Shown here: positions 1-64,000 of the stretch, piece by piece
How positions within the stretch are numbered: the stretch's first letter is position 1
Layout of the letters: each line of letters starts with the position of its first letter
Origin: Acidobacteriota bacterium
Lineage (GTDB): Bacteria; Acidobacteriota; Polarisedimenticolia; Gp22-AA2
Assembly: GCA_046758905.1 (NCBI GenBank)
Contig: JBHIBC010000001.1
Span: forward strand, 32,343 to 96,342
Length of the DNA stretch: 64,000 bases
Reading direction: 5' to 3'
Position numbers and translations under genes: made by a program
The notes under the pieces: model-generated
The model's input: only the letters and a program-made list of their open reading frames with translations
Told to the model about the DNA's origin: nothing
The model's database searches: none

Positions 1-1741
1 CCTGCTGATCCTCGCCGGCGTCACGCTGGCGCTCGCGGTGACCTACGGACGGCGGGACGAGCCGCAGACCGAGATCACCATGGCGCCCGCCGCCCCGGCC
101 CCGGAGGCGGACGGTCCGGTGGTCGACCAGGCCGAGACGTTCGAGATCAGCGGGACCCGGGAGGGCCGTCCGGCCTTCAGCCTCCGGGCCCGGAGCGTGA
201 CCGGCTACGCCGGAGAGCGCAAGCTGCTCGACGGGGTGGAGCTGTCGATCCACGACGAGCAGGGTGAGTCGATGCGGGTCACGGGCCGGACGGGCCGGTT
301 CGACGCCTCGGCTCGTCGCGCGCAGGTCTCCGGAAACGTCGTCGTCAAGACGACCGACGGCCTGTCCCTGCGCACCGGGACCCTGTACTACGACAGCGAC
401 CGGGACATGATCTTCACGGCGGACGAGGTGGTCTTCAGGGTGGGCGAGATGGAGGGGCGGGGGCGGGGCCTGAACTACCTGGTGGCCGAGCGTCAGGTGA
501 AGATCCCGGACCGGGTCACCCTGCGGGCGGCCGCGGGAGAGGGAGGCCAGGGCCTGACCGTCACCGCCGGCGACATGGTGGCGCGGCTGAAGGAGGGCAC
601 CGCTGCGTTCACGGGGGACGCCCGGCTCCGGCGCGACCGCGACGTCCTGCGGGGGCACTACATCCGGCTCACCTTCGACGCGGGGCACCGGCGGGTCACG
701 GGACTGAGCGCCTTCGGCGAGGTCAGCGCCACGGTGGGGCCCGAGATCGGGGGCCGCTCCAGCGAGCTGCGCGCCGACAGCCTGACCGCCCGGTTCTCCG
801 GGGAGTCCGGGGCGATCGACGAGGCCGACGCCTCCGGCGAGTGCCGCGTGATCAGCGGGCCCTACCGCTCGCGCAGCCGCACGGCGCGCTACCTCGGCGA
901 GGCGGGCCGCATCGAGCTCCGGGGCGATCCCGTGGTGCTGACCGACCGGGACCGGATAGCGGCCCAGGAGATCGACCTGCACCTCCATTCCGAGGCGCTG
1001 GAGGCGCGGGGGGACGTCCGCACGGTGACCCTCCCGGGAGGGCCGGGGTCCGGGGCGGTGGCGCCGGGGTTCGGTGCGGGGTCGGCGATGTCCTTCCAGT
1101 CCGCGCGGCTGCGGGTCGAGCAGCGGGAGGGCCTGGCGGTCTATTCGGGATCCGCCCGCGCCTGGCAGGAGGGGAACAGCATCCAGGCCGACGAGATCGT
1201 GATCGACCGGGCCGCGCGGCAGCTGCGGGGCCGGGGACGGTCCATGGCCCGCTTCACCCAGCCGGGACCCCCGCGGCCCGGCCGCGCGGCGCGCCCGGCG
1301 GTCACCGCGATCAGCGCCCGCAGCCTGGTCTTCGACGACGCCGCGGGCGTGGGCGCCTTCCGGGGCAACGTGCGCCTGACCCGCGGCGAGGCCACCCTCA
1401 CCGCCGACGCCATGGACGCCTACCTGATGGAGGAGGGGGGCCGGCGCGTCCTGGAGCGGATCGTGGCCACGGGCTCGGTCGCCGTGAAGCAGGGGGAGAG
1501 CTTCGGCACGGCCCGGCGGGCGGAGTACCTGAGCCGCGAGGAGGTCCTGATCCTGCAGGACGAGGAGGGGCTGGCCGAGGTCGTCGACGCGGCCACGGGG
1601 CGCACCATGCGGGGGCGAACGTTGACTTTCGATCTGGCGGGCGATAGGATTCTCACTGAATCCGCGACTGGACGGACACGGATCACGCTGACGCCCGAGG
1701 GCAAGGACATTCCCTCCGTTGAACCGAAAACTCCTCATTGA
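1..1741 (+). CDS. LptC/LptA (OstA)-family LPS transport periplasmic protein, 5' partial
   Basis: The reading frame is open to the window edge. The N-terminal [12 protein letters not shown] segment looks like a membrane anchor. Repeated OstA/LptA-like beta segments follow. It sits directly upstream of lptB-rpoN-hpf, as in canonical lptC-lptA-lptB-rpoN-hpf loci. Confidence 0.5.
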
Positions 1742-2492
1742 GGGCCTCGCCAAGAGCTACCACGGGCGCCCGGTCATCCGCGACATCGACATCCAGGTTC
1801 GGAGCAGCGAGGTGGTCGGCCTCCTCGGGCCGAACGGGGCCGGCAAGACCACCACCTTCTACTGCGTCGTCGGCCTCGTGCATCCGGACGCCGGGCGCAT
1901 CCTCCTCGGGGGACATGATGTCTCCCGCCTGCCGATGTACCTGCGGGCGCGCAGCGGCATCAGCTACCTCCCGCAGGAGTCGTCGATCTTCAGGAAGATG
2001 ACGGTCGAGCAGAACCTGGTCGCCATCCTGGAGACGCTCGACATGCCGCGGGAGGAGATCCGCGAGCGGACCGCCGCGGTCCTGGAGGAGCTGAAGATCA
2101 CTCACCTGGCGCGCAGCCCCGCCTACAACCTCTCGGGGGGCGAGCGGCGCCGCGCCGAGATCGCCCGGGCCCTGGTGATCTCGCCCTCGTTCATGCTCCT
2201 GGACGAGCCGTTCTCGGGGATCGACCCGATCGCGGTTGCGGACATCCAGAAGATCATCTATCAATTGAAGTGCAAGGGGATCGGGCTGCTCATGACCGAC
2301 CACAACGTGCAGGAGACCCTGAGGATCTGCGACCGGGCGTACATCATCGCCGAGGGGCGGATCTTCCGGAAGGGCAGCCCGGACCAGCTCGCGGCCGACC
2401 CCGAGGTCCGGGAGATCTACCTGGGGGCCAACTTCAGGCTGGTGGGGCAGGAGCCGGTGGAGGTCCCTCCGGGGGCCTTCCCGGCGGACTGA
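1719..2492 (+). CDS. lptB: LPS export ABC transporter ATP-binding protein LptB
   Basis: Walker A motif [15 protein letters not shown] signature LSGGERRR and Walker B LLDEP are present. It has the conserved position upstream of rpoN. The start overlaps the upstream gene stop. Confidence 0.85.
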
Positions 2493-2525
2493 GGCGCGGG
2501 GGGGTCCGCCGCGGCGGGGGAGACG

Positions 2526-4019
2526 ATGGCGCTCGAGCAGAAGCTGAGCCTGCGGATGGCGCAGAGGCTGATCATGACGCCGTCCCTGCAGCAGGCCATC
2601 AAGCTGCTGCAGATGACCAAGCTCGAGCTGCAGGAGGAGAACAACCAGGAGCTGACCGAGAACCCGCTGCTCGAGGAGCTGCAGGAGGTCGCGGAGACGT
2701 CGTCCGAGACCGACAAGACGGAGGGCGGCGAGGAGGAGACCTCGGCCCCCTCGCCCGCCGAGGCCGGCGGGGCGGAGTCGGCGGAAGCCGACGGGGGCCC
2801 GGCGGAGGATAGGGAGCGCGACTCCTTCGACGAGATCGATTACGAGTCGTACTTCCAGGACTACATGGACCTCTCCTACGCGCCGCGTGCGAGCTCGGAG
2901 GAGATCGAGACGCGGCCGCTGGAGAACGTCCTGAGCAAGCCGCAGAGCCTGGCCGACCACCTCCTGTGGCAGCTCGACATGAACATCACGACGGCGCGGC
3001 AGAAGGAGATCGGCCGGGCCATCATCGGCAACCTCGACGACGACGGCTACCTGCAGGCCACGCTGGAGGAGATCGCCGCCATGGGCCCCTGGCCGGTGGA
3101 GGAGGTCGAGCGCACCCTGCACGTAATCCAGGACTTCGACCCGCCCGGCGCGGGGGCCCGCGACCTGAGGGAATGCCTGCTGATCCAGCTCGCTTACCAC
3201 GACATGGAGGGCACGCCGGCCGAGACCATCATCAAGGAGCACATGGGCCTCCTGCAGACGCGCAGGTTTCGGGATCTGGCGCAGGTGCTGGGTTGCGGGC
3301 TCGAGGAGGTGAGGGAGTACGTCGAGACCATCCGCCACCTGGACCCCAAGCCGGGCAGGAAGTACAATTACGGGAGCAACACCTACGTGGTCCCGGACGT
3401 CTTCGTCGTCAAGGTCGACAAGGGCTACACCATCGTGCTGAACGAGGACGGGCTTCCGCGCCTGCGGATCAGTCCCTTCTACCGGCGGATGATCGATCGC
3501 GGCAATACGCAGGTATCGCGGGAGACGCGCGAGTACGTGCGCGAGAAGTTCCGCTCCGCCTTCCGTCTGATCAAGAGCCTCGAGGAGCGCCAGCGCACCA
3601 TCTACAAGGTGGCCCGAAGCATCGTGAAGCACCAGCAGGCGTTCCTGGACTACGGCTACGAGCACCTGCGCCCCCTGATCCTCAAGAACGTCGCCGACGA
3701 CATCGGGATGCACGAGTCCACCGTCAGCCGCGTGGTGAACCAGAAGTACATGCACACCCCGCGCGGCCTGTTCGAGATGAAGTTCTTCTTCCACTCCAGC
3801 ATCAGCTCGACCCTCGGGGAGGACGTGTCCTCCCTGACCGTGAAGGAGCGGATCAAGAAGGTCGTCGCGGAGGAGGACCCGAAGCATCCCCTGTCGGATG
3901 CGGCCATCGTTCAGGTCCTGAGCCGGGAGGGGCTGCGGATCGCGCGGCGCACCGTGGCCAAGTACCGCGAGGAGCTGCGCATCCGATCGTCGAACGAGAG
4001 GCGCCAGGGATTCCGTTGA
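2526..4019 (+). CDS. rpoN: RNA polymerase sigma-54 factor
   Basis: The N-terminal region I (LSLRMAQRLIMTPSLQQAIKLLQ) is followed by an acidic linker. A C-terminal RpoN box (ARRTVAKYR) is present. It follows lptB as in canonical loci. Confidence 0.9.
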   Translation: MALEQKLSLRMAQRLIMTPSLQQAIKLLQMTKLELQEENNQELTENPLLEELQEVAETSSETDKTEGGEEETSAPSPAEAGGAESAEADGGPAEDRERDSFDEIDYESYFQDYMDLSYAPRASSEEIETRPLENVLSKPQSLADHLLWQLDMNITTARQKEIGRAIIGNLDDDGYLQATLEEIAAMGPWPVEEVERTLHVIQDFDPPGAGARDLRECLLIQLAYHDMEGTPAETIIKEHMGLLQTRRFRDLAQVLGCGLEEVREYVETIRHLDPKPGRKYNYGSNTYVVPDVFVVKVDKGYTIVLNEDGLPRLRISPFYRRMIDRGNTQVSRETREYVREKFRSAFRLIKSLEERQRTIYKVARSIVKHQQAFLDYGYEHLRPLILKNVADDIGMHESTVSRVVNQKYMHTPRGLFEMKFFFHSSISSTLGEDVSSLTVKERIKKVVAEEDPKHPLSDAAIVQVLSREGLRIARRTVAKYREELRIRSSNERRQGFR

Positions 4020-4032
4020 GAAGGAGTTCGCG

Positions 4033-4590
4033 ATGAACATCCTGTTCACGGGCAGGAAGGCCTTCCTCGACCGCTCCCTGAAGGCGTTCGCGGAGGACAA
4101 GCTCGGCAAGCTCGAGCGTGTCGTCGACGAGGTGCTGGAGGCTCACGTGATCCTCAAGGTCGAGAAGCACCGGCACCAGGCGGAGATCCTGCTCAAGACC
4201 CGGACCAACACGCTCGCCGCGCGGGCGGAGGCCGTCACGTTCCGCGAGGCGATCGCCGACTGCGTGGACCGGCTTCTGGCGCAAGCCAGGAAGCGGAACG
4301 CCCGCTTCAAGCAGAGACGCCGGCGGCTGCCGACGGGGGCCTCCACCCGGCGCGGCGCGGCGGCGCTCGCCCTCCACCCCGGCCCCGGCGAGCCGGCCCG
4401 GGACGAGCGGCCCCGGGTGATCCGGATGGGGCGCATCCCGGCGAAGCCGATGTCGCTCGACGAGGCGCTCCTCCAGGTGAGGGGCTCGCGCGACCCCTTC
4501 CTCGTCTTTCTCAACGCCGAGTCGCAGCAGTTCGCGGTGCTGTTCCGGCGGTCCGACGGCCGCTACGGCCTGGTGGAAGCGGAGCCCTGA
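4033..4590 (+). CDS. hpf: ribosome hibernation promoting factor (long HPF/RaiA family)
   Basis: An S30AE-family N-terminal domain is followed by a C-terminal extension. It lies immediately downstream of rpoN, which is conserved synteny. Confidence 0.85.
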   Translation: MNILFTGRKAFLDRSLKAFAEDKLGKLERVVDEVLEAHVILKVEKHRHQAEILLKTRTNTLAARAEAVTFREAIADCVDRLLAQARKRNARFKQRRRRLPTGASTRRGAAALALHPGPGEPARDERPRVIRMGRIPAKPMSLDEALLQVRGSRDPFLVFLNAESQQFAVLFRRSDGRYGLVEAEP

Positions 4591-4592
4591 GG

Positions 4593-5746
4593 ATGCCGGT
4601 CGAATTCGAGCTGAGCCGCGAGCAGGAGATGATCCGCGACAGCGTGCGGGCCTTCTCCGAGGCGGTGCTCAAGCCCCGTGCCGCGGAGCTCGATCGCACA
4701 CGCGAGTTCCCGATCGACAACTACCGTCGCGCCGCCGAGCTCAACCTCACTGGGATGATGGTGCCGGAGGAGTACGGGGGCGCCGGCTTCGACGCGGTGT
4801 CCTACGTGATCGCGATCGAGGAGGTCTCCCGCGCCTGCGCCTCCACCGGGGTGATCCTGTCGGTGAACAACTCGCTGTTCTGCGCGCCGATCCTGAAATT
4901 CGGGACGGAGGAGCAGAAGCGGGCCTACCTGGTCCCCCACGCCCGCGGCGAGCGGATCGGCGCCTACTGTCTCACCGAGCCCGGGTCGGGCTCCGACGCG
5001 GCCGCCCTGAGGACGAGCGCCGTGCGCCGCGGCGACACCTACGTGCTCAACGGCAGCAAGGTGTTCGTGACCAACGGCATCGCCGCCGACACCTTCGTGA
5101 TCTACGCCACCGTCGATCCGGCGCTTAGGCATCGGGGCATCTGCGCCTTCATCGTGGAGCGCGGCTTCCCCGGCCTGCGGGTGGGCAAGCACGAGCACAA
5201 GCTCGGGATCACCTGCTCGGGCTCGGTGGAGATCGTGCTCGAGGACTGCGAGGTCCCTGCGGGAAACCTCCTCGGGCCCGAAGGGGAGGGATTCACGATC
5301 GCGATGTTCACTCTCGACGGGGGCCGCATCGGGATCGCCGCCCAGGCGCTGGGCATCGGCCGCGCCGCCCTAGAGGAGTCCCTGACCTACAGCCGGAATC
5401 GCGAGGCGTTCGGGGCGCCGATCGCGAGGCTGCAGGCCATCCAGTGGAAGCTGGCGAACATGGCCACCGAGCTCGAGGCGGCGAGGCTTCTGACCTACCA
5501 CGCGGCGTGGGCCCGGGACCACCAGGAGCGATGCTCGCTCGAGGCGTCCATGGCGAAGCTGTGCGCCGCGGAGGCTTGCGTTCGGGCCGCGCGCGAGGCG
5601 GTGCAGATCCACGGCGGCTACGGGTACATCAGCGAGTACACTGTGGAGCGACTCTACCGGGACTCCAAGATCACCGAGATCTACGAGGGGACTTCCGAGA
5701 TCCAGAGGCTGGTCATCGCCAAGGAGACCCTCAGGGAGCAGGGGGG

Positions 5747-5750
<4 letters not shown>
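4593..5750 (+). CDS. acyl-CoA dehydrogenase (short/branched-chain type)
   Basis: It has a full-length ACAD fold signature, including the FAD/CoA-binding motifs and the C-terminal [15 protein letters not shown]. Its stop overlaps the next gene start (ATGA). Confidence 0.85.
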
Positions 5751-7410
<1,660 letters not shown>

Positions 7411-7414
<4 letters not shown>

Positions 7415-7824
7415 CGGGCGGGACGGCGAAGGTGCGCCTGCTGGTCGGCAAGGTCGGTCTCGACGGGCACGATCGGGGCGCCAAGATCATCGCCCGGGCG
7501 CTGCGGGACGCGGGGTTCGAGGTGATCTACTCGGGCCTGCACCAGACGCCGGAGATGGTGGTCGCGACGGCGTTGCAGGAGGACGTGGACGGCATCGGGC
7601 TGTCGATCCTGTCGGGGGCGCACAACACCATCTTCCCAAAGGTCATCGCCCTGCTGCGCGAGAAGGGTGCCGCCGACATCGTCGTCTTCGGCGGCGGGAT
7701 CATCCCCGACGAGGACCGCGCGCGCCTCCGGGAGGTGGGCGTGAAGGGCGTGTTCACCCCCGGGACCACGACCCGGAGCGTGGTCGATTGGGTGCGCGAG
7801 AACGTCCCTCCCCGGCGGCGCTGA
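7411..7824 (+). CDS. methylmalonyl-CoA mutase family B12-binding subunit
   Basis: It carries a B12-binding Rossmann signature ([27 protein letters not shown]) and has a GTG start overlapping the upstream stop. It corresponds only to the C-terminal 137 aa of track ORF 6358..7824. Confidence 0.8.
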
Positions 7825-7852
7825 CGGCCGCCCGATCCGTGGCCCCCTCTCC

Positions 7853-7881
7853 TTGACAGCGCGCGGGGTTTCGATTAGCTT
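7853..7881 (+). promoter_or_regulatory. sigma70-like promoter TTGACA-N17-TAGCTT upstream of the CheW-like operon; start codon about 13 nt after the -10 (short or leaderless 5' UTR)
   Basis: A perfect -35 hexamer is present. The -10 is weak but retains the T1, A2 and T6 positions. The spacing places the transcription start (TSS) within a few nt of the ATG at 7894. Confidence 0.4.
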
Positions 7882-7893
7882 CAGCCCGGCGCG

Positions 7894-8286
7894 ATGAACC
7901 TCCTCCTCGTGAGCGTCGGGCGCAGGCAGTACGCCGTGGCCGCCGATGCGGTGGAGCGGATCGTCGATCCGGCGCTCGAGCCCGAGTTCCACAGGGAGCC
8001 GCAGGCCCGAGAGGCGACCCACCGCGGAGAGCGCTATCCGGTGGTGGATCTTCACGACATGTCGGGCGAGCGGCGGGGCGATCGCTGCGTGTACCTGTTT
8101 CTCGCCGCCGGCGGCCGCCGCGCCGTCGTCCCGGTCGACGGCGCCGAGGCGATCCGGGACGTGCCGGCGGCCGCGATCGCGCCCCTGCCCTCGTACATCT
8201 TCACCTGCGACCGGCGCCCCTTCAGAGGGATCTTCTCCGACGGCCGGAGGGCCAGGCTCCTTCTGGACGAGGGCGCCCTGCCGTGA
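7894..8286 (+). CDS. CheW-like domain protein
   Basis: The whole 130-aa protein matches the CheW-like domain pattern: RRQYAVAADAVERIV, YPVVDLHDMSG and RLLLDEGAL blocks. No CheA or MCP gene is nearby. Confidence 0.6.
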   Translation: MNLLLVSVGRRQYAVAADAVERIVDPALEPEFHREPQAREATHRGERYPVVDLHDMSGERRGDRCVYLFLAAGGRRAVVPVDGAEAIRDVPAAAIAPLPSYIFTCDRRPFRGIFSDGRRARLLLDEGALP

Positions 8287-8792
8287 AGGCGGAGCGGCGA
8301 TCGCGGTTCTTGGCCCTGCGGGTGGGCGGGGCGGTGGCCGCGTTACCGCTCCACCTGGTGCGGGAGGTGGTCGCATCCTCGGAGGTCGTCCCCGTGCCGG
8401 GGAGCCTGCCGCACGTGGCGGGGGTGGCCCTGCACCGCGGAGCGGCGCTGCCGGTGTACGATCTCCGACGCTTCGAGCCGGTCTGGCCGGGCGCGGCCCC
8501 GGCGCCGCCGGAGGCGGCGCCGCAGCTCATCGTCTGCGTGCTGGGCGAGGCGCTGGTCGGGCTGCTGGGCGACGGGGTCGACCTGCTGGAGGGCGGCCGG
8601 CGGGCGGAGCCGGGTCGGGAGGACGGGGACACGGATCTGCGGCGGGAGTACCTGATCGGCCTGGTGATGTCCGGCGACCGCGGGATCGCCCTGCTCGACG
8701 CGGCCAGGCTCTTCACATCAATGGGCGTGCCGGTCGACGGCGGCCGCGGCGCCAGGGAGGGAGACGGTGAAGAAGATCCTGCTGGCCGATGA
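8283..8792 (+). CDS. CheW-like domain protein (second copy)
   Basis: The CheW-like blocks FLALRVGGAVAALPLHLVREVV, LPVYDLRRF and GIALLDAARLF are present. It overlaps the upstream gene by 4 nt. Confidence 0.55.
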   Translation: MKAERRSRFLALRVGGAVAALPLHLVREVVASSEVVPVPGSLPHVAGVALHRGAALPVYDLRRFEPVWPGAAPAPPEAAPQLIVCVLGEALVGLLGDGVDLLEGGRRAEPGREDGDTDLRREYLIGLVMSGDRGIALLDAARLFTSMGVPVDGGRGAREGDGEEDPAGR

Positions 8793-9978
8793 CAGCATCA
8801 CCATCCAGAAGGTGGTCGAGCTGACCTTCTCGGAGGGCGATTACCAGGTGATCTGTGTCAGCAACGGTGCGCAGGCCCTCAAGAGGATCGTCGAGGCGCG
8901 CCCCGACATCGCCCTTCTCGACGTGATCATGCCGGAGGTGAACGGTTACGAGGTCTGCGAGCAGATCAAGCGCGACCCCTCGACCGCATCGATCCCGGTG
9001 CTGCTGCTCACCGGGACGTTCGAGCCGTTCGACCAGAAGCGAGCGGACGCGGCGGGGGCCTCGGGGCACCTGACCAAGCCGTTCGAGTCCCAGACGCTGG
9101 TCACCAAGGTCGAGGAGCTGATCGCGGCGACCCCGAGGGTCGCGGCCGCCGACGCCGCGGGCATGGATGTGATCGCGGCGGGGGAGGTGTACCACGTCGA
9201 CGCCGCGACGCAGGGCGACGTGGGACCGGCGGCGCCCGCGCCGGCCGGCGCGGAGCAGGGCGGCGCGGTGGATGATGCGGGCCGGGGGTTGGCAGAGCCG
9301 CCCCCGCCCGGACCGGCCGTCCCGCCCCCGCCCGCCCCGGTGGGGCCGGCGGAGACGGCCCCGGAGGGGCCCGTCCCCCACCCCTCCCTCGAGGTCCCCG
9401 ACCCCGGGGCGGGCGGATCGTACCTCGGCTTCGCCGATGTCGGGCTCGGGTCCGAGGACGCCCCGGAGATCGTGCCGGACCGCTTCGACGAGGGCGCTCC
9501 GGCGGACGGGTCCACCCAGAGGATCGACCGGGCGGCGCTGGCGCAGGAGCTCGGGCCGCCGTCCGAGCCGCCGCCCGCCGAAGGGGCGGCGCGCTTCTCG
9601 GGCGAGGAGGTGGACGGGCTGACCGGCGGCTTCGAGGTCCAGGAGCCGTCGGACGCTGCGGGGGGGCCGCGCTCTCCGGGAGAGGTCGAGGCGGAGGCGG
9701 CCTGGACGCCGCCGCCCGAGGCCCCGCCCGCCGAGACGTGGCAGGAGGCGGAGGCGATGCCTCCCGAGCCGCCCCCGGCGGAGCGCGGCCCGCGCTCGCC
9801 GGGCGACGGGGCGCCCGCCGGCCTGACGCCCGAGGCGATCGAGCTGATCGCCGAGCGGGTCGTGCAGAGGATGTCGGACAGGATCGTGCGCGAGATCGCC
9901 TGGGAGGTGATCCCGCAGGTGGCGGAGACCCTCGTCCGGCGGCGCATCAGGGAACTGGAAGAGAACGAGGGGAGCTGA
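8767..9978 (+). CDS. response regulator with N-terminal CheY-like receiver, ~230-aa Pro/Ala/Glu-rich linker and conserved C-terminal helical segment (RomR-like architecture)
   Basis: The receiver motifs are MKKILLADDS, the phospho-Asp context DVIMPEVNGYE and LTKPF. A long low-complexity linker follows. The C-terminus is LTPEAIELIAERVVQRMSDRIVREIAWEVIPQVAETLVRRRIRELEE. A strong SD (GGGAGGGAG) precedes the GTG start. Confidence 0.7.
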   Translation: MKKILLADDSITIQKVVELTFSEGDYQVICVSNGAQALKRIVEARPDIALLDVIMPEVNGYEVCEQIKRDPSTASIPVLLLTGTFEPFDQKRADAAGASGHLTKPFESQTLVTKVEELIAATPRVAAADAAGMDVIAAGEVYHVDAATQGDVGPAAPAPAGAEQGGAVDDAGRGLAEPPPPGPAVPPPPAPVGPAETAPEGPVPHPSLEVPDPGAGGSYLGFADVGLGSEDAPEIVPDRFDEGAPADGSTQRIDRAALAQELGPPSEPPPAEGAARFSGEEVDGLTGGFEVQEPSDAAGGPRSPGEVEAEAAWTPPPEAPPAETWQEAEAMPPEPPPAERGPRSPGDGAPAGLTPEAIELIAERVVQRMSDRIVREIAWEVIPQVAETLVRRRIRELEENEGS

Positions 9979-10020
9979 GCCGACAGGCCGGACGAGCACG
10001 CCCCGGACCGCTCCGGGGAG

Positions 10021-10049
10021 AGTAGGTCCCGAACCTACTTTTTTTGTTG
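10021..10049 (+). terminator. rho-independent terminator (AGTAGGT-CCCGA-ACCTACT followed by a T8 run)
   Basis: It is a perfect 7-bp stem plus a U-tract about 45 nt after the response-regulator stop. A U-tract is rare in this GC-rich DNA. Confidence 0.65.
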
Positions 10050-10104
10050 CCCGGACGCGCGGCCCGTCCGGCCCCGTCGGGGGCTTCGGGTCCGGGCCGG
10101 CGAG

Positions 10105-12759
<2,655 letters not shown>

Positions 12760-12799
12760 AACGCGCGCGGCGCCCGGATCGCGGCGCGCCGCGCTCGCC

Positions 12800-13687
12800 T
12801 TGACCCCCCCAGATCCCTATGGGAGAATCCGCCGGTCAATGATCGATCCGGAGACCATGCGACGCGTGGTCCGCCTCGCCCTCGAGGAGGATCTGGGCGG
12901 CGGGGATATCACCTCGCGGGCCGTGGTGGATGAATCGGTCGCGGCCCGCGGACGGATCGTCGCTCGCGATCCCCTGGTCGTGGCCGGCGTCGACGTGGCG
13001 CGTGAGGTGTTCCGGCAGGTGGACGACCGCCTCGACTTCCGCGCCCTGTGCGCCGACGGGGACGCGCGCCGCGCGGGCGAGGTGATCGCTCTCGTCGCGG
13101 GGGCGGCACGGTCGATCCTGGCCGCGGAGCGTACCGCGCTGAACTTTCTGCAGCGGATGTCGGGCATCGCCAGCCGCACGCGGGAGCTGGTCGAACGGGT
13201 CCGGGGATCCGGCGTCGAGATCGCCGACACCCGCAAGACGGCGCCCGGGCTGCGCGCCTTCGATAAGCACGCGGTCCGGGCGGGCGGCGGAGTCAGCCAC
13301 CGGACCGGGCTGTACGACGCCGTGCTGATCAAGGACAACCACTGGCGGCTCGCCGGCGGCGTCGGGAACGCGGTCCGGCGCGCGCGGGCCGCGCTAGCCG
13401 GCGAGGCCCGTGGCGTGCGCATCGAGATCGAGGTCGGGACCCTGCGGGAGGTGGACGAGGCGCTGGACGCGGGCGCCGACGCCGTCCTGCTGGACAACAT
13501 GGACGCGGAGCTGCTGCGCGAGGCCGTGTCCCGGGCGGCGGGCCGCGCCTGCATCGAGGTGTCGGGCGGCGTCGGCGCCGATCGGATCCGTTCCATCGCC
13601 GCTTTGGGCGTGCAGCGCATCTCGCTCGGCCTGCTGACGCATTCGGCGCGCGCCGCCGACATCGCGCTGGAGCTGGAGCCGGCATGA
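12800..13687 (+). CDS. nadC: nicotinate-nucleotide pyrophosphorylase (quinolinate phosphoribosyltransferase)
   Basis: A NadC-family signature runs along the whole length (TALNFLQRMSGIA, DTRKTAPGLR, LLDNM). The start may be a few codons downstream of the track start. Confidence 0.85.
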   Translation: MTPPDPYGRIRRSMIDPETMRRVVRLALEEDLGGGDITSRAVVDESVAARGRIVARDPLVVAGVDVAREVFRQVDDRLDFRALCADGDARRAGEVIALVAGAARSILAAERTALNFLQRMSGIASRTRELVERVRGSGVEIADTRKTAPGLRAFDKHAVRAGGGVSHRTGLYDAVLIKDNHWRLAGGVGNAVRRARAALAGEARGVRIEIEVGTLREVDEALDAGADAVLLDNMDAELLREAVSRAAGRACIEVSGGVGADRIRSIAALGVQRISLGLLTHSARAADIALELEPA

Positions 13688-14559
13688 GGGCCGCCGGGGG
13701 TGCCGGCGGCCTCCGCGGGCGCCCGCCGTCGCGGGCCGGACGCGGCGGCATCGTGCCGGAGGACACCCTGACGCCGGCCGCCCTGCAGCGGCTGCTGCGG
13801 ACGGCGATCTTCGGCCATCGGGTCTTCTACTACCCTGTCGTCGGGTCGACCAACGATCGGGCCCTCGAGCTCGCGGCGGCCGGCGAGCCGGAGGGCAGCG
13901 TGGTGCTCGCGGAGAGGCAGACGCGGGGCCGGGGGCGTCGGGCCCGCTCGTGGAGCTCCCCGGCCCGGCTCGGGATCTACGCGTCGCTGATCCTGAGGCC
14001 GGCCCTGCCGGCGGCGCATGCCCCGCTGCTGACGTTCGTGGCCGCGGTGTCTGTCGCCGAGGCGCTCAGGCGGGCCTGCTCGCTGCGGGCGCGGATCAAG
14101 TGGCCCAACGACGTTCTGGTCCGGCGTCGCAAGATCGCCGGCGTGCTGGGGGAGATGCGCGGGACGGATCCGGATCGGCGCGATCTCGTGGTCGGGATCG
14201 GGGTTAACGTGAACCACGGGCCGGGCGACTTCCCGGCCGGGCTGAGGGGGCGGGCGACCTCGGTCCGGGTCGAGACGGGTCGACCGACCGACCGGGCCGG
14301 GATCCTCGCGCCGCTGCTGGAGGGCTTCGAGCGGCGGTACGCCCGCCTGCTGCGGGACGGCGCCGGGCCGCTCCTCGGCGAGCTGGAGAGTCTGTCGGTC
14401 GTCGCGCCCGGAAGGCGGGTCGTCGTCGAGGGGCCGGCCGGCCGGATCGACGGGAAGTGGATCGGCGTCGACCACGACGGGGCCCTTCTGCTGCGCGGCG
14501 CCGGTGGGGCGACCCTCAGGGCGCCGTTCGGCGAGCTGGTCCTGGCGGAGTGGTCCTGA
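13684..14559 (+). CDS. birA: biotin--[acetyl-CoA-carboxylase] ligase (group I, no HTH)
   Basis: The BirA catalytic core motifs are GSTNDRA, QTRGRGRRARSW and KWPNDVLV. The start overlaps the nadC stop. Confidence 0.8.
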   Translation: MRAAGGAGGLRGRPPSRAGRGGIVPEDTLTPAALQRLLRTAIFGHRVFYYPVVGSTNDRALELAAAGEPEGSVVLAERQTRGRGRRARSWSSPARLGIYASLILRPALPAAHAPLLTFVAAVSVAEALRRACSLRARIKWPNDVLVRRRKIAGVLGEMRGTDPDRRDLVVGIGVNVNHGPGDFPAGLRGRATSVRVETGRPTDRAGILAPLLEGFERRYARLLRDGAGPLLGELESLSVVAPGRRVVVEGPAGRIDGKWIGVDHDGALLLRGAGGATLRAPFGELVLAEWS

Positions 14560-14596
14560 AGCCGGCGGGCGCGCGTTCCACCCGGGGGACAACGTC

Positions 14597-15364
14597 ATGC
14601 TGCTGGTCATGGACGTAGGGAACACCAACACCGTCCTGGGGGTCTACGACGGGTCGAGGCTGGTCGCCCATTGGCGCCTGAGGACGGTGCGCGCGAGGAC
14701 CGTCGACGAGTACGGCATCCTGGGGCGCAACCTGCTGACGCTCGCCGGCATCGAGGTCTCCGCGATCGAGGGCCTGATCGTCGCCTGCGTCGTGCCTCCC
14801 CTGAACGGCGTGCTGGAACGGATGGCGCGCGCCTACTTCGGCAGGAGGCCGCTGTTCGTGGAGCCGGGGATGAAGACCGGGATGCCGGTCCTCTACGATA
14901 ACCCGCAGGAGGTGGGGGCCGACCGGATCGTCAACGGCGTGGCGGCGTACGAGCGCTTCCGGAGCGCGGTGATCGTGGTGGACTTCGGGACCGCCACCAC
15001 ATTCGACGCCATCTCGGCCCGGGGTGAGTACCTCGGCGGGTCGATCGCTCCCGGGCTGACGGTCTCGTCCGAGGCGCTGTTCGAGAGGGCGGCCCGCCTT
15101 CCGCGGGTCGATATCCGCCGCCCGGCGCGGGTCATCGGCCGCAACACGGTCCAAAGCCTCCAATCGGGCCTGGTGTTCGGCTACCTGGGGCTGGTGCGGG
15201 GCATCCTGGACGACATGCGCCGCGAGCTCGAGCCGCCGGTGCGCACCATCGGGACCGGTGGAGTCCTGGAACCGCTCGAGGAGGAGCTGGGCGCGATCCT
15301 GGACGTCGTAGACCCGAACCTGACCCTCGAGGGGCTGCGGATCCTGTTCGAGCGCAACCGATGA
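14597..15364 (+). CDS. coaX: type III pantothenate kinase
   Basis: The N-terminus is MLLVMDVGNTNT and a DFGTATTFD motif is present. The true start is the internal ATG of track ORF 14504. Confidence 0.85.
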   Translation: MLLVMDVGNTNTVLGVYDGSRLVAHWRLRTVRARTVDEYGILGRNLLTLAGIEVSAIEGLIVACVVPPLNGVLERMARAYFGRRPLFVEPGMKTGMPVLYDNPQEVGADRIVNGVAAYERFRSAVIVVDFGTATTFDAISARGEYLGGSIAPGLTVSSEALFERAARLPRVDIRRPARVIGRNTVQSLQSGLVFGYLGLVRGILDDMRRELEPPVRTIGTGGVLEPLEEELGAILDVVDPNLTLEGLRILFERNR

Positions 15365-16056
15365 GCGAGGACGGCGACGACGAGGCCTACTACCGGGCGA
15401 TCGAGGAGGAGTTCGTCCGCCGGCGTCGGGCCCCCATCCTGCTGTCGCCCCGAGATTGGGCTCTGATCGGCGAGTGGCGGCGGGAGGGGGTGCCGTTGCG
15501 GGTCGCCAATGTCTTCGACGCCTTCGAGCGCCGCGCCCCCGCCGCCCGCCGGATCAACTCGCTCTCCTACTGCCGCCAGGAGGTGGCGACCCTGCACGAC
15601 ATCCACCGGAGCCTGCACGGCGTCGAGTCGGGCCGGCCCGCCGCGGGGGGAGGGACGGGCGTCGACGCCGCCCTCGTCCGCCACCTCGGCCGCATCACGC
15701 GGCGGGTCCGCAAATCGATGGCGCTCGCCTCAGAAGCGGGGCTCGACGCGTTGGTGGCGGCCCTGGCGAGCGCCGCCGCCGAGATCAGACGGCTGCGCCG
15801 GGCGGTGAAGGCCGGGGACCTGGACCCGCAGCGGCTGGAGGACGAGATGAGAGGCCTCGACGAGATGGTCCTCGAGGCGGCGCGGCGGTCCCTCTCCCCC
15901 GCGGAGCTCCGACGGATCGAGGCGGAGGTGGACGCCCGCCTGCGCGAGCGCGCGGACCGGATGACCGCCGGGGCTCTCGACGCTACCCGCCGGTCCCACG
16001 TGGCCCACCTCCTGCGACAGCGCTGTCGCATCCCTCGCCGGACCCTCTTCGACTGA
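15361..16056 (+). CDS. hypothetical protein (Arg/Glu-rich, helical)
   Basis: It is translationally coupled to coaX by an ATGA overlap. No recognisable domain was found. Confidence 0.4.
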   Translation: MSEDGDDEAYYRAIEEEFVRRRRAPILLSPRDWALIGEWRREGVPLRVANVFDAFERRAPAARRINSLSYCRQEVATLHDIHRSLHGVESGRPAAGGGTGVDAALVRHLGRITRRVRKSMALASEAGLDALVAALASAAAEIRRLRRAVKAGDLDPQRLEDEMRGLDEMVLEAARRSLSPAELRRIEAEVDARLRERADRMTAGALDATRRSHVAHLLRQRCRIPRRTLFD

Positions 16057-16072
16057 TCGGAACGGCGCGCGG

Positions 16073-16101
16073 TTGACCCGGACGCCGGCCGCGGCTATCA
16101 T
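16073..16101 (+). promoter_or_regulatory. sigma70-like promoter TTGACC-N17-TATCAT with the comEC ATG about 11 nt downstream (short or leaderless 5' UTR)
   Basis: The hexamers and spacing were read directly from the sequence. Confidence 0.4.
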
Positions 16102-16112
16102 GCGCGTCCCGC

Positions 16113-18620
16113 ATGGAGAGCCGGCCCCGGGCCGCGCTCGTGGCTTCCCGAGACAGACCGAACCTCACGCGATCGGGCCTCCAGTCGATCCGTCTGGCCG
16201 CCTCCTTCACCGCGGGCGTGTTGGCGGGAGGGGACGGTCCCGGCGCGCTCGGCGCGGCGCTTCCGGCGGCGCTCGTCCCGGCGCTTCTGGCTCACCCGGA
16301 GGAGCGCCTCGACCGGCCGCCCGGGGGGCCCCTCGTCTCTCGCGCGCGACGGCTCGGCGCCGCGCTGTGCTCGCTGGCTCTCGGCCTCGCGGCCGCGGCC
16401 TGGAGCCGGGCGGCCGACCCGGTGCCCGGGCTCATGGCGCGATGGGTGGAGCACGGGTTCCGCTCCCGCGCGACGCCGGTCACGCTGTGGGGGCGACTGC
16501 GCGCGGTGGAGGAGCGACCCGAGCGACGCGCGTGGCTGCTGCTGCGGGCGGAGAGGTTCCGTCTGCCCGGCCGTCCGGCGCTCGAGACGGTGCCGTCGCG
16601 TCCGATCACCGTCCGGTTGAGCGTGCCGCTTCCTCCCGGGGCGCCGGAGCCGCCGTGGAGCGCGGGGCAGCGGGTGCGGGTCACCGCCCGCGTCGGCCCG
16701 CCGCGCTCGTTCGTGAACCCGGGAAGCTTCGACTACGCCGCCTACCTGATGGCGCGCGGGGTGAGCCTCGTCGGTACGGTCAAGAGCCACCGCCTGGTCG
16801 AGAGGCTCAAGGGAGACGGGGCCTGGCTCCACGGCCTGCTCCCCTCCGTGCGACGCTGGATCGTGGGGCGTCTGCGGGAGGCCTGCGGGCCGGAGCGGGC
16901 CCGCGCCGCCTCGCTCCTCGCGGCGCTGCTCGTGGGGGAGCGGCAGGAGATCCCGGACGATCTGGGCGATGCGCTCCGGCGGGCCGGCGTCTATCACATC
17001 ATCGCCCTCTCGGGGCTGAATGTGGGCGTGGTGATGCTTCTCGCCACCTCGCTCCTGCGGCTCCTGCCGCTGGCCGCGCACTGGAGGCGCCGCGCCGCGG
17101 CTTCAGCGGTGATCATCTACTGGGCGGTGGCGCGAGGCAGCGGGTCGATCAGCCGCGCCGCCCTGATGGCGCTGCTGTTTCTGGGCGGCGGGGCGCTGGG
17201 ACGGGCGGTGGCGCCGGCGGGGACGATCGCCGTCTCCGCCGTGCTCCTGCTCGCGGCGAACCCCCACTGGGCCGCCGACGCGGGGTTCCAGCTGACCTAC
17301 GGGGCGAGCCTCGGCATCCTCCTGCTCGCGCCCCGGCGCTCGCCGCTCGGGGCCCGGGCCTCCGGCCCCGCCGGCGGGGTGCTGCGCCTCGTCCTGAAGT
17401 CGGTGTCGGTCTCGGGGGCGGCCGTCCTCGGCACGGCGCTCATCTCGGCCCGGCACTTCCAGGCGATGGCGCCCGCCGCGCTGGTGTCGAACCTCGCGGC
17501 GGTCCCGATCGCCGGCCTGCTCCTGGTCCTGGGCCTGACGACCGCGATCCTGATGCCGCTGTGTCGGCCGGCCGCGGCGGGGGTCGCGATGGCGGCGTCC
17601 GGCCTCGTGCGCCTGCTGTTCTCCACCTGCGCCGTCGTCTCATCGGCGGGGGCGGCGTTCTTCTACGTCGTACCGCCGCCGAGCGCCCTGGTGATCTCGG
17701 GAGGGGCGGCGCTGGTCGCCGCGGGAGCGCTCCGATCGCGCGGCAGGCGCGCTGTGATCGCGCTGCTGGTCGCCGCGCTGGCGGTCACCGCGCTGAGGGG
17801 GCGTGGCCCGGAGGCCGCCGGGAGGCTGGAGGTCGCGGCCCTGGACGTGGGCCAGGGGGACGCTCTGCTCGTGAGGTGCCCGGACGGGGCGACCCTGCTC
17901 GTGGACGCGGGCGGCTTCACCGGCTCGCGGTTCGACGTCGGCGGGCGTGTCGTGGGCCCGGCCCTGCGGGCGATGGGGATCCTGAAGGTGGACATCCTCG
18001 CGGTGACCCACGCCCACCGCGATCACCTGGGCGGGGCGGCGAGCGTCCTCAAGCAGTTCTCCCCGGACGCGGTGTGGCTCGGGAGGATGCCGGAGGGCCA
18101 TCCCGAAGTGGAGGAGCTGGAGAGGCTCGCGCGGGAGCGCGGCATCCCCGTCCTGCGACCGCTCCGCGGCGTCCGCCTCACGCTGGGCGGCGTCCGGGTA
18201 GAGGTGATCCATCCCGCGTCGTCCGCCGGGCCGCGCGGTCCCGTGTCGAACTCCGATTCGCTGGCGCTGCGGATCGAGTACGGGCGCCGCGCCGTCCTCC
18301 TGACCGGCGACCTGGAAGCGGCGACCGAGTCGGAGCTGCTCGCGCGCGAGCGGCTCGCCGCCGATCTGCTCAAGGTCGGGCACCACGGGAGCCGGACCTC
18401 GACCACCGCGCCCTTCCTCGCCCGGGTCGGCCCCCGCCTGGCCGTGATCTCGGTCGGCGCGTCGAACCCCTGGGGGCAGCCGCACCGCGCGGCGCTCGCC
18501 CGACTGCGTGACCGGTCGGTGCGGGTTTACCGGACCGACCTGCACGGCGCGGTGCTGTTCTCCACCGACGGCACTCAGCCGTTCAGGGCGAGGAGGCTCG
18601 TCGGCGACGGCTCGAGGTAG
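16113..18620 (+). CDS. comEC: DNA internalization-related competence protein ComEC/Rec2 with C-terminal metallo-beta-lactamase domain
   Basis: A competence-domain TM block (ALSGLNVGVVMLL) is present. The C-terminal MBL motifs are HAHRDHLGG and VGHHGS. Confidence 0.8.
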   Translation: MESRPRAALVASRDRPNLTRSGLQSIRLAASFTAGVLAGGDGPGALGAALPAALVPALLAHPEERLDRPPGGPLVSRARRLGAALCSLALGLAAAAWSRAADPVPGLMARWVEHGFRSRATPVTLWGRLRAVEERPERRAWLLLRAERFRLPGRPALETVPSRPITVRLSVPLPPGAPEPPWSAGQRVRVTARVGPPRSFVNPGSFDYAAYLMARGVSLVGTVKSHRLVERLKGDGAWLHGLLPSVRRWIVGRLREACGPERARAASLLAALLVGERQEIPDDLGDALRRAGVYHIIALSGLNVGVVMLLATSLLRLLPLAAHWRRRAAASAVIIYWAVARGSGSISRAALMALLFLGGGALGRAVAPAGTIAVSAVLLLAANPHWAADAGFQLTYGASLGILLLAPRRSPLGARASGPAGGVLRLVLKSVSVSGAAVLGTALISARHFQAMAPAALVSNLAAVPIAGLLLVLGLTTAILMPLCRPAAAGVAMAASGLVRLLFSTCAVVSSAGAAFFYVVPPPSALVISGGAALVAAGALRSRGRRAVIALLVAALAVTALRGRGPEAAGRLEVAALDVGQGDALLVRCPDGATLLVDAGGFTGSRFDVGGRVVGPALRAMGILKVDILAVTHAHRDHLGGAASVLKQFSPDAVWLGRMPEGHPEVEELERLARERGIPVLRPLRGVRLTLGGVRVEVIHPASSAGPRGPVSNSDSLALRIEYGRRAVLLTGDLEAATESELLARERLAADLLKVGHHGSRTSTTAPFLARVGPRLAVISVGASNPWGQPHRAALARLRDRSVRVYRTDLHGAVLFSTDGTQPFRARRLVGDGSR

Positions 18621-19576
18621 ATGTCGATCGGCTGGAAGGGGATGAAGCAGAGGAGGAAGATCCCGACGCCGAGCAGGGCGACGGCGACCCGACCCGGCCC
18701 CAGCCCCCGCGCCTCGTCGAGGGTGGGAGGATGCCCGGGCCCTAGGAGCGCGAACATCGCCCCGAACATGACCAGGTGGGACCCGCCGATGAAGAATCCG
18801 CCGAGGATCAGCAGGACGATCCCCGCCCTCGACACCAGGGCGTGGGCCCGGCGCGACACGGCGTACAGCATGTGGCCCCCGTCGAGCTGGCCCACGGGCA
18901 GCAGGTTGAGCGCCGTCGCGAACAGCCCGAGCCACGCGGCGGCCACGGTCGGGTGGAGCCGGATGGCCACGTCGGGCCAGGCTTCGAAGAACATCGGGTA
19001 GAGGAGGTTCAGCAGGAGGCACGAGGCCAGGAAGAGATCCCCCGACTGCGGCGGCTCCCGGGTGACGGTGGAGTGGCCGAGGCCGTAGACCAGGATCGGG
19101 ATCGCCGCCACGAAGCCGGCGATCGGCCCGGCGACGCCCACGTCGAACAGGGCCCGCCGGTCGATGAAGGGTGAGCGGATCCGGATCACCGCACCGAAGG
19201 TCCCGAACGGGGGCGGGCCGGGGAGGAAGAAGGGCAGCGTGGCCTCGATCCCGTAATAGCGGCAGGCGAGGTAGTGCCCCATCTCGTGGCAGCCCAGGAT
19301 GAGGATCACGCACAGCGAGTAAGGCAGGCCGGCGGTCCACAGCCGGGGGGAGAGGGCGACCGTCCGAACGGTCTCCCAGGTCAGCCCGCCGCCGTGCGCC
19401 AGGATCGCCCCCGCGATCAGGGTGGCGAGAACGGTGGCGAGGAACAGGGCGAGGTTCACCCGCGGGCTGACCCGCCGCCTCCGCCCCGGGAGCCGGTCGG
19501 CTGCGATCGGCTGAGCCCCGGTGCCGCGCACCGGGCCGGGGGTGCCGGGGAAGTCGAGCCGGGGAGAGCCGTCCAT
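18575..19576 (-). CDS. M50 family (site-2 protease-like) membrane metalloprotease
   Basis: An HExxH motif (CHEMGHYL) lies in a TM helix. The protein is multi-TM. Confidence 0.7.
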   Translation of the reverse strand: MDGSPRLDFPGTPGPVRGTGAQPIAADRLPGRRRRVSPRVNLALFLATVLATLIAGAILAHGGGLTWETVRTVALSPRLWTAGLPYSLCVILILGCHEMGHYLACRYYGIEATLPFFLPGPPPFGTFGAVIRIRSPFIDRRALFDVGVAGPIAGFVAAIPILVYGLGHSTVTREPPQSGDLFLASCLLLNLLYPMFFEAWPDVAIRLHPTVAAAWLGLFATALNLLPVGQLDGGHMLYAVSRRAHALVSRAGIVLLILGGFFIGGSHLVMFGAMFALLGPGHPPTLDEARGLGPGRVAVALLGVGIFLLCFIPFQPIDIYLEPSPTSLLALNG

Positions 19577-19636
19577 GGCCCGGCCATTCTAATCCCGGCG
19601 CGGCCCGGCGGGGAGGCGGCGGGAGAGACGGCCGAG

Positions 19637-19906
19637 CTATCTCAGATTCCTGAGGTTCTTGCCCGGTTTGAAGCGGATGGTCTTCCCTGGGGGGATCCGC
19701 ACCTCGGTGCCCGTGCGCGGGTTCCGGCCGATCCCCTTCTTGCGCGGCTTAATCTGGAAGACCCCGAAGCCGCGCAGCTCGATCCTCTCGCCGCGGCGCA
19801 TCGATTCCTTCATCGCGTCGAGGATCGCTTCAACGGCCACCACCGCCTTCACCCGCGTGACGTCGGCGGACTTGGCCACGTTGTTGATGATGTCGGTCTT
19901 GATCAT
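19637..19906 (-). CDS. HU/IHF family DNA-binding protein
   Basis: The HU fold signature is RGFGVFQIKPRKKGIGRNPRTG. An SD is present on the minus strand. Confidence 0.8.
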   Translation of the reverse strand: MIKTDIINNVAKSADVTRVKAVVAVEAILDAMKESMRRGERIELRGFGVFQIKPRKKGIGRNPRTGTEVRIPPGKTIRFKPGKNLRNLR

Positions 19907-20055
19907 CTCCAGGCCTCCAACCAGCGCGGAACCGACGTAAGTTGCTGAAAGTATAGGGAGCTAGGTCATCGGTGTCAAGACGGAGCGCACCGGGGCGTGT
20001 GGTATATTCCCTTGTCTGCAAAGGACTTCCGACCAAGAGCCGGGAGAAGTCCGTG

Positions 20056-21372
20056 ATGCCCCTTCCCGTGGTCGCCATCGTTGGCGCGCCGAACGCCGGC
20101 AAGTCCACTCTTTTCAATAGATTGCTCGGCAGGCGCAGGGCCATCGTCGCCGCCCGTCCCGGGGTGACGAGGGACCGGATAGCGGGCGAGTGCGACATCA
20201 TCGGCGCGCGGTTCATCCTCCTGGACACCGGCGGCGTCCTCGGCGGCCAGTGGGGGGACGACCTGGGCCGACAGGTGAGCCGGGAGGCCCTCCGGGCCGC
20301 GGCGGAGGCCGACCTGGTGCTGCTCCTCGTCGACGCGCGCGCCGGACTGACGGCGGGCGATCTTGAACTCGCACGACGGCTGCGGTCGGCCGGCAGGCCC
20401 GTGATCCCGGTGGCCAACAAGATCGACGCGGTCGGGCAGGAGGGGCTGGAGATCGATCTGTACCGGCTGGGGCTCGGGGAGGTCGTGCCGATCTCCGCCG
20501 AGCACGGCCGCGGCATCGACGGCCTTCTGGAGAGGATCCGCGATGCCCTCCCGCGGCGCGAGGTCGGGGAGGGAGCGGCGGGCGTCCCGGTCGCCATCAT
20601 CGGCCGGCCCAACGTCGGCAAGTCGTCGCTGTTCAACCGGATCGCCGGGCAGGACAGAGCGATGGTCTCGGCCTCTCCGGGCACCACCCGCGACCCGGTC
20701 GACGCCACCTTCGAGCGCAGCGGTGCGCCTTTCCGGATCATCGACACGGCGGGGATCCGCAGACGCGCCGGCGCCGGCGACGAGGTCGAGTGGGTGAGCG
20801 TGATGAAGGCCCGCCGGGCGATCCGCGAGGCGCAGGTGGTGATCGCCATGGTCGACGCCGTGGAGGGAGTGGGGCACCAGGACCGGGCGCTGCTCGGCGG
20901 GATCGGTCGCGCCCACACGCCGGTCGTGCTGGCCGTGAACAAGGTGGATCGGCTGCCGGAGGGGTCGGGGGAGATCTCCCGGCGCCTGAGGGAGATCCGC
21001 GAGTCGTTGCGGTTCGCGCCGCATGTCCCCGTGGTGGGGCTGTCGGCCACGACCGGGCTGGGGGTCGAGGGGCTCCTCGAGATCGTCATGGAGCTGCGCC
21101 GCGAGTCGACCCGCCGCTTCGGCACCGCCGAGCTGAACACGGCGCTGCGCGGCATCGTGGTGGAGAGGCCGCCCCCCTCCGATCGCGGCCGCGAGGTGCG
21201 GCTCTACTACATGACCCAGGTCGGCACCGCTCCGCAACGGTTCGTCATCTTCACCAACGGCCGTCCGGTCGCCGCCTCCTACCGCCGCTTTCTGGCCGCC
21301 GCCCTGCGCCGCCGCCTCGGGCTGAGATCGACCTCCCCCGTGCTGGCGTTCCGCCGCCGCCCGTCGCGTTGA
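20056..21372 (+). CDS. der: ribosome-associated GTPase Der (EngA), tandem GTPase domains
   Basis: Two G1 motifs (GAPNAGKSTLFN and GRPNVGKSSLFN) and a KH-like C-terminus are present. The true start is the internal ATG with SD GGGAGAAG. Confidence 0.9.
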   Translation: MPLPVVAIVGAPNAGKSTLFNRLLGRRRAIVAARPGVTRDRIAGECDIIGARFILLDTGGVLGGQWGDDLGRQVSREALRAAAEADLVLLLVDARAGLTAGDLELARRLRSAGRPVIPVANKIDAVGQEGLEIDLYRLGLGEVVPISAEHGRGIDGLLERIRDALPRREVGEGAAGVPVAIIGRPNVGKSSLFNRIAGQDRAMVSASPGTTRDPVDATFERSGAPFRIIDTAGIRRRAGAGDEVEWVSVMKARRAIREAQVVIAMVDAVEGVGHQDRALLGGIGRAHTPVVLAVNKVDRLPEGSGEISRRLREIRESLRFAPHVPVVGLSATTGLGVEGLLEIVMELRRESTRRFGTAELNTALRGIVVERPPPSDRGREVRLYYMTQVGTAPQRFVIFTNGRPVAASYRRFLAAALRRRLGLRSTSPVLAFRRRPSR

Positions 21373-21397
21373 CTCCCCCCAGACCGGGTGCTATATT
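21369..21397 (+). promoter_or_regulatory. near-consensus sigma70 promoter TTGACT-N17-TGcTATATT (extended -10) upstream of mglA
   Basis: The hexamers were read from the sequence. An SD (GGAG) lies between the -10 and the ATG at 21419. Confidence 0.5.
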
Positions 21398-21418
21398 CGC
21401 CACCCCTGCGGAGACCGG

Positions 21419-22354
21419 ATGGTCCTGTTCAACTATTCGACCCGCGAGCTCACCGCCAAGATCGTCTATTACGGGCCGGGGCTCTGCGGCAAGACGACCA
21501 ATCTCCAGTACATCTACGATTCCCTCCCGGACACGGTCAAGAAGGGCAAGATGCTCTCGCTCGCGACCAAGGCGGACCGCACCCTGTTCTTCGATTTCCT
21601 CCCGATCGACCTCGGCACCATCCGCGGCATGAAGACGCGCGTGCAGCTGTACACGGTCCCCGGCCAGGTGTTCTACAACTCCACCCGCAAGCTGGTCCTC
21701 AAGGGCGCGGACGGCATCGTGTTCGTGGCCGACTCGCAGTCCAAGATGCTGGAGGCGAACGGCGAGAGCTACAAGAACCTGGAGGACAACCTGCGGGAGA
21801 TGGGGCTCAAGCTCGACGAGATCCCGCTGGTCATGCAGTTCAACAAGCGGGATCTGCCGAACCTCTCCTCGATCGAGGAGATGAACACGCGGATCAACCG
21901 GCACAACGCCCCTTTCTACGAGGCGGTCGCGACCACCGGGATCGGAGTGGAGGACACGCTCAAGGCGATCACCAAGCTGGTGCTCAATAACCTGGCCGCC
22001 AAGTACAGGCTGGAGGGGGTGGCCCCGGCTGCGGAGGCCGCCCGCAGGGCCGTCCGCGCCCGGCGCCGGCTCCCCCTGCCGGCAGGCCGGAGGCGGCGCC
22101 GAGCCCCGCCGCTGGACCGCCGCCGGCGCCGGCCGCGGAAGCGGCGCAGGAGGACATCGCGCTCGACGCGCTGGAGATCGGAGCGTCGGCCGAGCCCGCC
22201 CGCCCGCCGGCCGCCGCGCCGCCCGCGGCGGCTGCCTCGCCCGGGCCGGTGCCGCTCGCGGCGGCGGCGGGGCCCGGGGAGGCGAGTCTGGCCCTCGGGG
22301 AGGAGATCGCGCGGGAGGGGTTGGACGAGGCTCCCGAGGGCACCGTGGACCTAG
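21419..22354 (+). CDS. mglA: MglA-like Ras-family small GTPase (GTPase domain = first ~196 aa; remainder of ORF is frame-suspect)
   Basis: Over ~196 aa it matches Myxococcus MglA: YYGPGLCGKTTNLQYIY, TLFFDFLP, LYTVPGQVFY and QFNKRDLP. The last ~110 codons are poly-Arg/Pro, typical of a wrong frame in GC-rich DNA. Confidence 0.8.
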   Translation: MVLFNYSTRELTAKIVYYGPGLCGKTTNLQYIYDSLPDTVKKGKMLSLATKADRTLFFDFLPIDLGTIRGMKTRVQLYTVPGQVFYNSTRKLVLKGADGIVFVADSQSKMLEANGESYKNLEDNLREMGLKLDEIPLVMQFNKRDLPNLSSIEEMNTRINRHNAPFYEAVATTGIGVEDTLKAITKLVLNNLAAKYRLEGVAPAAEAARRAVRARRRLPLPAGRRRRRAPPLDRRRRRPRKRRRRTSRSTRWRSERRPSPPARRPPRRPRRLPRPGRCRSRRRRGPGRRVWPSGRRSRGRGWTRLPRAPWT

Positions 22355-22713
22355 GAGAGGACCTCCTCCAGGAGCTGGAGGAGGAGCCGGTCGCCGCGGG
22401 CATGCAGGCCGGGCCTCGGCCCCCCGGCCCGGCCGCCGCGCCCGCGCCGGGGGACGCGCCCGGCCCGCGCGCCGTGCGCCGTCCCGCGCCCGTCGAGGAG
22501 CAGCCGATCGACCTCGATGAGCCGATCGACCTCGACGGGGACGGGTGGGACGCCGCGTCTCCCGCGGCGGGGGAGCCACGGGAGCCCGCCGTGATCGACA
22601 TCGGGCCCGTCTCCCCCGGCCGGGACGGCGTGATCGAGGTCCCCGTGAGCGCCACGGTGGAAGGCCGCCCCGTCCGCCTCACGCTGCGCGTGAGCGTCCG
22701 CGTCGCCCGGTGA
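22249..22713 (+). CDS. hypothetical acidic Pro/Ala-rich protein with structured C-terminal ~40 aa; possibly the true 3' continuation of mglA after a frameshift
   Basis: Its frame is open from 21991 and reads as plausible protein (EAAQEDIALDALEIGASAEP...IDIGPVSPGRDGVIEVPVSATVEGRPVRLTLRV). The overlapping mglA frame is junk-like over the same stretch. Confidence 0.35.
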   Translation: MPLAAAAGPGEASLALGEEIAREGLDEAPEGTVDLGEDLLQELEEEPVAAGMQAGPRPPGPAAAPAPGDAPGPRAVRRPAPVEEQPIDLDEPIDLDGDGWDAASPAAGEPREPAVIDIGPVSPGRDGVIEVPVSATVEGRPVRLTLRVSVRVAR

Positions 22714-22726
22714 AGCCGGTCCCGGG

Positions 22727-23566
22727 ATGCCCGATGGGAGAACGACGCCGGCGGCGCCGCTGAACCGACCGGGCCCCGATCCCGCCGAGGTCCTGCGCGG
22801 CGCCCCGGAGCAGCGCGAGATGGCGCTGATCCTCGGGCTGGCCTTCTTCCTGAACCTGTTCGGCGGGTCGCTCCTGCAGCTCCTCCACTTCCGCTGGGGG
22901 CTCTTCCTCAGCCAGATGCTGTTCATCGCCGCGCCGGCGCTGGCCGCGATCCGGTGGTTCTACCTGGACCGCGGGCGGATCCTTCCCTTCGGCCCCGTCG
23001 CGGTGCGGACGCTGGTCCCGGCGCTTCTCGGCGCCGCGGGCCTATACCACCTCCTGACTCTCCTCCTGGCGGCGCAGCAGAGGCTCCTCCCGGGCCCGCC
23101 GCCCCTCCGGCCGGCCCTGGAGGAGCTGTTGACCTATCGCGGTCCGGCCGAGTTCGTCGTCGTCCTGTTCCTGGCGGGAGCGGTGGTCCCCGTCTGCGAG
23201 GAGATCCTCTTTCGCGGGTTCGTGCAGGCCGGCTTCGTGCGCGCCCTGGAGAGCGCGCCCAAGGGGATCGCCGCGACCGCATTGGCGTTCGCGGTGTTCC
23301 ACCTCGATCCCTGGCGGTTCGCGCCGACGCTGGTGCTGGGGATCTTCCTCGGGGTGCTGGCGCATCGCAGCCGCGACCTGGTCCCCGCCATCCTCGCCCA
23401 CTCGACCAACAACGTTCTGGCGATCGGCGCGGGCGCCCTGGGGCCGGCGAGCGCCGAATGGCGAGCGGCGCCATGGTCCCTGGGGGGGGCGCTCCTCCTC
23501 CTGGCCGTGGCCAGCTTCCTCCTCGGCCGCCGCCCTGCCTGTCGGCGCCGCGGGCGCGTGCTATAA
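22727..23566 (+). CDS. CPBP family intramembrane glutamic endopeptidase (CAAX protease/Abi family)
   Basis: The motifs EEILFRG, FAVFH and HSTNN lie in TM helices. Confidence 0.7.
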   Translation: MPDGRTTPAAPLNRPGPDPAEVLRGAPEQREMALILGLAFFLNLFGGSLLQLLHFRWGLFLSQMLFIAAPALAAIRWFYLDRGRILPFGPVAVRTLVPALLGAAGLYHLLTLLLAAQQRLLPGPPPLRPALEELLTYRGPAEFVVVLFLAGAVVPVCEEILFRGFVQAGFVRALESAPKGIAATALAFAVFHLDPWRFAPTLVLGIFLGVLAHRSRDLVPAILAHSTNNVLAIGAGALGPASAEWRAAPWSLGGALLLLAVASFLLGRRPACRRRGRVL

Positions 23567-23567
23567 T
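23539..23567 (+). promoter_or_regulatory. promoter with extended -10 TGcTATAAT (weak -35 CTGTCG) upstream of the secreted-protein gene
   Basis: TATAAT is rare in this DNA. The identical 10-mer GTGCTATAAT recurs at the glnA promoter. A strong SD (GGAGAGCAGGGAG) precedes the ATG at 23607. Confidence 0.4.
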
Positions 23568-23606
23568 CCCGCGCCGCCGCTGAATCTCATAGGAGAGCAG
23601 GGAGCC

Positions 23607-24731
23607 ATGAAATGCCCGTCCGTCACCGTCGCCCTCGGGGCCGCGCTCTGCCTGGCCTCGCCGCCGGCGCTGTCGCAGTCGCCGATCCGGTTCAGCTCGT
23701 ACTCGTCCTACAGCGCCAAGTTCGACCTCGCTTCCAAGAAGTTCTCCCTGATCACCAGCGTGGTGGTCTACAACATCAGCGGACAGACGTTCAGCGACGT
23801 CCGTTTCAAGCAGACCTATCCCGAGGGCGTCACCGTCAAGGAGACGTACCAGCGCGACGTGGGCACCGAGGCGACCGGAGAGCAGCGCTCGGAGAGGCGG
23901 GTGGAGGACAACGTCTTCTACGCGAGCCTCGACAAGTTCCGCAACCGTCAGTACGTCGTGATCTTCAACGAGCTGGAGCTGGCGCGCCGGCTGGACGAGA
24001 TCACCTTCCCGGGGATCGAGATCAGCTACCTCGACGGGCAGGGGGAGCGCCGCATCGAGCAGCTCGCCGACAACACCTACGACCTGTTCATCTACTCGAA
24101 CGTGGTCGGGGGGCTGACGCGGTTCCTCAAGAAGTACAACCGGATCACGTTCGATTTCACCAAGGCCGTGCCGGACCGGACGGAGTGGGAGTTCGCCCCG
24201 ATCGTGGCGAGCGCGCGCGGGCGCTTCCCGACCGGGATCATCGGCACCTTTCCCGGTGAGGACCGCTACAACGGCTACTTCCGCATCCGCAGCGGGCCTC
24301 CCGGCGACAACGTCCAGATCCTGGTCGTCTACCGCGACGAGGACGGCAAGACCAAGATCTCGGACAGCGAGCGGCTGCTGTCCGAGGTGCGCGACTACCT
24401 CAAGTGGTGCGGCGAGTTCGAGACCGTCGAGGAGGGGCTGAAGGTCTCGAGAGGCAAGTGGAAGAAATACAAGGACGCCTGGTCGATCGAGGGACGCTGG
24501 CGCGACACGATCAAGGATCGTCTCGGCGAGGGCGTCCTGAAGGCGAAGGTGTTCCACGGCCCGCGCGAGGACGTGGAGTACATCGTGCTGGCGCTGGCGC
24601 ACGGCCGCGGCCTGGGCCCGGAGTCGAGCGCCACGCCCAATCCCGGGAAGGAGGCGGAGCTCTCGGCCGAGCTCGACGCGCTCCTCGAGACCTTCAGGTC
24701 GTACATCGTGCGGCTGTCTCACGAACGCTGA
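23607..24731 (+). CDS. secreted protein of unknown function (signal peptide, Lys/Tyr/Phe-rich)
   Basis: The N-terminal signal peptide is MKCPSVTVALGAALCLASPPALSQ. No recognisable domain was found. It has its own promoter and SD. Confidence 0.5.
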   Translation: MKCPSVTVALGAALCLASPPALSQSPIRFSSYSSYSAKFDLASKKFSLITSVVVYNISGQTFSDVRFKQTYPEGVTVKETYQRDVGTEATGEQRSERRVEDNVFYASLDKFRNRQYVVIFNELELARRLDEITFPGIEISYLDGQGERRIEQLADNTYDLFIYSNVVGGLTRFLKKYNRITFDFTKAVPDRTEWEFAPIVASARGRFPTGIIGTFPGEDRYNGYFRIRSGPPGDNVQILVVYRDEDGKTKISDSERLLSEVRDYLKWCGEFETVEEGLKVSRGKWKKYKDAWSIEGRWRDTIKDRLGEGVLKAKVFHGPREDVEYIVLALAHGRGLGPESSATPNPGKEAELSAELDALLETFRSYIVRLSHER

Positions 24732-24786
24732 GATCGCGCCGCCGGCGGCCCGGACGCCCCCTCCGCCGGTCGGCGCGGCGTCCGCG

Positions 24787-24814
24787 TTGACGCCGGGCGG
24801 CGCCGTGCTATAAT
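24787..24814 (+). promoter_or_regulatory. sigma70 promoter TTGACG-N16-TGcTATAAT (extended -10) for glnA
   Basis: The hexamers were read from the sequence. An 8-bp inverted repeat starts immediately downstream, at the predicted TSS. Confidence 0.55.
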
Positions 24815-24868
24815 GCGCGCCCACTTCGGCGCGCAACCCACACCCCCTTGTCGGAGCGACGGGATCTC

Positions 24869-26284
24869 ATGAAAAAGCCAGCGGACGCGTTGAGAATGGT
24901 CAAGGACCACGACATCCGGATCGTCGACCTGCGGTTCATGGACCTGCCCGGACTATGGCAGCACTTCTCGGTGCCGGCCCACGAGCTGAGCGAGACCTCG
25001 CTCGAGGATGGGTTCAACTTCGACGGTTCGAGCATCCGCGGTTTCCAGGCGATCAACGAGAGCGATATGACGGTCATCCCGGATCCGGAGACCGCGTTCG
25101 TCGATCCGTTCACCGAGATCCCGACGCTGGCGATCATCTGCAACGTGGTCGACCCGATCACCAAGGAGCGCTACGGGCGGGACCCCCGGGGGATCGCGCA
25201 GCGGGCCGAGAACTACCTGAAGTTCGCCCGGATCGCCGACCGGGCGCACTTCGGGGCGGAGGCCGAGTTCTTCATCTTCGACGACGTCCGGTTCGACCAG
25301 AACACCCACTGCGGCTACTACTTCGTCGACTCGGTCGAGGGCCAGTGGAACTCGGGGAAGGACGAGCGCCCCAACCTGGCGTACAAGCCGCGGCACAAGG
25401 AGGGCTACTTCCCGGTGCCGCCGCACGATCATTTCCAGGACCTGAGGTCGGAGATGGTCCTCAACCTCGAGCGCTGCGGCGTGATGGTCGAGGCCCACCA
25501 TCACGAGGTGGCGTCGGGCGGCCAGGCGGAGATCGACGTCCGCTACGACACCCTGACGCGCGCGGCCGACAACGTTGTGGTCTACAAGTACGTGGTCAAG
25601 AACACCGCCCGGGCGCGCGGCCGGACCGTGACCTTCATGCCCAAGCCGCTGTTCGGAGACAACGGGACGGGGATGCACTGCCACCAGAGCATCTGGAAGG
25701 ACGGGCGGAACCTTTTCGCGGGGGACGGATACGGCGGGCTGTCGGAGACGGGCCTGCATTACATCGGCGGGCTCCTGAGGCACTCCCCGGCGCTCGCGGC
25801 GCTCATCGCTCCGACCACCAACTCCTACAAGCGGCTGACGCCGGGGTTCGAGGCGCCGGTCAACCTGGCCTATTCGCGCCGGAACCGGTCCGCCGCGATC
25901 CGCATCCCGATGGTCTCCGCCGGCCCGGAGGCGGTGCGGCTCGAGTACCGTCCTCCCGATCCGTCGTGCAACCCGTACGTGGCGTTCGCCGCGATGCTCA
26001 TGGCGGGCCTCGACGGCATCGAGAACAAGATCGACCCGGGCAGGCCGCTCGACAAGGACATCTACGGGCTGGGGCCGGAGGAGCTGAAGGACGTGCCGTC
26101 CCTGCCCGCCTCGCTAGAGGACGCCCTCGGGCAGCTCGAGCGGGACCACGAGTTCCTCCTGAAGGGTGATGTCTTCACCGAGGACAACATCCGCCTCTGG
26201 ATCACCTACAAGCGCGAGCGCGAGGTCGACCCCATGCGCCTGCGGCCCCACCCGTTCGAGTTCGCGCTCTATTTCGACATCTGA
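24869..26284 (+). CDS. glnA: glutamine synthetase type I
   Basis: The N-terminus [23 protein letters not shown] and the motif [16 protein letters not shown] are present. A tyrosine in a context resembling the GSI adenylylation site ([11 protein letters not shown]) is present. The ATG at 24869 is preferred over the TTG at 24848. Confidence 0.9.
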
Positions 26285-26338
26285 TCCGGGGACGCGAAGC
26301 CCGCTGCACGATCGCCCGGCCCGGAGGGAAGGCCCCCG

Positions 26339-29326
26339 ATGAACCTGCCCGAGGTGCGCGCCGCCCTGTCCGCGCTCCTGCCCGATGACCTGGGGGCGCG
26401 TTTCGCCGGGCAGGTCGAGCGGCTGCCGGACCCGGGGGGGGCCCTCCAGAGCCTGCGCTCCTTCATCGGCGCCCACGGCGGCCCGCCCGATCGGGGCGTG
26501 CTGCACGATTTCCTCACCCTGGCGGGCTTCAGCCCTTACCTGGGCGGCCTGCTGGTCCGGCATCCCGGCTTCCTGGACGTCCTCGCCTCCGGCGGCCCGA
26601 GCCGGGGCCCCCGCACGCGCGAGGATCTCGAGGAGGATCTGGCGCGCTTCCAGCTGCTGAACGCCGACCTCGGCGCCTCGAACGTCCTGCGGCGCTTCAA
26701 GCAGCGCGAGTATCTGAGGATCGCCTTGGCCGACGCGCTCGGGACGGCGGACCTGTCGGCGATCACCCGGGCGCTGTCGCTGCTCGCCGATGTCCTGCTG
26801 GAGAAAGCCATCCGGCTGGCGCGGGTGCCTCTGGAGGCGCGCTACGGCCGCCCGACGAGCCGCGACCACCGCGGTCGCCTGGAGGAGGACGTCTTCGTGG
26901 TGATCGGCCTGGGAAAGCTGGGGGGCGAGGAGCTCAACTACAGCAGCGACATCGACCTCATCTACCTGTTCTCGCGCGACGGGGAGACCACCGGAGCGGG
27001 GGGAGCCGGCGGAGGAAGCATCACCAACCGGGAGTTCTTCACGCGGCTGGCGACCGGGGTCACGCGGCTCATCGCGGGCGGGGGTCCGGAGGGCCAGGCG
27101 TTCCGGGTGGACCTGGGGTTGCGGCCGGGAGGGAGGGACGGCGACCTGGTGACGACGCTGCAGGCTGCGGTCTCCTATTACCGCAGCTGGGCCGAGCCGT
27201 GGGAGCTGCAGGCTCTGGTCAAGGCCCGCCCGGTGGCCGGGGATCTGACCCTCGGCCGGCGGTTCATCTCAGGGATCGGGCCTCTGGTCTACGTCGCCGA
27301 GCCCGATCCATACAGGACGCTGGAGATCGCGGCGATGAAGGACCGCATCGATGCCCGGCTGAGCGCGGAGGGGCGGTCCGAGACCGACGTGAAGCTCGGC
27401 CGCGGGGGGATCCGCGAGCTGGAGTTCGCGGTCCAGGCGCTGCAGCTGCGGCATGGCGGTCACGATCCCTGGCTGCGCCAGGGCAATACCCTCCTGGCGC
27501 TTCACCGGCTCGCCGAAAAGGGGTTCCTCGGGCTCGAGGACTACTCGCGCCTGTGTCAGGCCTATGTGTTCCTTAGGAACCTGGAGCACCGCCTGCAGCT
27601 CGGGCGGAACCGGCAGACCTCGGGCCTGCCGGCGGCTCCCCGCGACCTCGAGATCCTGGCCCGGCGGATGGGGTTTCGGGACGCGCCGCCCGGGTCCGGC
27701 CTGGCCGCGGGGCGCCTGGCGCTGGCGCTCGAGACCCACAGGACCGCAGTGCGAGGCTTTTACGATTCGGTGTTCGGGCAGGCGGCGCAGCCCGAGATCG
27801 GCGAGGCGTCGCCCCACCCTTGGATCGATCGGCTGGACGAGGCGGGGCTCAAGAAGCAGCTGCGCCGGGCCGGCCTGGACGACCCGGAGACCGTGATCCG
27901 TCCGGTGCAGATGATCCGCAGGCGACTGCAGCCCGCCGCCTCCCCCGCGATCCGGCGGGCCCTGCGCAAGACCGGGATGCTCCTGCTCCGGGCGGCGGCG
28001 CGCACCCACAACCCCCGTCGTTCGCTGACCAACCTCGAGAGGCTCATCGCCTCTCTCGCCGCCGACCCGGACGGCCTGCTGGCCTTCCTGTCGCGGCGGG
28101 AGATCCTGGGCCCGACGGTCCGGCTCCTGGGCCGGAGCGATCTGCTCGCGTCCCTGCTCATTCGCAGGCCGGGGATCCTCCGGAGCCTCGAGGATCGCGC
28201 CAGCGTGCTCCGGAGCCCCGGAGCGGACGAGTACCGCGAGCGGATGCTGGGCGCGGTGCACGACCCCGAGGGCGGAGCGCGCGGCCGCGCCGCCCGCCTG
28301 CGCCGCCGGCACCAGGACGCGCTCGCCCTGATCGCCCTGCGCGACACCAACCGTCAGGCCACGCTCCGGGAGGTCCTGAAGTGCCTCTCGAACCTCGCCG
28401 ACGCGACGCTGCAGGCGGTGGTGCTGCTGGAGGCGGAGGCCATGCGGGGTGGCGCCCACCAGGGGCCGGCCGGGCTCAAGCTGGCTGTGCTCGGGCTGGG
28501 GCGTCTCGGCTACCGCGAGATGGACTACGGGTCGGACCTCGACCTGATCTTCGTGCGGGACGAAGGGGGAGCGGAGGCCGCCGGGGCTCGCTCCGCCGCC
28601 CATCGGTGGGCCGAGGGGATCGTCCGAACGCTGTCCACGCTGAGCCAGGACGGCCAGCTGTATCAAGTGGACCTGCGGCTCCGCCCGTCCGGATCGGAGG
28701 GCGAGCTGGTGAGCAGCGTGGAGGGACTGCGGGAGTACTTCCGGGAATCGGCCGAGGTGTGGGAGTTGCAGTCGTTCCTCAAGGCCAGGCCGGTCGGGGG
28801 CGACCCCGAGCTGGGCGCGCGCGCCGTGGCCGAGGTCCACTCCGTCATCCTGGAGCGCGGCCGTCGGCTCGGCCCGGCCGGGTTGGCGGCGGCGGTGGAG
28901 TCGATGCGCGAGCGGCTGATCCGGGAGCCCGCGCGGAAGGACGGCGTGAAGATCGGGGAGGGGGGACTGCTGGACATCCACTTCGTCATCGATTACCTCC
29001 GGCTGCGACACTCGGTGAGCGACCCTGACGACAAGGACACGCTGAGGCTGCTGAGCCACCTCGGCCGTCTCGGCCATCTGGCGGAGGAGCCGATGCGGGT
29101 CCTGTACGAGGCGTATCTGTTCCTCCGGGCCCTGGAGCACGCCATGCGGCTGCTGTACGACCGGCCGCTGGCGCGGCTCCCGGGTGATCCGGTCCGACTG
29201 CGCGAGCTGGCCCTCGACCTCGGCATCGGCGAAGGCCGCAGCCCCGAGCGTGAGCTTCTTGAGGCGTTTCGCGGGCACACCTCCCGGGTTCGCGGGCTGT
29301 TCGAGGCGATCCTGCGCGGGCGCTGA
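26339..29326 (+). CDS. glnE: bifunctional glutamine synthetase adenylyltransferase/adenylyl-removing enzyme
   Basis: Two nucleotidyltransferase repeats are present, each with a GlnE-specific helical domain. It lies directly downstream of glnA. Confidence 0.85.
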   Translation: MNLPEVRAALSALLPDDLGARFAGQVERLPDPGGALQSLRSFIGAHGGPPDRGVLHDFLTLAGFSPYLGGLLVRHPGFLDVLASGGPSRGPRTREDLEEDLARFQLLNADLGASNVLRRFKQREYLRIALADALGTADLSAITRALSLLADVLLEKAIRLARVPLEARYGRPTSRDHRGRLEEDVFVVIGLGKLGGEELNYSSDIDLIYLFSRDGETTGAGGAGGGSITNREFFTRLATGVTRLIAGGGPEGQAFRVDLGLRPGGRDGDLVTTLQAAVSYYRSWAEPWELQALVKARPVAGDLTLGRRFISGIGPLVYVAEPDPYRTLEIAAMKDRIDARLSAEGRSETDVKLGRGGIRELEFAVQALQLRHGGHDPWLRQGNTLLALHRLAEKGFLGLEDYSRLCQAYVFLRNLEHRLQLGRNRQTSGLPAAPRDLEILARRMGFRDAPPGSGLAAGRLALALETHRTAVRGFYDSVFGQAAQPEIGEASPHPWIDRLDEAGLKKQLRRAGLDDPETVIRPVQMIRRRLQPAASPAIRRALRKTGMLLLRAAARTHNPRRSLTNLERLIASLAADPDGLLAFLSRREILGPTVRLLGRSDLLASLLIRRPGILRSLEDRASVLRSPGADEYRERMLGAVHDPEGGARGRAARLRRRHQDALALIALRDTNRQATLREVLKCLSNLADATLQAVVLLEAEAMRGGAHQGPAGLKLAVLGLGRLGYREMDYGSDLDLIFVRDEGGAEAAGARSAAHRWAEGIVRTLSTLSQDGQLYQVDLRLRPSGSEGELVSSVEGLREYFRESAEVWELQSFLKARPVGGDPELGARAVAEVHSVILERGRRLGPAGLAAAVESMRERLIREPARKDGVKIGEGGLLDIHFVIDYLRLRHSVSDPDDKDTLRLLSHLGRLGHLAEEPMRVLYEAYLFLRALEHAMRLLYDRPLARLPGDPVRLRELALDLGIGEGRSPERELLEAFRGHTSRVRGLFEAILRGR

Positions 29327-29485
29327 GCGCCCCGCGCCGCGCACGCGCCCGGTGAAAACCCCCTGAATGATCCTCGGCCCCGGGGTGGGACGGCCCCTCG
29401 CCGCGGGCGGTGGAGCGCGCCGCACGGGATCCCGTCGGGATCGGCTGGAGAGGCCGCGGCCGGGCGATCGCGCGCCGGGCGAGGT

Positions 29486-29515
29486 TTGACATCGTTCGCG
29501 ACGTTCCATTATCAT
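29486..29515 (+). promoter_or_regulatory. sigma70-like promoter TTGACA-N18-TATCAT upstream of the cNMP/FHA gene
   Basis: The -35 is perfect. The -10 is acceptable. An SD (AAGGAAT) is present before the ATG at 29566. Confidence 0.45.
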
Positions 29516-29565
29516 CGCGACCTGCGCGGCGGGCGTAAGTGCATCGAGCGCAAAGGAATAGCCCG

Positions 29566-30432
29566 ATGGCGGCCGACCCCTTCAAGGACCTCACGATACA
29601 CCGCAAGAAGGATGAGACCATATACCGGGAGGGGGACCTCGGGAGCGAGATGTACGTGGTGCAGTCCGGGGCGGTGCGCATCTACCGGGAGTATCGCGGG
29701 ACCATCCAGGAGCTGGCGATCATGGAGAAGGGCGATTTCTTCGGGGAGTTCGCCGTCCTCGAGGGCCTGCCGCGCACCGCGAGCGCCGTGGCGCTGGAGG
29801 AGAGCGACCTCATCGAGATCAACAGCACCACGTTCGACAAGATGATCCGCAGCAACATCGAGATCGCGGTGCGCATGCTCCGCAAGCTGAGCAATCGGCT
29901 GCAGGAGGCCAATCGGAAGATCGAGCTGCTGTCCCGCGCCGCCGCCAGCGGGAAGCCGGTCGCCGAAGCGGTCTCCGCCATCGACACCGACCAGCCGGCC
30001 GAGGCCCCGCCGCCCGCCCCCGAGGCTCCCCCCTCGGAAGGTGTCGAGGCGGAGCCCCGGCCGATCGCGGATGTGGACGTGCCCGAGGGGGCGCTGGCCC
30101 TGCTGGTGCTCGAGGGGGGAGAGCGGCATTTCCCGATCACCGGGGAGACGGCGCTCATCGGGCGCTACGATCCGGTCACCGGGACCCGGCCGGAGATCGA
30201 TCTGACCCAGGTCGATATCAACCGGTCGGTGTCGAGGCGTCACGCACGGATCGTGAGTCAGGACGGGCAGTTCCGGATCTCGGAGGAGGTGGGGGCGCTG
30301 AACGGCACCTTCGTCAACGGGCAGCGCCTGACGGCCGGCGAGCCGGTCCCCGTCAAGAGCGGCGATACCGTGGCGCTGGGGATGGTCTCCTTCGTGTTCA
30401 AGACGGCCGGGGGCGGCAAGGCGGCGCGATGA
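29566..30432 (+). CDS. signalling protein: N-terminal cyclic-nucleotide-binding (Crp-like) domain fused to C-terminal FHA domain
   Basis: The cNMP-binding beta-roll block GDFFGEFAVLEG....RTASAVA is present. The FHA block is TALIGRYDPVTGTRPEIDLTQVDINRSVSRRHARIV...NGTFVNGQRL. Confidence 0.7.
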   Translation: MAADPFKDLTIHRKKDETIYREGDLGSEMYVVQSGAVRIYREYRGTIQELAIMEKGDFFGEFAVLEGLPRTASAVALEESDLIEINSTTFDKMIRSNIEIAVRMLRKLSNRLQEANRKIELLSRAAASGKPVAEAVSAIDTDQPAEAPPPAPEAPPSEGVEAEPRPIADVDVPEGALALLVLEGGERHFPITGETALIGRYDPVTGTRPEIDLTQVDINRSVSRRHARIVSQDGQFRISEEVGALNGTFVNGQRLTAGEPVPVKSGDTVALGMVSFVFKTAGGGKAAR

Positions 30433-30692
30433 GCAGCTTCACGGGCGGGTCGGCCTACGCCATGTCGCGCGACATCGCCGAGGGCCTCGTCCTGGTCAAC
30501 GCCAACACCTTCCGGAAGTTCACCCCCGAGGAGATGAAGCGGCTCGCCTTCGAGCTGGACCGGGTGCAGAAGGAGGTCCGGGCGGACCAGCCTGCGCAGG
30601 ACGACACCCAGGCGATCCAGAAGAGGGGCCGCCGTCTCACCCGCGTCAGCCAGGCGATCTCCATCCTCAGGTCCGCGATGAGCCGGAGATGA
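30429..30692 (+). CDS. hypothetical small protein
   Basis: It has ATGA overlaps at both ends, with the FHA gene and with trpS. No domain was recognised. Confidence 0.4.
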   Translation: MSSFTGGSAYAMSRDIAEGLVLVNANTFRKFTPEEMKRLAFELDRVQKEVRADQPAQDDTQAIQKRGRRLTRVSQAISILRSAMSRR

Positions 30693-31699
30693 GCGCGCCG
30701 AGTCGGCCCCGCGTCCTCTCCGGCTTCCGCCCGACCGGCCCGATGCACATCGGGCACCTGGTCGGTGCGCTCGACAACTGGGTCAGGATGCAGGACAACC
30801 ACGAGTGCTTCTTCGCCATCTGCGATTGGCACGCGCTCACCAGCGAATACGCCGACACGGCGCCGATCAAGGGCTACATCATCGACATGGCGATCGACTG
30901 GCTCGCGGCGGGGCTCGACCCCGAGCGCAGCACCCTGTTCGTGCAATCGCACGTCCCGCAGCACGCCGAGCTGCACCTCCTGCTGTCGATGATCGTGCCG
31001 GTGCCCTGGCTGGAGCGCGTGCCGACGTACAAGGAGCAGCAACAGCAGATGCAGGGGAAGGACCTGAGCAACTACGGTTTCTTGGGCTATCCGGTGCTGC
31101 AGACGGCCGACATCCTGGTCTATCGCGCCGACGTGGTCCCGGTGGGGGAGGACCAGCTGGCCCACCTCGAACTGTGCCGGGAGATCGCGCGGCGGTTCAA
31201 CGCGCTTTACGGCCCGGTCTTCCCGGAGCCGCGGGCCCTCACCACCCGCACGCCGCGGCTTCCGGGGACCGACGGGCGCAAGATGAGCAAGTCGTACGGC
31301 AACGCCATCAATCTGGCCGACGACGCCGGGACGATCCGCCGAAAGATCCTCACCATGATCACCGACCCGGCGCGGAAGCGTCGGCAGGATCCCGGGAACC
31401 CCGAGGTCTGTCCGGTGTTCGACTTCCACCGGGCGTTCAGCGGCGCGCGGACCATCGAGATGGTGAACGTGGAATGTCGCCGCGCCGGAATCGGCTGCGT
31501 GGAGTGCAAGGAAGCGCTGCTCGAGCACCTCGAGCCCATCCTGGCGCCGTTCCATGAGCGCCGGGCGGGGCTCCTCGAGGAGAGGGACCGGGTCGCCGCG
31601 ATCCTGGAGGAGGGGGCGGAGAGGGCCCGAGCGGAGGCGAGCGCCACGATGCGCCGCGTGCGCGCCGCCATGAAGATCGATTCGGAGCCGAGGCGATGA
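30689..31699 (+). CDS. trpS: tryptophanyl-tRNA synthetase
   Basis: Class I motifs are present: the HIGH-equivalent TGPMHIGHLVGA, and KMSKS. Confidence 0.9.
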   Translation: MSAPSRPRVLSGFRPTGPMHIGHLVGALDNWVRMQDNHECFFAICDWHALTSEYADTAPIKGYIIDMAIDWLAAGLDPERSTLFVQSHVPQHAELHLLLSMIVPVPWLERVPTYKEQQQQMQGKDLSNYGFLGYPVLQTADILVYRADVVPVGEDQLAHLELCREIARRFNALYGPVFPEPRALTTRTPRLPGTDGRKMSKSYGNAINLADDAGTIRRKILTMITDPARKRRQDPGNPEVCPVFDFHRAFSGARTIEMVNVECRRAGIGCVECKEALLEHLEPILAPFHERRAGLLEERDRVAAILEEGAERARAEASATMRRVRAAMKIDSEPRR

Positions 31700-32490
31700 G
31701 CGCCGCCGATCCCGTTCTCGGGCCCGCCGTCGGGGACCCCTTCCGGGTGCGGCTGACGGGCTTCGAGGGGCCGCTCGATCTCCTGCTTCACCTGGTGCGC
31801 AAGAGCGACATCGACATCACCGGCATCCCGATCCTGGAGATCGTGCGGCAGTACGACGCCTACGTCGCTCTGGCGAGGAGTCTCAGCCTGGAGGCGGCCG
31901 GGGAGTATCTGGTGCTCGCGGCCACGCTCGTCCACCTCAAGTCCCGCCGCCTCCTGCCGACGGACCCCGCCGAGCCGGACCCGCTGGCCGACGAGGCCGC
32001 CCCGGACGCGGCCCTGCGGGCGGGCGTCGGGGAGGGTCTCGGCCGGGCCGCGGAGCACCTTCAGGAGCGGGAGGCGCTCATGGAGCTGGTCTACGCGCGG
32101 CCCGCCGACCGGGTCGCGGAGTACGCCGGGGAGGAGGGGCTCGAGGTCGACCTGTACGCGCTGCTGAAGGCCTTCCAGGAGATCCTCAAGCGCTCGCAGG
32201 CCGGCTCCGGCGAGCCGATCCGGCGCGAGCGGTTCTCGCTGGTCGAGCGCATCGACTGGCTGATCGAGAGGCTGCGCCGCGAGCGGCGCATATCCTTCCG
32301 GGACCTGTTCCGCGGAGGGCGGATGGACAGGCTGCTCTGCATCCTGACCTTCCTGGCGCTTCTGGAGGTCATGCGGCTGCAGGTGGCGCGCGCCTACCGG
32401 AGCCACCGCGAGTCGGAGATCCTCGTCGTCCTGTCGGGGGAGGCGGGGCAGGGACCGGAGCCGGCCCCGGAGGTCCGGACCCGTGTCTGA
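31696..32490 (+). CDS. scpA: segregation and condensation protein A
   Basis: The ScpA signature is FEGPLDLLLHLVRK.... Confidence 0.85.
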   Translation: MSAADPVLGPAVGDPFRVRLTGFEGPLDLLLHLVRKSDIDITGIPILEIVRQYDAYVALARSLSLEAAGEYLVLAATLVHLKSRRLLPTDPAEPDPLADEAAPDAALRAGVGEGLGRAAEHLQEREALMELVYARPADRVAEYAGEEGLEVDLYALLKAFQEILKRSQAGSGEPIRRERFSLVERIDWLIERLRRERRISFRDLFRGGRMDRLLCILTFLALLEVMRLQVARAYRSHRESEILVVLSGEAGQGPEPAPEVRTRV

Positions 32491-33157
32491 TCCCTTCGTC
32501 CCGCCCGACCCGGGCGCCATGCGCGCCGTCGTGGAGGCGCTCGTCTTCGCGGCGGAGGAGCCGCTGACCGTGTCGGAGCTGAGCGAGCTCTTCCCGGACA
32601 GGAGCCGCGACGAGCTGGAGGCGGTCCTGGCGGAGGTCAGCGCCGCGTGCGAGGCGGGCGACCGCGGGCTTCAGGTCGTGCGCGTCGCCGGGGGCTACTC
32701 CATGACCACCAAGCCGGCGCACGGGAGCTGGGTGCGCGCCCTCTTCCGCTCGCGCAACCGGCGGCGGCTCTCGAGCGCGGCGCTCGAGACCCTCGCCATC
32801 GTGGCCTACCGCCAGCCGATCACGACCCCGGAGATCCAGGCCCTGAGGGGAACGGATCCCAGCGGCGTGCTGCAGACCCTCCTCGACCGGAAGCTCGTGC
32901 GGGTGATGGGCCGGAAGAGGGTCGTGGGGAAGCCGATCCTGTACGGCACGACCCGCGAGTTCCTGGCGCATTTCGGCCTCAACTCGCTCGAGGACCTGCC
33001 CTGCATGGAGGATTTCGGTCATGTGGTCGCGGCGAGACAGCCGGCGGGCGAGACGGCTCCGTCGACGGGCCTGTTCCGGTGTGACGACGGCTCTCGGGCC
33101 GGGGAGACGAACGGTGAAGGGCGGGACGAGGGCGAGCGCCCCCCGGGCGGGGCCTGA
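32483..33157 (+). CDS. scpB: segregation and condensation protein B
   Basis: The ScpB winged-helix repeats are EALVFAAEEPLTV and LETLAIVAYRQPIT. Confidence 0.85.
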   Translation: MSDPFVPPDPGAMRAVVEALVFAAEEPLTVSELSELFPDRSRDELEAVLAEVSAACEAGDRGLQVVRVAGGYSMTTKPAHGSWVRALFRSRNRRRLSSAALETLAIVAYRQPITTPEIQALRGTDPSGVLQTLLDRKLVRVMGRKRVVGKPILYGTTREFLAHFGLNSLEDLPCMEDFGHVVAARQPAGETAPSTGLFRCDDGSRAGETNGEGRDEGERPPGGA

Positions 33158-33881
33158 AGGGGCGGCCGCGACCCGGCTGCACAAGTACCTGGCCGAGGCG
33201 GGTGTGGCCTCGCGCCGCGAGGCGGAGGCGATGATCCGCGACGGCCGCGTGGAGGTCAACGGCATGGTCGTGACGCGCCTGGGCACGCACGTGGACCCGG
33301 GGAGCGACGCCGTGCGCGTCGACGGCCGCAGGATCGGCGCGGCCCGGCCGCGCCTCTATTACCTGCTCAACAAGCCGAGGGGGTTCATCACGACCGTATC
33401 CGACCCGCAGGGGCGTCCCACCGTCCTGGAGCTGCTGCGGGGGGTGCGCGACAGGGTGTTCCCCGTGGGCCGTCTCGACCGGGGGAGCGAGGGCCTGCTG
33501 ATCCTGACCAACGACGGCGAGCTGGCGCACGGCCTCACCCATCCCGGGAATCACGTCCCCAGGGTCTACCGGGTCAAGGTCAGCGGGCGGGTGCCGCGCT
33601 CGGCGCTCGAGAGGGTCCGGCGGGGGCTGTTCCTGGACGGGCGCCGGACCCTGCCGGCGCGCGTCCACCGCATCTCCACGCAGTCCAACACCTGGCTGCG
33701 GGTCACCCTCTACGAGGGCAGGCGGAACCAGATCCGGAGAGTGTTCGAGCGCCTAGGTCACCCGGTGCTCAAGCTGCGCCGGATCGCCCTCGGGCCGATC
33801 TCGGATCCCTCCCTCCGGCCCGGGCAGTGCCGCGCCCTGCTGCCGGAGGAGGTACGACGCCTGCGCGAGGCATCCACGTGA
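33114..33881 (+). CDS. RluB/RsuA-family pseudouridine synthase
   Basis: An S4 domain (RLHKYLAEAGVASRREAE) and the catalytic motif FPVGRLDRGSEGLLILTNDG are present. The start is uncertain; GTG near 33114 is proposed. Confidence 0.75.
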   Translation: MKGGTRASAPRAGPEGAAATRLHKYLAEAGVASRREAEAMIRDGRVEVNGMVVTRLGTHVDPGSDAVRVDGRRIGAARPRLYYLLNKPRGFITTVSDPQGRPTVLELLRGVRDRVFPVGRLDRGSEGLLILTNDGELAHGLTHPGNHVPRVYRVKVSGRVPRSALERVRRGLFLDGRRTLPARVHRISTQSNTWLRVTLYEGRRNQIRRVFERLGHPVLKLRRIALGPISDPSLRPGQCRALLPEEVRRLREAST

Positions 33882-35005
33882 CGGTCCGCATCCCGGATCA
33901 CATCCGCCGGATCGGCCCGTACGTGGCCGGCAAGCCGATCGAGGTGGCCGAGCGGCAGGTCGGCCTCAAGGGGATGATCAAGCTGGCGAGCAACGAGAAT
34001 CCGCTCGGGCCGTCCCCGAGGGCCGTCGAGGCGATCCGCCGGGCGGCCACGGACGTCCACCGGTACCCGGACAGCAGCGGGGAGACACTGCGCCGGGCCC
34101 TGGCCGAGCGCCTGGGAGTCCCCTTGGGCCGGATCGTGCTGGGGAACGGATCGACCGAGATCGTCGAGCTGCTCGCGAAGGCCTTTCTGCTCGGCGGAGG
34201 GAGCGCCGTGGCGGCCACCGGCGCGTTCATCATGTACGGGATCGCGGTGCGCGCCATGGGGGCCCGCCTGACCCTGGTGCCGCTGAAGGGCGACCGGCAC
34301 GACCTCGAGGCCATGGCGGCGGCCTGCGACCCGAGCACGGCGCTGGTCTACGTCGGCAACCCCAACAACCCCACCGGCACGTACGTGACGCGCCAGCAGA
34401 TGCGGGCCTACTTCGACCGCGTGCCGGAGGGGGTCCTCACGGTGCTGGACGAGGCGTATCGCGACTACGTCCTGGAGGAGGACTACGCCGACGGCATGGA
34501 GTTCCTCCGCTCGGGGCGCAGCGTCGTCCTGCTGCGAACCTTCTCGAAGATCCACGGTCTGGCCGGCCTCCGGATCGGGTACGCGGTCACGGAGGAACGC
34601 GTGGCCGAGGCGCTTCAGGCGGTGCGCTCGCCGTTCAACACCTCGGTGGTCGCCCAGATGGCGGCCCTGGCGGCCCTCGATGACGGCGAGCACGTGGTCC
34701 GTTCGCGGGAGGCGAACGCGCGGGAGGTCCGTTTCCTCCAGGGCGAGCTGGCCCGCCGCGGGGTCGAGTTCGTCCCCAGCGCCGCCAACTTCCTTCTGGT
34801 GCGACCCGGCATCCCGGGGGAGGAGCTCCACCAGAGGCTCCTGCGGCACGGGGTGATCGTGCGGCCGCTGGAGGCGTACGGCCTGCCGGACGCGGTGCGG
34901 GTGACGGCCGGGACCCGTCCGGAGAACCTCCGCTTCCTCGAGGCGCTCGACCGGAGCCTCGGCGAGCCGGAGCCGGCCGGCGGCGGCCGCCCCGGGTCTT
35001 CGTAA
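33878..35005 (+). CDS. hisC: histidinol-phosphate aminotransferase
   Basis: Class II aminotransferase motifs are present (KLASNENPLGPSP, and the PLP-binding lysine in FSKIHGLAGLRIGY). The GTGA overlap with the upstream stop fixes the start. Confidence 0.85.
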   Translation: MTVRIPDHIRRIGPYVAGKPIEVAERQVGLKGMIKLASNENPLGPSPRAVEAIRRAATDVHRYPDSSGETLRRALAERLGVPLGRIVLGNGSTEIVELLAKAFLLGGGSAVAATGAFIMYGIAVRAMGARLTLVPLKGDRHDLEAMAAACDPSTALVYVGNPNNPTGTYVTRQQMRAYFDRVPEGVLTVLDEAYRDYVLEEDYADGMEFLRSGRSVVLLRTFSKIHGLAGLRIGYAVTEERVAEALQAVRSPFNTSVVAQMAALAALDDGEHVVRSREANAREVRFLQGELARRGVEFVPSAANFLLVRPGIPGEELHQRLLRHGVIVRPLEAYGLPDAVRVTAGTRPENLRFLEALDRSLGEPEPAGGGRPGSS

Positions 35006-35009
35006 TCCA

Positions 35010-35060
35010 ATGAAAATAAAGTTTTTCCACTTGACAGGCGGGGGGGCGGGCCCGTATAGT
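35010..35060 (+). promoter_or_regulatory. strong sigma70 promoter with AT-rich UP element: AATGAAAATAAAGTTTTT..TTGACA-N18-TATAGT, upstream of rpsA
   Basis: The consensus -35 and the AT-rich upstream block are unique in this GC-rich region. A ~220-nt leader precedes the rpsA ATG. Confidence 0.6.
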
Positions 35061-35278
35061 AAGCCCATCCTGCCAGTGATGCCTGCCTCCTCGATGGATG
35101 TCACGCGACGGAAGGCTGCGCATTGCACCGGGGGCGGGACGGACGCGGAGCCTGTCCAGGCCCGCACCTCAGGTCGAGGTCGATCGCGCGACCGCCTGCA
35201 GCGGCTCGCACGGCTGGACCACGGGCGCCGGAGCCCCGACGGCCCGAGACACCACGAGACAAGGAGGTCGCACGCCGC

Positions 35279-37135
35279 ATGGATGTACAGAAGATGAAGG
35301 ATGATCCCACCCCGGGACAGCTCGAGACCCGCCCGCAGAGGCTGTCCTCCTCTCCCAGGTCGAAAAGACGCGAACCGCTCCGGCCGCTGAAAGGCGTGGA
35401 CGCGGAGTTCAGCGAGCAGGAGTACCGGCAGCTGATGGAGATGTACGACCAGTCGCTCCGGACGCTGGCGGAGGGGGAGGTCGTGCGCGGGCGGGTCCTG
35501 CGCGTCAGCGGGAGCGACGTGGTGGTCGACGTGGGCTACAAGTCGGAGGGGATCATCGACATCGACGAGTTCCTCGGCCCGGACGGGAAGCCGCGCGTCG
35601 AGGTCGGGGACGAGGTGGACGTCCTCCTCGAGAAGACCGAGAACAAGGACGGGTACGTGGTCCTCTCGAAAGAGAAGGCCGAGAGGATGAAGATCTGGGA
35701 GGAGGTCGAGCGCGCCTACGCCGACGGCCGGCCGGTCACCGGGATCGTCAAGGAGCGCATCAAGGGCGGCTTGTCGGTGGACATCGGGGTCCGCGCCTTC
35801 CTGCCCGGATCGCTCGTCGACCTCAGGCCCGTGCGGAACCTCGACGCCATGAAGGGGAGAGAGTTCCAGATGCGGGTCATCAAGGTGAACCGGAAGCGGG
35901 GCAACATCGTGCTGTCCCGCAAGGCGGTGCTCGAGGAGGAGAACGCGCAGAAGAAGCGTGAGACCCTCGAGGCGCTTGCCGAGGGGAAGGTGATCCGGGG
36001 CACGGTCAAGAACATCACCGAGTACGGGGCGTTCATCGACCTCGGCGGGCTCGACGGCCTGCTGCACAAGACCGACATGTCCTGGGGCAGGGTGAACCAC
36101 CCCTCCGAGCTGTTCAACGTGGGGGACGAGGTCGAGGTCGTGGTCCTCAAGTTCGACCCCGAGAAGGAGCGCGTCTCGCTGGGATACAAGCAGCGCTCGG
36201 AGGATCCGTGGGAGAGCGTCGAGGACAAGTACCCGCGGGAGTCCCGCGTCCGGGGCAGGGTGGTCAGCCTGACCGACTACGGCGCCTTCATCGAGCTGGA
36301 GCCGGGCGTCGAGGGGCTGATCCACGTCTCGGAGATGTCGTGGACGAAGCGGGTCAAGCACCCCTCGAAGGTGCTGGCGGTGGCGGACACCGTCGAGGCG
36401 GTGGTGCTGGACGTCGACCGGGCCGCCCGGCGTCTGTCCCTAGGCCTCAGGCAGACCGAGCCGAACCCGTGGCAGGTGATCGGCGAGAGGTACCACGAGG
36501 GGGACCGCATCACCGGAACGGTCCGCAACCTGACCGACTTCGGCGCCTTCATCGAGGTCGAGGAGGGCATCGACGGCCTCGTGCACATCTCGGACATGTC
36601 CTGGACCAAGCGGCTCCGGCACCCCTCGGAGATGTTCAAGAAGGGCGACGAGGTGGAGGCCGTCATCCTGAAGATCGACTCGGAGAACCAGCGGCTCTCG
36701 CTGGGGGTCAAGCAGCTGCAGCCGAACATCTGGGAGGAGTTCTTCAAGACCCACGCGATCGGCGACCGGCTCACGGGCCGGGTGGTCCGGCTGACCGACT
36801 TCGGCGCCTTCATCGAGCTGCAGGAGGGGATCGAGGGCCTGATCCACGTGTCCGAGATCGCCGAGGAACGGGTCGAGAAGCCGTCCGACAGGCTGCGGGT
36901 CGGCGACGCCGTGACCGCCAAGATCATCAAGATGGACATCGCCGAGCAGAAGATCGGTCTGTCGATCAAGGGGGCCCTGCTGGACGAGAGCCGGGAGGAT
37001 ATGGAGAGCTACCTTCGGGACCAGGGCAGGGCGGGGATCAATCTGGGAGACGTCATGGAGCGCGCCGGGGGACGCAGGCGCGAGGAGAAGCGACGCCGCG
37101 ACAAGGACTCATACGGGCACGACGAGGAGGAGTAG
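35279..37135 (+). CDS. rpsA: 30S ribosomal protein S1 (six S1 domains, ~45-aa N-terminal extension)
   Basis: There are repeated S1 motifs (e.g. GTVKNITEYGAFIDLGG). An SD (AAGGAGG) lies ~10 nt before the ATG at 35279. Confidence 0.9.
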   Translation: MDVQKMKDDPTPGQLETRPQRLSSSPRSKRREPLRPLKGVDAEFSEQEYRQLMEMYDQSLRTLAEGEVVRGRVLRVSGSDVVVDVGYKSEGIIDIDEFLGPDGKPRVEVGDEVDVLLEKTENKDGYVVLSKEKAERMKIWEEVERAYADGRPVTGIVKERIKGGLSVDIGVRAFLPGSLVDLRPVRNLDAMKGREFQMRVIKVNRKRGNIVLSRKAVLEEENAQKKRETLEALAEGKVIRGTVKNITEYGAFIDLGGLDGLLHKTDMSWGRVNHPSELFNVGDEVEVVVLKFDPEKERVSLGYKQRSEDPWESVEDKYPRESRVRGRVVSLTDYGAFIELEPGVEGLIHVSEMSWTKRVKHPSKVLAVADTVEAVVLDVDRAARRLSLGLRQTEPNPWQVIGERYHEGDRITGTVRNLTDFGAFIEVEEGIDGLVHISDMSWTKRLRHPSEMFKKGDEVEAVILKIDSENQRLSLGVKQLQPNIWEEFFKTHAIGDRLTGRVVRLTDFGAFIELQEGIEGLIHVSEIAEERVEKPSDRLRVGDAVTAKIIKMDIAEQKIGLSIKGALLDESREDMESYLRDQGRAGINLGDVMERAGGRRREEKRRRDKDSYGHDEEE

Positions 37136-37192
37136 GCGAGCCCAAGGGATCCCGAGCCGCCGCAAGCCGGCGGCGCGGAGCGAGAGGCGTTC

Positions 37193-37525
37193 ATGACCAA
37201 GGCCGAGCTAGTGGAAGAGGTGGCCCGCGTTTCCGAACTGACGAAGAAGCACTCCGAGATCATCGTCAACACCGTCTTCGACTCGATCGTGTCCGCGCTT
37301 CGGAACGACGAGAAGATCGAGCTCCGGGGGTTCGGGAGCTTCCGTATCCGGCAGCGCCGCTCCCGCCAGGGACGCAATCCGAAGACCGGCGACAAGGTGG
37401 ACGTTCCGGCGAAACGCATCCCGTACTTCAAGCCGGGCAAGGAGCTCAAGGAGCTGATCAACTCCTCGGCGCCCGCGTCCGCGCGTGCCGGCTCGGCGGC
37501 CTCGACGTCCGGCTCGGAGCCCTGA
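37193..37525 (+). CDS. ihfB: integration host factor beta-like HU-family protein
   Basis: The HU fold motif is RGFGSFRIRQRRSRQGRNPKTG. It is in the conserved rpsA-ihfB arrangement. Confidence 0.8.
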   Translation: MTKAELVEEVARVSELTKKHSEIIVNTVFDSIVSALRNDEKIELRGFGSFRIRQRRSRQGRNPKTGDKVDVPAKRIPYFKPGKELKELINSSAPASARAGSAASTSGSEP

Positions 37526-37567
37526 TCCGGCCGACGTGCCCGAGGCCATTCCACCGACGGGCCCAGC

Positions 37568-38119
37568 ATGCAACGCCTGTTCAGCCCATGGCGCCTGCGC
37601 TACATCACCTCGGCGCGCCGCGACCGGGACGGCTGCGTCTTCTGCCGCGCCTTCCGGGGCCGCCGCGACCGGGAGAACCTGGTCCTCTACCGGGGGCGGC
37701 GCAACTTCGTCATTCTCAACAAGTACCCATATAATAACGGCCACCTGATGATCGTGCCGAACGGCCACCTGCCGCGCCTCGAGCAGGCCTCGGCCGATCA
37801 CCTGGAGGAGATGATGGGCCTGGTCATCCGCTGCGAGCGGGCGCTGCGGGCCGCCTACCGACCGACCGGGATCAACCTCGGAATGAATCTCGGTACCAGC
37901 GCCGGCGCCGGCATCCACGGGCACTATCACCTGCACCTGGTGCCGCGCTGGGACGGGGACACCAATTTCATGACGGTCGTCCACGGGACCCGCGTGATCC
38001 CCGAGTCGCTGTCCCGGACCTACAAGCGGCTCAGGCCCCTGCTCGCCGGCCGGCGTTCGTCCGGCCGGCCGCGGGGAGGACCATCCCGCCGCCGGCGGGG
38101 CGGGAAGGGGAGCGGGTGA
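37568..38119 (+). CDS. HIT family (histidine triad) protein
   Basis: The histidine triad is HGHYHLHLVPRW. An N-terminal Cys pair (CVFC) is present. Confidence 0.7.
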   Translation: MQRLFSPWRLRYITSARRDRDGCVFCRAFRGRRDRENLVLYRGRRNFVILNKYPYNNGHLMIVPNGHLPRLEQASADHLEEMMGLVIRCERALRAAYRPTGINLGMNLGTSAGAGIHGHYHLHLVPRWDGDTNFMTVVHGTRVIPESLSRTYKRLRPLLAGRRSSGRPRGGPSRRRRGGKGSG

Positions 38120-39465
38120 TGGCCGGCCCCCGGACCCGGCCCGCGCGCAGCTTCCACATCGAGACCTGGGGCTGCCAGATGAACGTGCACGACACGGAGA
38201 AGATGGCCGGCATCCTCGCCTCGCTCGGGTACGCACCGGCGGACGGACCGGGGCGGGCCGACCTGATCCTCCTCAACACCTGTAGCGTGAGGGAGAAGGC
38301 CGCGGCCAAGGTGTTCAACCGGCTGGGGCGGCTGCGGCGGCTGAAGCGGCGCAATCCAGACCTCATGATCGGAGTCTGCGGGTGCGTGGCCCAGGTGGAG
38401 GGGGAGGCGATCTTCCGGCGGGCGCCGTACGTCGACCTGATCATGGGCCCGCGCAACATCGCTCAGCTGGGATCCCTCCTGGAGCGGGCCCGTCGGGACG
38501 GGCGGTCCATCAGCCTCGCCCGGAGCGACGACCCGATCGTGTTCCCATCCGGCACCGCCGCGCGCTCCGACGGGCCGCGTGCCTACGTCACGGTGATGGA
38601 GGGGTGCAACAAGTCGTGCTCGTTCTGCATCGTCCCGTTCACCAGGGGCAGGGAAGTGTACCGGCCGGCCGGCGACATCCTGGCGGAAGTCCGTGAGCTC
38701 GCCGCCCGGGGGTTCCAGGAGATCGAGTTCCTGGGCCAGAACGTCAACGCCTACCACCACGGCGCGGAGGATCTGGCGTCGCTGCTCGAGATGGCCGACC
38801 GCGTGCCGCAGGTCCGGCGCATCCGGTTCACGACCTCCCACCCGGGCCACCTGAAGCGCCGGATCATGGATGCCATGCGCGACGTCCCTTCGGTCTGCAA
38901 CCACCTCCACCTTCCGGTCCAGTCGGGCTCGGACCGCGTCCTGAGGATGATGAACCGGGGATACACTCGGGCGCGCTACCTGGAGAAGATCGACGCCCTC
39001 AGGGCGCGGGTCCCGGACGTCACCTTCAGCACCGACGTGATCGTCGGTTTTCCGGGCGAGACGGAGGCGGAGTTCGAGCAGACGCTGTCGCTGCTGCGCG
39101 TGGTGGGTTTCGAGCAGGTGTTCGCGTTCGCCTACTCCCCCCGGCCCGGCACGCCGGCGGCGCGGATGACGGATCGGGCGCTGTCTGAGGAGGTCAAGGC
39201 CGATCGGCTGCGCAGGCTGCTCGCCCTTCAGGAGGAGATGTCTCTGGCCCGCAACGCCTCCCTGGTGGGCCGCACCTTCGAGGTGCTCATCGACGGCCGC
39301 AGCCGGATGGACCCGGCGACACTGAAGGGGCGCACGACCTGCAACCGGATCGTCAACGTCGCGGGCAGCGATCCGTCGCGGCGCGGCTTCCTCACCGTGA
39401 GGATCACCAGGGGACACGCCCACTCGCTCACCGGGGTGCCGCTGGAGGGCGCCCGCGCCGCTTGA
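38116..39465 (+). CDS. miaB: tRNA-2-methylthio-N6-dimethylallyladenosine synthase (radical SAM methylthiotransferase)
   Basis: The UPF0004 N-terminal domain (ETWGCQMNVHD), the radical SAM cysteine motif (CNKSCSFC) and a TRAM C-terminus are present. Confidence 0.9.
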   Translation: MMAGPRTRPARSFHIETWGCQMNVHDTEKMAGILASLGYAPADGPGRADLILLNTCSVREKAAAKVFNRLGRLRRLKRRNPDLMIGVCGCVAQVEGEAIFRRAPYVDLIMGPRNIAQLGSLLERARRDGRSISLARSDDPIVFPSGTAARSDGPRAYVTVMEGCNKSCSFCIVPFTRGREVYRPAGDILAEVRELAARGFQEIEFLGQNVNAYHHGAEDLASLLEMADRVPQVRRIRFTTSHPGHLKRRIMDAMRDVPSVCNHLHLPVQSGSDRVLRMMNRGYTRARYLEKIDALRARVPDVTFSTDVIVGFPGETEAEFEQTLSLLRVVGFEQVFAFAYSPRPGTPAARMTDRALSEEVKADRLRRLLALQEEMSLARNASLVGRTFEVLIDGRSRMDPATLKGRTTCNRIVNVAGSDPSRRGFLTVRITRGHAHSLTGVPLEGARAA

Positions 39466-39531
39466 CGGCCCGCCGCCGGCAGGCTATAAAGGGTCCTCCT
39501 GAGCGCGGACCCGGCAGGAAGGGGAGGCGTC

Positions 39532-40017
39532 GTGGAAGTGGAGATGAAGATCAAGGGGTTGATGATCGACCCGATCACCAACATGCCGATCATCATCCTG
39601 CGGGACCCAAGCAGCTCCGCGGTCCTGCCGATCTGGGTCGGCATCTTCGAGGCCAACGCGATCGCGCTGCAGATCGAGAAGATCGCCACGCCCCGCCCCA
39701 TGACCCACGACCTCCTCAAGAGCATGCTCACCGGGCTTCGGGCGACGGTCGAGAAGGTGGTGATCACGGACCTGAAGGAGAACACCTTCTACGCGCTCAT
39801 CTTCGTCAATCGGGAGGGGGAGACCATGCCGATCGATTCGCGACCGAGCGACGCGATCGCCCTCGCGCTGCGGACCGGCTCGCCCATCTTCGTCAACACC
39901 GACGTGATCGAGAAGGCGAAGAACACCGATCTCACCAAGGACGCGGGAGAGTCGGAGCGGATCCGCAAGTGGCTGGAGAGCCTTGACCCGGACGAGATGG
40001 GCAAGTACGAGATGTGA
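39532..40017 (+). CDS. bifunctional nuclease (BFN/DUF151) domain protein
   Basis: The BFN-family pattern is PIIILRDPSSSAVLPIWVG...DSRPSDAIALAL. Confidence 0.6.
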   Translation: MEVEMKIKGLMIDPITNMPIIILRDPSSSAVLPIWVGIFEANAIALQIEKIATPRPMTHDLLKSMLTGLRATVEKVVITDLKENTFYALIFVNREGETMPIDSRPSDAIALALRTGSPIFVNTDVIEKAKNTDLTKDAGESERIRKWLESLDPDEMGKYEM

Positions 40018-40088
40018 CCGCCGCTTGGCGCGTAAGTTACTGAAAATAAACGTGTTATAGCAACTCCCAGGCGGGAGCGCACGCGAAC

Positions 40089-40844
40089 GTGATCCTTGCC
40101 ATCGCGAACCAGAAGGGCGGCGTCGGCAAGACCACGACAGCCATCAACCTCTCCGCCGCCTTGGCGCAGAAGGGCTTCCGGACTCTCCTGATCGACCTCG
40201 ACCCCCAGGGCAACGCCAGCCTGTCGTTTCTCGACCCGGAGCAGATCCGGCTGTCCGCCTACGACGCCCTCATCGAGGACGGCAAGACGGTCAAGGACGC
40301 CATCCATAAGACCAGCCTGAAGGGTCTGGATGTCCTCCCGGCCCGCATCAGCCTGGCCAAGTTCGAGAGCAAGCTTCTCGGGGACATCGACAGCCACTTC
40401 AGGCTGAAGGATCGCCTCAAGCCGGCCGCATCCCCGTATCAGTACGTCGTCATCGACACCCCTCCGACGCTCGGCCTCCTCACGGTCAACGCGCTCGTCG
40501 CCGCGACCCACCTGCTGGTCCCGATACAGTCCTCGTACTTCGCCCTGGAGGGAACCGACGACCTACTGGAGACGGTCGAGAAGATCCGGGCACGCCCGAA
40601 CCCGAGGCTGGAGTTTCTAGGCGTCCTGATCACCATCCACGACAAGCGCACCCTCCTCGGCAGGGACATCAAGAACCATATCAAGGAGGTATTCGGGCCG
40701 AAGGTGTTCCGGACCGTCATCTCCCGCAGCGTCAGGCTCGAGGAGAGCCCCGCGTACAAGGAGCCGATCTTCTCCTTCGCCCCCCACTCAAGCGGGGCGC
40801 TGCAGTACTACAAGCTCTCGGAAGAGGTGATAGGTCGTGTCTAA
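40089..40844 (+). CDS. parA: chromosome partitioning ATPase ParA/Soj
   Basis: A deviant Walker A (KGGVGKTTTA) is present. Codon usage is atypical (AGG/AGA Arg codons). Confidence 0.85.
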   Translation: MILAIANQKGGVGKTTTAINLSAALAQKGFRTLLIDLDPQGNASLSFLDPEQIRLSAYDALIEDGKTVKDAIHKTSLKGLDVLPARISLAKFESKLLGDIDSHFRLKDRLKPAASPYQYVVIDTPPTLGLLTVNALVAATHLLVPIQSSYFALEGTDDLLETVEKIRARPNPRLEFLGVLITIHDKRTLLGRDIKNHIKEVFGPKVFRTVISRSVRLEESPAYKEPIFSFAPHSSGALQYYKLSEEVIGRV

Positions 40845-41661
40845 GCAGCGAGGCCTCCCGGCATACAGGAGGATGAGGCACGACCACCACTTCGTCGACC
40901 ACCTCTCCACCGGCACCGCGGACAACCTCGGCCGCATGATCCCACTGGACCTGTTGGTGCCCAACCCCGACCAGCCAAGGAGGTCATTCGGGGACATCGG
41001 GGATCTGGTCTCGTCCATTAAGGAGAAGGGCGTCCTCGAGCCGGTCCTCGTGCGTCCAAGCGGCGAGAAGTTCCAGATCATCGCCGGCGAGAGGCGATAC
41101 AGAGCATCTATCGAGGCGGGGCTGTCCCAGATTCCCTGCATTGAGATCGACGTCGACGACAGGGGAGTGCTGGAGATCAGCCTGATCGAGAACCTGCAGC
41201 GACGCGATCTCAGTCCCTTCGAGGAGGCCGACGGCCTCCTGAAGCTGTCGGAGAAGTTCCTCTACACTCACGAGGAGATCGCCGGGAAGCTGGGCAAGTC
41301 AAGGAGCTCCATCACCGAGACCCTGACGCTGAACCACATCCCGGTGGAGCTGCGAGACCTGTGCAGAGAGGCCGGGATCGCGGCGCGGTCGACCCTCCTG
41401 CAGATCGCCAGGCAATCGAATCCGGAGGCGATGGCCAGGATGATCGACGAGATCAGGCGCTCCGGGCTCACCCGGGACGAGGTGCGCAAGCTTCACGCGG
41501 ATGAGAAGAGGGGTCCCGGGAGGCCCAAGGGGTTCGTCTTCAACTTCAGGTCGCCCGACAAGGGGTTCTCCCTGAACCTGAAATTCCGGAGGTCGGAGGT
41601 GAGCAAGGAGGAGATCATCCGGACGCTCCGGGAGCTGATCGAGAACCTGTCTCACTCCTGA
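40837..41661 (+). CDS. parB: chromosome partitioning protein ParB
   Basis: The ParB box GERRYRA and an HTH are present. It overlaps the parA stop. Confidence 0.85.
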   Translation: MSKQRGLPAYRRMRHDHHFVDHLSTGTADNLGRMIPLDLLVPNPDQPRRSFGDIGDLVSSIKEKGVLEPVLVRPSGEKFQIIAGERRYRASIEAGLSQIPCIEIDVDDRGVLEISLIENLQRRDLSPFEEADGLLKLSEKFLYTHEEIAGKLGKSRSSITETLTLNHIPVELRDLCREAGIAARSTLLQIARQSNPEAMARMIDEIRRSGLTRDEVRKLHADEKRGPGRPKGFVFNFRSPDKGFSLNLKFRRSEVSKEEIIRTLRELIENLSHS

Positions 41662-41693
41662 TCCCCAGGCAAAATCGGCATTTCTCTGGTGTG

Positions 41694-41711
41694 ATGTCGG
41701 CGCGCCGACAT
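41694..41711. repeat. perfect 18-bp GC-rich palindrome ATGTCGGCGCGCCGACAT, 33 nt after the parB stop
   Basis: Read directly from the sequence. It is not the canonical parS consensus. Confidence 0.6.
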
Positions 41712-41883
41712 TGGGATGGTAGGGTCTGTGGACTTGGGAGCGGGAGGTGCTCGGCGCTCATGGGCGCGATGCCGAGCGGGACCTGGGGGTGGGGGGCCGG
41801 ACGATCCAGGCCGCTGGAGGCGGGAGGACCTATGGGATGGGGCGCTGCTGGGCGCTGCGGGATCGATCGTGCTAGGTTTACAT

Positions 41884-41897
41884 AAGATATCTTATCG
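41884..41897. repeat. perfect 14-bp AT-rich palindrome ATAAGATATCTTAT upstream of the lptFG promoter
   Basis: Read directly from the sequence. It lies in an AT-rich island unusual for this genome. Confidence 0.55.
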
Positions 41898-41930
41898 GAC
41901 CTTGGTAGCCCGGACCCCGATCGCTCGCGG

Positions 41931-41960
41931 TTGACGCGATCCGGTCGGGCCCCCTAACAT
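41931..41960 (+). promoter_or_regulatory. sigma70-like promoter TTGACG-N18-TAACAT, with the lptFG ATG about 8 nt after the -10 (leaderless-type)
   Basis: The hexamers and spacing were read from the sequence. Confidence 0.4.
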
Positions 41961-41967
41961 CGATGCG

Positions 41968-44685
41968 ATGAAGCTCCTCGGGGCTCTGCGGCCCGACCGC
42001 CTCTGGAGATACATCTTCGGGGAGATCCTGTCTCCCTCTTTGCTGGGGCTCGGGGTGTACGTGCTCGTCTTCCTCATGAACGCCCTGTTCGAGCTCGCGG
42101 AGCTGGCCATCAAGAAGGACCTGCCGCTCCTTACGGTCGGGCGCATCCTGTTCTACTACCTGCCGAGGGTGCTGGTGCTGACGACCCCGATGGCGATCCT
42201 GCTCGGCGTCCTCGTCGGCATCGGGCGCCTGAGCACGGATAGCGAGATCGTCGCGCTGAGGGCGGCGGGGGTGAGCTACTGGAAGGTCCTCTACCCGGCC
42301 CTGGTGCTCGGCCTGATCGGCTGGGGGTTCGGCAGCTACCTGATGCTGCAGGTGGAGCCCGAGGCCAACTACCGGCGTCGGAGCATCACGACCCGGCTCG
42401 CCTATTCGGCCGACCCGCGGCGCGAGATCAAGCCGCGCGTCTTCTTCGAGGAGATCCCGGGGATACTCCTGTACGCGGACGAGGTCCATCAGGGCGGGGA
42501 TTTCCTCGAGAAGGTCTTCATCCATCAGACGCGCGAGGGGGGCGAGGAGCTGACCACCGTCGCCCGTCGGGTCCAGATCGACTACGACCGCGAGCAGGGA
42601 GTGGCGTTCTTCTACATGGAGTCGGGGCTCAGCCACAGCGTCGATCCGGACGACCCGGAGAGCTACCACGTCAGCCAGTTCGAGCGGCAGATGCTCCGGC
42701 AGGAGCCGGACGAGGCGTTCCGGATCAAGAGCAGCCTGCTGAGCCGTCCCTCCCCTAGGAACTGGCGCGAGCAGAACCTGAGCGAGCTGGCACGCTCGAT
42801 CCTGCGGGCCGGCGCCATCACCCACGAGGAGACGCGCCGGAGGGTGATCGGCACCCTGTTCGCGATCGTTCACGAGAGGTTCGCCCTGCCGGTCGCGTGC
42901 CTCGTCTTCGCGCTGCTCGGCGTCCCGCTCGGGATCATGAACCGGCGCGGCGGCAAGGCCTCCGGATTCAGCCTCAGCATCGCGATCGCCATCCTCTACT
43001 GGATCCTGCTGTCGACCGGCGAGGGGCTGGTCAAGCAGGGCAGGCTGTCCCCCTTCGTGGGCCTGTGGGTCGGGAACGCCCTGCTCGGGGCGCTCGGCGT
43101 CGTGCTCTTCCTCCTGCGGGAGCGCACCGAGAGCCTGCAGATCTCCTTCCTGGTGCCCGCCCGGCTGCAGCGCGCCCTCGCGGCGCTGAGGCGTCGCGAG
43201 GAGGACCAGCTCGACGCCCGCCGGCTCAGGGCGCTCGAGGTCGTGCCGGAGGCGGTGCGGCCCCCGGAGTTCGCGAGGGTCCGGGGGGGGCGGCGCTCCT
43301 CGACCCGGAGGAGCCGGCGGGCGGCGCGGCGCCGTGGTATCCGGGCCGGGGGCGCTCCGAGCGGGACGCTGTGCCTGGTCCCCTCCGTCGATCCGGAGGC
43401 CGGCGGGAGCGGCGGGTCCGATGATCTGGCGCCCGTCGAGCCGGGGGCGGTCGGCCGGTCCCGGACGATACGGGTCGGGCTGCTCGCCGGAATCGCGGTG
43501 CTGGCGGGCCTCGCGTCCATCTCCTTCAGTCCGTTCCTGCTGGTCGCGATCACGCTCCTGGCTCTCTTCCTGGTCTTCAGCACCACAATGGACCGCTACG
43601 TCCTGGCCCGGTACGGGACCGTGCTCGCCGGATGCCTCGCGTCGCTGTTCACGCTCGTGGCTGTCTACGAGTTCATCCAGATCATGGACGAGCTGGTGGA
43701 GCGCAGCCTGCCGGTCGGCCTGGCGCTGAGCTATCTCAAGTACCGCAGCCCGTGGATCCTGGCGCAGATCCTGCCGATGTCGTCGCTGGTGGCGACCTTC
43801 ATGACGTTCGGGGCGATGTCGCGGCTCAACGAGGTCGTGGCGCTCAAGGCGAGCGGGACGAGCATCTATCGCCTCTCGATGCCGGTCGTGGTCGTGGCCG
43901 TCGCGCTGAGCACCCTGGCCTACGTCAACTACGACTACCTGATGCCGCACGCGAACCGGAAGGCGCGGCAGGTCAAGGACGTGATCAAGGGGAAGACGCC
44001 CCGGACCTACCGGGTTCAGAAGGAACGGTGGGTGTTCGGCGAGCAGGGCCGGCTTTACAACTTCGCCACCTACACGCCGCCCCACTTCCCGGTCCTGCCG
44101 GCCGCCGGCCGGAGCGGCACCTTCCAGGGGTTCAGCGCCTACCGCCTCGACCCCGAGACGTTCCAGATCCGGCGCCGGGTTCACGCCAGGAACGCGGTCT
44201 ACGACACGGATCACTGGGTCCTCCGCGACGGGTGGATCCGCGAGTTCCGGGACGGGCGGGAGTCGTTCGAGGCGTTCGCCGAGAAGCGATTCGACTTCCC
44301 CGAACGGCCGGCCTACTTCGTGGGTGAGTGGAAGAGCCCCCAGCAGATGACCTTCGCCGAGCTCAAGGGCTTCGTCCGCGACCTCGACCGCCGGGGGTAC
44401 GACGTCCAGGAGCTGGCCGTCGATCTGTACGACAAGTCGGCCATACCGCTGGTGTCGCTGACGATGGTGGTGCTCGGGCTCCCCTTCTGCTTCCGGATGG
44501 GACGCCGCGGCTCGCTGTACGGGATCGGCGTCGCCATCGTGCTGGCGCTGCTCTTCCTCGTGACTTTCTCCGCCACCAATGCGCTCGGCGGCGTCGGGCT
44601 CGTCCCCCCGTTCCTCGCGGCGTGGGCCCCGAACATCCTGTTCGCGGGGAGCGGCGTCTACCTACTCCTGCGGACCTCGACCTGA
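41968..44685 (+). CDS. fused LptF-LptG LPS export permease (two YjgP/YjgQ modules in one 905-aa ORF)
   Basis: The N-terminal module has the LptF/G pattern (YIFGEILSP...). A second module begins at an internal MDRYVLARYG (ATG ~43588). The two are joined by a ~150-aa Arg/Gly-rich linker with no stop. The alternative frames are junk. Confidence 0.65.
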   Translation: MKLLGALRPDRLWRYIFGEILSPSLLGLGVYVLVFLMNALFELAELAIKKDLPLLTVGRILFYYLPRVLVLTTPMAILLGVLVGIGRLSTDSEIVALRAAGVSYWKVLYPALVLGLIGWGFGSYLMLQVEPEANYRRRSITTRLAYSADPRREIKPRVFFEEIPGILLYADEVHQGGDFLEKVFIHQTREGGEELTTVARRVQIDYDREQGVAFFYMESGLSHSVDPDDPESYHVSQFERQMLRQEPDEAFRIKSSLLSRPSPRNWREQNLSELARSILRAGAITHEETRRRVIGTLFAIVHERFALPVACLVFALLGVPLGIMNRRGGKASGFSLSIAIAILYWILLSTGEGLVKQGRLSPFVGLWVGNALLGALGVVLFLLRERTESLQISFLVPARLQRALAALRRREEDQLDARRLRALEVVPEAVRPPEFARVRGGRRSSTRRSRRAARRRGIRAGGAPSGTLCLVPSVDPEAGGSGGSDDLAPVEPGAVGRSRTIRVGLLAGIAVLAGLASISFSPFLLVAITLLALFLVFSTTMDRYVLARYGTVLAGCLASLFTLVAVYEFIQIMDELVERSLPVGLALSYLKYRSPWILAQILPMSSLVATFMTFGAMSRLNEVVALKASGTSIYRLSMPVVVVAVALSTLAYVNYDYLMPHANRKARQVKDVIKGKTPRTYRVQKERWVFGEQGRLYNFATYTPPHFPVLPAAGRSGTFQGFSAYRLDPETFQIRRRVHARNAVYDTDHWVLRDGWIREFRDGRESFEAFAEKRFDFPERPAYFVGEWKSPQQMTFAELKGFVRDLDRRGYDVQELAVDLYDKSAIPLVSLTMVVLGLPFCFRMGRRGSLYGIGVAIVLALLFLVTFSATNALGGVGLVPPFLAAWAPNILFAGSGVYLLLRTST

Positions 44686-45600
44686 TCCCCCATCCTTGCG
44701 TCCCGCCAGGAAGAGCGCGCGCTCGGCCTCGTAGCGGACCGATTGCGCGGGATCGAGGCGCGCGATCGCCCGGAGCTCCGGCTCGACCTCGCCCCGCTCC
44801 GGCCAGGAGGCGATCGCCGTCACAGCCCTCGCCCGGACGGCGGCATCCTTGTCGTTGCGGGCGCGCTCGATGACCGCCGCGAGGGTGCCGCGCGCCTCGT
44901 CGGGCCGTTGGTCGAGAACGGTCCCGGCCCCGTCCCGGAAGATCTGCGCGATCAGGTCCAGGGCTTTGAGGCGCAGGGCGCCCGACGGGTCGGAGAGCAG
45001 GGGGAGCAGCCGGACGAACAGGTCCGGCCGTCCGGCCCTAAGCCGCAGGATCTCCTCCAGGGCGGTCTCGACTCGGTACGGGTTGTCGTCCTCCAGGAGC
45101 GACACGAGGCGGCCCAGCTGGCTGGCCGGAGGCTGACGCGCGATGTCGACGAAGGAGCGGACCGCGTCGAGGATGATCGACGGCCCTTCCGCGGGGAGGG
45201 TGAAGCGTCCGGACGGTCCCCGGAGGAGCGCGTAGATGTCCCGGTTCTTCTCCTTGTTCCGATTCACCCCCTCGTACGGCACCAGGAACAACAGCTCGTC
45301 CTGCCCGTCCGGAAAGACGATCGGCTCGGTGCTCCGCCTGCGGTTGAAGTTGAACTCCCTGAACGCGATCCGAAGCGACGGGGCCGGAGGCTCTCCCTTC
45401 AGGGTCTCCACCAGGTCGACGATTGCAAACCGCAGCGCCCCCTCGCGCACCCGGGCGTGCACGACGAGCTCCGAGCGCGCCACCATCTGGAAGAGATTCA
45501 GCTCCTTCCCCTCGCCGGCGCGGGCGGTCCCGGCCGCGCCGGTGAGCGCGGCAGCGCAAGCCGCCGGCAGGACGATCGTCCTCCGGAGGCGCGGGTTCAT
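44662..45600 (-). CDS. secreted HEAT/ARM-like repeat protein
   Basis: A signal peptide is present. The C-terminal half has HEAT-like repeats (VRLLPLLSDPSGALRLKALDLI, DAAVRARAVTAI). It is ATGA-coupled to the upstream gene. Confidence 0.45.
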   Translation of the reverse strand: MNPRLRRTIVLPAACAAALTGAAGTARAGEGKELNLFQMVARSELVVHARVREGALRFAIVDLVETLKGEPPAPSLRIAFREFNFNRRRSTEPIVFPDGQDELLFLVPYEGVNRNKEKNRDIYALLRGPSGRFTLPAEGPSIILDAVRSFVDIARQPPASQLGRLVSLLEDDNPYRVETALEEILRLRAGRPDLFVRLLPLLSDPSGALRLKALDLIAQIFRDGAGTVLDQRPDEARGTLAAVIERARNDKDAAVRARAVTAIASWPERGEVEPELRAIARLDPAQSVRYEAERALFLAGRKDGGSGRGPQE

Positions 45601-48600
45601 CCCGGGCTCTCCTCGCGCAGCTCCTCGAGCCTGCGCCGGAGCCGCGGCTGCTCGGGCTCGATCTCCAGGGATCGCCGCATCGCCGCGAGCCCTCCCTGAA
45701 GGTCCCCCGCCCGGATCAGTGCTTCTCCCAGGAGCGCCTGCAGCTCAGCCGAGCCGGGCGCCGCGGCGCAGCCGCGGGACAGCAGCTCGATCGCGCCTGT
45801 GGTCTCCCCGCGCGCCATGAGGGCGCGGCCGAGGGCCGCGTAGCCCCGGGCGTAGCCCGGGTCGACCTCCACGGCGCGCCGCAGGGCGCTCTCCCCTTCC
45901 TCTGCGCTTCCCCGCTTCAGCAGCGCCAGGCCGAGGTTATGGTAGGCGTCCGCGTAGCCCGGGTCGAGCTGGACCGCCTTCCGGTAGGCGGCGATCTCCT
46001 CCTCCGCGAGGCCGAGCCGGCCGTAGACGGCGCCGAGGTTGTTGTGCGCCGAAGCGTGCGAGGGGTCGAGCTCGATGGTCCGCTCGAGCTCGCGGCGCGC
46101 TTCCTGGAGCCGGCCGAGCATGTAGAGCAGCCCGCCGTAGTTCGAGCGCACGTCGGCGTTGTTCGCGTCGCGGCGCAGGGCGTTGCGGAACTGCCGCTCG
46201 GCCTTCTCCAGATCCCCCTTCTCCTCGTACATGAGGGCGAGGTTGCTGTACGACCCGGCGAATTCCGGGTCGGCCTCGATCGCTCGGCGGAAGGCGGCGA
46301 TCGCCTCGTCCGGGCGTCCCTCCCGCTTGTGGATCAGGCCGATGTTGTTGTAGGGCTCCGCGTAGTCGGGGTCGACCTCCACCGCGCGCCGGAACAGCCG
46401 GAGCGCCTCGTCGGTTCGGCCCAGGCGGTCGTAGAGCAGGCCGAGGCTGTTGTGCGCCTCGGTGAAGTTCGGCTCGTATCGGAGCGCCCGCTCGAAATGG
46501 GCCTTCGCCTCCTGCAGTCTCCCCTGCTCCATCCGGATCGTGCCCAGCAAGTTCTCGGCCTCCTTGGACCGGGGGGAGCTCTCGAGGAGTTCGCCGAGAA
46601 CGGACGCGGCCGCGTCGTACTGCTTCATCGCGAGGCGGGCCCTGGCGATGTTGATGCGGGCGATCGCGAGGTCCTCGGATCGCTCGATGGCCCGCTCGAA
46701 TTCGCCGATCGCCTCCTCGTACCGCCCCATCCGCAGGTGCAGGATGCCGCGATTGTTGTGGGAATTGGCGGTGTCCTGGCGGAGGTACCCGAGCGATTGC
46801 AGCTTCTCGCGGATCCGGCGCTCCCCTTCCGGATCCCGGGGTATCGGACCGGCCGCGCGGCCGTCATCGGTGCGGATCGCCGCCGTCGCGCCGCCCTCGT
46901 AGGTCTCGCGGTAGGCCACCGGGTGCCGATCCAGGAAGTCGGACGAGAAGGCCTCCATGATCGGACGCCCGTCCATGTCCTCGGCCACCGGCAGCCCGTA
47001 CAGGGCCAGAACCGTGGGGGTGATGTCAAGGACGGAGGCCTCCCGGAGGCGATGGCCCGATCGGAAGGGGGGCCCGTGGAGGATGACGATGCCGTACTTC
47101 CGGTGCCAGTCGGCCGCCTGACCGAAGCCGATGCGCGAGTCGGTCAGCGGCCGGTTCTCGCCGGTGCGGAACCCGTGATCCGAGCAGACGATGACCGCCG
47201 TGTCGGGCCCGGCCTCCTCCACCAGCCTCCCGACGATGGCGTCGGCGTGGCGGTAGTAGCGCTCGACCGTGCTCCCGAACAGCCTCGCCGCCCTGCGGCC
47301 GATCCCCTCGAGGGCCGGAGGCGCGTACGGCATGAACAGGTGCGCCACGGTGTCGGTCCCCTCGAGGTAGAAGGCCAGGAAGCGGGGCTCGAATCGCTTC
47401 GCCAGCGCGACGGCGGCGCGGGCGTAAGTGTCGCCCCCGGCCAGGACGGTCTTGAACTCGTCCACGAGCCTCGCCTCGTCCGGGGACAGCGGGCCGTCCA
47501 CCGACCCGAGGCGGATGTAGCGCAGGAGCTCCCGCCTGCGGATCGTCTCCGGCCGCACCCTCAGCGACGCGACCAGCCCGCCCGCGTCGGGGGGGTGCAC
47601 CATCCCCTCCCCCGTCGCCTCGACCTTCAGCCGCGGCCCGGAAAGCTGATAGGCGACCCGGTCGGTGACCACGAACCCGTTCACCGGCTCCGCCGGGAAG
47701 GTGGCCCACCATCCGACCACCCCGACCTCGACGCCGCGCTCGCCCAGGATGTTCCAGATCGCCTTGACCTTGCGGAGGGTGGAGGTGACGGGGACGTGCT
47801 CCCCCTCTCCGTCCACCGAGGCGACGAAGTCGATGATCCCGTGCCGCCCCGGGAGCACCCCGGTGGCCACGCTCGTCCACACGACCGGCGACAGCATCGG
47901 GGTGATCGTGCGCAGCCGGCCGCGGACGCCGCTCCGGGCGAGACGCGCCAGGTTCGGAACACGGCCCGAGGCGATCAGCGGGTCGATGATGTTCCAGTCC
48001 GCCCCGTCGAGCCCGATCAGCAGCACCTTCATTCCGGGCACGCACGGGGTGTCCGCCGCGGCGCTCGTGAAGCCCGCGCGGATACTCACCTGCTCGATGT
48101 CGCAGGAGAGGAGCACGAGCCCGGCCGGGCGGAAGCGCCGGTCCAGGTGCCGCGCCAGCGCGGCGCGCAGCTCCTCCTTGCGGGACCCGGAGATGTCGGA
48201 GTAGGAGGACGAGCCGATCTCGGTGCGCAGCCCCTCCTCGGCCCACCGGGCGATGGCGTCGCGCTCGCGCGCCGGACCGGCGGAGCTGTGGACCTCCAGC
48301 ACGCGGTCGGCATCGACGCGGTAGCGCAGCGTCGCCCGCGCCACCACCTCGGTCCCCTCGCGGGTGACCACGGGGGCGTCCTCCCCGACGAGCAGGGACA
48401 GGGTGGCCCCCTCCCCCGGATAGAAGGAGAGGCGCAGGACGCCCGGGGGCACCAGGTGCCATCCGGCGCGCGCCACACGCGGCTTCACAGGGAGGATGGC
48501 GGAGTCCAGGACGGCGATCCCGTCGGACGGCACCGTCCTGCGGACGCCCCCCGCCAGCCACACGGCGGCCGCCAGGAAGCTCACCCCGAACGGGATCCTG

Positions 48601-48626
48601 TGCCTCCGCAGAAACTCCAGGCTCAT
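45597..48626 (-). CDS. large multidomain protein: N-terminal membrane-anchored region, alkaline-phosphatase-superfamily (type I phosphodiesterase/nucleotide pyrophosphatase-like) domain, ~12 C-terminal TPR repeats
   Basis: The AlkP-family motifs are VLLIGLDGADWN and VIVCSDHGF. The TPR consensus (W-LG-Y / A-F-A-P) repeats across the last ~400 aa. Confidence 0.6.
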   Translation of the reverse strand: MSLEFLRRHRIPFGVSFLAAAVWLAGGVRRTVPSDGIAVLDSAILPVKPRVARAGWHLVPPGVLRLSFYPGEGATLSLLVGEDAPVVTREGTEVVARATLRYRVDADRVLEVHSSAGPARERDAIARWAEEGLRTEIGSSSYSDISGSRKEELRAALARHLDRRFRPAGLVLLSCDIEQVSIRAGFTSAAADTPCVPGMKVLLIGLDGADWNIIDPLIASGRVPNLARLARSGVRGRLRTITPMLSPVVWTSVATGVLPGRHGIIDFVASVDGEGEHVPVTSTLRKVKAIWNILGERGVEVGVVGWWATFPAEPVNGFVVTDRVAYQLSGPRLKVEATGEGMVHPPDAGGLVASLRVRPETIRRRELLRYIRLGSVDGPLSPDEARLVDEFKTVLAGGDTYARAAVALAKRFEPRFLAFYLEGTDTVAHLFMPYAPPALEGIGRRAARLFGSTVERYYRHADAIVGRLVEEAGPDTAVIVCSDHGFRTGENRPLTDSRIGFGQAADWHRKYGIVILHGPPFRSGHRLREASVLDITPTVLALYGLPVAEDMDGRPIMEAFSSDFLDRHPVAYRETYEGGATAAIRTDDGRAAGPIPRDPEGERRIREKLQSLGYLRQDTANSHNNRGILHLRMGRYEEAIGEFERAIERSEDLAIARINIARARLAMKQYDAAASVLGELLESSPRSKEAENLLGTIRMEQGRLQEAKAHFERALRYEPNFTEAHNSLGLLYDRLGRTDEALRLFRRAVEVDPDYAEPYNNIGLIHKREGRPDEAIAAFRRAIEADPEFAGSYSNLALMYEEKGDLEKAERQFRNALRRDANNADVRSNYGGLLYMLGRLQEARRELERTIELDPSHASAHNNLGAVYGRLGLAEEEIAAYRKAVQLDPGYADAYHNLGLALLKRGSAEEGESALRRAVEVDPGYARGYAALGRALMARGETTGAIELLSRGCAAAPGSAELQALLGEALIRAGDLQGGLAAMRRSLEIEPEQPRLRRRLEELREESPG

Positions 48627-48651
48627 GGTGCCGGCACCGCCGGAGGGGCGT

Positions 48652-49956
<1,305 letters not shown>

Positions 49957-51105
49957 TCACAGCTTCGCCCCCTCGCGCAGTGCCTCGGCGCGGTCGGTCC
50001 TCTCCCAGGTGAACTCCGGCTCGGTCCGGCCGAAGTGGCCGTACGCCGCGCTGCGCCGGTAGATCGGGCGCAGCAGATCGAGCGCGTCGATGATCTCCCG
50101 CGGGCGCAGCCCGAAGTGCTCGCGGATCAGCCGCACGATCAGCTCGTCCGCGATCCGGCCGGTCCCGCCGGTGCGGACCATCACCGACACGGGGTCGGCC
50201 ACCCCGATGGCGTAGGCGATCTGCACCTCCACCCGGTCGGCGATCCCGGCGGCGACCAGGTTCTTGGCGATGTACCGGGTCATGTAGGCCGCCGAGCGAT
50301 CCACCTTGGTGGGGTCCTTTCCGGAGAAAGCGCCGCCCCCGTGGTGGGCGTAGCCGCCGTAAGTGTCGACGATGATCTTGCGCCCGGTCAGGCCGGTGTC
50401 GCCCTGGGGCCCGCCGGTCACGAAGCGTCCCGTGGGGTTGATGTGGACCTTGGTGTTGGCGTCGCGCAGCTCCTGCGGGACCACGGCCCGGATCACCTGT
50501 TCCTCGACGTCGCTCCTCAGTTGCGCGGTCTCCATGGTCTCCGAGTGCTGGGTGGAGACGACGACCGCCTCGACGCGCCGCGGCCGATCGGCGTTGTACT
50601 CCACCGTCACCTGCGCCTTGCCGTCCGGCCGCAGGTACGGCAGGACCCCCGATCGGCGGGCCTCGGAGAGGCGCCTCGTGAGGGCGTGCGCCAGCTGGAT
50701 CGGCAGAGGCATCAGCTCGGGCGTCTCCCTGCAGGCGAAGCCGAACATCATCCCCTGATCGCCCGCGCCGCCCGCGTCGACCCCCATGGCGATGTCCGGC
50801 GACTGCCGGTCGATCGAGGTGATCACCGAGCAGGTGCGGCTGTCGAAGCCGTAGCGCGCGTCGGTATAGCCGATGTCGCGGATGACGGACCGGACGGTGG
50901 CGGGGATGTCGGTCGACGCCCGCGTGGACATCTCGCCGGCGACGAAGACGACGCCGGTCGTCACCAACGTCTCGATCGCGACGCGGGAGGAGCGGTCCTG
51001 GGCCAGCGCGTCGTCCAGGATGGCGTCCGACACTTGGTCGGCGATCTTGTCGGGGTGTCCCTCGGTCACCGACTCGGAGGTGAACAGGTAACGGCGAGTG
51101 CCCAT
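49957..51105 (-). CDS. metK: S-adenosylmethionine synthetase
   Basis: The motifs [13 protein letters not shown] and [16 protein letters not shown] are present. The internal ATG is preceded by an SD (GGAGAT). Confidence 0.9.
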
Positions 51106-51196
51106 TGATGATCTCCCTGGCGCGCGCGCCACCGGTCGCCCCGGGGGCCCGTTGATGGCCGAAAGGGGCGAGAATAAAGGACTTCCGCCAGGAAAG

Positions 51197-54666
<3,470 letters not shown>

Positions 54667-54676
<10 letters not shown>

Positions 54677-56244
54677 TCGATGGTCGATGGTGGCTTGCTG
54701 CTGATGTCGTAGACGACGCGGTTGATCCCGGGCACTGAATTGACGATGTGCGCGCTCACCCTGGCCAGGAAATCCTCCGGGAGGCGCGCCCAGTCCGCGG
54801 TCATGAAGTCGTCGGTGGTCACGGCGCGCAGAGCGAGCACGTTCTCGTAGGTGCGGTCGTCGCCCATGACGCCCACCGACTTGACGGGAAGGAGCACCGC
54901 GAAGGCCTGGGCGGTCTCCTCATAGAGGCTCCGCCCGGACCGGCCGGTCGCGGAGCGCAGCTCGGAGGTGAAGATGGCGTCGGCGCGCCTCAGGAGGGCG
55001 AGCCGCTCCGCGGTCACCTCGCCCAGGATGCGCACCGCCATCCCCGGCCCCGGGAACGGGTGCCGCGCGAGGATGCGGGACGACAGGCCCAGACGGCGCC
55101 CCACGGCGCGGACCTCGTCCTTGAACAGCTCCCGCAGCGGCTCCACCAGCTCGAGACGCATTCGCTCCGGCAACCCGCCCACGTTGTGGTGCGTCTTGAT
55201 CACCGCCGAGGGCCCCCTGAAGGGCGTCGACTCGATGAGATCCGGGTAGAGCGTCCCCTGGGCCAGGAATCCGACCGGGCCGACCCTGGCGGCCTCCTCC
55301 TCGAACACCTCGACGAACGCGCGGCCGACGACCCGCCGCTTCTCCTCGGGATCGAGCACTCCGCGCAGCGCCTGCAGGAACCGCCGAGAGGCGTCGACCG
55401 CGCGGACCGGCAGGTGGTAGGTCTCGGCGAAAGTGTCCACCACCTCGCGGGCCTCGTCGAGGCGGAGCAGGCCGTTGTCGATGAAAAGGCAGATGAGCCG
55501 GTCGCCGATCGCCCTGTGGATCATCAGCGCCATGACCGCGGAGTCGACCCCTCCGCTCAGCCCGGCGATCACCCGGCCCCCGCCGACCCGGTCGCGGATC
55601 GCCCGAACCGATTCCTCCAGGAACGAGGCGATGCGCCAGCTCCCCGAGCAGCCGCAGATCCGGTACAGGAAATTCCTGAGGATCTCCGACCCATGTCGGG
55701 TGTGCGAGACCTCAGGGTGGAACTGGATGCCGTAGAGCCGGCGGGACGCGTCCGCCATCGCGGCGCAACGGGACGAGGTGCTGCGCGCGATCACCGAGAA
55801 GCCGTCGGGAGGCTGCCGGATCTCGTCCCCGTGGCTCATCCAGATCGGCTGGGCCGCGGGGGTTCCCTCGAACAGCGGCGACCCCCCGAGGACCTCGAGG
55901 TCGGAGGGGCCGAACTCGCGTCCCTCGGAGCGCTGCACGCGGCCCTGCAGCACGTACGCCATCAGCTGCATGCCGTAGCAGATGCCGAGCACCGGCACCC
56001 CGAGGTCGAAGACCCCGCGGTCGAGCCGCGGCGCGCGCGGGGCGTACACCGAATCGGGGCCGCCCGAGAGCACCAGGCCCTTGGCGCCGCGCGCCCGCAA
56101 CGCCTCGACGGGCGTGTCGAAGCGCACCAGCTCGCTGTAGACCTTGAGCTCGCGGATCCGCCGCGCGATCAGCTGGCTGTACTGCGAGCCGAAGTCGAGC
56201 ACCAGGACGACCTCGCGGCGGGCGGGAGCGGCCGGCCTGCTCAC
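54667..56244 (-). CDS. guaA: GMP synthase (glutamine-hydrolysing)
   Basis: A GATase domain ([12 protein letters not shown]...GICYGMQ), an ATP-pyrophosphatase P-loop (SGGVDSAV) and the C-terminus [14 protein letters not shown] are present. It uses a GTG start. The upstream half of track ORF 54667..57753 is an out-of-frame artefact. Confidence 0.9.
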
Positions 56245-57266
56245 GCGGGCCTCGTCGCGCCCCGGGCCACGCGGTGGATCAGCCGCTCGAGCGCGTGCGC
56301 CGGATCCCGGGACCCGGCTCCCTTCAGCTCCCGGTCGGCGCGCAGGCACAGCGCGAGCGCCTCCCGGAGCCGGCCGACGGGGACGTCCCCCACCTCTGCC
56401 CGCATCCGCTCGACCCGCCCGGGGTCGATCCCGTAGGTCGACTGCAGCTCGCGCGGCGGGATCCTTCGCCCCGCCGCCGAGCGGGCCTTGAGCGCCATGC
56501 GCACGTACCAGGAGAGCGCCCCCAAGAGGGGCAGGGGGTCCTCCCCCTGTCGCAGCAGGCCGCGCACCGCGGCGACCGCCTCGCCGCCACGGCCGCGCAC
56601 CATCTGCCGTGCGGCGGCCCAGACGTCGCCGACGCGCGGCACCCCCGCCAGGATCTCCAGATCCTCCGGGCGGACCGGGCGCGGCGGGCCGATGGCGCTC
56701 ATCAGCTTCTGGAGCTCGGAGTCCAGCCGTCCGAGCCCCTGCCCCTGGAAGCCCGCCGCGATCGCCTCGGCCAGGTCGGCCGTCACGCCGTAGCCCCGCG
56801 CCTGCAGCCTCTCGCGCACCCAGCCCGGCATGCGCGCCTCGCCGGGCGGGGCGCACTCGACCAGCGTCGCCCCCCGCTGCAGAGCGCGCCACATCGCCCT
56901 GCGGCGGTCGAAGCGGAGGTCGCTGAACATCAGGCAGGTCTTCGGGTTGGGCCGATCGAGGTAGCGCTCCAGGGGATCGGCCGACTGCAGCCGCACCGCA
57001 TCCGCGTCCCTGACCACCACCAGCCTCCGCCCGCCGCCCATCGGATAGGTGGCGGCGATGTCGAGGACCATCTCCAGCGTCGCCTCGTCGCCGTGCACCA
57101 GGTCGCGGTCGACCGCCGCGGACCCCTCGGCGAGCACCGCCCGCTCCAGCAGCCGCACCGCCTCGTCGTGCAGGAAGGGCTCCTCCCCGTCGAAGCAGTA
57201 GACCGCCTCGACCCGCCCGCGCAGCAGCGACTGCTGGAACTGCGGGAAGCTCATGCGGACGGGCAT
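56241..57266 (-). CDS. holA: DNA polymerase III delta subunit
   Basis: It shows a HolA-like length and pattern. It has the conserved position between lptE and downstream genes (leuS-lptE-holA synteny). Confidence 0.65.
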
Positions 57267-57272
57267 CGCGCC

Positions 57273-57857
57273 TCAAAACCCCTCGAGGATGGAGGTGACG
57301 ACGCTGCGGGCGAAGTCGGTGGCGACGTCGTCGATCGCGATGATCTCCTGGTCCAGGCCGAGCAGAGGCGTCTGGGGCACGTCGTACTGCTGCGTGAACA
57401 GGAAGTGGTCGTCCTCCCACAGCACCTCGTCGGTGGCCACCACCGTCAGGACCACGCGCGCCGTGAGGAGGATCTCGTAGCGCGTGGCCCGGCCCTCCTC
57501 GTCGATGCTGACCGGCGTGGAGGTGTAGCTCAGGATCGCCCCCCGGAGGACCGCGTCGGCCCCCTCCTCCCCCGGGAGGATCCGTCGCCGGCCGCGGGTG
57601 CTGAACTCGTCGATGATATGCTCGGTGATCCGTTGCTCGAGCTCGGGCCGGGCGGTCCGGTTGGCGAACGGTGGGATCCCGATCGATCTCAGGTCGGGCG
57701 GCAGGACGTTCGAGTGACCGGTCAGGTGGTAGCCGCAGCCGAGGGCCGGCCACAGCAGCGCCGCGAGGGCGAGGGAGGCCGCGGCGCCCGCGCCGCGGGC
57801 CTCGGCCCCGGCGCAGAACGGGGGGCGGGCCCGGCGTCCTCGATCCATGTCTCGCAT
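57273..57857 (-). CDS. lptE: LPS-assembly lipoprotein LptE
   Basis: A lipobox (LGC|GYHL) follows the signal peptide. It is in the conserved leuS-lptE-holA order. Confidence 0.6.
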
Positions 57858-57879
57858 TATAGCGTCGCTGGCGCCGCTC

Positions 57880-60384
57880 TCACCCGACGACGATGTTGAG
57901 CAGCCTCCCCGGCAGGTAGATCGTCTTCCTGAGCTCGCGCCCCTCGAGGTGGGCGGCGACCCGGCGATCGGCGCGGGCCAGCTCGACCACCTCGGCCTCG
58001 GGGAGGGACGCGGTCACGCGCAGGCGGCCGCGCACCCTCCCGTTGACTTGGACCACGAGCTCCACCTCGTCCTCCTCGAGCCAGCGCGGCTCGGGCCGCG
58101 GCCACGGCTGCCCGAGGGCGCTTCCCGTCCCGCCCAGCGCCGCCCACAGCTCCTCCGAGACGTGCGGCGCGAACGGCTGCAAGAGGAGGGCCAGGGTCGA
58201 CCCCAGCTCCTTGAGGTAGGGGGCGTCCCCGTCCCGCCACCCCCTGGCGAACTCCTGACCCGCGTTGAGCAGCTCCATGGCCGCGGCCACGGGCGTGTTG
58301 AGGTGCAGGCGCCGGTCGATGTCGACGGTGACCCTGCGGATGGTCCGGTGGATCTTCCGCCTCAGGGCGGCGCGACGCTCGTCCCCGGCGCCGTCGCCGG
58401 GCCCGAGCCGCGCCGCGGCGGCGAGCTCGCCCGAGCGGGGCATCAGCAGCCGCCACACCTTCTCCAGGAAGCGGAAGCAGCCCTCCACGCCCCGCTCGTC
58501 CCACTCGAGGTCCTTCTCGGGCGGCGCCGCGAACAGAGTGAACAGGCGCGTCGTATCGGCGCCGTAGCGGCGGATCAGGTCGTCGGGGTCGACGATGTTC
58601 CCCTTCGATTTCGACATCGCCGTCCCGCCCTTGAGCACCATGCCCTGGCAGAGGAGGCTCTTCACCGGCTCGCCCGTCGACGCCAGGCCAAGGTCGCGCA
58701 GCACCTTGGCGAAGAACCGGCAGTAGATGAGGTGCATCGTGGCGTGCGTGATCCCGCCGATGTACAGGTCGATCGGGAACCACGAGGCGATGATGTCCGG
58801 CGCGAACGGAGCGCCCTCGTTGCGGGGGTCGCAGTAGCGGTAGAAGTACCAGGAGGAATCGAAGAAGGTGTCCATGGTGTCGGACTCGCGGCGCCCCGGG
58901 CCGCCGCACCTCGGGCAGGGGGCCCTGAGGAACGATTCGTCCCGCGCCAGGGGGGAGCCGCCCGCCCCGGTCAGCGGCACCTCCTCCGGGAGCACGACCG
59001 GCAGATCCTGGTCGGGGACCGGGACCGTCCCGCACCCGTCGCAGTAGATCACCGGGATCGGAGTCCCCCAGTACCGCTGGCGCGATATCCCCCAGTCCAG
59101 CAGCCGGTAGTGGACCGAGGCGCGCGCGTACCCGCCCGACTCGCCCGCCCGGAGCATCTCCCGGCGCGCCTCTCCGGAGGTCCGCCCCGCGTAGGGTCCC
59201 GAGCGGACCAGCACCCCGTCCTCGACCATCGCCGCCTCCGGCTCGTCGTCGCTCGGCGCCGCGCCGGGAGGGACGATCACGGTGCGGATCGGGAGGGAGT
59301 ACCTGCGCGCGAACTCGTAGTCGCGCTCGTCGTGCGCCGGGACCGCCATGACGGCGCCTGTGCCGTACCCCATGAGGACGAAGTTGGCGACGAAGACCGG
59401 CAGCGTGTCCCCGCTATAGGGATTCCGGACCCTGAGCCCGGTGTCCACCCCGGCCTTCTCCACCGGCTCCTCTCCCGGCGCCGCCGGCGCGCGCCGCTCC
59501 TGCTCGCGCAGGAAGGCCTCCACCCGGCGCCCGCGGGGCGACCCCCGCGGGACGCGCGACAGGATCGGATGCCCCGGGGCCACGACGCAGAACGTGGCGC
59601 CGTAGATCGTGTCGAGGCGCGTCGTGAACACCTCGACCGAGTCGGGCGCCCCGCCGCCCGGCGCGCCGACCACCGGGAAGCGGACCAGCGCCCCCTCGCT
59701 GCGTCCGATCCAGCTGCGCTGCATCGATCGGACCCGCTCCGGCCAGCCCGTCAGGCGGTCCAGCTCGGCGTCGAGCTCCTCGGCGTACGCGGTGATCTTC
59801 AGGAACCACTGATCGAGCTCCTTCTGCCCCACCGCACAGTCGCAGCGCCAGCAGCGGCCCCCCTCCACCTGCTCGTTGGCGAGGACCGTCCGGCACGAGG
59901 CGCACCAGTTCACCGCCCGCCGGCTGCGGTAGGCCAGCCCCCGCTCCAGCATGCGCAGGAAGAACCACTGGTTCCAGCGGTAGTAGTCGGGACGGTGCGC
60001 GGCGATCTCCCGGTCCCAGTCGTAGGACAGCCCCAGCCGGCGCAGCTGCCGCCCCATGGCGGCGATGTTGTCATCGGTCCACCGGGCCGGGTGTACGCCG
60101 CGCTGGATCGCCGCGTTCTCGGCGGGCAGGCCGAAGGAGTCCCATCCCATCGGGTGGAGCACCTGGCGGCCGCGCATGCGGTGGTAGCGGGCCACCGCGT
60201 CGCCGATGGCGTAGTTGCGGACGTGCCCCATGTGCAGGCGGCCCGAGGGGTAAGGGAGCATCTCGAGACAGTAGAAATGGGCGCCGCGCGGCTTGGCCGG
60301 CGCCGCGAACGCGCGCGCCTGCCGCCAGCGCTCCTGCCAGCGCCGCTCGATGGTGTCGAAGAGCTCCCTGTAGTCACCCCGCAT
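57880..60384 (-). CDS. leuS: leucyl-tRNA synthetase
   Basis: HIGH (YPSGRLHMGHVRNY) and KMSKS (MSKSKGN) motifs are present over 834 aa. Confidence 0.95.
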   Translation of the reverse strand: MRGDYRELFDTIERRWQERWRQARAFAAPAKPRGAHFYCLEMLPYPSGRLHMGHVRNYAIGDAVARYHRMRGRQVLHPMGWDSFGLPAENAAIQRGVHPARWTDDNIAAMGRQLRRLGLSYDWDREIAAHRPDYYRWNQWFFLRMLERGLAYRSRRAVNWCASCRTVLANEQVEGGRCWRCDCAVGQKELDQWFLKITAYAEELDAELDRLTGWPERVRSMQRSWIGRSEGALVRFPVVGAPGGGAPDSVEVFTTRLDTIYGATFCVVAPGHPILSRVPRGSPRGRRVEAFLREQERRAPAAPGEEPVEKAGVDTGLRVRNPYSGDTLPVFVANFVLMGYGTGAVMAVPAHDERDYEFARRYSLPIRTVIVPPGAAPSDDEPEAAMVEDGVLVRSGPYAGRTSGEARREMLRAGESGGYARASVHYRLLDWGISRQRYWGTPIPVIYCDGCGTVPVPDQDLPVVLPEEVPLTGAGGSPLARDESFLRAPCPRCGGPGRRESDTMDTFFDSSWYFYRYCDPRNEGAPFAPDIIASWFPIDLYIGGITHATMHLIYCRFFAKVLRDLGLASTGEPVKSLLCQGMVLKGGTAMSKSKGNIVDPDDLIRRYGADTTRLFTLFAAPPEKDLEWDERGVEGCFRFLEKVWRLLMPRSGELAAAARLGPGDGAGDERRAALRRKIHRTIRRVTVDIDRRLHLNTPVAAAMELLNAGQEFARGWRDGDAPYLKELGSTLALLLQPFAPHVSEELWAALGGTGSALGQPWPRPEPRWLEEDEVELVVQVNGRVRGRLRVTASLPEAEVVELARADRRVAAHLEGRELRKTIYLPGRLLNIVVG

Positions 60385-60591
60385 CGTCGCCCTGTGGACC
60401 GGAGAGGGCCTCCGGACCGGACTCCGGAGGCAACCCTGTGGGGAGCGTATTGTAGCGGAAAAGCGCGTCCGGGCGCGCTCCCCCGTGCGGCGCGAGCACC
60501 GCCGCGAGCGGCTGCCGACGCCGCTCGCGGCGCGACCCGCGGAGCCGCGGTTTCAGGATCGTAACGCCGGAAGCCTCGCCGGGTCCGCAAC

Positions 60592-60619
60592 TTGATGCGC
60601 CGCACTGTGAACATATATT
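60592..60619 (+). promoter_or_regulatory. near-consensus sigma70 promoter TTGATG-N16-TATATT upstream of the rSAM peptide-modification operon
   Basis: The hexamers were read from the sequence. A strong SD (AGGGAGGAA) lies 5 nt before the ATG at 60656. Confidence 0.5.
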
Positions 60620-60655
60620 GCCTGAGCTGCGGCCCGCAGCGCCAGGGAGGAACCG

Positions 60656-61804
60656 ATGCTCGGCGCCCCATCGCCACGGATCCAGCCTGCCCTCGAGAAG
60701 CCGGCCAACCGATCGACCACGCTGCTCGAGCTGCTGGCGTCCCCGTCCCCCGAGCCGGCGGCGCTGCGCCATGCGTTGCGCTGCCTGCCGGGCGCCGAGG
60801 TGCCGCGGCTGCTCGAGCGGATCCGCTTGCACCGCATCGATGGCCTGGCGCACCGGGTCCTGAGCCGGCTGCCGCGGGGCGCTGCAGACCCGTGGCTGCG
60901 CTCCACGCTGAAGCGCCGTCACCAGCGGATCGCCGCCGCCACCCTGTCGCAGGCGCTGGCGCTGGCGGAGCTGCTGGACGCCTTCAGGAGCGCGCGCGTG
61001 CCGGTGGTGGTCATGCGGGGGCTGCGCTGCGTCGAGGCCGTCTACGGCGACGCCGGCGCCCGGCCGTTCGACGACCACGATCTCCTGATCCCCCGGGCGA
61101 GCGTCGGCAGCGCCCATGCTGTGCTCGAGCGCCAGGGGTTTCGCGAGCGGGCCCGAGGGCTGTACCGCCGTGGCGGTGTGCTCGTCGACCTCCACACCGA
61201 CGCGCTGGGGGCGAGGCGACGCCCCACCCGCCTGGCGGCCTTCCCCGTGTGGACCGAGGTCCTGTTGGCGCGCGCCGTGCCGGGGGTGGTGGCCGGTGCC
61301 CCCGCCTCGATCCTCCCCCTCGAGGACGAGCTGCTCCTGCTGGCCATCCACGTCGTGAAGCACTCCTTCGATCGGCTCATCCGGGTCGCCGATCTGGCGC
61401 ACCTGATCGCGAGCCGCGCCTCGTCGATCGATTGGGAGGCGCTGCGCCGCCGGTGCGAGGCGACGCGCACCGACAAGCTCCTCGGGTGGGCTCTGGAGGC
61501 GGCCGCCCTGCTGGGCGCGCCGTCGCCGCCGGAGCTGCGCGCGGAGGGCGGCGCGGGCCGGCTCGAGAGAGCCCTGATGCGGCGCGCGCTGGCGTGGAGG
61601 CCGGTGCCGTACACGGGAGAGATCCTCATGGCCCTCGCCATCCCCTCCCGCGCCCGACGCCTGGCGTTCCTCCTGGACGCGCTGGTGCCGGGAGGAGAGG
61701 TGCCGGACGGCCTGCGCAGGAGGACCGCCTTCGTCTCCGGACGGACCGTGGCTCTGATGCGCGACGGCGTCCGGCACATCGCTTCCCGCGGAGGCGGCCG
61801 GTGA
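60656..61804 (+). CDS. nucleotidyltransferase family protein (NTP_transf_5/PF14907-like)
   Basis: The core block is VVVMRGLRCVEAVYGDAGARPFDDHDLLIP. It is typical of the uncharacterised nucleotidyltransferases found beside PqqD-like proteins in peptide-modification loci. Confidence 0.6.
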   Translation: MLGAPSPRIQPALEKPANRSTTLLELLASPSPEPAALRHALRCLPGAEVPRLLERIRLHRIDGLAHRVLSRLPRGAADPWLRSTLKRRHQRIAAATLSQALALAELLDAFRSARVPVVVMRGLRCVEAVYGDAGARPFDDHDLLIPRASVGSAHAVLERQGFRERARGLYRRGGVLVDLHTDALGARRRPTRLAAFPVWTEVLLARAVPGVVAGAPASILPLEDELLLLAIHVVKHSFDRLIRVADLAHLIASRASSIDWEALRRRCEATRTDKLLGWALEAAALLGAPSPPELRAEGGAGRLERALMRRALAWRPVPYTGEILMALAIPSRARRLAFLLDALVPGGEVPDGLRRRTAFVSGRTVALMRDGVRHIASRGGGR

Positions 61805-62115
61805 GCGCCCCGGACCTCGATCGCGTCGCCCTGCACCCCTCTCCCGATGTGGTCTCGCGGGACATCGCGGGTGAGCATCTGCTGGTGCCGGTGCGCCGCG
61901 GTGCGGCGCAGATGGATTACATCTTCACCGCCAACCGGGTCGGGGCGCGCATCTTCGGCCTGCTCGACGGCCGCCGCGCGGCGCTGGAGATCGCGCGGCT
62001 CGTCAGCCTCGAGTTCGAGGTCGCACCGGAGCGCGCCCATGCGGACGTCCTGGGGTTCCTGCTGGCGTTGTGGCGCTCGGGGCTGGCGCGCCCGGTGGAG
62101 GAGCGAGGTCCATGA
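61801..62115 (+). CDS. PqqD-family protein (RiPP recognition element-like)
   Basis: It is ~105 aa with a GTG start overlapping the upstream stop (GTGA). The PqqD pattern is GEHLLVPVRRGAAQMDYIFTANRVGARIFGLLDGRRAALEIARLV...ADVLGFLLALWRSGL. It corresponds only to the C-terminal part of track ORF 60592..62115. Confidence 0.65.
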   Translation: MSAPDLDRVALHPSPDVVSRDIAGEHLLVPVRRGAAQMDYIFTANRVGARIFGLLDGRRAALEIARLVSLEFEVAPERAHADVLGFLLALWRSGLARPVEERGP

Positions 62116-63425
62116 CCGCCTGTCACGAAGTCTCCTACAGCGAGTGGGGCAACGCTGTGCGGCGAGCCAGCCGGGGAACGCGCCTGCCGCTTTCCGGATC
62201 GTTCGAGATCACCTTCCGGTGCAATCTCCGCTGCGTCCACTGTTACATCCCCGACTTCTCCGGCAGGGGCGAGTTGACGACCGGCGAGGTCAAGAGGGTG
62301 CTGGACGAGATCGCCGACGCGGGCTGTCTCTGGCTTCTGCTGACCGGGGGAGAGATCCTGACGCGGAAGGACTTCCCCGAGATCTATCTGCACGCCAAGC
62401 GGCGGGGCTTCCTGCTGACCCTGTACACCAACGGCACGCTCCTTGATGCCCGCACCGCCGATCTCCTCGCGGAGTACCCGCCCCTGGGCACGGAGATCAC
62501 CCTGTACGGACTGTCGGACGAGACCTATCTCAGGACCACGGGGTTCCCCGGCCGCTTCACCGCCGTGCGCCGGGCGATCGACCTGCTGCTCGAGCGGGGC
62601 TTGCGTCTCGCCCTGAAGGCGGTGGCGATGGAGCCGCTGTCGGGCGAGATCCACCGCATGGAGGAGTTCTGCCGCTCGATCGGCGTCCCTTTCCGCTACG
62701 ACCCGATCATCCACGCCCGCCTGGACGGATCGCTGGCCCCGACCAAGGCCCGGCCCGCGCCCGAGCGGGTGGTCGGCTACGACGGCGACGATCCGGCGCG
62801 CATGGCGGAGTGGCGGAAGTACTACGAGCGCTATGTCCTCGAGGCGCCGCGGACCGATCTCCTGCTGTCGTGCGGCGCGGGGCTCAACAGCTTCCACATC
62901 GACCCCAAGGGGGTTCTGCTCACCTGCGAGGCGCTGCCGCTCAACGGGTACGACCTGCGGCGGGGCAGCTTCCTCGAGGGATGGTACGGCATCGTCGGGG
63001 AGCTTCGCGATCGCAGGGCCGCCGCCGGGAACGTCTGCGCCGGCTGCGAGCTGCGCGGCATGTGCGACCGCTGCCCGGCCACCGCGACCCTGGAGACCGG
63101 CAGCCCCGACGGGTGGATACCGTACTTCTGCGAGATCACCTACCGCCGGGCCGCCCTGCTCGAGAGGGCCAACGGCAACCGGGAGAAAGCCGAGCGCTAT
63201 CTCGCGCACGCCCGTGAGGTCGCCGCCGGCTGGACCCCTCCGGGCGCCATTCTTCCGCGGGCGATCGGGGCCGGCGGCAGCGCGAGCCCCTGTGGGTCGG
63301 GGGGGTGCTCCTCGGGCGCCTGCGCGGCGGGGGCCGCGCGGCCGCAGACCTCCCGTCCGATCCGGACCGAGATCCCCGGGGCATCCCCCGGGCCGAGAAG
63401 GAGGGAGACCGATCATGAATCGTGA
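62112..63425 (+). CDS. radical SAM enzyme with C-terminal SPASM-type auxiliary cysteine cluster (peptide maturase-like)
   Basis: The radical SAM motif is CNLRCVHC. The C-terminal cluster is CAGCELRGMCDRC...YFC. The ATG overlaps the PqqD stop (ATGA). Confidence 0.85.
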   Translation: MTACHEVSYSEWGNAVRRASRGTRLPLSGSFEITFRCNLRCVHCYIPDFSGRGELTTGEVKRVLDEIADAGCLWLLLTGGEILTRKDFPEIYLHAKRRGFLLTLYTNGTLLDARTADLLAEYPPLGTEITLYGLSDETYLRTTGFPGRFTAVRRAIDLLLERGLRLALKAVAMEPLSGEIHRMEEFCRSIGVPFRYDPIIHARLDGSLAPTKARPAPERVVGYDGDDPARMAEWRKYYERYVLEAPRTDLLLSCGAGLNSFHIDPKGVLLTCEALPLNGYDLRRGSFLEGWYGIVGELRDRRAAAGNVCAGCELRGMCDRCPATATLETGSPDGWIPYFCEITYRRAALLERANGNREKAERYLAHAREVAAGWTPPGAILPRAIGAGGSASPCGSGGCSSGACAAGAARPQTSRPIRTEIPGASPGPRRRETDHES

Positions 63426-63606
63426 CCATACGAAGGCGGGGACGGGGCCGCGGCAGGCCTACGAGCCCCCTCAGCTGCGGCGGGTTCGCCTCGTGCCGGA
63501 TGAGGCGGTCCTGGCCTCCTGCAAGAACAACGTCACCAACGGGCCAACCGGGATCGCGGGCAAGTGCATCGGCCAGCCATCCCAGTGTTTCATGAATGAG
63601 TCCTAA
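63415..63606 (+). CDS. 63-aa Cys-containing peptide (candidate RiPP precursor)
   Basis: The peptide is MNRDHTKAGTGPRQAYEPPQLRRVRLVPDEAVLASCKNNVTNGPTGIAGKCIGQPSQCFMNES. Its ATG overlaps the rSAM stop by 11 nt. The strongest SD in the window (AAGGAGGGAG) lies 8 nt upstream. It is the last 63 codons of track ORF 62833..63606. Confidence 0.5.
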   Translation: MNRDHTKAGTGPRQAYEPPQLRRVRLVPDEAVLASCKNNVTNGPTGIAGKCIGQPSQCFMNES

Positions 63607-64000
63607 GGCGGAGAACAGCCTCGTCCTGGAGGTGGCCCGGATCGGTCTGGAGATCCAGGCGACCGACGCGGACATCCGCCTGGTGGCCGAGCCGGCGCAC
63701 CTGCCGTTCCTCGCGGAGGCCCCGGGGGGGGACTGCTCCACCGTGATCCTGGGGCCGTCTTCGGGACGCGCCCTGTACCGCGTGCGGGGCAAGACCCTGT
63801 TCGACACGGGGTCGGTGTGGCGGCTGCAGGAGTATGGCGAGCACCGCCTGCTCACTTTCCGCTCCCCCATCTTCGGACGGGACCCCTACCTGTCGGTCGA
63901 GTTCGACCGCGACTACAGCCACGGGATCGGGCAGACCCTGATCGGCGGCCCCCACCTCGGCCACGGGGAGCTGCACCCGTTCGTCTACCCCTTCGACGAG
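63596..64000 (+). CDS. hypothetical protein, 3' partial (runs off window), not in ORF track
   Basis: ATG at 63596 overlaps the peptide-ORF stop. It is open for 135 codons to the window edge. The translation looks protein-like (MSPKAENSLVLEVARIGLEIQATDADIRLVAEPAHLPFLAEA...). Confidence 0.4.
   Translation, partial: MSPKAENSLVLEVARIGLEIQATDADIRLVAEPAHLPFLAEAPGGDCSTVILGPSSGRALYRVRGKTLFDTGSVWRLQEYGEHRLLTFRSPIFGRDPYLSVEFDRDYSHGIGQTLIGGPHLGHGELHPFVYPFDE

Follow-up and report, generated by a model that had tools for sequence, protein, structure and literature searches.

A response regulator that resembles RomR is encoded, in the 64-kb stretch of Acidobacteriota DNA analyzed here (the window), directly behind two short genes for CheW-like proteins. 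RomR is a central scaffold of the best-studied bacterial front–rear polarity switch. What is this regulator, and why should two adaptors of the chemosensory type be encoded in front of it? We compared the three proteins and their gene neighborhood with known systems, beginning with the regulator, on whose identity any reading of the locus depends.

The regulator is a RomR orthologue

The regulator comprises 403 residues (8767–9978, plus strand). Residues 1–119 (8767–9123) form a receiver (REC) domain (Pfam Response_reg, 81.2 bits) that is 56% identical over 118 aa to that of Myxococcus RomR (E = 8e-44). The active-site residues D8, D9, D52, T82, and K104 are all present and are invariant in the alignments; the phospho-acceptor Asp of M. 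xanthus RomR is D53 (Keilberg et al., 2012). In a receiver tree, which follows taxonomy, the protein nests inside the Acidobacteriota RomRs. The receiver is followed by a 231-residue linker (residues 120–350, 9124–9816) rich in Ala (19%), Pro (19%), Gly (14%), and Glu (11%). Unlike the Myxococcus RomR linker with its PGMPPGPG repeats, to which it cannot be aligned, it carries short motifs of its own that are conserved among Acidobacteriota: GGSYxGFADLG, VPDRxD, and WTPPPEAPPxETW.

The C-terminal 53 residues (351–403, 9817–9978 with the stop codon) are rich in Glu and Arg (Glu 19%). Aligned locally with Myxococcus RomR-C, they score 92, whereas shuffled sequences score 26.9 ± 5.5, and none of 5000 shuffles reaches 92. 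The two segments have the core IAWEVxPQxAET in common, with W379 and P383 invariant in the alignments. AlphaFold2 predicts a confident receiver (pLDDT about 90), a disordered region from 122 to 350 (pLDDT below 50), and two helices at 355–380 and 383–402 in a helix–Pro–helix arrangement; a PDB search with the RomR-C segment returned no meaningful match, and thus no structural template.

Keilberg et al. (2012) describe RomR as a receiver joined by a lineage-specific, unstructured, Pro-rich linker to RomR-C, the latter defined by an invariant Trp and an invariant Pro together with Glu enrichment. All three regions are found in the regulator, as are the phospho-acceptor and active-site residues, and the window also contains an MglA gene; the genome set of that study did not include this Polarisedimenticolia-like lineage. 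In M. xanthus, MglC binding depends critically on W394 of RomR (PMC12719032), and W379 is the equivalent Trp in the present protein. The sequence-only reading had proposed a RomR architecture of receiver, ~230-aa linker, and C-terminal helical segment, and receiver identity, the RomR-C alignment, and the AlphaFold2 model all bear it out. By sequence, the regulator is an orthologue of RomR and does not merely resemble it in architecture.

The two CheW-like proteins correspond to the two domains of MXAN4462

Upstream of romR lie two plus-strand ORFs, for proteins of 130 aa (CheW1, 7894–8286) and 169 aa (CheW2, 8283–8792). Both exceed the Pfam CheW cut-off (PF01584, 23.5 bits), with 46.7 bits for CheW1 and 56.7 bits for CheW2, so that ORFs and domain matches agree with the initial description of two tandem, single-domain CheW-like proteins. 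The AlphaFold2 model of CheW2 (pLDDT 71.5) finds E. coli CheW as its best structural match (8c5v_E, E = 4e-7, TM 0.70), followed by other CheW proteins and then by CheA P5, and is consistent with the CheW fold of two β-barrel subdomains. The CheW2 family profile matches E. coli CheW at 2e-10.

The two proteins nevertheless depart from canonical, array-coupling CheW, in that neither displays its combination of a Glu38–Arg62 pair and an equivalog-level score. Against the NCBIfam CheW equivalog NF007903, CheW2 scores 17.8 bits, far below the cut-off of 260, and CheW1 has no match. The canonical Arg is retained in CheW1, within HRGERYPVVDL, and in 14 of 16 position-1 domains, whereas among 28 CheW2 homologues just 9 have it. 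CheW2 itself and 27 of these homologues carry a Glu that corresponds to E38 of E. coli CheW.

The type romR locus offers a direct comparison. In M. xanthus, romR (MXAN4461) directly follows MXAN4462, the gene for a protein with "two CheW domains" (Leonardy et al., 2007, Figure 1 legend, PMC2034494), and also adjoins the Val-tRNA synthetase gene (Leonardy et al., 2007, PMC2034494). A Myxococcus-type locus in our set (L002) has this order too: a protein of 271 aa that contains two CheW stretches is encoded ahead of RomR and ValS. When CheW1 and CheW2 were each compared with the fused Myxococcus protein by pairwise BLASTP, the matches were weak yet colinear (E = 0.008 and 0.027), so position-specific profiles were needed to assign the domains. 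With Myxococcota profiles, CheW2 clearly resembles domain 2 (37.3 bits, against 5.9 for domain 1), and CheW1 scores higher with domain 1 (16.8 bits) than with domain 2 (11.1 bits), a modest margin. We therefore assign CheW1 as the domain-1 and CheW2 as the domain-2 counterpart of an MXAN4462-type protein. In the window the two domains are encoded by two ORFs that overlap by 4 nt and not, as in Myxococcus, on one 271-aa polypeptide; the pair is also split at five other loci (L010, L051, L061, L089, and L090).

The Myxococcus form, with its two CheW domains, is one of the multi-domain architectures (CheW.II and higher) treated by Vass, Bourret and Foster (2022/2023, preprint), who describe such proteins as rare and their role as unknown; a link to RomR is not discussed there, and the CheW domains of the present locus reside on separate proteins. 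In an exhaustive profile search, the next-best matches were CheW proteins with three to four domains, whose scores are summed over the domains. No CheW–receiver fusion occurred among the best 150 matches of that search, and none of the 28 close CheW2 homologues is fused to RomR or to a receiver.

Organization of the locus

The three genes are tightly packed: CheW1 and CheW2 overlap by 4 nt (GTGA) and CheW2 and romR by 26 nt, exactly as first read from the DNA, and these overlaps suggest that the three proteins may be translated jointly. Upstream lie genes for methylmalonyl-CoA mutase and its B12-binding subunit. In the 69-nt gap that follows the B12-binding gene, a perfect TTGACA hexamer (7853–7858, plus strand) is a weak candidate for a –35 element; no acceptable –10 hexamer accompanies it, and a promoter scan returned 0 promoter-like sites. 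The promoter of its own that the sequence-only reading gave the unit is therefore a tentative assignment. Downstream of romR, RNA folding of 9985–10052 yields two tandem hairpins followed by U7 (10001–10049, plus strand; –28.5 kcal/mol, z = –2.56). A consensus terminator scan did not list this site, but direct folding supports the hairpins, and this element between romR and valS (valyl-tRNA synthetase, 10105–12759, plus strand) is likely an intrinsic terminator, in line with the one originally placed at 10021–10049.

Gene order and strand match the M. xanthus romR locus (MXAN4462–MXAN4461–MXAN4460, the last being valS), and the RomR proteins have the three-part architecture and the RomR-C core in common. 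In contrast to M. xanthus, where a divergent REC–GGDEF gene (MXAN4463) lies upstream, the Acidobacteriota locus lacks such a gene. On these comparisons we regard it as the Acidobacteriota (Polarisedimenticolia-like) version of the M. xanthus romR locus.

The CheW pair is patchily distributed among romR loci

To place the locus in a wider context, we surveyed 79 RomR loci of reference genomes, 76 of which could be evaluated for the CheW pair and 58 for valS. The pair adjoins romR on the same strand at 11 of the 76 loci, which span three phyla: it is fused in Myxococcota and split in Desulfuromonadales and in the Acidobacteriota lineage. The same upstream placement is seen at L001–L005, L089, and L090, and the relatives L010, L089, and L090 have all three genes in this order, again overlapping, so that the arrangement is no chance ORF pattern. 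valS adjoins romR at 35 of 58 loci across phyla, and the complete cheW–cheW–romR–valS block recurs in three phyla. In Desulfuromonadales the genes around the block are unrelated, and only the block itself is conserved. The CheW subfamily profile found no copy away from romR in about 1.2 Mb of loci examined.

The remaining 65 of 76 RomR loci lack the pair, among them those of close sister Acidobacteriota (L006–L009 and L011). Divergent CheW genes hidden at these loci were considered and rejected, as 111 upstream ORFs scanned with Pfam contained none. Transfer of a cheW–romR block into Acidobacteriota was likewise rejected for romR, whose receiver tree follows taxonomy. Neither the split form of a fused Myxococcus protein nor the patchy occurrence of the pair and its absence from most RomR loci had been recognized in the sequence-only reading.

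RomR thus clearly works without the CheW pair. Bdellovibrio bacteriovorus RomR (Bd2761) is an orthologue that acts with MglA and is described as an orphan regulator, encoded in a single-gene operon and lacking a CheW partner; its phosphorylation appears dispensable. Since the pair is patchy over RomR loci while RomR itself follows taxonomy, the pair appears to be an old, dispensable accessory of romR, which most RomR lineages would have lost. Among cultured genera, those with the pair (Myxococcus and Anaeromyxobacter) are those with FrzE, and Geobacter has neither.

MglA is encoded in the window and an array is not

An MglA small GTPase domain is encoded at 21419–22012 (plus strand), 11.4 kb downstream of the romR unit, and matches M. 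xanthus MglA structures (6hjh and 5ymx) with E = 2e-78; the MglA gene that had been noted ~11 kb downstream is therefore genuine. The ORF extends past the GTPase domain to 22354 with an anomalous tail, which may reflect either a frameshift error or a long form of MglA. With regard to the co-occurrence of RomR with MglA and MglB, no Roadblock/LC7 gene (MglB or MglC) is present among the ORFs of the 64-kb window, to which this comparison is confined.

Genes for CheA, MCP, CheB, and CheR are absent from the window, as had been remarked for the surroundings of the unit, and neither CheA nor MCP is encoded in the flanks of related loci. M. xanthus possesses the Frz system, whereas Acidobacteria are not known to have one, and no FrzE was present in the Acidobacteria genomes of 2012 (Keilberg et al., 2012). 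With no CheA or MCP in the window and no FrzE in that survey, any array partner in the Acidobacteriota host is hypothetical.

Possible roles of the CheW pair

Taken as a whole, the data are probably best explained by an Acidobacteriota romR locus with MglA as partner and with a split CheW adaptor to a chemosensory array. By analogy with the Myxococcus literature, RomR would be located at the cell poles, RomR-C would bind MglC and through it recruit MglB, and the receiver, together with RomX, would engage MglA-GTP; in this way RomR would set front–rear polarity and with it the direction of surface motility. The likely partner of RomR is the downstream MglA. The contribution of the CheW pair is the least certain element. 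Our best guess is that it ties the RomR receiver to a chemosensory array, much like a CheV made of separate proteins: CheW1 and CheW2 might assemble into a heterodimer that takes the place of the fused protein, and this dimer might serve as an accessory adaptor between the receiver and an array whose MCP and CheA are encoded elsewhere; RomR could then be phosphorylated by the array or kept in position there. CheV is an analogy here and not a family to which the locus belongs. Both couple a CheW-like module genetically to a receiver, but CheV has one CheW domain, fused to the receiver, whereas the Acidobacteriota locus has two, encoded by separate genes, and the receiver there belongs to a polarity scaffold whose output region is long. 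Poor conservation of the canonical Arg in position-2 domains argues against fully canonical array coupling.

The same loss of Arg points to an alternative in which the pair acts without any array, the CheW fold being a binding module for the RomR receiver, for a linker motif, or for another polar polarity protein, so that its binding at the pole would tune RomR clustering or turnover. The lack of CheA and MCP genes in the window and of FrzE in the Acidobacteria surveyed by Keilberg et al. would fit such a role, as would a small subfamily seen, among the loci examined, only beside romR; the Acidobacteriota linker motifs could serve as docking sites. We nonetheless consider it rather unlikely: position-1 domains retain the canonical Arg and CheW2 the Glu equivalent to E38, the CheW2 model and profile fit canonical array CheWs best, and the cultured genera with the pair are all genera that have Frz.

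Alternatively, the adjacency could be a historical leftover, with the pair serving a chemosensory system elsewhere and having only a transcript in common with romR. The linkage of romR to valS, a gene without obvious functional tie, shows that a neighborhood can persist without common function, and most lineages do without the pair. This explanation is improbable, because position and strand are the same in three phyla whose romR surroundings otherwise differ, the genes overlap here and in several relatives, and the subfamily never leaves romR in the loci examined.

The sequence-only reading had seen in the locus an undescribed kind of module, built of a RomR-type regulator and the orphan CheW adaptors coupled to it. 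To its credit, the literature searched contains neither a functional study of the pairing nor a report of the split form or of its presence in Acidobacteriota and Desulfuromonadales. Its novelty is contradicted by Figure 1 of Leonardy et al. (2007), which depicts and describes this arrangement at the type romR locus; moreover, RomR in Acidobacteria was already reported by Keilberg et al. (2012), and each of the two CheW genes has its homologous domain in the known protein MXAN4462. We regard this reading as very unlikely. Finally, a regulator other than RomR, that is, a FrzS-like or PilG-like receiver protein with a low-complexity tail, has next to no likelihood: Pfam and NCBIfam do recognize only the receiver domain, but receiver identity, the significant RomR-C similarity with its invariant Trp and Pro, and the conserved romR–valS and cheW–romR gene orders all contradict it.

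Implications

The gene order has thus been known in M. xanthus since 2007, and the arrangement is functionally unexplored; the literature searched holds no functional study or experiment that ties MXAN4462 or the split CheW proteins to RomR. What the present locus adds is comparative evidence: two CheW domains precede romR in three phyla while the other surroundings vary, suggesting that the neighbor MXAN4462 belongs to the RomR system.

Within the array-adaptor reading that we prefer, a stronger version can be formulated, in which the two-CheW unit is the missing input adaptor that docks the RomR receiver on a chemosensory array for phosphorylation or sequestration by a CheA-type kinase. Array and kinase would be those of Frz in Myxococcus and putative counterparts in Acidobacteriota and Desulfuromonadales. 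We hold this version to be speculative and on balance doubtful. If true, an ancient "CheV made of separate proteins" would link chemosensing to Ras-like GTPase polarity across three phyla, and would answer what acts on the RomR receiver, a question open since 2007.

For the window itself, the main gain is that romR, the CheW genes accessory to it, and mglA are now correctly annotated in a lineage of uncultured Acidobacteriota. The presence of these polarity-module genes implies that members of this lineage may be capable of regulated surface motility.

RomR orthology of the regulator

Three ORFs lie on the forward strand and encode two small proteins, CheW1 (130 aa; 7894–8286) and CheW2 (169 aa; 8283–8792), and a 403-aa response regulator (8767–9978). 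Their coordinates, strand, and overlaps (4 nt between CheW1 and CheW2, 26 nt between CheW2 and romR) confirm the gene layout proposed by a sequence-only reading. The intrinsic terminator that it placed 3′ of romR is supported by RNA folding of 9985–10052, which yields two hairpins followed by seven U (–28.5 kcal/mol, z = –2.56), a site unlisted by a simple consensus scan. The claim that the operon has its own promoter is weak: TTGACA is present at 7853–7858, upstream of CheW1, but no acceptable –10 hexamer accompanies it and a promoter scan returned none.

The only Pfam domain recognised in the regulator is a receiver (81.2 bits); NCBIfam added nothing specific for the three proteins. The receiver (residues 1–119) carries D8, D9, D52, T82, and K104 and is followed by a 231-residue linker (Ala 19%, Pro 19%, Gly 14%, Glu 11%) and a 53-residue, Glu/Arg-rich tail. 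AlphaFold2 models the receiver confidently (pLDDT about 90), residues 122–350 as disordered, and C-terminal helices at 355–380 and 383–402.

Cloning primers listed by Keilberg et al., 2012 reproduce both ends of M. xanthus romR exactly, and scanning for exact matches to the 5′ primer provided authentic references in five Myxococcus-type loci. The romR product of one of these, L002, begins MPKNLLVADDSLTI and ends KDRETQH, matching both primers. The receivers of the window and L002 proteins are 56% identical over 118 residues (E = 8e-44). Their last 60 residues align with a score of 92 versus 26.9 ± 5.5 for shuffled sequences, and 0 of 5000 shuffles reach 92, so the suspected similarity to the C-terminal helical segment of Myxococcus RomR (RomR-C) was found. 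The common RomR-C core is IAWEV(I/V)PQ(V/L)AET, and W379 and P383 of the window protein are invariant in alignments; Keilberg et al., 2012 recognise RomR-C by an invariant Trp and Pro and by its enrichment in Glu. W379 aligns with W394, which is critical for MglC binding; RomR 371–420 alone binds MglC with nanomolar affinity (Kodesia et al., 2025, PMC12719032). A neighbour-joining receiver tree of 82 loci tracks taxonomy and places the window protein among Acidobacteriota RomRs; its relatives in NCBI carry the label Candidatus Polarisedimenticolia. On the basis of receiver identity, RomR-C score, the invariant Trp and Pro, and tree position, we conclude that the regulator is, by sequence, a RomR orthologue. 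RomR has already been reported in Acidobacteria (Keilberg et al., 2012).

The Acidobacteriota linkers (9124–9816 in the window) hold short conserved motifs despite predicted disorder: GGSYxGFADLG (G216 and G217 invariant), VPDRxD (D238, R239), MEGFxxGxE, and WTPPPEAPPxETW. These motifs, which Myxococcus RomR lacks, are candidate docking sites.

A split counterpart of the Myxococcus two-CheW protein

Both small proteins exceed the Pfam CheW cut-off of 23.5 bits (CheW1, 46.7; CheW2, 56.7), as expected from their initial description as CheW-like. The pairing of CheW with RomR, initially thought to be undescribed as a module, is already published: the romR locus in the Figure 1 legend of Leonardy et al., 2007 (PMC2034494) includes MXAN4462, a two-CheW-domain protein encoded directly upstream of romR (MXAN4461), and a Val-tRNA synthetase gene also adjoins romR in that figure. 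In L002, the gene for a 271-aa protein containing two CheW stretches, romR, and valS follow one another on one strand, with a divergent REC-GGDEF gene upstream. The order CheW, CheW, romR, valS is identical in the window, but the two domains are encoded by separate genes there and form one polypeptide in L002. BLASTP matches of CheW1 and CheW2 to the fused protein are weak, albeit colinear; domain-by-domain homology rests instead on separate profiles built for Myxococcota domains 1 and 2. CheW1 scores 16.8 bits on the domain-1 profile and 11.1 on the domain-2 profile, and CheW2 scores 5.9 and 37.3, respectively. At the level of profile comparison, this settles the pair as the split counterpart of an MXAN4462-type protein. 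In the literature searched, MXAN4462 is mentioned nowhere else and no paper discusses a CheW protein as a partner of RomR, so the arrangement has been published but its function has not. The sequence-only reading was right on gene identities and wrong on novelty: the operon is a split variant of a romR locus that was already published, here in a new phylum-level lineage.

For CheW2 as modelled by AlphaFold2 (pLDDT 71.5), the best structural match is E. coli CheW from the core signalling unit (E = 4e-7, TM 0.70), followed by other CheWs and then CheA P5; the family profile matches E. coli CheW at 2e-10. Neither CheW1 nor CheW2 attains the NCBIfam E. coli CheW equivalog score. In E. coli CheW, Glu38 and Arg62 form a conserved salt bridge through which the receptor-binding and kinase-binding sites are coupled. 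Domains in position 1 of the MXAN4462 order keep the aligned Arg in 14 of 16 lineages, whereas position-2 CheW2 homologues have Arg in 9/28 and Gly in 16/28, and Myxococcus position-2 domains have A, G, or D; the Glu equivalent is present in 27 of the 28 homologues. This contrast recurs in the window, L002, the window's closest relative L010, L046, L051, L061, and other loci. No CheW fused to a receiver or RomR was found among the 28 close homologues and the best 150 matches of an exhaustive profile search. After close orthologues, the best matches to the CheW2 profile include many proteins of 460–700 aa that carry three or four CheW-like domains and whose role we did not find described in the literature searched.

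Distribution of the pair

A RomR-alignment scan with one genome per species yielded 79 loci from several phyla, 76 of them evaluable with an iterated profile of the window's CheW subfamily. In 11 of the 76, romR is immediately preceded by the pair on its own strand; the two domains share one protein in Myxococcus, Corallococcus, Archangium, and Anaeromyxobacter(aceae) and are split in L010 and two Desulfuromonadales MAGs (L051, L061). Two further loci from relatives of the window, L089 and L090, repeat the CheW-CheW-romR arrangement with overlapping genes. Only 28 CheW2 relatives were found in a 5.8-billion-protein database at the sensitivity used. In pair-negative loci, metabolic genes precede romR, and CheW is not among the 25 most frequent Pfam families of 111 upstream ORFs; Bdellovibrio romR is described as a single-gene operon. 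Within Acidobacteriota, the pair is restricted to the window's sub-lineage: sister loci L006–L009 and L011 keep rpoN-hpf-ACAD-MCM-B12-romR-valS-nadC and miss the CheW genes. The wider neighbourhood of the Desulfuromonadales pair loci is unrelated to the window's, so conservation is limited to the block itself. Since RomR tracks taxonomy and the pair occurs in three separate parts of the receiver tree, the pair would either be ancestral, with several later losses, or have entered the same spot more than once; under either history it looks like an accessory that romR can do without.

RomR receivers of L047 (labelled Spirochaetaceae) and L057 (labelled Clostridia) nest within Myxococcota and Blastocatellia clades, and that of L047 is nearly identical to L050's; both are probably mis-binned contigs.

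In the window, romR (stop at 9978) directly precedes valS (10105). valS directly follows romR in 35 of 58 evaluable loci, spanning Acidobacteriota, Myxococcota, Desulfuromonadales/Geobacteraceae, and Nitrospirota, and also in M. xanthus; in L006 the genes overlap by 4 nt. Conservation of the romR-valS linkage far exceeds that of the CheW pair, for no obvious functional reason.

Genomic surroundings and MglA

The 64-kb window, which comes from an Acidobacteriota MAG, is a housekeeping region. CheW1 is preceded, in order, by lptC/A, lptB, rpoN, hpf, and genes for acyl-CoA dehydrogenase, methylmalonyl-CoA mutase, and its B12-binding subunit; romR is followed by valS, nadC, coaX, comEC, der, mglA, glnA, glnE, scpAB, rpsA, parAB, lptFG, metK, dnaE, guaA, holA, lptE, and leuS. 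LptF and LptG appear fused in a single 917-aa ORF with two LptF_LptG matches (41935–44685). A 374-aa protein (23607–24731) has a signal-peptide-like N-terminus and no Pfam match, and a protein with cNMP-binding and FHA domains (29539–30432) is encoded 3′ of glnE.

The ORF starting at 21419 matches M. xanthus MglA crystal structures (E = 2e-78) and encodes a true MglA. No gene for CheA, MCP, CheB, or CheR is present in the window; with MglA downstream, the context statements of the sequence-only reading are thus correct. No Roadblock/LC7 gene (MglB or MglC) was found in the window either; mglA follows der, and mglB is not adjacent. The usual stop at ~195 aa is missing, and the MglA frame continues to 22354 with an Arg-rich tail. 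An overlapping Pro/Ala/Glu-rich frame (21991–22713) has high third-position GC, no start codon before 22249, and no Pfam match; at its end is a small segment that looks like a strand (...VIDIGPVSPGRDGVIEVPVSATVEGRPVRLTLRVSVRVAR). The tail reflects either a frameshift in the assembly or a long C-terminal extension of MglA. Four Myxococcota MAGs (L050, L058, L059, L067), from which the pair is absent, have an MglA-like ORF in long frames 4–8 kb 3′ of romR on the same strand.

Possible roles of the pair

The observed basis comprises an orthologous RomR, a CheW pair that is homologous to MXAN4462 and conserved in its adjacency to romR, and overlapping genes; the model built on it borrows from Myxococcus. 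RomR would be a polar scaffold that recruits MglB by binding MglC through its C-terminal helix (Kodesia et al., 2025, PMC12719032) and whose receiver, going by the Myxococcus literature, would engage MglA-GTP through RomX; these contacts would establish the front-rear axis along which type IV pilus and gliding motility are directed. CheW1 and CheW2 may pair as a heterodimer that corresponds to the fused protein and ties the RomR receiver to a chemosensory array. Such a unit would resemble CheV, in which CheW and receiver are fused, with the parts on separate proteins. This adaptor role is our preferred model and the least certain element. In its favour, cultured genera with the pair (Myxococcus, Anaeromyxobacter) have FrzE and Geobacter lacks both, and RomR's kinase was left unidentified by Leonardy et al., 2007 (PMC2034494). 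Against it, the window contains no CheA or MCP, Acidobacteria lack FrzE in the survey of Keilberg et al., 2012, position-2 domains are degenerate at the canonical Arg, and in most lineages RomR functions with no such pair. In the main rival, the pair would be a RomR-specific binding module that acts independently of arrays. Adjacency without functional coupling is the weaker rival, for which romR-valS, equally a conserved linkage and a functionally puzzling one, stands as a warning.

The finding is of moderate interest. Its value is comparative: it provides evidence that MXAN4462-type proteins, so far unstudied, belong with RomR, a link that is directly testable in M. xanthus.

Follow-up and report, generated by a model that had tools for sequence, protein, structure and literature searches.

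Within the window, that is, the 64,000-nt stretch of acidobacterial DNA analyzed here, the gene under study is assembled as a 311-aa ORF that starts with an ATG at 21419 and ends with a TAG at 22352-22354. An exact look-up of this ORF showed that it is not on record. The features that we assign to the locus, from the promoter to the end of a second reading frame, are collected in Table 1.

Table 1. Features of the mglA-like locus, in window coordinates
Feature	Position	Strand	Basis
Sigma-70-type promoter-like element: -35 TTGACT (21369-21374), N17, extended -10 TGcTATATT (21389-21397)	21369-21397	+	scan and conservation
Shine-Dalgarno-like GGAG, 5 nt upstream of ATG 21419	21410-21413	+	sequence; invariant in 5 loci
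MglA-type Ras-like G domain, aa 1-196	21419-22006	+	M. xanthus MglA identity, PDB match, predicted fold
P-loop GPGLCGKT, aa 19-26	21473-21496	+	Ras-like GxxxxGK[ST] present
G3 motif TVPGQ, T79-Q83	21653-21667	+	TxxGQ form, Thr replacing Ras Asp
NKRD, aa 142-145	21842-21853	+	Ras-like NKxD present
Helix alpha5 with K182/K186	21959-21985	+	alignment with M. xanthus MglA
Zone in which the frame switches by a net -1 from MglA to tail	22036-22147	+	junction scan, tblastn HSPs
Out-of-frame read-through of the MglA frame, ~105 codons, ending at TAG 22352-22354	22040-22354	+	family profile score
Native C-terminal tail, ~222 aa, Ala/Pro/Gly/Glu-rich, net charge -21, ending at TGA 22711-22713	22045-22713	+	family profile, homologue alignment
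Acidic motif 1, QEDIALDALEIG, consensus pEDLALDALEi	22147-22182	+	homologue alignment
Acidic motif 2, ASLALGEEIAREGL, consensus dvidLxdEIdL; weaker in the window than in relatives	22282-22323	+	homologue alignment
Acidic motif 3, TVDLGEDLLQELEEE	22342-22386	+	homologue alignment A2
Acidic motif 4, PIDLDEPIDLDGDGW	22504-22548	+	homologue alignment
Conserved C-terminal module, VIDIGPVSPGRDGVIEVPVSATVEGRPVRLTLRVSVRVAR	22591-22710	+	homologue alignment, profile search, AlphaFold2 of P0006

Residues 1-196 align end to end with MglA of M. xanthus, with 122 of 195 positions identical (62.6%). When the ORF is searched against the PDB, the top matches are MglA from M. xanthus (E=2.4e-78) and T. thermophilus (1.2e-67), followed by Rab35 (1.4e-05). 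The Pfam Ras match of the G domain (E=4.4e-07) is above cutoff. The predicted fold of an orthologue (P0006) superposes on 6izw_A with a TM score of 0.89, and Foldseek ranks 1-14 are all MglA. Judged by its sequence, the G domain belongs to the MglA family of prokaryotic Ras-like small GTPases, Group 1. Besides the nucleotide-binding motifs listed in Table 1, the Arg finger R54, T79 and Q83 align with R53, T78 and Q82 of M. xanthus MglA, relative to which G19, G21, K25, T26, R53, T54, L64, I67, T78, Q82, N141, K142, D144, K181 and K185 are all conserved. The Arg finger and the catalytic Gln have established roles in MglA (Miertzschke 2011, as summarized in PMC4316618).

The promoter-like element consists of a -10 hexamer TATATT (21392-21397), extended by a TG at 21389-21390, and a -35 hexamer that overlaps the stop codon of der. 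It is the sole sigma-70-like match within 21000-23000, where shuffled sequences lead one to expect 0.0. Across five orthologous loci, TTGAC, TGyTATATT and the GGAG of the putative ribosome-binding site are invariant, while the flanks vary. An earlier note, made from the letters of this DNA, had recognized an MglA homologue in the first ~196 aa, a near-consensus promoter ahead of it and the lack of a stop where MglA normally ends; all three observations hold.

The frame break and the second reading frame

There is no stop near 22007, the usual end of MglA, and the ORF from 21419 stays open to 22354. The MglA frame continues into Arg-rich nonsense because the frame is broken within 22036-22147. 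Arg makes up 45% of residues 208-311, whose net charge is +46 and whose match to the family profile amounts to -1.8 bits (E=0.39); an Arg-rich tail in the conserved frame is seen in no homologue. By its profile score, this read-through is non-native coding sequence, in agreement with the proposal that ~110 Arg/Pro-rich codons represent a wrong frame. We also considered conservation of the Arg-rich frame, in view of BLAST coverage of 86-95% for three related proteins (P0002, P0004 and P0005), and rejected it as a low-complexity artefact given that same score.

The second frame opens at 21991, right after a TAA at 21988-21990, and runs through Pro/Ala/Glu-rich sequence to the TGA at 22711-22713, as the earlier note had described, so that both frames are open over 21991-22354. 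Its earliest possible start is a GTG at 22249. The tail that it encodes fits the family profile with 116 bits (E=6e-37), and joining the G domain to it brings the score to 646 bits over profile positions 1-417. It is 41-48% identical to the tails of 14 homologues, which is the level found among those tails (mean column identity 48%). From ~22245 onward, codon-position GC (~0.93 at position 3 and ~0.55 at position 2) matches the tail frame, not the MglA frame, but a GC3 frame plot fails to locate the switch point because Pro/Ala codons make two positions GC-rich.

The position of the switch is narrowed by two other approaches. A profile-scored junction scan gives a plateau of 646-647 bits over 22040-22090, dropping on either side, and tblastn with the orthologue from locus L001 aligns in frame 2 over 21419-22117 and in frame 1 over 22039-22710, the HSPs overlapping at 22039-22117. 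Each of the 15 other L001 genes that match the window does so as one single-frame HSP at the syntenic position. The zone of the break is made up of degenerate (CCGGCG)n repeats, a tract with a GC content of 88-90% in which a C3 run (22041-22043) and a C5 run (22072-22076) are candidate indel sites. Compared with the homologues, the window shows a net change of -1, as a 1-nt deletion would cause. In 12 of 12 distinct related loci, a common frame encodes G domain and tail, whereas in the window the two occupy frames 2 and 1. While this bears out the one-base indel that had been suggested, its site, placed at 22020-22080, can be bounded only to ~22036-22147. This is due to the absence of close relatives from the searches. 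A JGI metagenome scan with the window tail returned none that could pin the indel, a GTDB genome scan for same-species contigs returned 14 loci, none with more than 57% tail identity, and the best tail identity to the window among the best 120 homologues is 49%.

The long-tailed MglA family and the origin of the break

Ninety of the best 120 homologues share the tail motifs and the C-terminus and are encoded full-length by one ORF, 379-452 aa long (median 419.5); once repaired, the window product would measure ~431 aa. The family is found in MAGs of Acidobacteriota (Candidatus Polarisedimenticolia, "gp22" and relatives). The family layout is an MglA G domain followed by a ~220-residue tail, in which a Pro/Ala-rich disordered linker with four acidic-hydrophobic motifs leads to a basic beta-hairpin of ~30 residues. 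We defined the tail signature as EDLALDALE / D.IDL.DEIDL / DLGEDLLQELE / DLDEPIDL, with the terminus PGQER.I.[LV]PV.A.V.GR.VRL.L[RK]VTVRL, and the whole of it is present in the second frame of the window. While the 12 related loci and the 90 homologues each have one uninterrupted ORF, the window needs a -1 shift to obtain it. Given the single-ORF homologues, the 12 in-frame loci and a tail that scores 116 bits where the Arg-rich continuation scores -1.8, we conclude on grounds of homology that the interval 21369-22713 holds one gene, not two, and that it belongs to this long-tailed MglA family. The right annotation is one frameshifted (or repaired) mglA-like gene of ~431 codons, rather than a 311-aa GTPase plus a hypothetical ORF. 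A genuine MglA with a long acidic tail, one of the options in the earlier note, is thus what its closest homologues support. That such a fusion would be unusual is true against the characterized 195-aa MglAs, but within the clade it is the rule. The family appears to be undescribed so far, and literature searches for a tailed acidobacterial MglA found nothing.

As for the tail itself, motif 3 holds the invariant or near-invariant alignment columns D102, L103, G104, L107, L108, E110, L111 and E114. Motif 4 is encoded by an 18-nt direct repeat (22502-22535) and contains a proline that would break a helix. For the last ~30 residues of the C-terminal module, the predicted structure is an amphipathic beta-hairpin of two strands. 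In AlphaFold2 models of orthologue P0006, the two strands (375-386 and 389-400) have a pLDDT of 91-93 in two independent runs, while the linker and acidic motifs remain at 36-61. The first run used 90 near-identical family members and modeled the G domain poorly (pTM 0.25); the second, with 60 Myxococcota MglAs added, improved the G domain (pTM 0.51) and left the tail at low confidence. Tail and hairpin found no match in Pfam, NCBIfam or PDB profile searches. A profile of the C-terminal module matched 34 proteins among 1.84 billion representatives. The 13 that we inspected are all whole or fragmentary members of the tail family, two of them chimeric gene calls, and all those extending far enough N-terminally have an MglA G domain. 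The remaining weak matches, on long proteins, resemble repeats.

We put at about 70% the probability that the locus is one long-tailed MglA gene with an acidic tail, interrupted by a single net -1 break, which most probably arose in sequencing or assembly. We favor an artefact, or else a very recent mutation, because the tail motifs are intact, motif 1 lies upstream of any possible start in its frame, the 15 neighbors are unbroken and similar breaks are found in other assemblies. The latter affect the same tract in P0112/L020, where an intact tail lies in another frame, and in P0024, P0081 and P0050. The very GC-rich tail is a repeated trap for assemblers and gene callers, and the same artefact is present in several database entries. 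Alternatively, the break may be real, the organism having lost the tail through a 1-nt deletion, or a 2-nt insertion, that arose recently in the GC-rich repeat. It would then produce either no stable protein or an MglA G domain that runs into Arg-rich nonsense, and the consensus would have captured a strain variant or a gene that has only lately become a pseudogene. Degenerate hexamer repeats are prone to slippage in vivo as well as in sequencing, and the assembly is not generally error-prone since the 15 syntenic neighbors are intact; moreover, with G domain, promoter and ribosome-binding site intact, a truncated switch could still be made. Against this, nothing downstream has decayed: ~220 codons are open, they carry all the family motifs and their identity is that seen among intact orthologues. 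Purifying selection in the clade is also very strong: the G domain is 85-93% identical across it, compared with only 52-63% for the neighboring Der, which implies strong selection against loss. That every related locus and full-length homologue is in frame, and that the breaks in other short-read assemblies differ in position, which suggests a technical cause, likewise weigh against a real break. We consider it unlikely, though well short of far-fetched.

A programmed -1 slip by ribosomes or RNA polymerase in the GC-rich tract would yield both a short Arg-tailed and a full-length tailed MglA, and the direction of the shift and the long overlap of the frames are formally compatible with it. But the MglA frame contains no slippery heptamer of the form X XXY YYZ between 21990 and 22150, nor does the stretch offer an A/T run on which transcription could slip: its homopolymers are limited to G5, C4, C5 and C4. 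Since its relatives need no such event and the Arg-rich product is without conservation, programmed shifting strikes us as very improbable. Most improbable of all is that there are two genes, a basic-tailed MglA (21419-22354) and an overlapping 154-aa acidic-protein ORF from the GTG at 22249, an option that the earlier note had also raised. This ORF does exist (22249-22713) and tail-only entries occur in databases; those inspected, however, have no other recognizable domain and look like family fragments or chimeric gene calls. The conserved motif 1 lies upstream of the GTG in a frame without any earlier start codon, no Shine-Dalgarno sequence precedes 22249, and every relative encodes G domain and tail as an in-frame fusion. 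Orthologues show neither a stop at the usual MglA end with an unrelated gene behind it nor a conserved Arg-rich frame, the two patterns that the earlier note had named as contrary to its proposal.

Comparison with known MglA systems

MglA is the paradigm of bacterial Ras-like polarity switches, and work on it has dealt with a single-domain protein of 195 aa. The window protein has in common with the MglAs of M. xanthus and T. thermophilus (PDB 5YMX, 6IZW, 6H17 and 3T12) the P-loop, TxxGQ, Arg finger, Gln, NKRD and pocket residues. While canonical MglA is a single domain of ~195 aa (195-213 aa in 119 of the 120 Myxococcota matches listed), the long-tailed family adds a conserved tail of ~220 aa. 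The genomic setting differs as well. Canonical mglA is usually found beside mglB, whereas long-tailed mglA follows der in a housekeeping neighborhood whose order is kept in related loci: HU (minus strand), der, long mglA, a CPBP (Rce1-like) protease, an unknown protein of ~374-375 aa and glnA. A GAP of the MglB type, encoded at another locus, would regulate the tailed MglA. It is unseen here because no mglB was found in the window, where Pfam scans covering 29 ORFs matched no Roadblock/LC7 domain and the best tblastn match to MglB sequences had an E of only 0.14. In four related loci, the 10 kb around long-tailed mglA likewise yielded no Roadblock domain. These searches are consistent with the earlier statement that the window lacks MglB.

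In the reference survey, mglB is coupled within four genes in 390 of 449 MglA-family members, and 59 of 449 are without an adjacent mglB (Wuichet and Sogaard-Andersen 2014, PMC4316618). That survey applied a size filter of ~150-240 aa and left out sequences longer than 240 aa (PMC4316618). The window product and the family as a whole exceed this limit, and the acidobacterial clade of tailed MglAs may have been overlooked for this reason. The orphan MglAs, Bdellovibrio bacteriovorus MglA and M. xanthus SofG, are likewise without an adjacent mglB. SofG has extensions beyond the G domain, and in Bdellovibrio MglA Gly21 is substituted; the window MglA keeps Gly21, and sensitivity to a GAP is therefore expected. 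The acidic motifs and the beta-hairpin tail of the window family have no counterpart in either of these proteins.

A proposed role for the tail

The tailed MglA would act as a GTP/GDP switch by the MglA mechanism, with R54 as intrinsic Arg finger, Gln83 and the T79xxGQ motif. Clues to what its tail might do come from work on MglA (Baranwal et al. 2019, PMC6785124). In M. xanthus, the D/E-rich C-terminal helix of MglB binds an MglA pocket formed by K181, K185, L64 and I67, and the Glu-rich helix of RomR can replace it; the alpha5 lysines are kept only in those MglAs that have an acidic helix partner. The four pocket residues (K182, K186, L65 and I68 in window numbering) are invariant or nearly so in the long-tailed family. 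The MglB helix and RomR-C resemble the tail in that each places a short acidic-hydrophobic stretch on an extension that is flexible and often Pro-rich, a likeness in manner of working only. While the acidic helix of M. xanthus is provided in trans by MglB or RomR, the family represented in the window carries its acidic motifs within the GTPase itself. The tail would serve as a flexible tether, its acidic motifs may fill the alpha5 / beta2-beta3 pocket in cis, in place of the M. xanthus MglB helix, and the terminal hairpin would mediate docking or self-association, for instance at a pole or envelope site.

Taken further, and here we are speculating on a doubtful point, the tailed family could be a self-regulating polarity GTPase, in which acidic motifs acting in cis on the MglB/RomR pocket would tune nucleotide exchange or block partners, while the hairpin would anchor or dimerize the protein. 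It might then be a bacterial counterpart of the hypervariable region plus anchor of eukaryotic Ras, with possible participation of the Rce1-like CPBP protease. Should the tail act on the known allosteric pocket or direct the protein to a site, the MglA switch would be wired in a new way, and polarity and motility would become more accessible to study in uncultured Acidobacteriota. Eukaryotic Ras, Rho and Rab have a similar layout, with a G domain, a variable disordered linker and a short conserved C-terminal element. Rce1 processes eukaryotic CAAX GTPases, and an Rce1-like CPBP (PF02517) gene lies directly downstream of long-tailed mglA in every locus, but this adjacency carries little weight because the whole 15-gene neighborhood is syntenic. 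CAAX-type processing of the tail itself was discarded, as there is no Cys: the window protein ends in RVSVRVAR and its relatives in VRLSR. The nearest NCBIfam models of the CPBP protease are CTERM-sorting proteases, which act on exported proteins.

A G domain and an acidic tail in overlapping frames

Residues 1-196 encoded by the tailed MglA GTPase gene (mglA-long) align with M. xanthus MglA with a single internal one-residue gap and 122 of 195 positions identical (62.6%). In a sequence search of the PDB, the MglAs of M. xanthus (E=2.4e-78) and T. thermophilus (1.2e-67) came out on top, followed by Rab35 (1.4e-05) as the next family. Every mechanism-relevant residue that we checked in the alignment to M. 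xanthus MglA is conserved, that is, in M. xanthus numbering, G19, G21, K25 and T26 of the P-loop, the Arg finger R53 together with T54, T78 and Q82 of the TxxGQ motif, N141, K142 and D144, and L64, I67, K181 and K185 of the allosteric pocket. The earlier note had described an MglA frame without its usual stop, running on into Arg-rich sequence and overlapped by a Pro/Ala/Glu-rich frame, all of which we confirmed on the sequence. There is no stop at the usual MglA end (~22007), and the ~105 further codons are 45% Arg, with a net charge of +46. The overlapping frame encodes an Ala/Pro/Gly/Glu-rich product with a net charge of -21, ending in ...AVIDIGPVSPGRDGVIEVPVSATVEGRPVRLTLRVSVRVAR, and the codon-position GC pattern matches this frame from ~22245 on (window GC, 70.8%).

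Features of the mglA-long locus and of its protein family, in window coordinates
Feature	Position	Strand	Details
Promoter-like site	21369-21397	+	TTGACT-N17-TGcTATATT, upstream of mglA-long
GGAG	21410-21413	+	Precedes ATG 21419
MglA-frame ORF	ATG 21419 to TAG 22352-22354	+	311 codons
Overlapping frame	Open from 21991 to TGA 22711-22713	+	TAA 21988-21990 just before
Degenerate (CCGGCG)n array	22060-22133		Within break zone
Tail motif 1	22147-22182	+	QEDIALDALEIG; family pEDLALDALEi
Tail motif 2			Family dvidLxdEIdL
Tail motif 3	22342-22386	+	TVDLGEDLLQELEEE; family vDLGEDLLQELEeE
Tail motif 4	22504-22548	+	PIDLDEPIDLDGDGW; family iDLDEPIDL
Terminal module	22591-22710	+	
Family C-terminus			IGxLxPGQERxIevPVxAxVxGRxVRLxLrVTVRLsr

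We used the 311-aa ORF to search 5.8 billion proteins and took the best 120 matches, in which the G domain is 85-93% identical and nearly all of which are much longer than an MglA. Ninety of them are full-length, uninterrupted ORFs, 379-452 aa long with a median of 419.5, whereas the best 120 matches of M. xanthus MglA are, bar one, 195-213 aa long. In these homologues, the G domain is followed by a Pro/Ala-rich region in which four acidic-hydrophobic motifs are conserved, and all the family motifs and the C-terminus are present in the second frame of the window. Scored against a family profile built from the 90 full-length proteins, the second-frame tail reaches 116 bits (E=6e-37) and the Arg-rich continuation -1.8 bits (E=0.39), while the G domain joined to the second-frame tail reaches 646 bits over profile positions 1-417. 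The related loci come from Acidobacteriota MAGs, including "gp22" and Candidatus Polarisedimenticolia, an Acidobacteriota class.

Twelve distinct related loci contain both the G domain and the tail, and in every one of them the two are in a single frame. When 16 genes of the syntenic relative L001 (GCA_041486695.1) were compared with the window by tblastn, the long MglA matched in frame 2 at 21419-22117 and in frame 1 at 22039-22710, 14 genes gave one single-frame HSP apiece at the syntenic position, and AMMECR1 had no match in the window. Codon phase thus shifts from 2 to 1, a net change of -1, as with a 1-nt deletion or a 2-nt insertion. Family-profile scores for all possible junctions form a plateau of 646-647 bits at 22040-22090 and drop outside ~22036-22147, a zone of 88-90% GC with runs of C3 to C5. 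A single added base there, for instance in the C3 run at 22041-22043 or the C5 run at 22072-22076, would give back an ORF of ~431 codons. The 5' part of this zone is favored since the frame-1 peptide GRPRPAPAPPAGRP is similar to the family GPRPVAPPxRPA. Judged from these comparisons, the window locus is one gene with one frame break.

Origin of the frame break

A separate tail gene starting at GTG 22249, the first possible start codon in the tail frame, is ruled against by motif 1, which lies upstream of that codon and whose conservation such a gene cannot explain. Programmed frameshifting at the break is disfavored as well: neither an X XXY YYZ heptamer nor an A/T run occurs in 21990-22150, the shift is needed by no relative, and the Arg-rich product shows no conservation, as its profile score indicates. 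The indirect evidence instead favors either an error or a mutation that arose very recently, because, besides the position of motif 1, the tail shows no downstream decay (it is 41-48% identical to relatives, the level among the relatives themselves), mglA-long appears to be under strong selection (across the clade, identity is 85-93% for the G domain, against 52-63% for Der and 78-84% for GlnA), and independent assemblies have frame breaks elsewhere in the same GC-rich tract. In P0112, a homologue encoded at locus L020, an intact tail runs on in a different frame, while the homologues P0024, P0081 and P0050 have Arg-rich or otherwise aberrant ends. We put the probability of an assembly or sequencing artefact at roughly 70%; a real recent mutation seems unlikely by comparison, even if the clean neighboring genes in the tblastn comparison with L001 count against an artefact.

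At L020 (981-2056), the intact tail follows an apparently duplicated EDLALDALE segment, and at L019 (1266-2404) another frame takes over, leading into a divergent terminus, ...NPVRLRIRVTMDGE. In the curated gp22 MAG with locus L009 (7224-8211), it is the gene for the ~375-aa protein, two downstream of mglA-long, that is split, frame 3 then 1, another broken frame in this set of assemblies.

There is nothing unusual in the frame anomaly as such. The tailed family, on the other hand, appears to be undescribed, since our literature searches found no description of a tailed acidobacterial MglA, its members are publicly named "hypothetical protein," "MglA" or, by mis-transfer, "signal recognition particle receptor subunit beta," and sequences >240 aa were all left out of the reference survey of Ras-like GTPases in prokaryotes (PMC4316618).

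The tail and its possible role

The tail has no relative in Pfam, NCBIfam or PDB. A profile of the last 78 residues found only 34 proteins among 1.84 billion representatives. The 13 that we looked at all belong to the same tail family, whole or as fragments, with an MglA G domain wherever the sequence extends far enough N-terminally, and two are chimeric gene calls; on this 13-protein sample, the terminal module looks specific to tailed MglAs. P0243 and P0246, in which an unrelated N-terminus (resembling a transcription-regulator C-terminus in P0243) is joined to the tail, probably reflect contig chimeras or gene calls in a wrong frame and not new architectures. For the orthologue P0006, both AlphaFold2 runs predict a two-stranded hairpin (residues 375-386 and 389-400, pLDDT 91-93) after a low-confidence linker with a slight rise at a DLDEPIEL motif. 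Judged by its pattern of residues, this hairpin is amphipathic (one face is hydrophobic and the second strand basic), suggesting packing on a partner, on a second copy or on the G domain.

The G domain would cycle between GTP and GDP in the manner of MglA and be sensitive to an MglB-type GAP, as expected from the retention of Gly21, Arg54 and Gln83. In the known system, a flexible C-terminal extension of MglB carries an Asp/Glu-rich helix that binds an MglA pocket formed by K181 and K185 (α5) and L64 and I67 (β2-β3 loop) and thereby stimulates nucleotide exchange; a Glu-rich helix from RomR can stand in for it, and the α5 lysines are conserved only in MglAs with an acidic-helix partner (Baranwal et al. 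2019, PMC6785124). Since these four residues vary little or not at all among the tailed MglAs, we propose that the acidic motifs might be cis ligands of, or competitors for, this pocket, with the Pro/Ala linker as a tether and the predicted hairpin as a docking or dimerization element. A role in targeting is equally plausible by analogy with RomR, in which either the Pro-rich linker or the acidic C-terminal region suffices by itself for targeting to the pole (PMC3441718).

In line with the earlier note, which had seen no MglB gene in the window, a Roadblock/LC7 gene is absent among the 29 window ORFs scanned, and none lies within 10 kb in four relatives. RomR co-occurs with MglA/MglB, has acidobacterial homologues and ends in an α-helical, Glu-rich region with invariant Trp and Pro (PMC3441718). 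The window encodes, at 8767-9978 (+), a ~403-aa response regulator likened to RomR by this described architecture: a receiver domain, a ~230-aa Pro/Ala/Glu-rich linker and a helical C-terminus, ...REIAWEVIPQVAETLVRRRIRELEENEGS, with a Trp and a Pro. Just 5' of it lies a CheW-like ORF (7879-8286, +; Pfam CheW, E=3.6e-12), which does not belong to a full chemosensory cluster since a methylmalonyl-CoA mutase gene lies before it and a ValRS gene after.

Promoter and gene neighborhood

The earlier promoter call is backed by five aligned loci, in all of which TTGAC, TGyTATATT and GGAG are unchanged within variable flanks; the der-mglA spacer is ~46 nt, and no other promoter-like site occurs within 2 kb. 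The -35 hexamer shares bases with the der stop codon. The der (EngA) ORF itself (19972-21372, +) is listed from GTG 19972, and its true start is probably downstream since orthologue homology begins at 20056.

The order HU (minus strand), der, mglA-long, CPBP/Rce1-like protease, ~375-aa protein, (AMMECR1), glnA, glnE is kept in all loci examined. AMMECR1, on the minus strand between the ~375-aa gene and glnA (L001, 13136-13954; L016, 13110-13916), is absent from the window (24731-24869) and not called in L017 or L018. With the CPBP gene starting 0-95 nt after mglA-long and no terminator-like site found, co-transcription is plausible. In every locus, the gene for this intramembrane protease (22727-23566, +) directly follows the tailed mglA; the closest NCBIfam models of the protease, all below cutoff, are ABC-permease/CPBP fusion and CTERM-sorting proteases, and its true start may be ATG 22820, preceded by GGAG, since homology begins at ~aa 17-31. 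The next gene (23607-24731, +), always two downstream of mglA-long, encodes a protein of 374 aa whose N-terminus resembles a signal peptide; this protein has no match in Pfam or NCBIfam and is 60-70% identical across the clade.

Follow-up and report, generated by a model that had tools for sequence, protein, structure and literature searches.

A probable natural fusion of LptF and LptG in one gene, with an unusual membrane-associated connector, in an Acidobacteriota bacterium

The lptFG gene, which encodes a fused LptF-LptG permease, occupies positions 41968..44685 on the forward strand of the 64-kb stretch of DNA analysed here (the window). It is one ORF of 905 codons plus stop, begins with ATG and, in the ORF listing of the window, has no in-frame stop. 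Normally lptF and lptG are two genes, giving two membrane subunits that pull lipopolysaccharide (LPS) from the inner membrane. The single-gene organisation departs from this canonical two-gene LptF + LptG heterodimer, making the protein a variant rather than a standard member of the family. The window sequence comes from a metagenome-assembled genome (MAG). An NCBI entry (P0001), titled 'LptF/LptG family permease [Acidobacteriota bacterium]', is 100% identical to the 905-aa protein, and a genomic context lookup returned no contigs encoding exactly this protein. Upstream of the gene, a sigma-70-like promoter match (TTGACG, 18 nt, TAACAT; 41931..41960, forward strand) ends 7 nt before the ATG. 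It is a weak consensus match only; shuffled sequence would be expected to give 0.2 such sites, and one is present.

The initial annotation had proposed two complete LptF/LptG modules in one frame without a stop, and both the ORF and the profile matches agree. The Pfam family PF03739 (LptF_LptG) matches two stretches of the protein (E = 1.7e-155; 517.9 bits against a cut-off of 27.9), and these are separated into LptF and LptG by the NCBIfam equivalogs TIGR04407 (LptF; aa 12-382, 309.7 bits, cut-off 230) and TIGR04408 (LptG; aa 540-902, 327.2 bits, cut-off 240). On the basis of these profiles, an AF2 model and Foldseek matches, the LptF module was assigned to aa 12-389 (42001..43134, forward strand) and the LptG module to aa 540-902 (43585..44673, forward strand). 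The latter begins at T540/M541 (nt 43585/43588), as expected from the earlier placement of the second module at ∼43588. The AF2 model (pLDDT 86.7, pTM 0.78) contains two 6-TM-plus-jellyroll units, the same pattern being seen twice: TM1-3, a periplasmic beta-jellyroll and TM4-6, with the jellyroll strands of the LptF module at ∼aa 166-245. All PDB matches found by Foldseek at E ≤ 0.001 were LptF/LptG chains, with target-normalised TM-scores up to ∼0.8-0.9; the LptF half matched LptF chains 6mit_F and 8frl_F, and the LptG half matched 6mjp_G, 6mit_G and 8frl_G (target-normalised TM-score ∼0.8).

Each half also keeps a glutamate at the position of LptF E84 and LptG E88 (E. coli numbering), which we take to be the coupling-helix residues that contact LptB. 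Glu93 (codon 42244..42246, forward strand) aligns with residue 84 of K. pneumoniae LptF (7efo_F), and Glu622 (codon 43831..43833, forward strand) falls at position 88 of the LptG chain, given the offset of 534 in that alignment (541-902 aligned to 7-358). Both glutamates are invariant among the 106 sequences of our alignment A1.

Other Lpt genes lie in the same window. At its 5′ end, which truncates the gene, is a fused lptC-lptA (1..1741, forward strand; the full protein, P0241, has 602 aa), in which the LptC and LptA domains each score above cut-off within one ORF; this fusion is conserved and its product retains a TM anchor of its own. The ABC ATPase gene lptB follows (1719..2492, forward strand; TIGR04406, 353.5 bits, cut-off 240), and lptE lies between leuS and holA (57273..57857, reverse strand; PF04390, 67 bits, cut-off 23). 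Neither lptD nor a separate lptF or lptG was found within the 64-kb window.

The two modules are joined by a connector of 150 aa (aa 390-539) that is rich in Gly, Pro and Ala and contains 24 K+R against 12 D+E. A basic, Gly-rich linker of about this length with a hydrophobic stretch had been described earlier, and the composition and a 44-residue Kyte-Doolittle segment at residues 500-543 support that description. The connector opens, after TM6 of the LptF module, with an amphipathic helix (aa 398-424, ARLQRALAALRRREEDQLDARRLRALE; 43159..43239, forward strand; AF2 pLDDT ∼86-89) with a hydrophobic moment of ∼1.0 and a negative mean hydropathy, and the beginning of this segment is conserved among homologues. 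An Arg/Gly/Pro-rich spacer follows (aa 427-494; 43246..43449, forward strand) that is predicted to be disordered (pLDDT < 50), contains 13 K+R against 7 D+E, and varies in both length and sequence (majority-residue fraction 0.19). The hydrophobic segment itself is modelled by AF2 as two helices, H1 (aa 495-516, VGRSRTIRVGLLAGIAVLAGLA; 43450..43515, forward strand), which the Kyte-Doolittle profile also supports, and H2 (aa 522-536, PFLLVAITLLALFLV; 43531..43575, forward strand). They are separated by an uncharged loop of 5 residues, Arg residues flank H1 on its linker side, and a 3-residue turn joins H2 to TM1 of the LptG module. Conservation is 0.44 for H1 and 0.69 for H2, the latter on a par with the core TM helices (0.62-0.86), and Pro522 is kept in 96 of 114 homologues.

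The combination of an amphipathic helix, a disordered stretch and a two-helix hydrophobic hairpin leads to a predicted topology of 6+2+6 = 14 TM helices with both halves N-in/C-in. The even number of hydrophobic linker helices, the N-in/C-in orientation of both modules by homology and the basic character of the spacer are all consistent with this arrangement. A single extra TM helix was considered and rejected, because LptG would then be inverted, with its coupling helix in the periplasm; the segment is also 44 residues long, has a conserved Pro at its centre and forms two helices in the AF2 model. AF2 confidence for the hairpin is moderate (pLDDT 56-74), and since each hydrophobic core has only 15-17 residues, short for a full membrane span, the hairpin may be re-entrant rather than fully spanning. 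The 3-residue link to LptG TM1 suggests that H2 may pack against that helix, close to the LptG-TM1/LptF-TM5 lateral gate, which in solved complexes is the binding site of the LptC anchor. The idea that the hairpin substitutes for a missing LptC anchor was discarded, as a TM helix is already present in the LptC-LptA protein.

Taken together, the evidence at the junction makes it very probable that lptF and lptG are genuinely fused in one gene that encodes a single-chain version of the LptF/LptG heterodimer. The initial annotation had left the choice between a genuine fusion and a lost stop, and had set comparison with orthologues beforehand as the refuting test. Of 577 confirmed genome hits the best 80 were examined, and in all 78 Acidobacteriota species-representative loci with a readable junction a single open frame runs through both modules; none of these 78 has a stop and RBS between them. 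In addition, ∼110 full-length fusion clusters of 770-911 aa, spanning 70% down to ∼36% identity, were recovered from independent NCBI, JGI, ENA and Logan assemblies; the related sequences all come from MAGs, and none from an experimentally studied organism. If the gene were instead an artefact, with two adjacent genes run together by a lost stop, a frameshift or an assembly error, the 150-residue 'linker' would be mistranslated intergenic DNA. Such errors do occur in MAGs, where indels are found, and the data contain examples of errors or pseudogenes, as a frame change breaks the LptF module at loci L019, L063 and L071; the middle of the linker is, moreover, of low complexity and poorly conserved. 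However, the single frame recurs throughout the loci and clusters just described, and GC3 is 0.87-1.0 in the frame of the ORF across the whole linker, which indicates that the lptFG frame is coding throughout. The ends of the linker are also conserved at the protein level (RERSEGLQLSLLVP..., the hairpin with Pro522, and the FSTT-DRY junction), and most homologues have Leu where a separate LptG would start. Thus, the fusion half of the earlier alternative stands, and a lost stop or assembly error is extremely improbable. The accompanying remark that the other frames over the junction look junk-like is only weakly informative, because the DNA is 68-80% GC; each of the other two frames has just one stop in 43100-43600.

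A fused gene could still give rise to separate chains, by an internal start at Met541 or by proteolysis in the disordered spacer, and the window protein has features that would suit either route: an ATG marks the very beginning of the LptG module, and residues 427-494 are predicted to be disordered, basic and exposed to the cytoplasm, and therefore accessible to proteases. Nevertheless, 90 of 114 homologues have Leu in place of Met541, so that there is no conserved internal start for LptG, and at the F/G junction neither an SD-like sequence ahead of Met541 nor a sigma-70-like promoter site was found; a start at Met541 was rejected as a conserved feature on these grounds. An LptG begun at residue 541 would also lack the hairpin, in which H2 matches the core helices in conservation, and the linkers of 50-94 aa found in most fusions look more like a simple tether than a cassette for cleavage. 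Production of separate chains is accordingly considered improbable. The single chain might, alternatively, be an LptF/LptG-family paralogue with another envelope lipid or glycolipid, rather than LPS, as its export substrate. PF03739 proteins are also known from organisms that lack classical LPS, such as the permease of Thermotoga (PMC10160955). Against this, both halves exceed the LptF and LptG equivalog cut-offs and conserve the coupling-helix glutamates, and the window supplies lptB above its equivalog cut-off, lptC-lptA, and lptE in a leuS-lptE-holA arrangement, with no separate lptF or lptG in its 64 kb. We regard a paralogue with another substrate as very unlikely, and favour a single-chain LptFG that belongs to the LPS-export system.

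The LptF-LptG fusion is widespread and old in Acidobacteriota and is not peculiar to the genome of the window. The titles of the fused loci include Polarisedimenticolia, Thermoanaerobaculia, Holophagales and, within Terriglobia, the groups Acidiferrales, Acidoferrum and Angelobacter; the named hits are MAGs in every case, with no cultured Acidobacteria among them. A Terriglobia-type member had 2578 relatives at E ≤ 1e-20, and the best 120 of these 2578 were all 766-804 aa long. To call the fusion 'phylum-wide' would be an extrapolation, since the loci came from the 80 top-ranking genome hits among 577 confirmed. Most Acidobacteriota fusions have a polar, basic linker of 50-94 aa, and the hairpin is missing from 76 of the 78 loci. 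Strong hairpin matches were confined to 4 representative clusters, and a second group, with fusions of 950-985 aa, likewise has two hydrophobic linker helices. The conserved two-helix hairpin thus appears, from these comparisons, to be confined to the lineage of the window (Candidatus Polarisedimenticolia type) and one related group. An unfused LptG with an N-terminal hairpin, a possible origin of the arrangement, was not seen among the best 150 of 2219 hits.

The short-linker fusions of Thermoanaerobaculia, Holophagales and Terriglobia type (765-860 aa; 29-40% identity to the window protein) share the order of F then G in a single ORF and a basic cytoplasmic linker that opens with an amphipathic helix. 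They differ in that the linker of 50-94 aa is wholly polar (maximum 17-residue hydropathy < 1.2) and without the hairpin, and in that the junction motif is F-P-N/M/R-I/L rather than the F-S-T-T of the window protein. The LptB2FG(C) systems of Proteobacteria (E. coli, K. pneumoniae, P. aeruginosa, V. cholerae and A. baylyi; PDB 5X5Y, 5L75, 6MHU, 6MI7, 6MIT, 6MJP and 8FRL) belong to the same family by PF03739, TIGR04407 and TIGR04408, and the likeness extends to the fold of each half (target-normalised TM-score ∼0.8), the coupling-helix glutamates and the partner genes lptB, lptC, lptA and lptE. However, every solved structure has F and G as two chains, each with a gene of its own, and here they form one predicted chain; the 150-residue connector, with its amphipathic helix, basic spacer and two extra membrane helices, has no counterpart in the solved LptB2FG structures; and LptC and LptA are fused here, unlike in the proteobacterial system.

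FhuB-type ABC permeases have two homologous TM halves in one polypeptide; a cytoplasmic linker connects the halves, and two copies of a single ATPase serve the pair. The window protein would follow the same design principle, in which permease halves that related transporters make as separate subunits are joined, but FhuB belongs to an importer, unrelated in fold and transporter class to the window protein, which is of the LptFG/type VI exporter class. An additional membrane hairpin is not known to us from the linker of FhuB. A precedent outside Proteobacteria for Lpt modules merged in one polypeptide is the Thermotoga 'pABC permease', which has LptF/G-, LptA- and LptD-like domains (PMC10160955); that protein, of another phylum and with a proposed substrate that is not LPS, joins permease to bridge domains, not permease to permease.

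Because six TM helices, a jellyroll and the coupling glutamate are kept in each half, the protein should work like LptB2FG, and ATP-dependent LPS extraction by a single-chain LptFG is what would be expected from its sequence. By homology, the N-terminal half would act as LptF and the C-terminal half as LptG; two copies of LptB (gene 1719-2492) would bind both coupling helices, and ATP hydrolysis would squeeze LPS from the outer leaflet of the inner membrane and hand it on to the jellyroll bridge, in this organism presumably the fused LptC-LptA protein. The fusion would fix a 1:1 stoichiometry, force co-insertion of the two halves and exclude F-F or G-G pairing. Along the connector, the amphipathic helix would lead into the disordered basic cytoplasmic spacer and then the membrane hairpin, with H2 turning into LptG TM1. 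A more elaborate version, which we consider speculative and on the whole unlikely, would reduce the inner-membrane and periplasmic LPS machine to three polypeptides, LptFG, LptB and an anchored LptC-LptA with ∼500 residues of continuous beta-jellyroll. In such a machine the hairpin would be a built-in regulatory element at the LptG-TM1/LptF-TM5 gate, cooperating or competing with the LptC anchor over LPS entry and ATPase coupling, and with the bridge covalent, a set number of jellyrolls would span the periplasm.

Both LptF-LptG and LptC-LptA fusions are annotated automatically in databases, and no paper describing either as a natural fusion was found in the full-text literature, a scope that takes in few of the subscription journals. 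LptB2FG serves both as a target for antibiotics and as a model of lipid extraction from membranes, and to our knowledge all structural and mechanistic work on Lpt so far has dealt with separate F and G subunits. A single-chain LptFG in a large and abundant soil phylum would mean that the heterodimer tolerates a covalent linkage between LptF TM6 and LptG TM1, and would offer a ready-made construct of fixed stoichiometry for structural work. The hairpin adjoining LptG TM1 may be regarded as a natural experiment concerning the lateral gate at which LptC acts through its anchor, and the fused LptC-LptA bears on the number of jellyroll modules in the periplasmic bridge. A phylogenomic study (PMC8871954) reported lptF and lptG as apparently lacking in Acidobacteria; a fusion of the kind described here can hide both genes from orthologue-based surveys.

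The lptFG reading frame occupies 41968-44685 (+) and has 905 codons, an ATG start and no in-frame stop. PF03739 (LptF_LptG, Pfam) matched it twice (E = 1.7e-155), the NCBIfam LptF model TIGR04407 scored best over aa 12-382 (309.7 bits, cut-off 230) and the LptG model TIGR04408 over aa 540-902 (327.2 bits, cut-off 240), which bears out the two YjgP/YjgQ modules in one frame proposed in the initial annotation. Its placing of the LptG module start near 43588 agrees with T540/M541 (nt 43585/43588), and the basic, Gly-rich joining segment of ~150 aa with a hydrophobic stretch was recovered as a connector of 150 residues (aa 390-539), basic and Gly/Pro/Ala-rich, carrying a 44-residue hydrophobic segment (500-543, Kyte-Doolittle). 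The lack of stops in this frame is in itself little proof, since long spurious ORFs are common in DNA this GC-rich; an antisense ORF of 778 aa overlaps the same region. Codon-position-3 GC in the lptFG frame, however, is 0.87-1.0 across the entire connector, and the initial observation is confirmed.

The alternatives left by that annotation were a genuine gene fusion and a lost stop. Sequence and fold criteria all identify the two halves as LptF and LptG, and the sole canonical feature absent is their separation into two polypeptides. We collected homologue clusters from NCBI, JGI, ENA and Logan assemblies. NCBI holds a 100% identical 905-aa protein from an Acidobacteriota MAG (109-kb contig; 'LptF/LptG family permease'), and some 110 other clusters (90% identity) likewise consist of fusions over the full length, 770-911 aa, with identities from 70% down to about 36%; homologous fusions in JGI records are labelled with both names, LptF and LptG. 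In addition, one genome per GTDB species was scanned, giving 577 confirmed relatives; the best 80 of these were examined by reading stop-to-stop frames with module HMMs built from the homologue alignment. Two of these 80 loci are cut by contig ends and fall outside the junction count. At all 78 loci with a junction (78/78), a single open frame takes in the LptF module's end together with the entire LptG module, and the stop codon and ribosome binding site sought between the modules were found at none of them. Three of the loci have the LptF module itself split between two frames, L019 (about 6389-6783), L063 (about 6380-7260) and L071 (about 5973-6687), with the F/G junction in frame; these breaks are either assembly indels or pseudogenes. 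The Met that could begin a separate LptG is replaced by Leu in 90/114 aligned fused proteins, and in the window this Met has neither a Shine-Dalgarno-like sequence upstream (the preceding sequence is TCTTCAGCACCACA) nor a promoter-like site ahead of it. A lost stop is therefore ruled out by the homologues, the species-representative loci, the Leu at the start position and the lack of translation or promoter signals, and the gene is a genuine fusion.

An AlphaFold2 model of the window protein, built with a 106-sequence alignment, had a mean pLDDT of 86.7 and a pTM of 0.78. Each half consists of three long transmembrane (TM) helices, a jellyroll-type beta-sandwich and three further TM helices. 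Foldseek against the PDB (E ≤ 0.001) returned LptF/LptG chains only, with target-normalised TM-scores of about 0.8-0.9 (6MJP, 6MIT, 8FRL, 5X5Y, 5L75, 6MHU and others); F and G are always separate chains in these structures, whereas the window protein is a single chain. The glutamates of GRLSTDSE93 and MSRLNE622 are invariant in the alignment, E93 aligning with LptF residue 84 and E622 with LptG residue 88 of the solved transporters, which we take to be the coupling-helix residues shown by published genetics to engage LptB.

The connector begins with an amphipathic helix (aa 398-424; pLDDT about 86-89, moment about 1.0), followed by a disordered stretch of variable length (aa 427-494; pLDDT <50, majority-residue conservation 0.19), two hydrophobic helices, H1 (aa 495-516) and H2 (aa 522-536), separated by SISFS (pLDDT 56-74), and a three-residue turn, FST, that leads to LptG TM1 (helix 540-578). 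Conservation of H2 (0.69) is comparable to that of the canonical TM helices (0.62-0.86), that of H1 is lower (0.44), and Pro522 is kept in 96/114 homologues. The LptF end and the LptG start are cytoplasmic by homology, which requires an even number of membrane crossings in the linker. Three arginines precede H1, the five-residue loop is uncharged and the hydrophobic cores are 15-17 residues long; these features are consistent with an in-out-in hairpin, though H1-H2 might instead be re-entrant and not span the membrane fully. With an in-out-in hairpin, the predicted topology of the modelled protein is 6+2+6 helices.

The LptF-LptG fusion occurs widely in Acidobacteriota, unlike the hairpin. Record titles of fusion loci include Candidatus Polarisedimenticolia, Thermoanaerobaculia, Holophagales, subdivisions gp7, gp11 and gp22, and Candidatus Acidiferrales, Acidoferrum and Angelobacter (all three Terriglobia; taxonomy checked). 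One Terriglobia-type fusion has 2578 relatives at E ≤ 1e-20, the best 120 of which are all 766-804 aa. Acidobacteriota-type fused lptFG or lptCA also occurs under the labels Candidatus Binatia, Dormiibacterota/Dormibacteraeota or Dongiaceae, in the loci L002 and L010 and the proteins P0029, P0078 and P0321 (identity 29% for L010, 51-62% for the others), probably through mis-binning or mislabelling of MAGs.

Among the junctions from the best 80 of 577 loci, 76/78 have polar, basic linkers of 50-94 aa (maximum 17-residue hydropathy <1.2), and a hairpin is present at 2/78, both Polarisedimenticolia, gp22 (L001 and L004). The hairpin occurs in 88/106 aligned homologues of the window protein; the 18/106 that lack it include P0099-P0102, up to about 50% identical over the best-matching segment. 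A search of aa 484-640 against 1.84 billion cluster representatives gave only four strong hairpin matches (E ≤ 1e-30). The other top matches were mostly fusions of 750-980 aa aligned from the LptG start only, and ordinary LptG proteins of 340-370 aa matched at E about 1e-11 to 1e-13. A second fusion group of 950-985 aa (P0370, P0381, P0414, P0450, P0367) also has two hydrophobic linker helices, set apart by a loop of about 20 residues, and shares the F-S-T-x-D junction of the window protein, so linkers with a membrane hairpin either predate the 850-910 aa family or extend beyond it. On the simplest history, a single ancient fusion joined by a polar tether later received the hairpin as an insertion in the branch to which this genome belongs.

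A second fusion, lptC-lptA, lies at 1-1741 (+), open to the 5' end of the window; within this one ORF the LptC model TIGR04409 scored 50.7 bits against a cut-off of 38, and the LptA model TIGR03002 84 bits against 71.7. The full protein, P0241 (602 aa), has an N-terminal TM anchor, the LptC domain, about 260 further residues and the LptA domain. Both domains are retained in about 105 homologue clusters with proteins of roughly 600 aa and identities as low as 37%. Its AlphaFold2 model (pLDDT 84) comprises a TM helix (13-39), a disordered tether and an unbroken array of ~38 beta strands (70-576), matches LptC, LptA/LptH and the LptD N-terminal domain, and would make LptC-LptA a covalent periplasmic bridge of fixed length. 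The distant P0347 and P0349 (918-919 aa) likewise carry both domains. lptB (TIGR04406, 353.5 bits, cut-off 240), rpoN (sigma-54) and hpf follow at 1719-4590 (+), the lptB start overlapping the lptCA end by 23 nt; the gene order is that of the Proteobacteria lptCAB-rpoN-hpf cluster. lptE (57273-57857, -; PF04390, 67 bits) lies between leuS and holA (56241-60384, -), as in E. coli. With LptF-LptG and LptC-LptA fused and lptB separate, the inner-membrane and periplasmic Lpt parts appear to be built here from three polypeptides rather than five.

The elements observed are a single conserved ORF that encodes the two modules, conservation of its coupling residues, the partner genes and a conserved hydrophobic hairpin. 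By homology, LptFG would form the membrane-spanning portion of an LPS extractor of the LptB2FG type, with one LptB subunit on each of its two coupling helices. Tandem-permease ABC transporters such as FhuB exist, and by analogy of design fusion would in both enforce stoichiometry, here 1:1, and co-assembly of the halves. Since H2 turns straight into LptG TM1, the hairpin must adjoin this helix and, speculatively, may lie close to the LptG-TM1/LptF-TM5 gate, the binding site of the LptC anchor in 6MI7 and 6MIT; it is not a simple substitute for that anchor, because LptC-LptA retains its own. Fusion of one permease to another is a well-known step in evolution, and any role of the hairpin is putative; still, LptFG is a conserved variant, useful for experiments, of an antibiotic target that has been studied in depth.

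Fused sequences are already in the databases under automatic names and hence are not new as sequences; in the full-text literature searched, neither LptF-LptG nor LptC-LptA is described as a natural fusion. A phylogenomic paper, PMC8871954 (Genes 2022), gives lptF and lptG as 'apparently lacking in Acidobacteria', with lptB present; the fused architecture (78/78 loci) may explain why an orthologue-group search missed them.

In the window lptFG stands alone, apart from the other lpt genes. On its 5' side and the same strand are rpsA, an HU gene, a HIT-family gene, a MiaB-like methylthiotransferase gene, a bifunctional-nuclease-domain gene, parA and parB. The stretch ahead of the ATG (41931-41967, +) shows no Shine-Dalgarno sequence and contains the sole sigma-70-like match near lptFG, a consensus match only (TTGACG, 18 nt, TAACAT), ending 7 nt 5' of the ATG; judged from these motifs, the transcript may have little or no leader. 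Convergent on the 3' side are genes for a HEAT-repeat protein, a 1009-aa protein and ahcY. The 1009-aa protein (45597-48626, -) opens with an SPFH/Band-7 domain, ends in a long TPR array and also carries a type I phosphodiesterase/nucleotide pyrophosphatase domain, and its gene overlaps the start of the HEAT-repeat gene by 4 nt.

Follow-up and report, generated by a model that had tools for sequence, protein, structure and literature searches.

A conserved gene cassette for a candidate radical SAM-modified peptide with an HprK-like kinase in an Acidobacteriota bacterium

The DNA analysed here (the window) is a stretch of 64,000 nucleotides from an Acidobacteriota bacterium. On its plus strand five ORFs are chained by overlaps from position 60656 to the window end (Table 1). 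The ORF1 stop and ORF2 start share GTGA, the ORF2 stop and ORF3 start share ATGA, and 11-nt overlaps join ORF3 to ORF4 and ORF4 to ORF5; the ORF listing and the sequence reproduced the coordinates and overlaps given in the initial annotation. The leuS identity given to the upstream gene was supported by Pfam domains in the orthologue at locus L082. The claim that the locus runs past the window end was borne out by the contig of locus L001, which is 100% identical over window positions 62948-64000 and adds about 2.5 kb beyond. A sigma-70-like promoter candidate sits 37 nt 5' of the ORF1 ATG, and the scanned 8 kb contained 2 promoter-like sites as compared to 0.2 expected. This site had been described as one of the best in the window; it is present, but 10 of the 17 such sites across the whole window score higher, leaving a candidate that is well placed though modest in rank. 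The Shine-Dalgarno sequence claimed ahead of ORF1 was also found. A scan detected no terminator-like sites in 56000-64000, no Rfam family matched in 60000-64000, and searching the window turned up no additional gene for such a peptide, kinase or rSAM enzyme, nor one for a signal peptidase.

Table 1. Positions of the genes and features of the locus within the window.
Feature	Position	Strand	Basis or remark
leuS	57880-60384	-	Pfam domains of orthologue in locus L082
Sigma-70-like promoter candidate, TTGATG-N16-TATATT	60592-60619	+	Motif scan, 9/12 matches; function not shown
Shine-Dalgarno-like AGGGAGGA, 5 nt before ORF1 start	60644-60651	+	Read from sequence
ORF1, NTP_transf_5 nucleotidyltransferase, 382 aa	60656-61804	+	PF14907, E 3.6e-40
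ORF2, discrete PqqD-type RiPP recognition element (RRE), 104 aa	61801-62115	+	PF05402
ORF3, radical SAM (rSAM)/SPASM enzyme, 437 aa	62112-63425	+	PF04055
CxxxCxxC motif of ORF3 (CNLRCVHC, residues 37-44)	62220-62243	+	
Seven SPASM Cys of ORF3 (C254, C272, C309, C312, C318, C321, C340)	62871-63131	+	
Clade-specific Cys-rich tail of ORF3	63264-63422	+	
ORF4, precursor peptide, 63 aa	63415-63606	+	Conserved family
Leader motif YEPPQL of ORF4	63460-63477	+	
Cys36-Lys37 of ORF4	63520-63525	+	
Cys51 of ORF4	63565-63567	+	
Cys58 of ORF4	63586-63588	+	
ORF5, HprK-like P-loop kinase, first 135 of 313 aa	63596-64000	+	Completed from contig L001
C-terminal Ser63 of ORF4	63601-63603	+	

Pfam domain calls were judged against curated cut-offs. 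ORF1 matched PF14907 with 138.6 bits (cut-off 31.2), confirming the nucleotidyltransferase call; it had no NCBIfam match, and comparison with the PDB by sequence returned nothing useful. ORF2 cleared the PF05402 cut-off (41.6 bits against 23.4), the threshold on which its PqqD-like assignment had been made to depend, and among NCBIfam models it weakly matched ScmD and the PqqD chaperones of lasso pathways. ORF5 had been left unnamed in the initial annotation, and its identity as an HprK-like kinase came from L001, in which its reading frame closes at what would be window position 64537 and the Walker A sequence GTSGAGKTT falls past the window. The protein carries a precomputed Pfam ScmC-family match (PF27840) and has a fold of the HprK/PEPCK type. 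The kinase motifs GxSGxGK[ST]T, SDDR and GTPWHGE are invariant; a search of the PDB by sequence with the kinase profile gave mainly generic P-loop matches.

ORF3 matched PF04055 with 78.8 bits (cut-off 29.5) and its rSAM/SPASM cysteines are invariant among 15 homologues. The earlier description of a radical SAM enzyme with a SPASM-like cluster held for the CxxxCxxC motif, the seven Cys and PF04055, while the TIGR04085 SPASM model fell marginally below its cut-off (25.2 bits against 27). An AF2 model of ORF3 (pLDDT 76) had SuiB, PqqE, SkfB and CteB as its top folds, and SkfB was also the best PDB match by sequence, so that, on sequence and fold together, the solved structures nearest to ORF3 are those of these peptide maturases; anSME structures were also among the fold matches. 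The best NCBIfam matches were all far below cut-off, with anSME absent from the best 25 of 59. The best of them, to the mycofactocin maturase MftC, covered nearly the full length and scored 84 against a cut-off of 265, and the sactipeptide and ranthipeptide equivalogs were not met (AlbA 61 against 850, StsB 71 against 625, PapB 41 against 340). No non-peptide equivalog was reached; a match to one would have told against a peptide substrate. Together with the adjacent conserved precursor and the RRE, ORF3 meets the generic class of rSAM/SPASM RiPP maturases.

ORF4 matched no Pfam or NCBIfam model, yet it founds a large family. An exhaustive profile search recovered at least 1,824 cluster representatives (clusters at 50% identity), and a word-indexed search gave 248 peptide matches, every one named 'hypothetical'; the database matches listed for the family were 'hypothetical' or unnamed and none had a Pfam family. 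The top entry of the peptide-profile search, the 1,823-aa protein P0361 with 12 repeats of PYKSPEIEGISL, was rejected as a chance repeat match. The lasso-type leader motif YxxPx[LIV] is nearly fixed in the family. Three Cys were present in 139 of 142 peptides, the first lay exactly 20 residues past the leader Tyr in 139/142, and Lys directly followed it in 140/142. The first Cys is preceded by A-x-G in most family peptides; in the window peptide Ser35 directly precedes Cys36, at a position that is mostly Gly. A lipobox reading of L-A-S-C before Cys36 was considered and rejected, as the leader has invariant acidic residues, an RRE motif and no hydrophobic core. The C-terminal residue was Ser in 118 and Thr in 2 of 120 peptides, and Ser in 140 and Thr in 5 of 145 representatives, giving a terminal Ser/Thr in 265/265 database peptides examined; the exceptions were 3 of 27 locus-derived peptides. 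The window peptide ends in Glu-Ser. Residues that might accept a cross-link are not conserved in the family. In codons 16-37 of ORF4 synonymous substitutions outnumber nonsynonymous ones, so that, judged by its substitution pattern, the ORF is under purifying selection.

The PqqD, rSAM, small ORF and kinase genes lie in conserved synteny at 29 loci in genomes of many phyla, with a PqqD homologue found in 28 of the 29, and the small ORF adjoins the rSAM gene across these phyla, a conservation whose absence would have spoken against a precursor. Homologues of the NTase were found in 16/35 kinase-containing loci as compared to 1/52 other rSAM loci. An archaeal-type signal-peptidase-like gene showed the same bias (23/35 against 0/52); its S-M, H-R and G-D motifs (Ser, His, Asp) are invariant, and in loci L006 and L087 the protein reaches the TIGR02228 cut-off. 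In the clade relatives L082 and L084 the peptidase domain forms part of a fusion with a Wza-like protein and scores 29.9 bits against the TIGR02228 cut-off of 51.85. No signal-peptidase-like gene lies in the window. The peptidase and exporter genes are known only from the relatives L002, L003 and L082-L084, as the available sequence of the window genome ends inside the gene after the kinase. As read from gene order, with the exporter genes seen in relatives only, the cassette heads a polysaccharide-export operon in this lineage. No ABC transporter was found within 10 kb in L082 or L084; some distant relatives, e.g. L087 and L020, do carry one. The kinase, the YxxPxL leader, the conserved C-terminal Ser and the exopolysaccharide operon had all been missed in the initial annotation.

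We compared the cassette with known systems, of which the linear polyphosphorylated peptides and the phosphorylated lasso peptides, both without a radical SAM enzyme, are the closest characterised ones. Linear polyphosphorylated peptides (LPP) of the Paenibacillus alginolyticus lpp cluster (Popov et al., Nat Commun 2026, PMC13381572) have a core set of SpI (TIGR02228), a PqqD RRE, an HprK-like kinase and NTP_transf_5, their leader carries YxxP, and the genes lie in polysaccharide loci; the 'putative NTP transferase' of the LPP supplement carries the same NTP_transf_5 domain (PMC13381572). The window cassette likewise has a discrete PqqD RRE, an HprK-like kinase and NTP_transf_5, and the YxxPx[LVI] leader and polysaccharide-locus setting are common to both. 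Beyond YxxPx[LIV], however, its leader is unlike the LPP leader (YxxPxVLxHQxIxFETxxS, with a linear product; PMC13381572). The LPP core is variable and phosphorylated at Ser3, and an MsbA-like pump belongs to the LPP core set and was not seen in the cassette's clade, where peptidase and Wza-like exporter form a single fusion protein. LPP were reported as restricted to Bacillota (PMC13381572) whereas the cassette family occurs in Acidobacteriota and many other phyla. The cassette also has an rSAM/SPASM enzyme, whereas LPP clusters lack a radical SAM gene; neither 'radical' nor 'SPASM' occurs in the LPP paper text or supplements examined.

In phosphorylated lasso peptides the C-terminal Ser of the precursor is phosphorylated by HPr-kinase homologues and an NTase adds hexose to the phosphate (PMC8498205). 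The cassette resembles these systems (paeninodin; pseudomycoidin) in its HPr-kinase homologue and NTase, matched to a C-terminal Ser, and in a discrete RRE reading a [Y/W]xxPxL leader. It differs in that the Asn-synthetase-like cyclase (C) and transglutaminase-like B2 protease are absent from the window ORFs, L001, L082 and L084, and an rSAM/SPASM enzyme stands where the ring-forming enzyme would be. The NTase had been called an unusual partner for an rSAM/SPASM system. This did not hold: it is explained rather than odd, because NTases usually accompany such HprK-like kinases in the phosphorylated lasso and LPP pathways.

SynChlorMet (SCM; TIGR04248-04251, PF27840 ScmC) cassettes also contain a PqqD homologue, an rSAM/SPASM enzyme and an HprK-like ScmC-family protein. 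NCBIfam scores were far below cut-off, however (ScmC 37 against 125, ScmD 24 against 100, ScmE 59 against 400), and whereas SCM cassettes have two rSAM genes, the window cassette has a single one and no second (ScmF). To our knowledge SCM has no assigned precursor in the NCBIfam text. Literature searches on SynChlorMet, HprK-related, GeoRSP and HPr-rel-A returned nothing relevant, nor did those linking HPr kinases to radical SAM, SPASM or exopolysaccharide. SkfB, CteB, AlbA and PapB share with ORF3 a SPASM-type rSAM architecture acting on Cys-containing, leader-bearing peptides, but beyond the unmet equivalog thresholds the cassette has its RRE as a separate protein and adds a tailoring and processing set of kinase, NTase and signal-peptidase-like protein. 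A sactipeptide or ranthipeptide label for the product is only a guess, as the chemistry has not been shown.

Together these data support the initial interpretation as a candidate RiPP system, which survived the checks on the rSAM family, the small ORF and the PqqD protein that could have refuted it. We consider it reasonably likely that the five genes are the front of a conserved RiPP-type gene set (NTP_transf_5, PqqD RRE, rSAM/SPASM, 63-aa precursor and HprK-like kinase) and that this set is related to the LPP and phosphorylated lasso peptide pathways but bears an rSAM gene, with its chemistry inferred and none shown for any member. The peptide is probably cross-linked by the rSAM enzyme and phosphorylated on its final Ser, both again inferences. 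The RRE would bind the YxxPx[LIV] leader, as suggested by the motif and the LPP and lasso precedents. The rSAM/SPASM enzyme would then alter the core around the three spaced Cys, most likely by forming thioether cross-links, a step of which no more than the class of enzyme and the conservation of the Cys has been demonstrated. It remains possible that in the same cassette the enzyme makes no Cys thioethers and instead forms a C-C or C-N cross-link at the Lys after the first Cys, epimerises a residue or makes an MftC-like C-terminal change. The top fold match SuiB forms a Lys-Trp cross-link, MftC was the best and a nearly full-length NCBIfam match, the Lys follows the first Cys in nearly all peptides, and no thioether-forming equivalog was reached; however, nothing in the core is better conserved than the three Cys with their spacing, conservation does not extend to any aromatic partner, MftC scored far under its cut-off, and the C-terminus is Gly-Ser, or Glu-Ser in the window peptide, and not Val-Tyr.

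In the favoured pathway the kinase would phosphorylate the C-terminal Ser, possibly more than once, an inference that rests on the almost invariable terminal Ser/Thr and on the precedent of paeninodin-type kinases. The target is uncertain because LppK phosphorylates core Ser3 and not the terminal Ser (PMC13381572). A leader-core junction residue, as with LppK, or a sugar or partner protein is an unlikely target: Ser35 abuts Cys36 in the window peptide, but this position is Gly in most family members, no database peptide examined lacked the terminal Ser/Thr, and paeninodin-type kinases specifically recognise a C-terminal Ser. The NTase may place a sugar or nucleotide on the Ser phosphate, by analogy to pseudomycoidin; LppN, when expressed heterologously, showed no activity (PMC13381572). 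The archaeal-type signal-peptidase-like domain, which in clade relatives is part of the Wza-like exporter encoded three genes further downstream, outside the window, would cut the leader, probably just before Cys-Lys, given the small residues at -3/-1 and the LppS precedent.

A cofactor-type pathway like those for PQQ or mycofactocin, in which a few C-terminal residues are excised and become a phosphorylated or nucleotidylated small molecule, appears improbable. A discrete PqqD-type chaperone (MftB, PqqD) with a PqqE/MftC-like SPASM rSAM and a short peptide is the architecture of those pathways, and the housekeeping-gene surroundings and the locus GC of 72%, near the 71% of the window, would suit it. 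However, no MftE/PqqF-like excision peptidase or oxidoreductase genes were found at the loci examined (L082, L084), downstream pathway genes and a Val-Tyr or Glu..Tyr target are absent, the whole core is kept in length with three fixed Cys, and the leader peptidase and kinase fit LPP and lasso logic. A reading in which the rSAM enzyme acts, like an anSME, on a protein whose gene lies elsewhere and the small ORF arose by chance could draw on the anSME fold matches and the many spurious ORFs of this GC-rich DNA, but is already refuted by the small-ORF data, with sequence, position and length kept across phyla, the size of the family and the synonymous excess.

The phosphorylated, rSAM-modified peptide that we favour probably has a role tied to the cell surface or exopolysaccharide. 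A more specific and speculative proposal, which we regard as doubtful, is that a cross-linked peptide with a phosphate-sugar on its terminal Ser is passed to exopolysaccharide export as a primer, anchor or checkpoint; it is raised because the leader peptidase is fused to a Wza-like exporter and wza, wzc, wzy and glycosyltransferase genes are transcribed together with the cassette. The cassette family is widespread but experimentally untested, and its precursor family extends over many mostly uncultured phyla. The cassette joins two RiPP strategies so far described separately, an rSAM/SPASM enzyme on a Cys-rich core and the RRE, HprK-kinase, NTase and signal-peptidase set, and through this family the phosphorylated-peptide gene set reported in 2026 as Bacillota-only extends well beyond that phylum. 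The pathway predicts terminal-Ser phosphorylation, leader cleavage before Cys-Lys and rSAM-dependent loss of free thiols. The cassette recurs beside Wza/Wzc genes, and the fusion of peptidase and exporter gives an entry point for studying the function of these phosphorylated peptides.

The initial annotation described five ORFs chained by overlaps at 60592-64000 on the forward strand, and this arrangement was found as described, together with the strong Shine-Dalgarno sequence before ORF1 and the upstream leuS on the minus strand. The promoter-like TTGATG-N16-TATATT was also present, but its rating as one of the best in the window did not hold as it scores only 9/12 and ten window sites score higher. 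A further promoter-like site was seen at the leuS 3' end, and two long ORFs run antisense to leuS and to the radical SAM gene; these ORFs probably reflect the 71% GC content and not genuine genes. The domains proposed for the first three ORFs all cleared the curated Pfam cut-offs: NTP_transf_5 for ORF1 (138.6 bits against 31.2), PqqD for ORF2 (41.6 against 23.4) and Radical_SAM for ORF3 (78.8 against 29.5).

Coordinates of the cassette and of related features in the window and in other radical SAM loci
Feature	Sequence	Position	Strand	Remarks
ORF1, NTP_transf_5 nucleotidyltransferase	window	60656-61804	+	382 aa
ORF2, PqqD-type RRE	window	61801-62115	+	104 aa; GTGA shared with ORF1 stop
ORF3, radical SAM/SPASM enzyme	window	62112-63425	+	437 aa; ATGA shared with ORF2 stop
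ORF4, precursor peptide	window	63415-63606	+	63 aa; 11-nt overlap with preceding ORF
ORF5, HprK-like kinase	window	63596 onward	+	truncated by window end; 11-nt overlap with preceding ORF
ORF antisense to leuS	window	57847-60564	+	905 aa
ORF antisense to radical SAM gene	window	61917-63416	-	499 aa
Promoter-like site at leuS 3' end	window	57883-57856	-	GTGAGA-N16-TATAAT, 10/12
ORF3 C-terminal tail	window	63264-63422		residues 385-437
V-L-A-S-C of ORF4	window	63508-63522		peptide residues 32-36
Post-kinase ATPase gene	L001	1618-3546		equivalent to window 64565 onward
Short precursor copies	L025	2647-2742; 3901-3999		35-36 aa
Peptidase-exporter fusion	L082	15148-16542		464 aa; three genes downstream of kinase
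Peptidase-exporter fusion	L084	15145-16539		464 aa; three genes downstream of kinase
Peptidase-GNAT fusion	L009	3149-4078
Peptidase-GNAT fusion	L087	12317-13357
Peptidase-GNAT-NTP_transf_5 fusion	L004	3892-5970

The ORF3 motif CNLRCVHC and seven C-terminal cysteines were invariant among 15 homologues, and the SPASM model TIGR04085 scored 25.2, slightly short of its cut-off of 27. The solved structures nearest by sequence were SkfB and PqqE, and fold matches were obtained to SuiB, PqqE, MoaA, SkfB, CteB and anSME, which places ORF3 among the SPASM peptide maturases but leaves its chemistry undetermined. In the NCBIfam comparison the cassette stayed below the equivalogs for SynChlorMet, GeoRSP, mycofactocin, sactipeptide and ranthipeptide systems. 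About 100 orthologues at 57-74% identity came from Acidobacteriota (including Polarisedimenticolia) and Verrucomicrobiia MAGs, followed by a second tier of relatives at 45-49%. The C-terminal tail of ORF3 carries a conserved GWTPxGAILPRA ... CxSGGCxxxxC motif, is predicted to be disordered (pLDDT <50) and is confined to the Acidobacteriota/Verrucomicrobiia clade, being absent from the 45-49% relatives.

As had been anticipated, the locus continues beyond the window end. Window 62948-64000 is matched at 100% identity by a public contig of 3.5 kb (L001), which runs on past the window end and completes ORF5 as a 313-aa protein with the Walker A motif GTSGAGKTT, which includes Lys172. ORF5 has a precomputed Pfam match to PF27840 (ScmC), sub-threshold NCBIfam matches to ScmC and HprK-related kinase B, and an AlphaFold model built with 20 homologues (pLDDT 89.5, pTM 0.88). 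GxSGxGK[ST]T, SDDR and GTPWHGE are invariant across its family, and together these data identify ORF5 as an HprK-like P-loop kinase.

Scanning one genome per species for radical SAM loci returned 80 loci. An HprK-like gene stood beside the radical SAM gene in 29 of them, and 28 of these 29 also carried PqqD. Their phyla included Acidobacteriota, Verrucomicrobiota, Omnitrophota, Aerophobetes, Nitrospirota, Chloroflexota, Fermentibacteria, Bdellovibrionales, Kiritimatiellia, Elusimicrobia and Planctomycetota; all were MAGs, with no cultivable carrier among the 29. Three loci (L019, L020, L023) combine two or three radical SAM genes with PqqD and kinase and may be true SynChlorMet-type cassettes. 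Nearly every kinase-bearing locus included a small ORF of a single family, usually between the radical SAM and kinase genes, sometimes before the former or after the latter.

A profile of 27 of these peptides retrieved 248 proteins, all hypothetical or unnamed and none with a Pfam family, and an exhaustive profile search gave 1,824 cluster representatives at E <= 1e-3. Judged by sequence, the architecture of the family is nearly fixed. The leader reads Y-x-x-P-x-[LIV]-x-x-[IV]-x-L-x-x-[DE]-E. Counted from its Tyr, the first Cys comes at exactly +20 in 139/142 peptides; the residue after this Cys is Lys in 140/142, and A-x-G mostly stands ahead of it. Three Cys, spaced by 12-15 and 4-5 residues, occur in 139/142, and five residues follow the third, the penultimate usually Gly and the last Ser/Thr in all database members examined (120/120 and 145/145). 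The window peptide conforms with Tyr16, Cys36-Lys37, Cys51, Cys58 and Ser63. Comparison of ORF4 codons 16-37 with three orthologues gave 12, 6 and 7 synonymous changes and 1, 3 and 3 nonsynonymous ones, and by this substitution pattern ORF4 is a real gene under selection. The L-A-S-C within V-L-A-S-C could be taken for a lipobox; the leader is acidic and without a hydrophobic core, so that reading was rejected and the stretch was read as a signal-peptidase-type site with small -3/-1 residues. In L025, two short precursor copies flank the radical SAM gene, with WxxP in place of YxxP and only two Cys.

Partner genes were counted in 35 kinase-containing loci and 52 radical SAM loci without kinase. 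A signal-peptidase-like S24/S26-type peptidase was present in 23/35 versus 0/52, NTP_transf_5 in 16/35 versus 1/52, giant Peptidase_C25 proteins in 14/35 versus 0/52 and Wza/Wzc polysaccharide genes in 7-8/35 versus 1/52. The peptidase has invariant S-M, H-R and G-D motifs and meets the TIGR02228 (archaeal-type signal peptidase I) cut-off of 51.85 in loci L006 (55.3) and L087 (56.5). L009 and L087 carry its domain joined to a GNAT acetyltransferase, and L004 carries it joined to both GNAT and NTP_transf_5, which hints at acetylation following leader removal in these lineages. The Peptidase_C25 (gingipain-family) proteins adjoining the cassette (L007, L008, L010, L012, L013, L015-L018, L022, L024, L039, L085, L086) span ~1,000 to >2,200 aa, and their link to it is unexplained.

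On two independent contigs of clade relatives the five cassette genes (nucleotidyltransferase, PqqD, radical SAM enzyme, 63-aa peptide, kinase) are followed by a response regulator, a T2SSE-like ATPase with an HD domain, a 464-aa protein, a Wzc-like GNVR/AAA_31 protein, a Wzy_C protein and glycosyltransferases. All lie on a single strand with overlapping or abutting ends, and the cassette therefore stands at the head of an exopolysaccharide operon. The N-terminal part of the 464-aa protein, 15148-15600 in L082, is a signal-peptidase-like domain (GSSMLP..VHR..GD; TIGR02228 E 4e-7), followed by a hydrophobic segment and the Poly_export and SLBB domains of a Wza-like exporter. Relatives L002 and L082-L084 have the response-regulator gene between kinase and ATPase. 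The window genome lacks it: there the ATPase gene directly follows the kinase, and the available sequence ends inside the ATPase gene. In clade relatives this T2SSE-like ATPase, which carries an HD/HDIG domain, is conserved.

Among the closest parallels are the linear polyphosphorylated peptides (LPP), described as Bacillota-restricted, whose clusters often sit in capsular polysaccharide loci (PMC13381572, 2026). Their leader carries a YxxPxV motif, and the supplement names the domains TIGR02228, PqqD and NTP_transf_5 (PMC13381572). Both systems have the same leader logic and four protein families in common: the PqqD-type RRE, the HprK-like kinase, NTP_transf_5 and a signal-peptidase-like peptidase, the last seen in relatives of the window genome and not in the window itself. 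What the present cassette has in addition is a radical SAM/SPASM enzyme and a core with three fixed Cys and a terminal Ser; neither radical SAM nor SPASM is mentioned in the LPP paper text or supplements examined (PMC13381572). HPr-kinase homologues put a phosphate on the C-terminal Ser of lasso precursors, and in pseudomycoidin a nucleotidyltransferase puts hexoses on that phosphate (PMC8498205).

We observed the gene set, domain families, kinase fold, precursor architecture, co-occurrence and operon context in relatives; the pathway itself is inferred. The RRE would bind the YxxPxL leader and the radical SAM enzyme would act on the core with its cysteines, most likely forming thioethers. The kinase would phosphorylate the terminal Ser/Thr, the nucleotidyltransferase would decorate that phosphate, and the signal-peptidase-like domain would cut after the small -3/-1 residues, just ahead of Cys-Lys, which in the window peptide means between Ser35 and Cys36. 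The kinase site is uncertain because the LPP kinase LppK targets Ser3 of the core, and the nucleotidyltransferase activity because LppN, its LPP counterpart, was inactive on heterologous expression; radical SAM chemistry and biological role are the other main uncertainties. The gene set, conserved precursor family and partner genes support and extend the RiPP reading of the initial annotation. The cassette is an uncharacterised, widely distributed, radical SAM-bearing relative of the LPP and phosphorylated-lasso systems, with its chemistry inferred.
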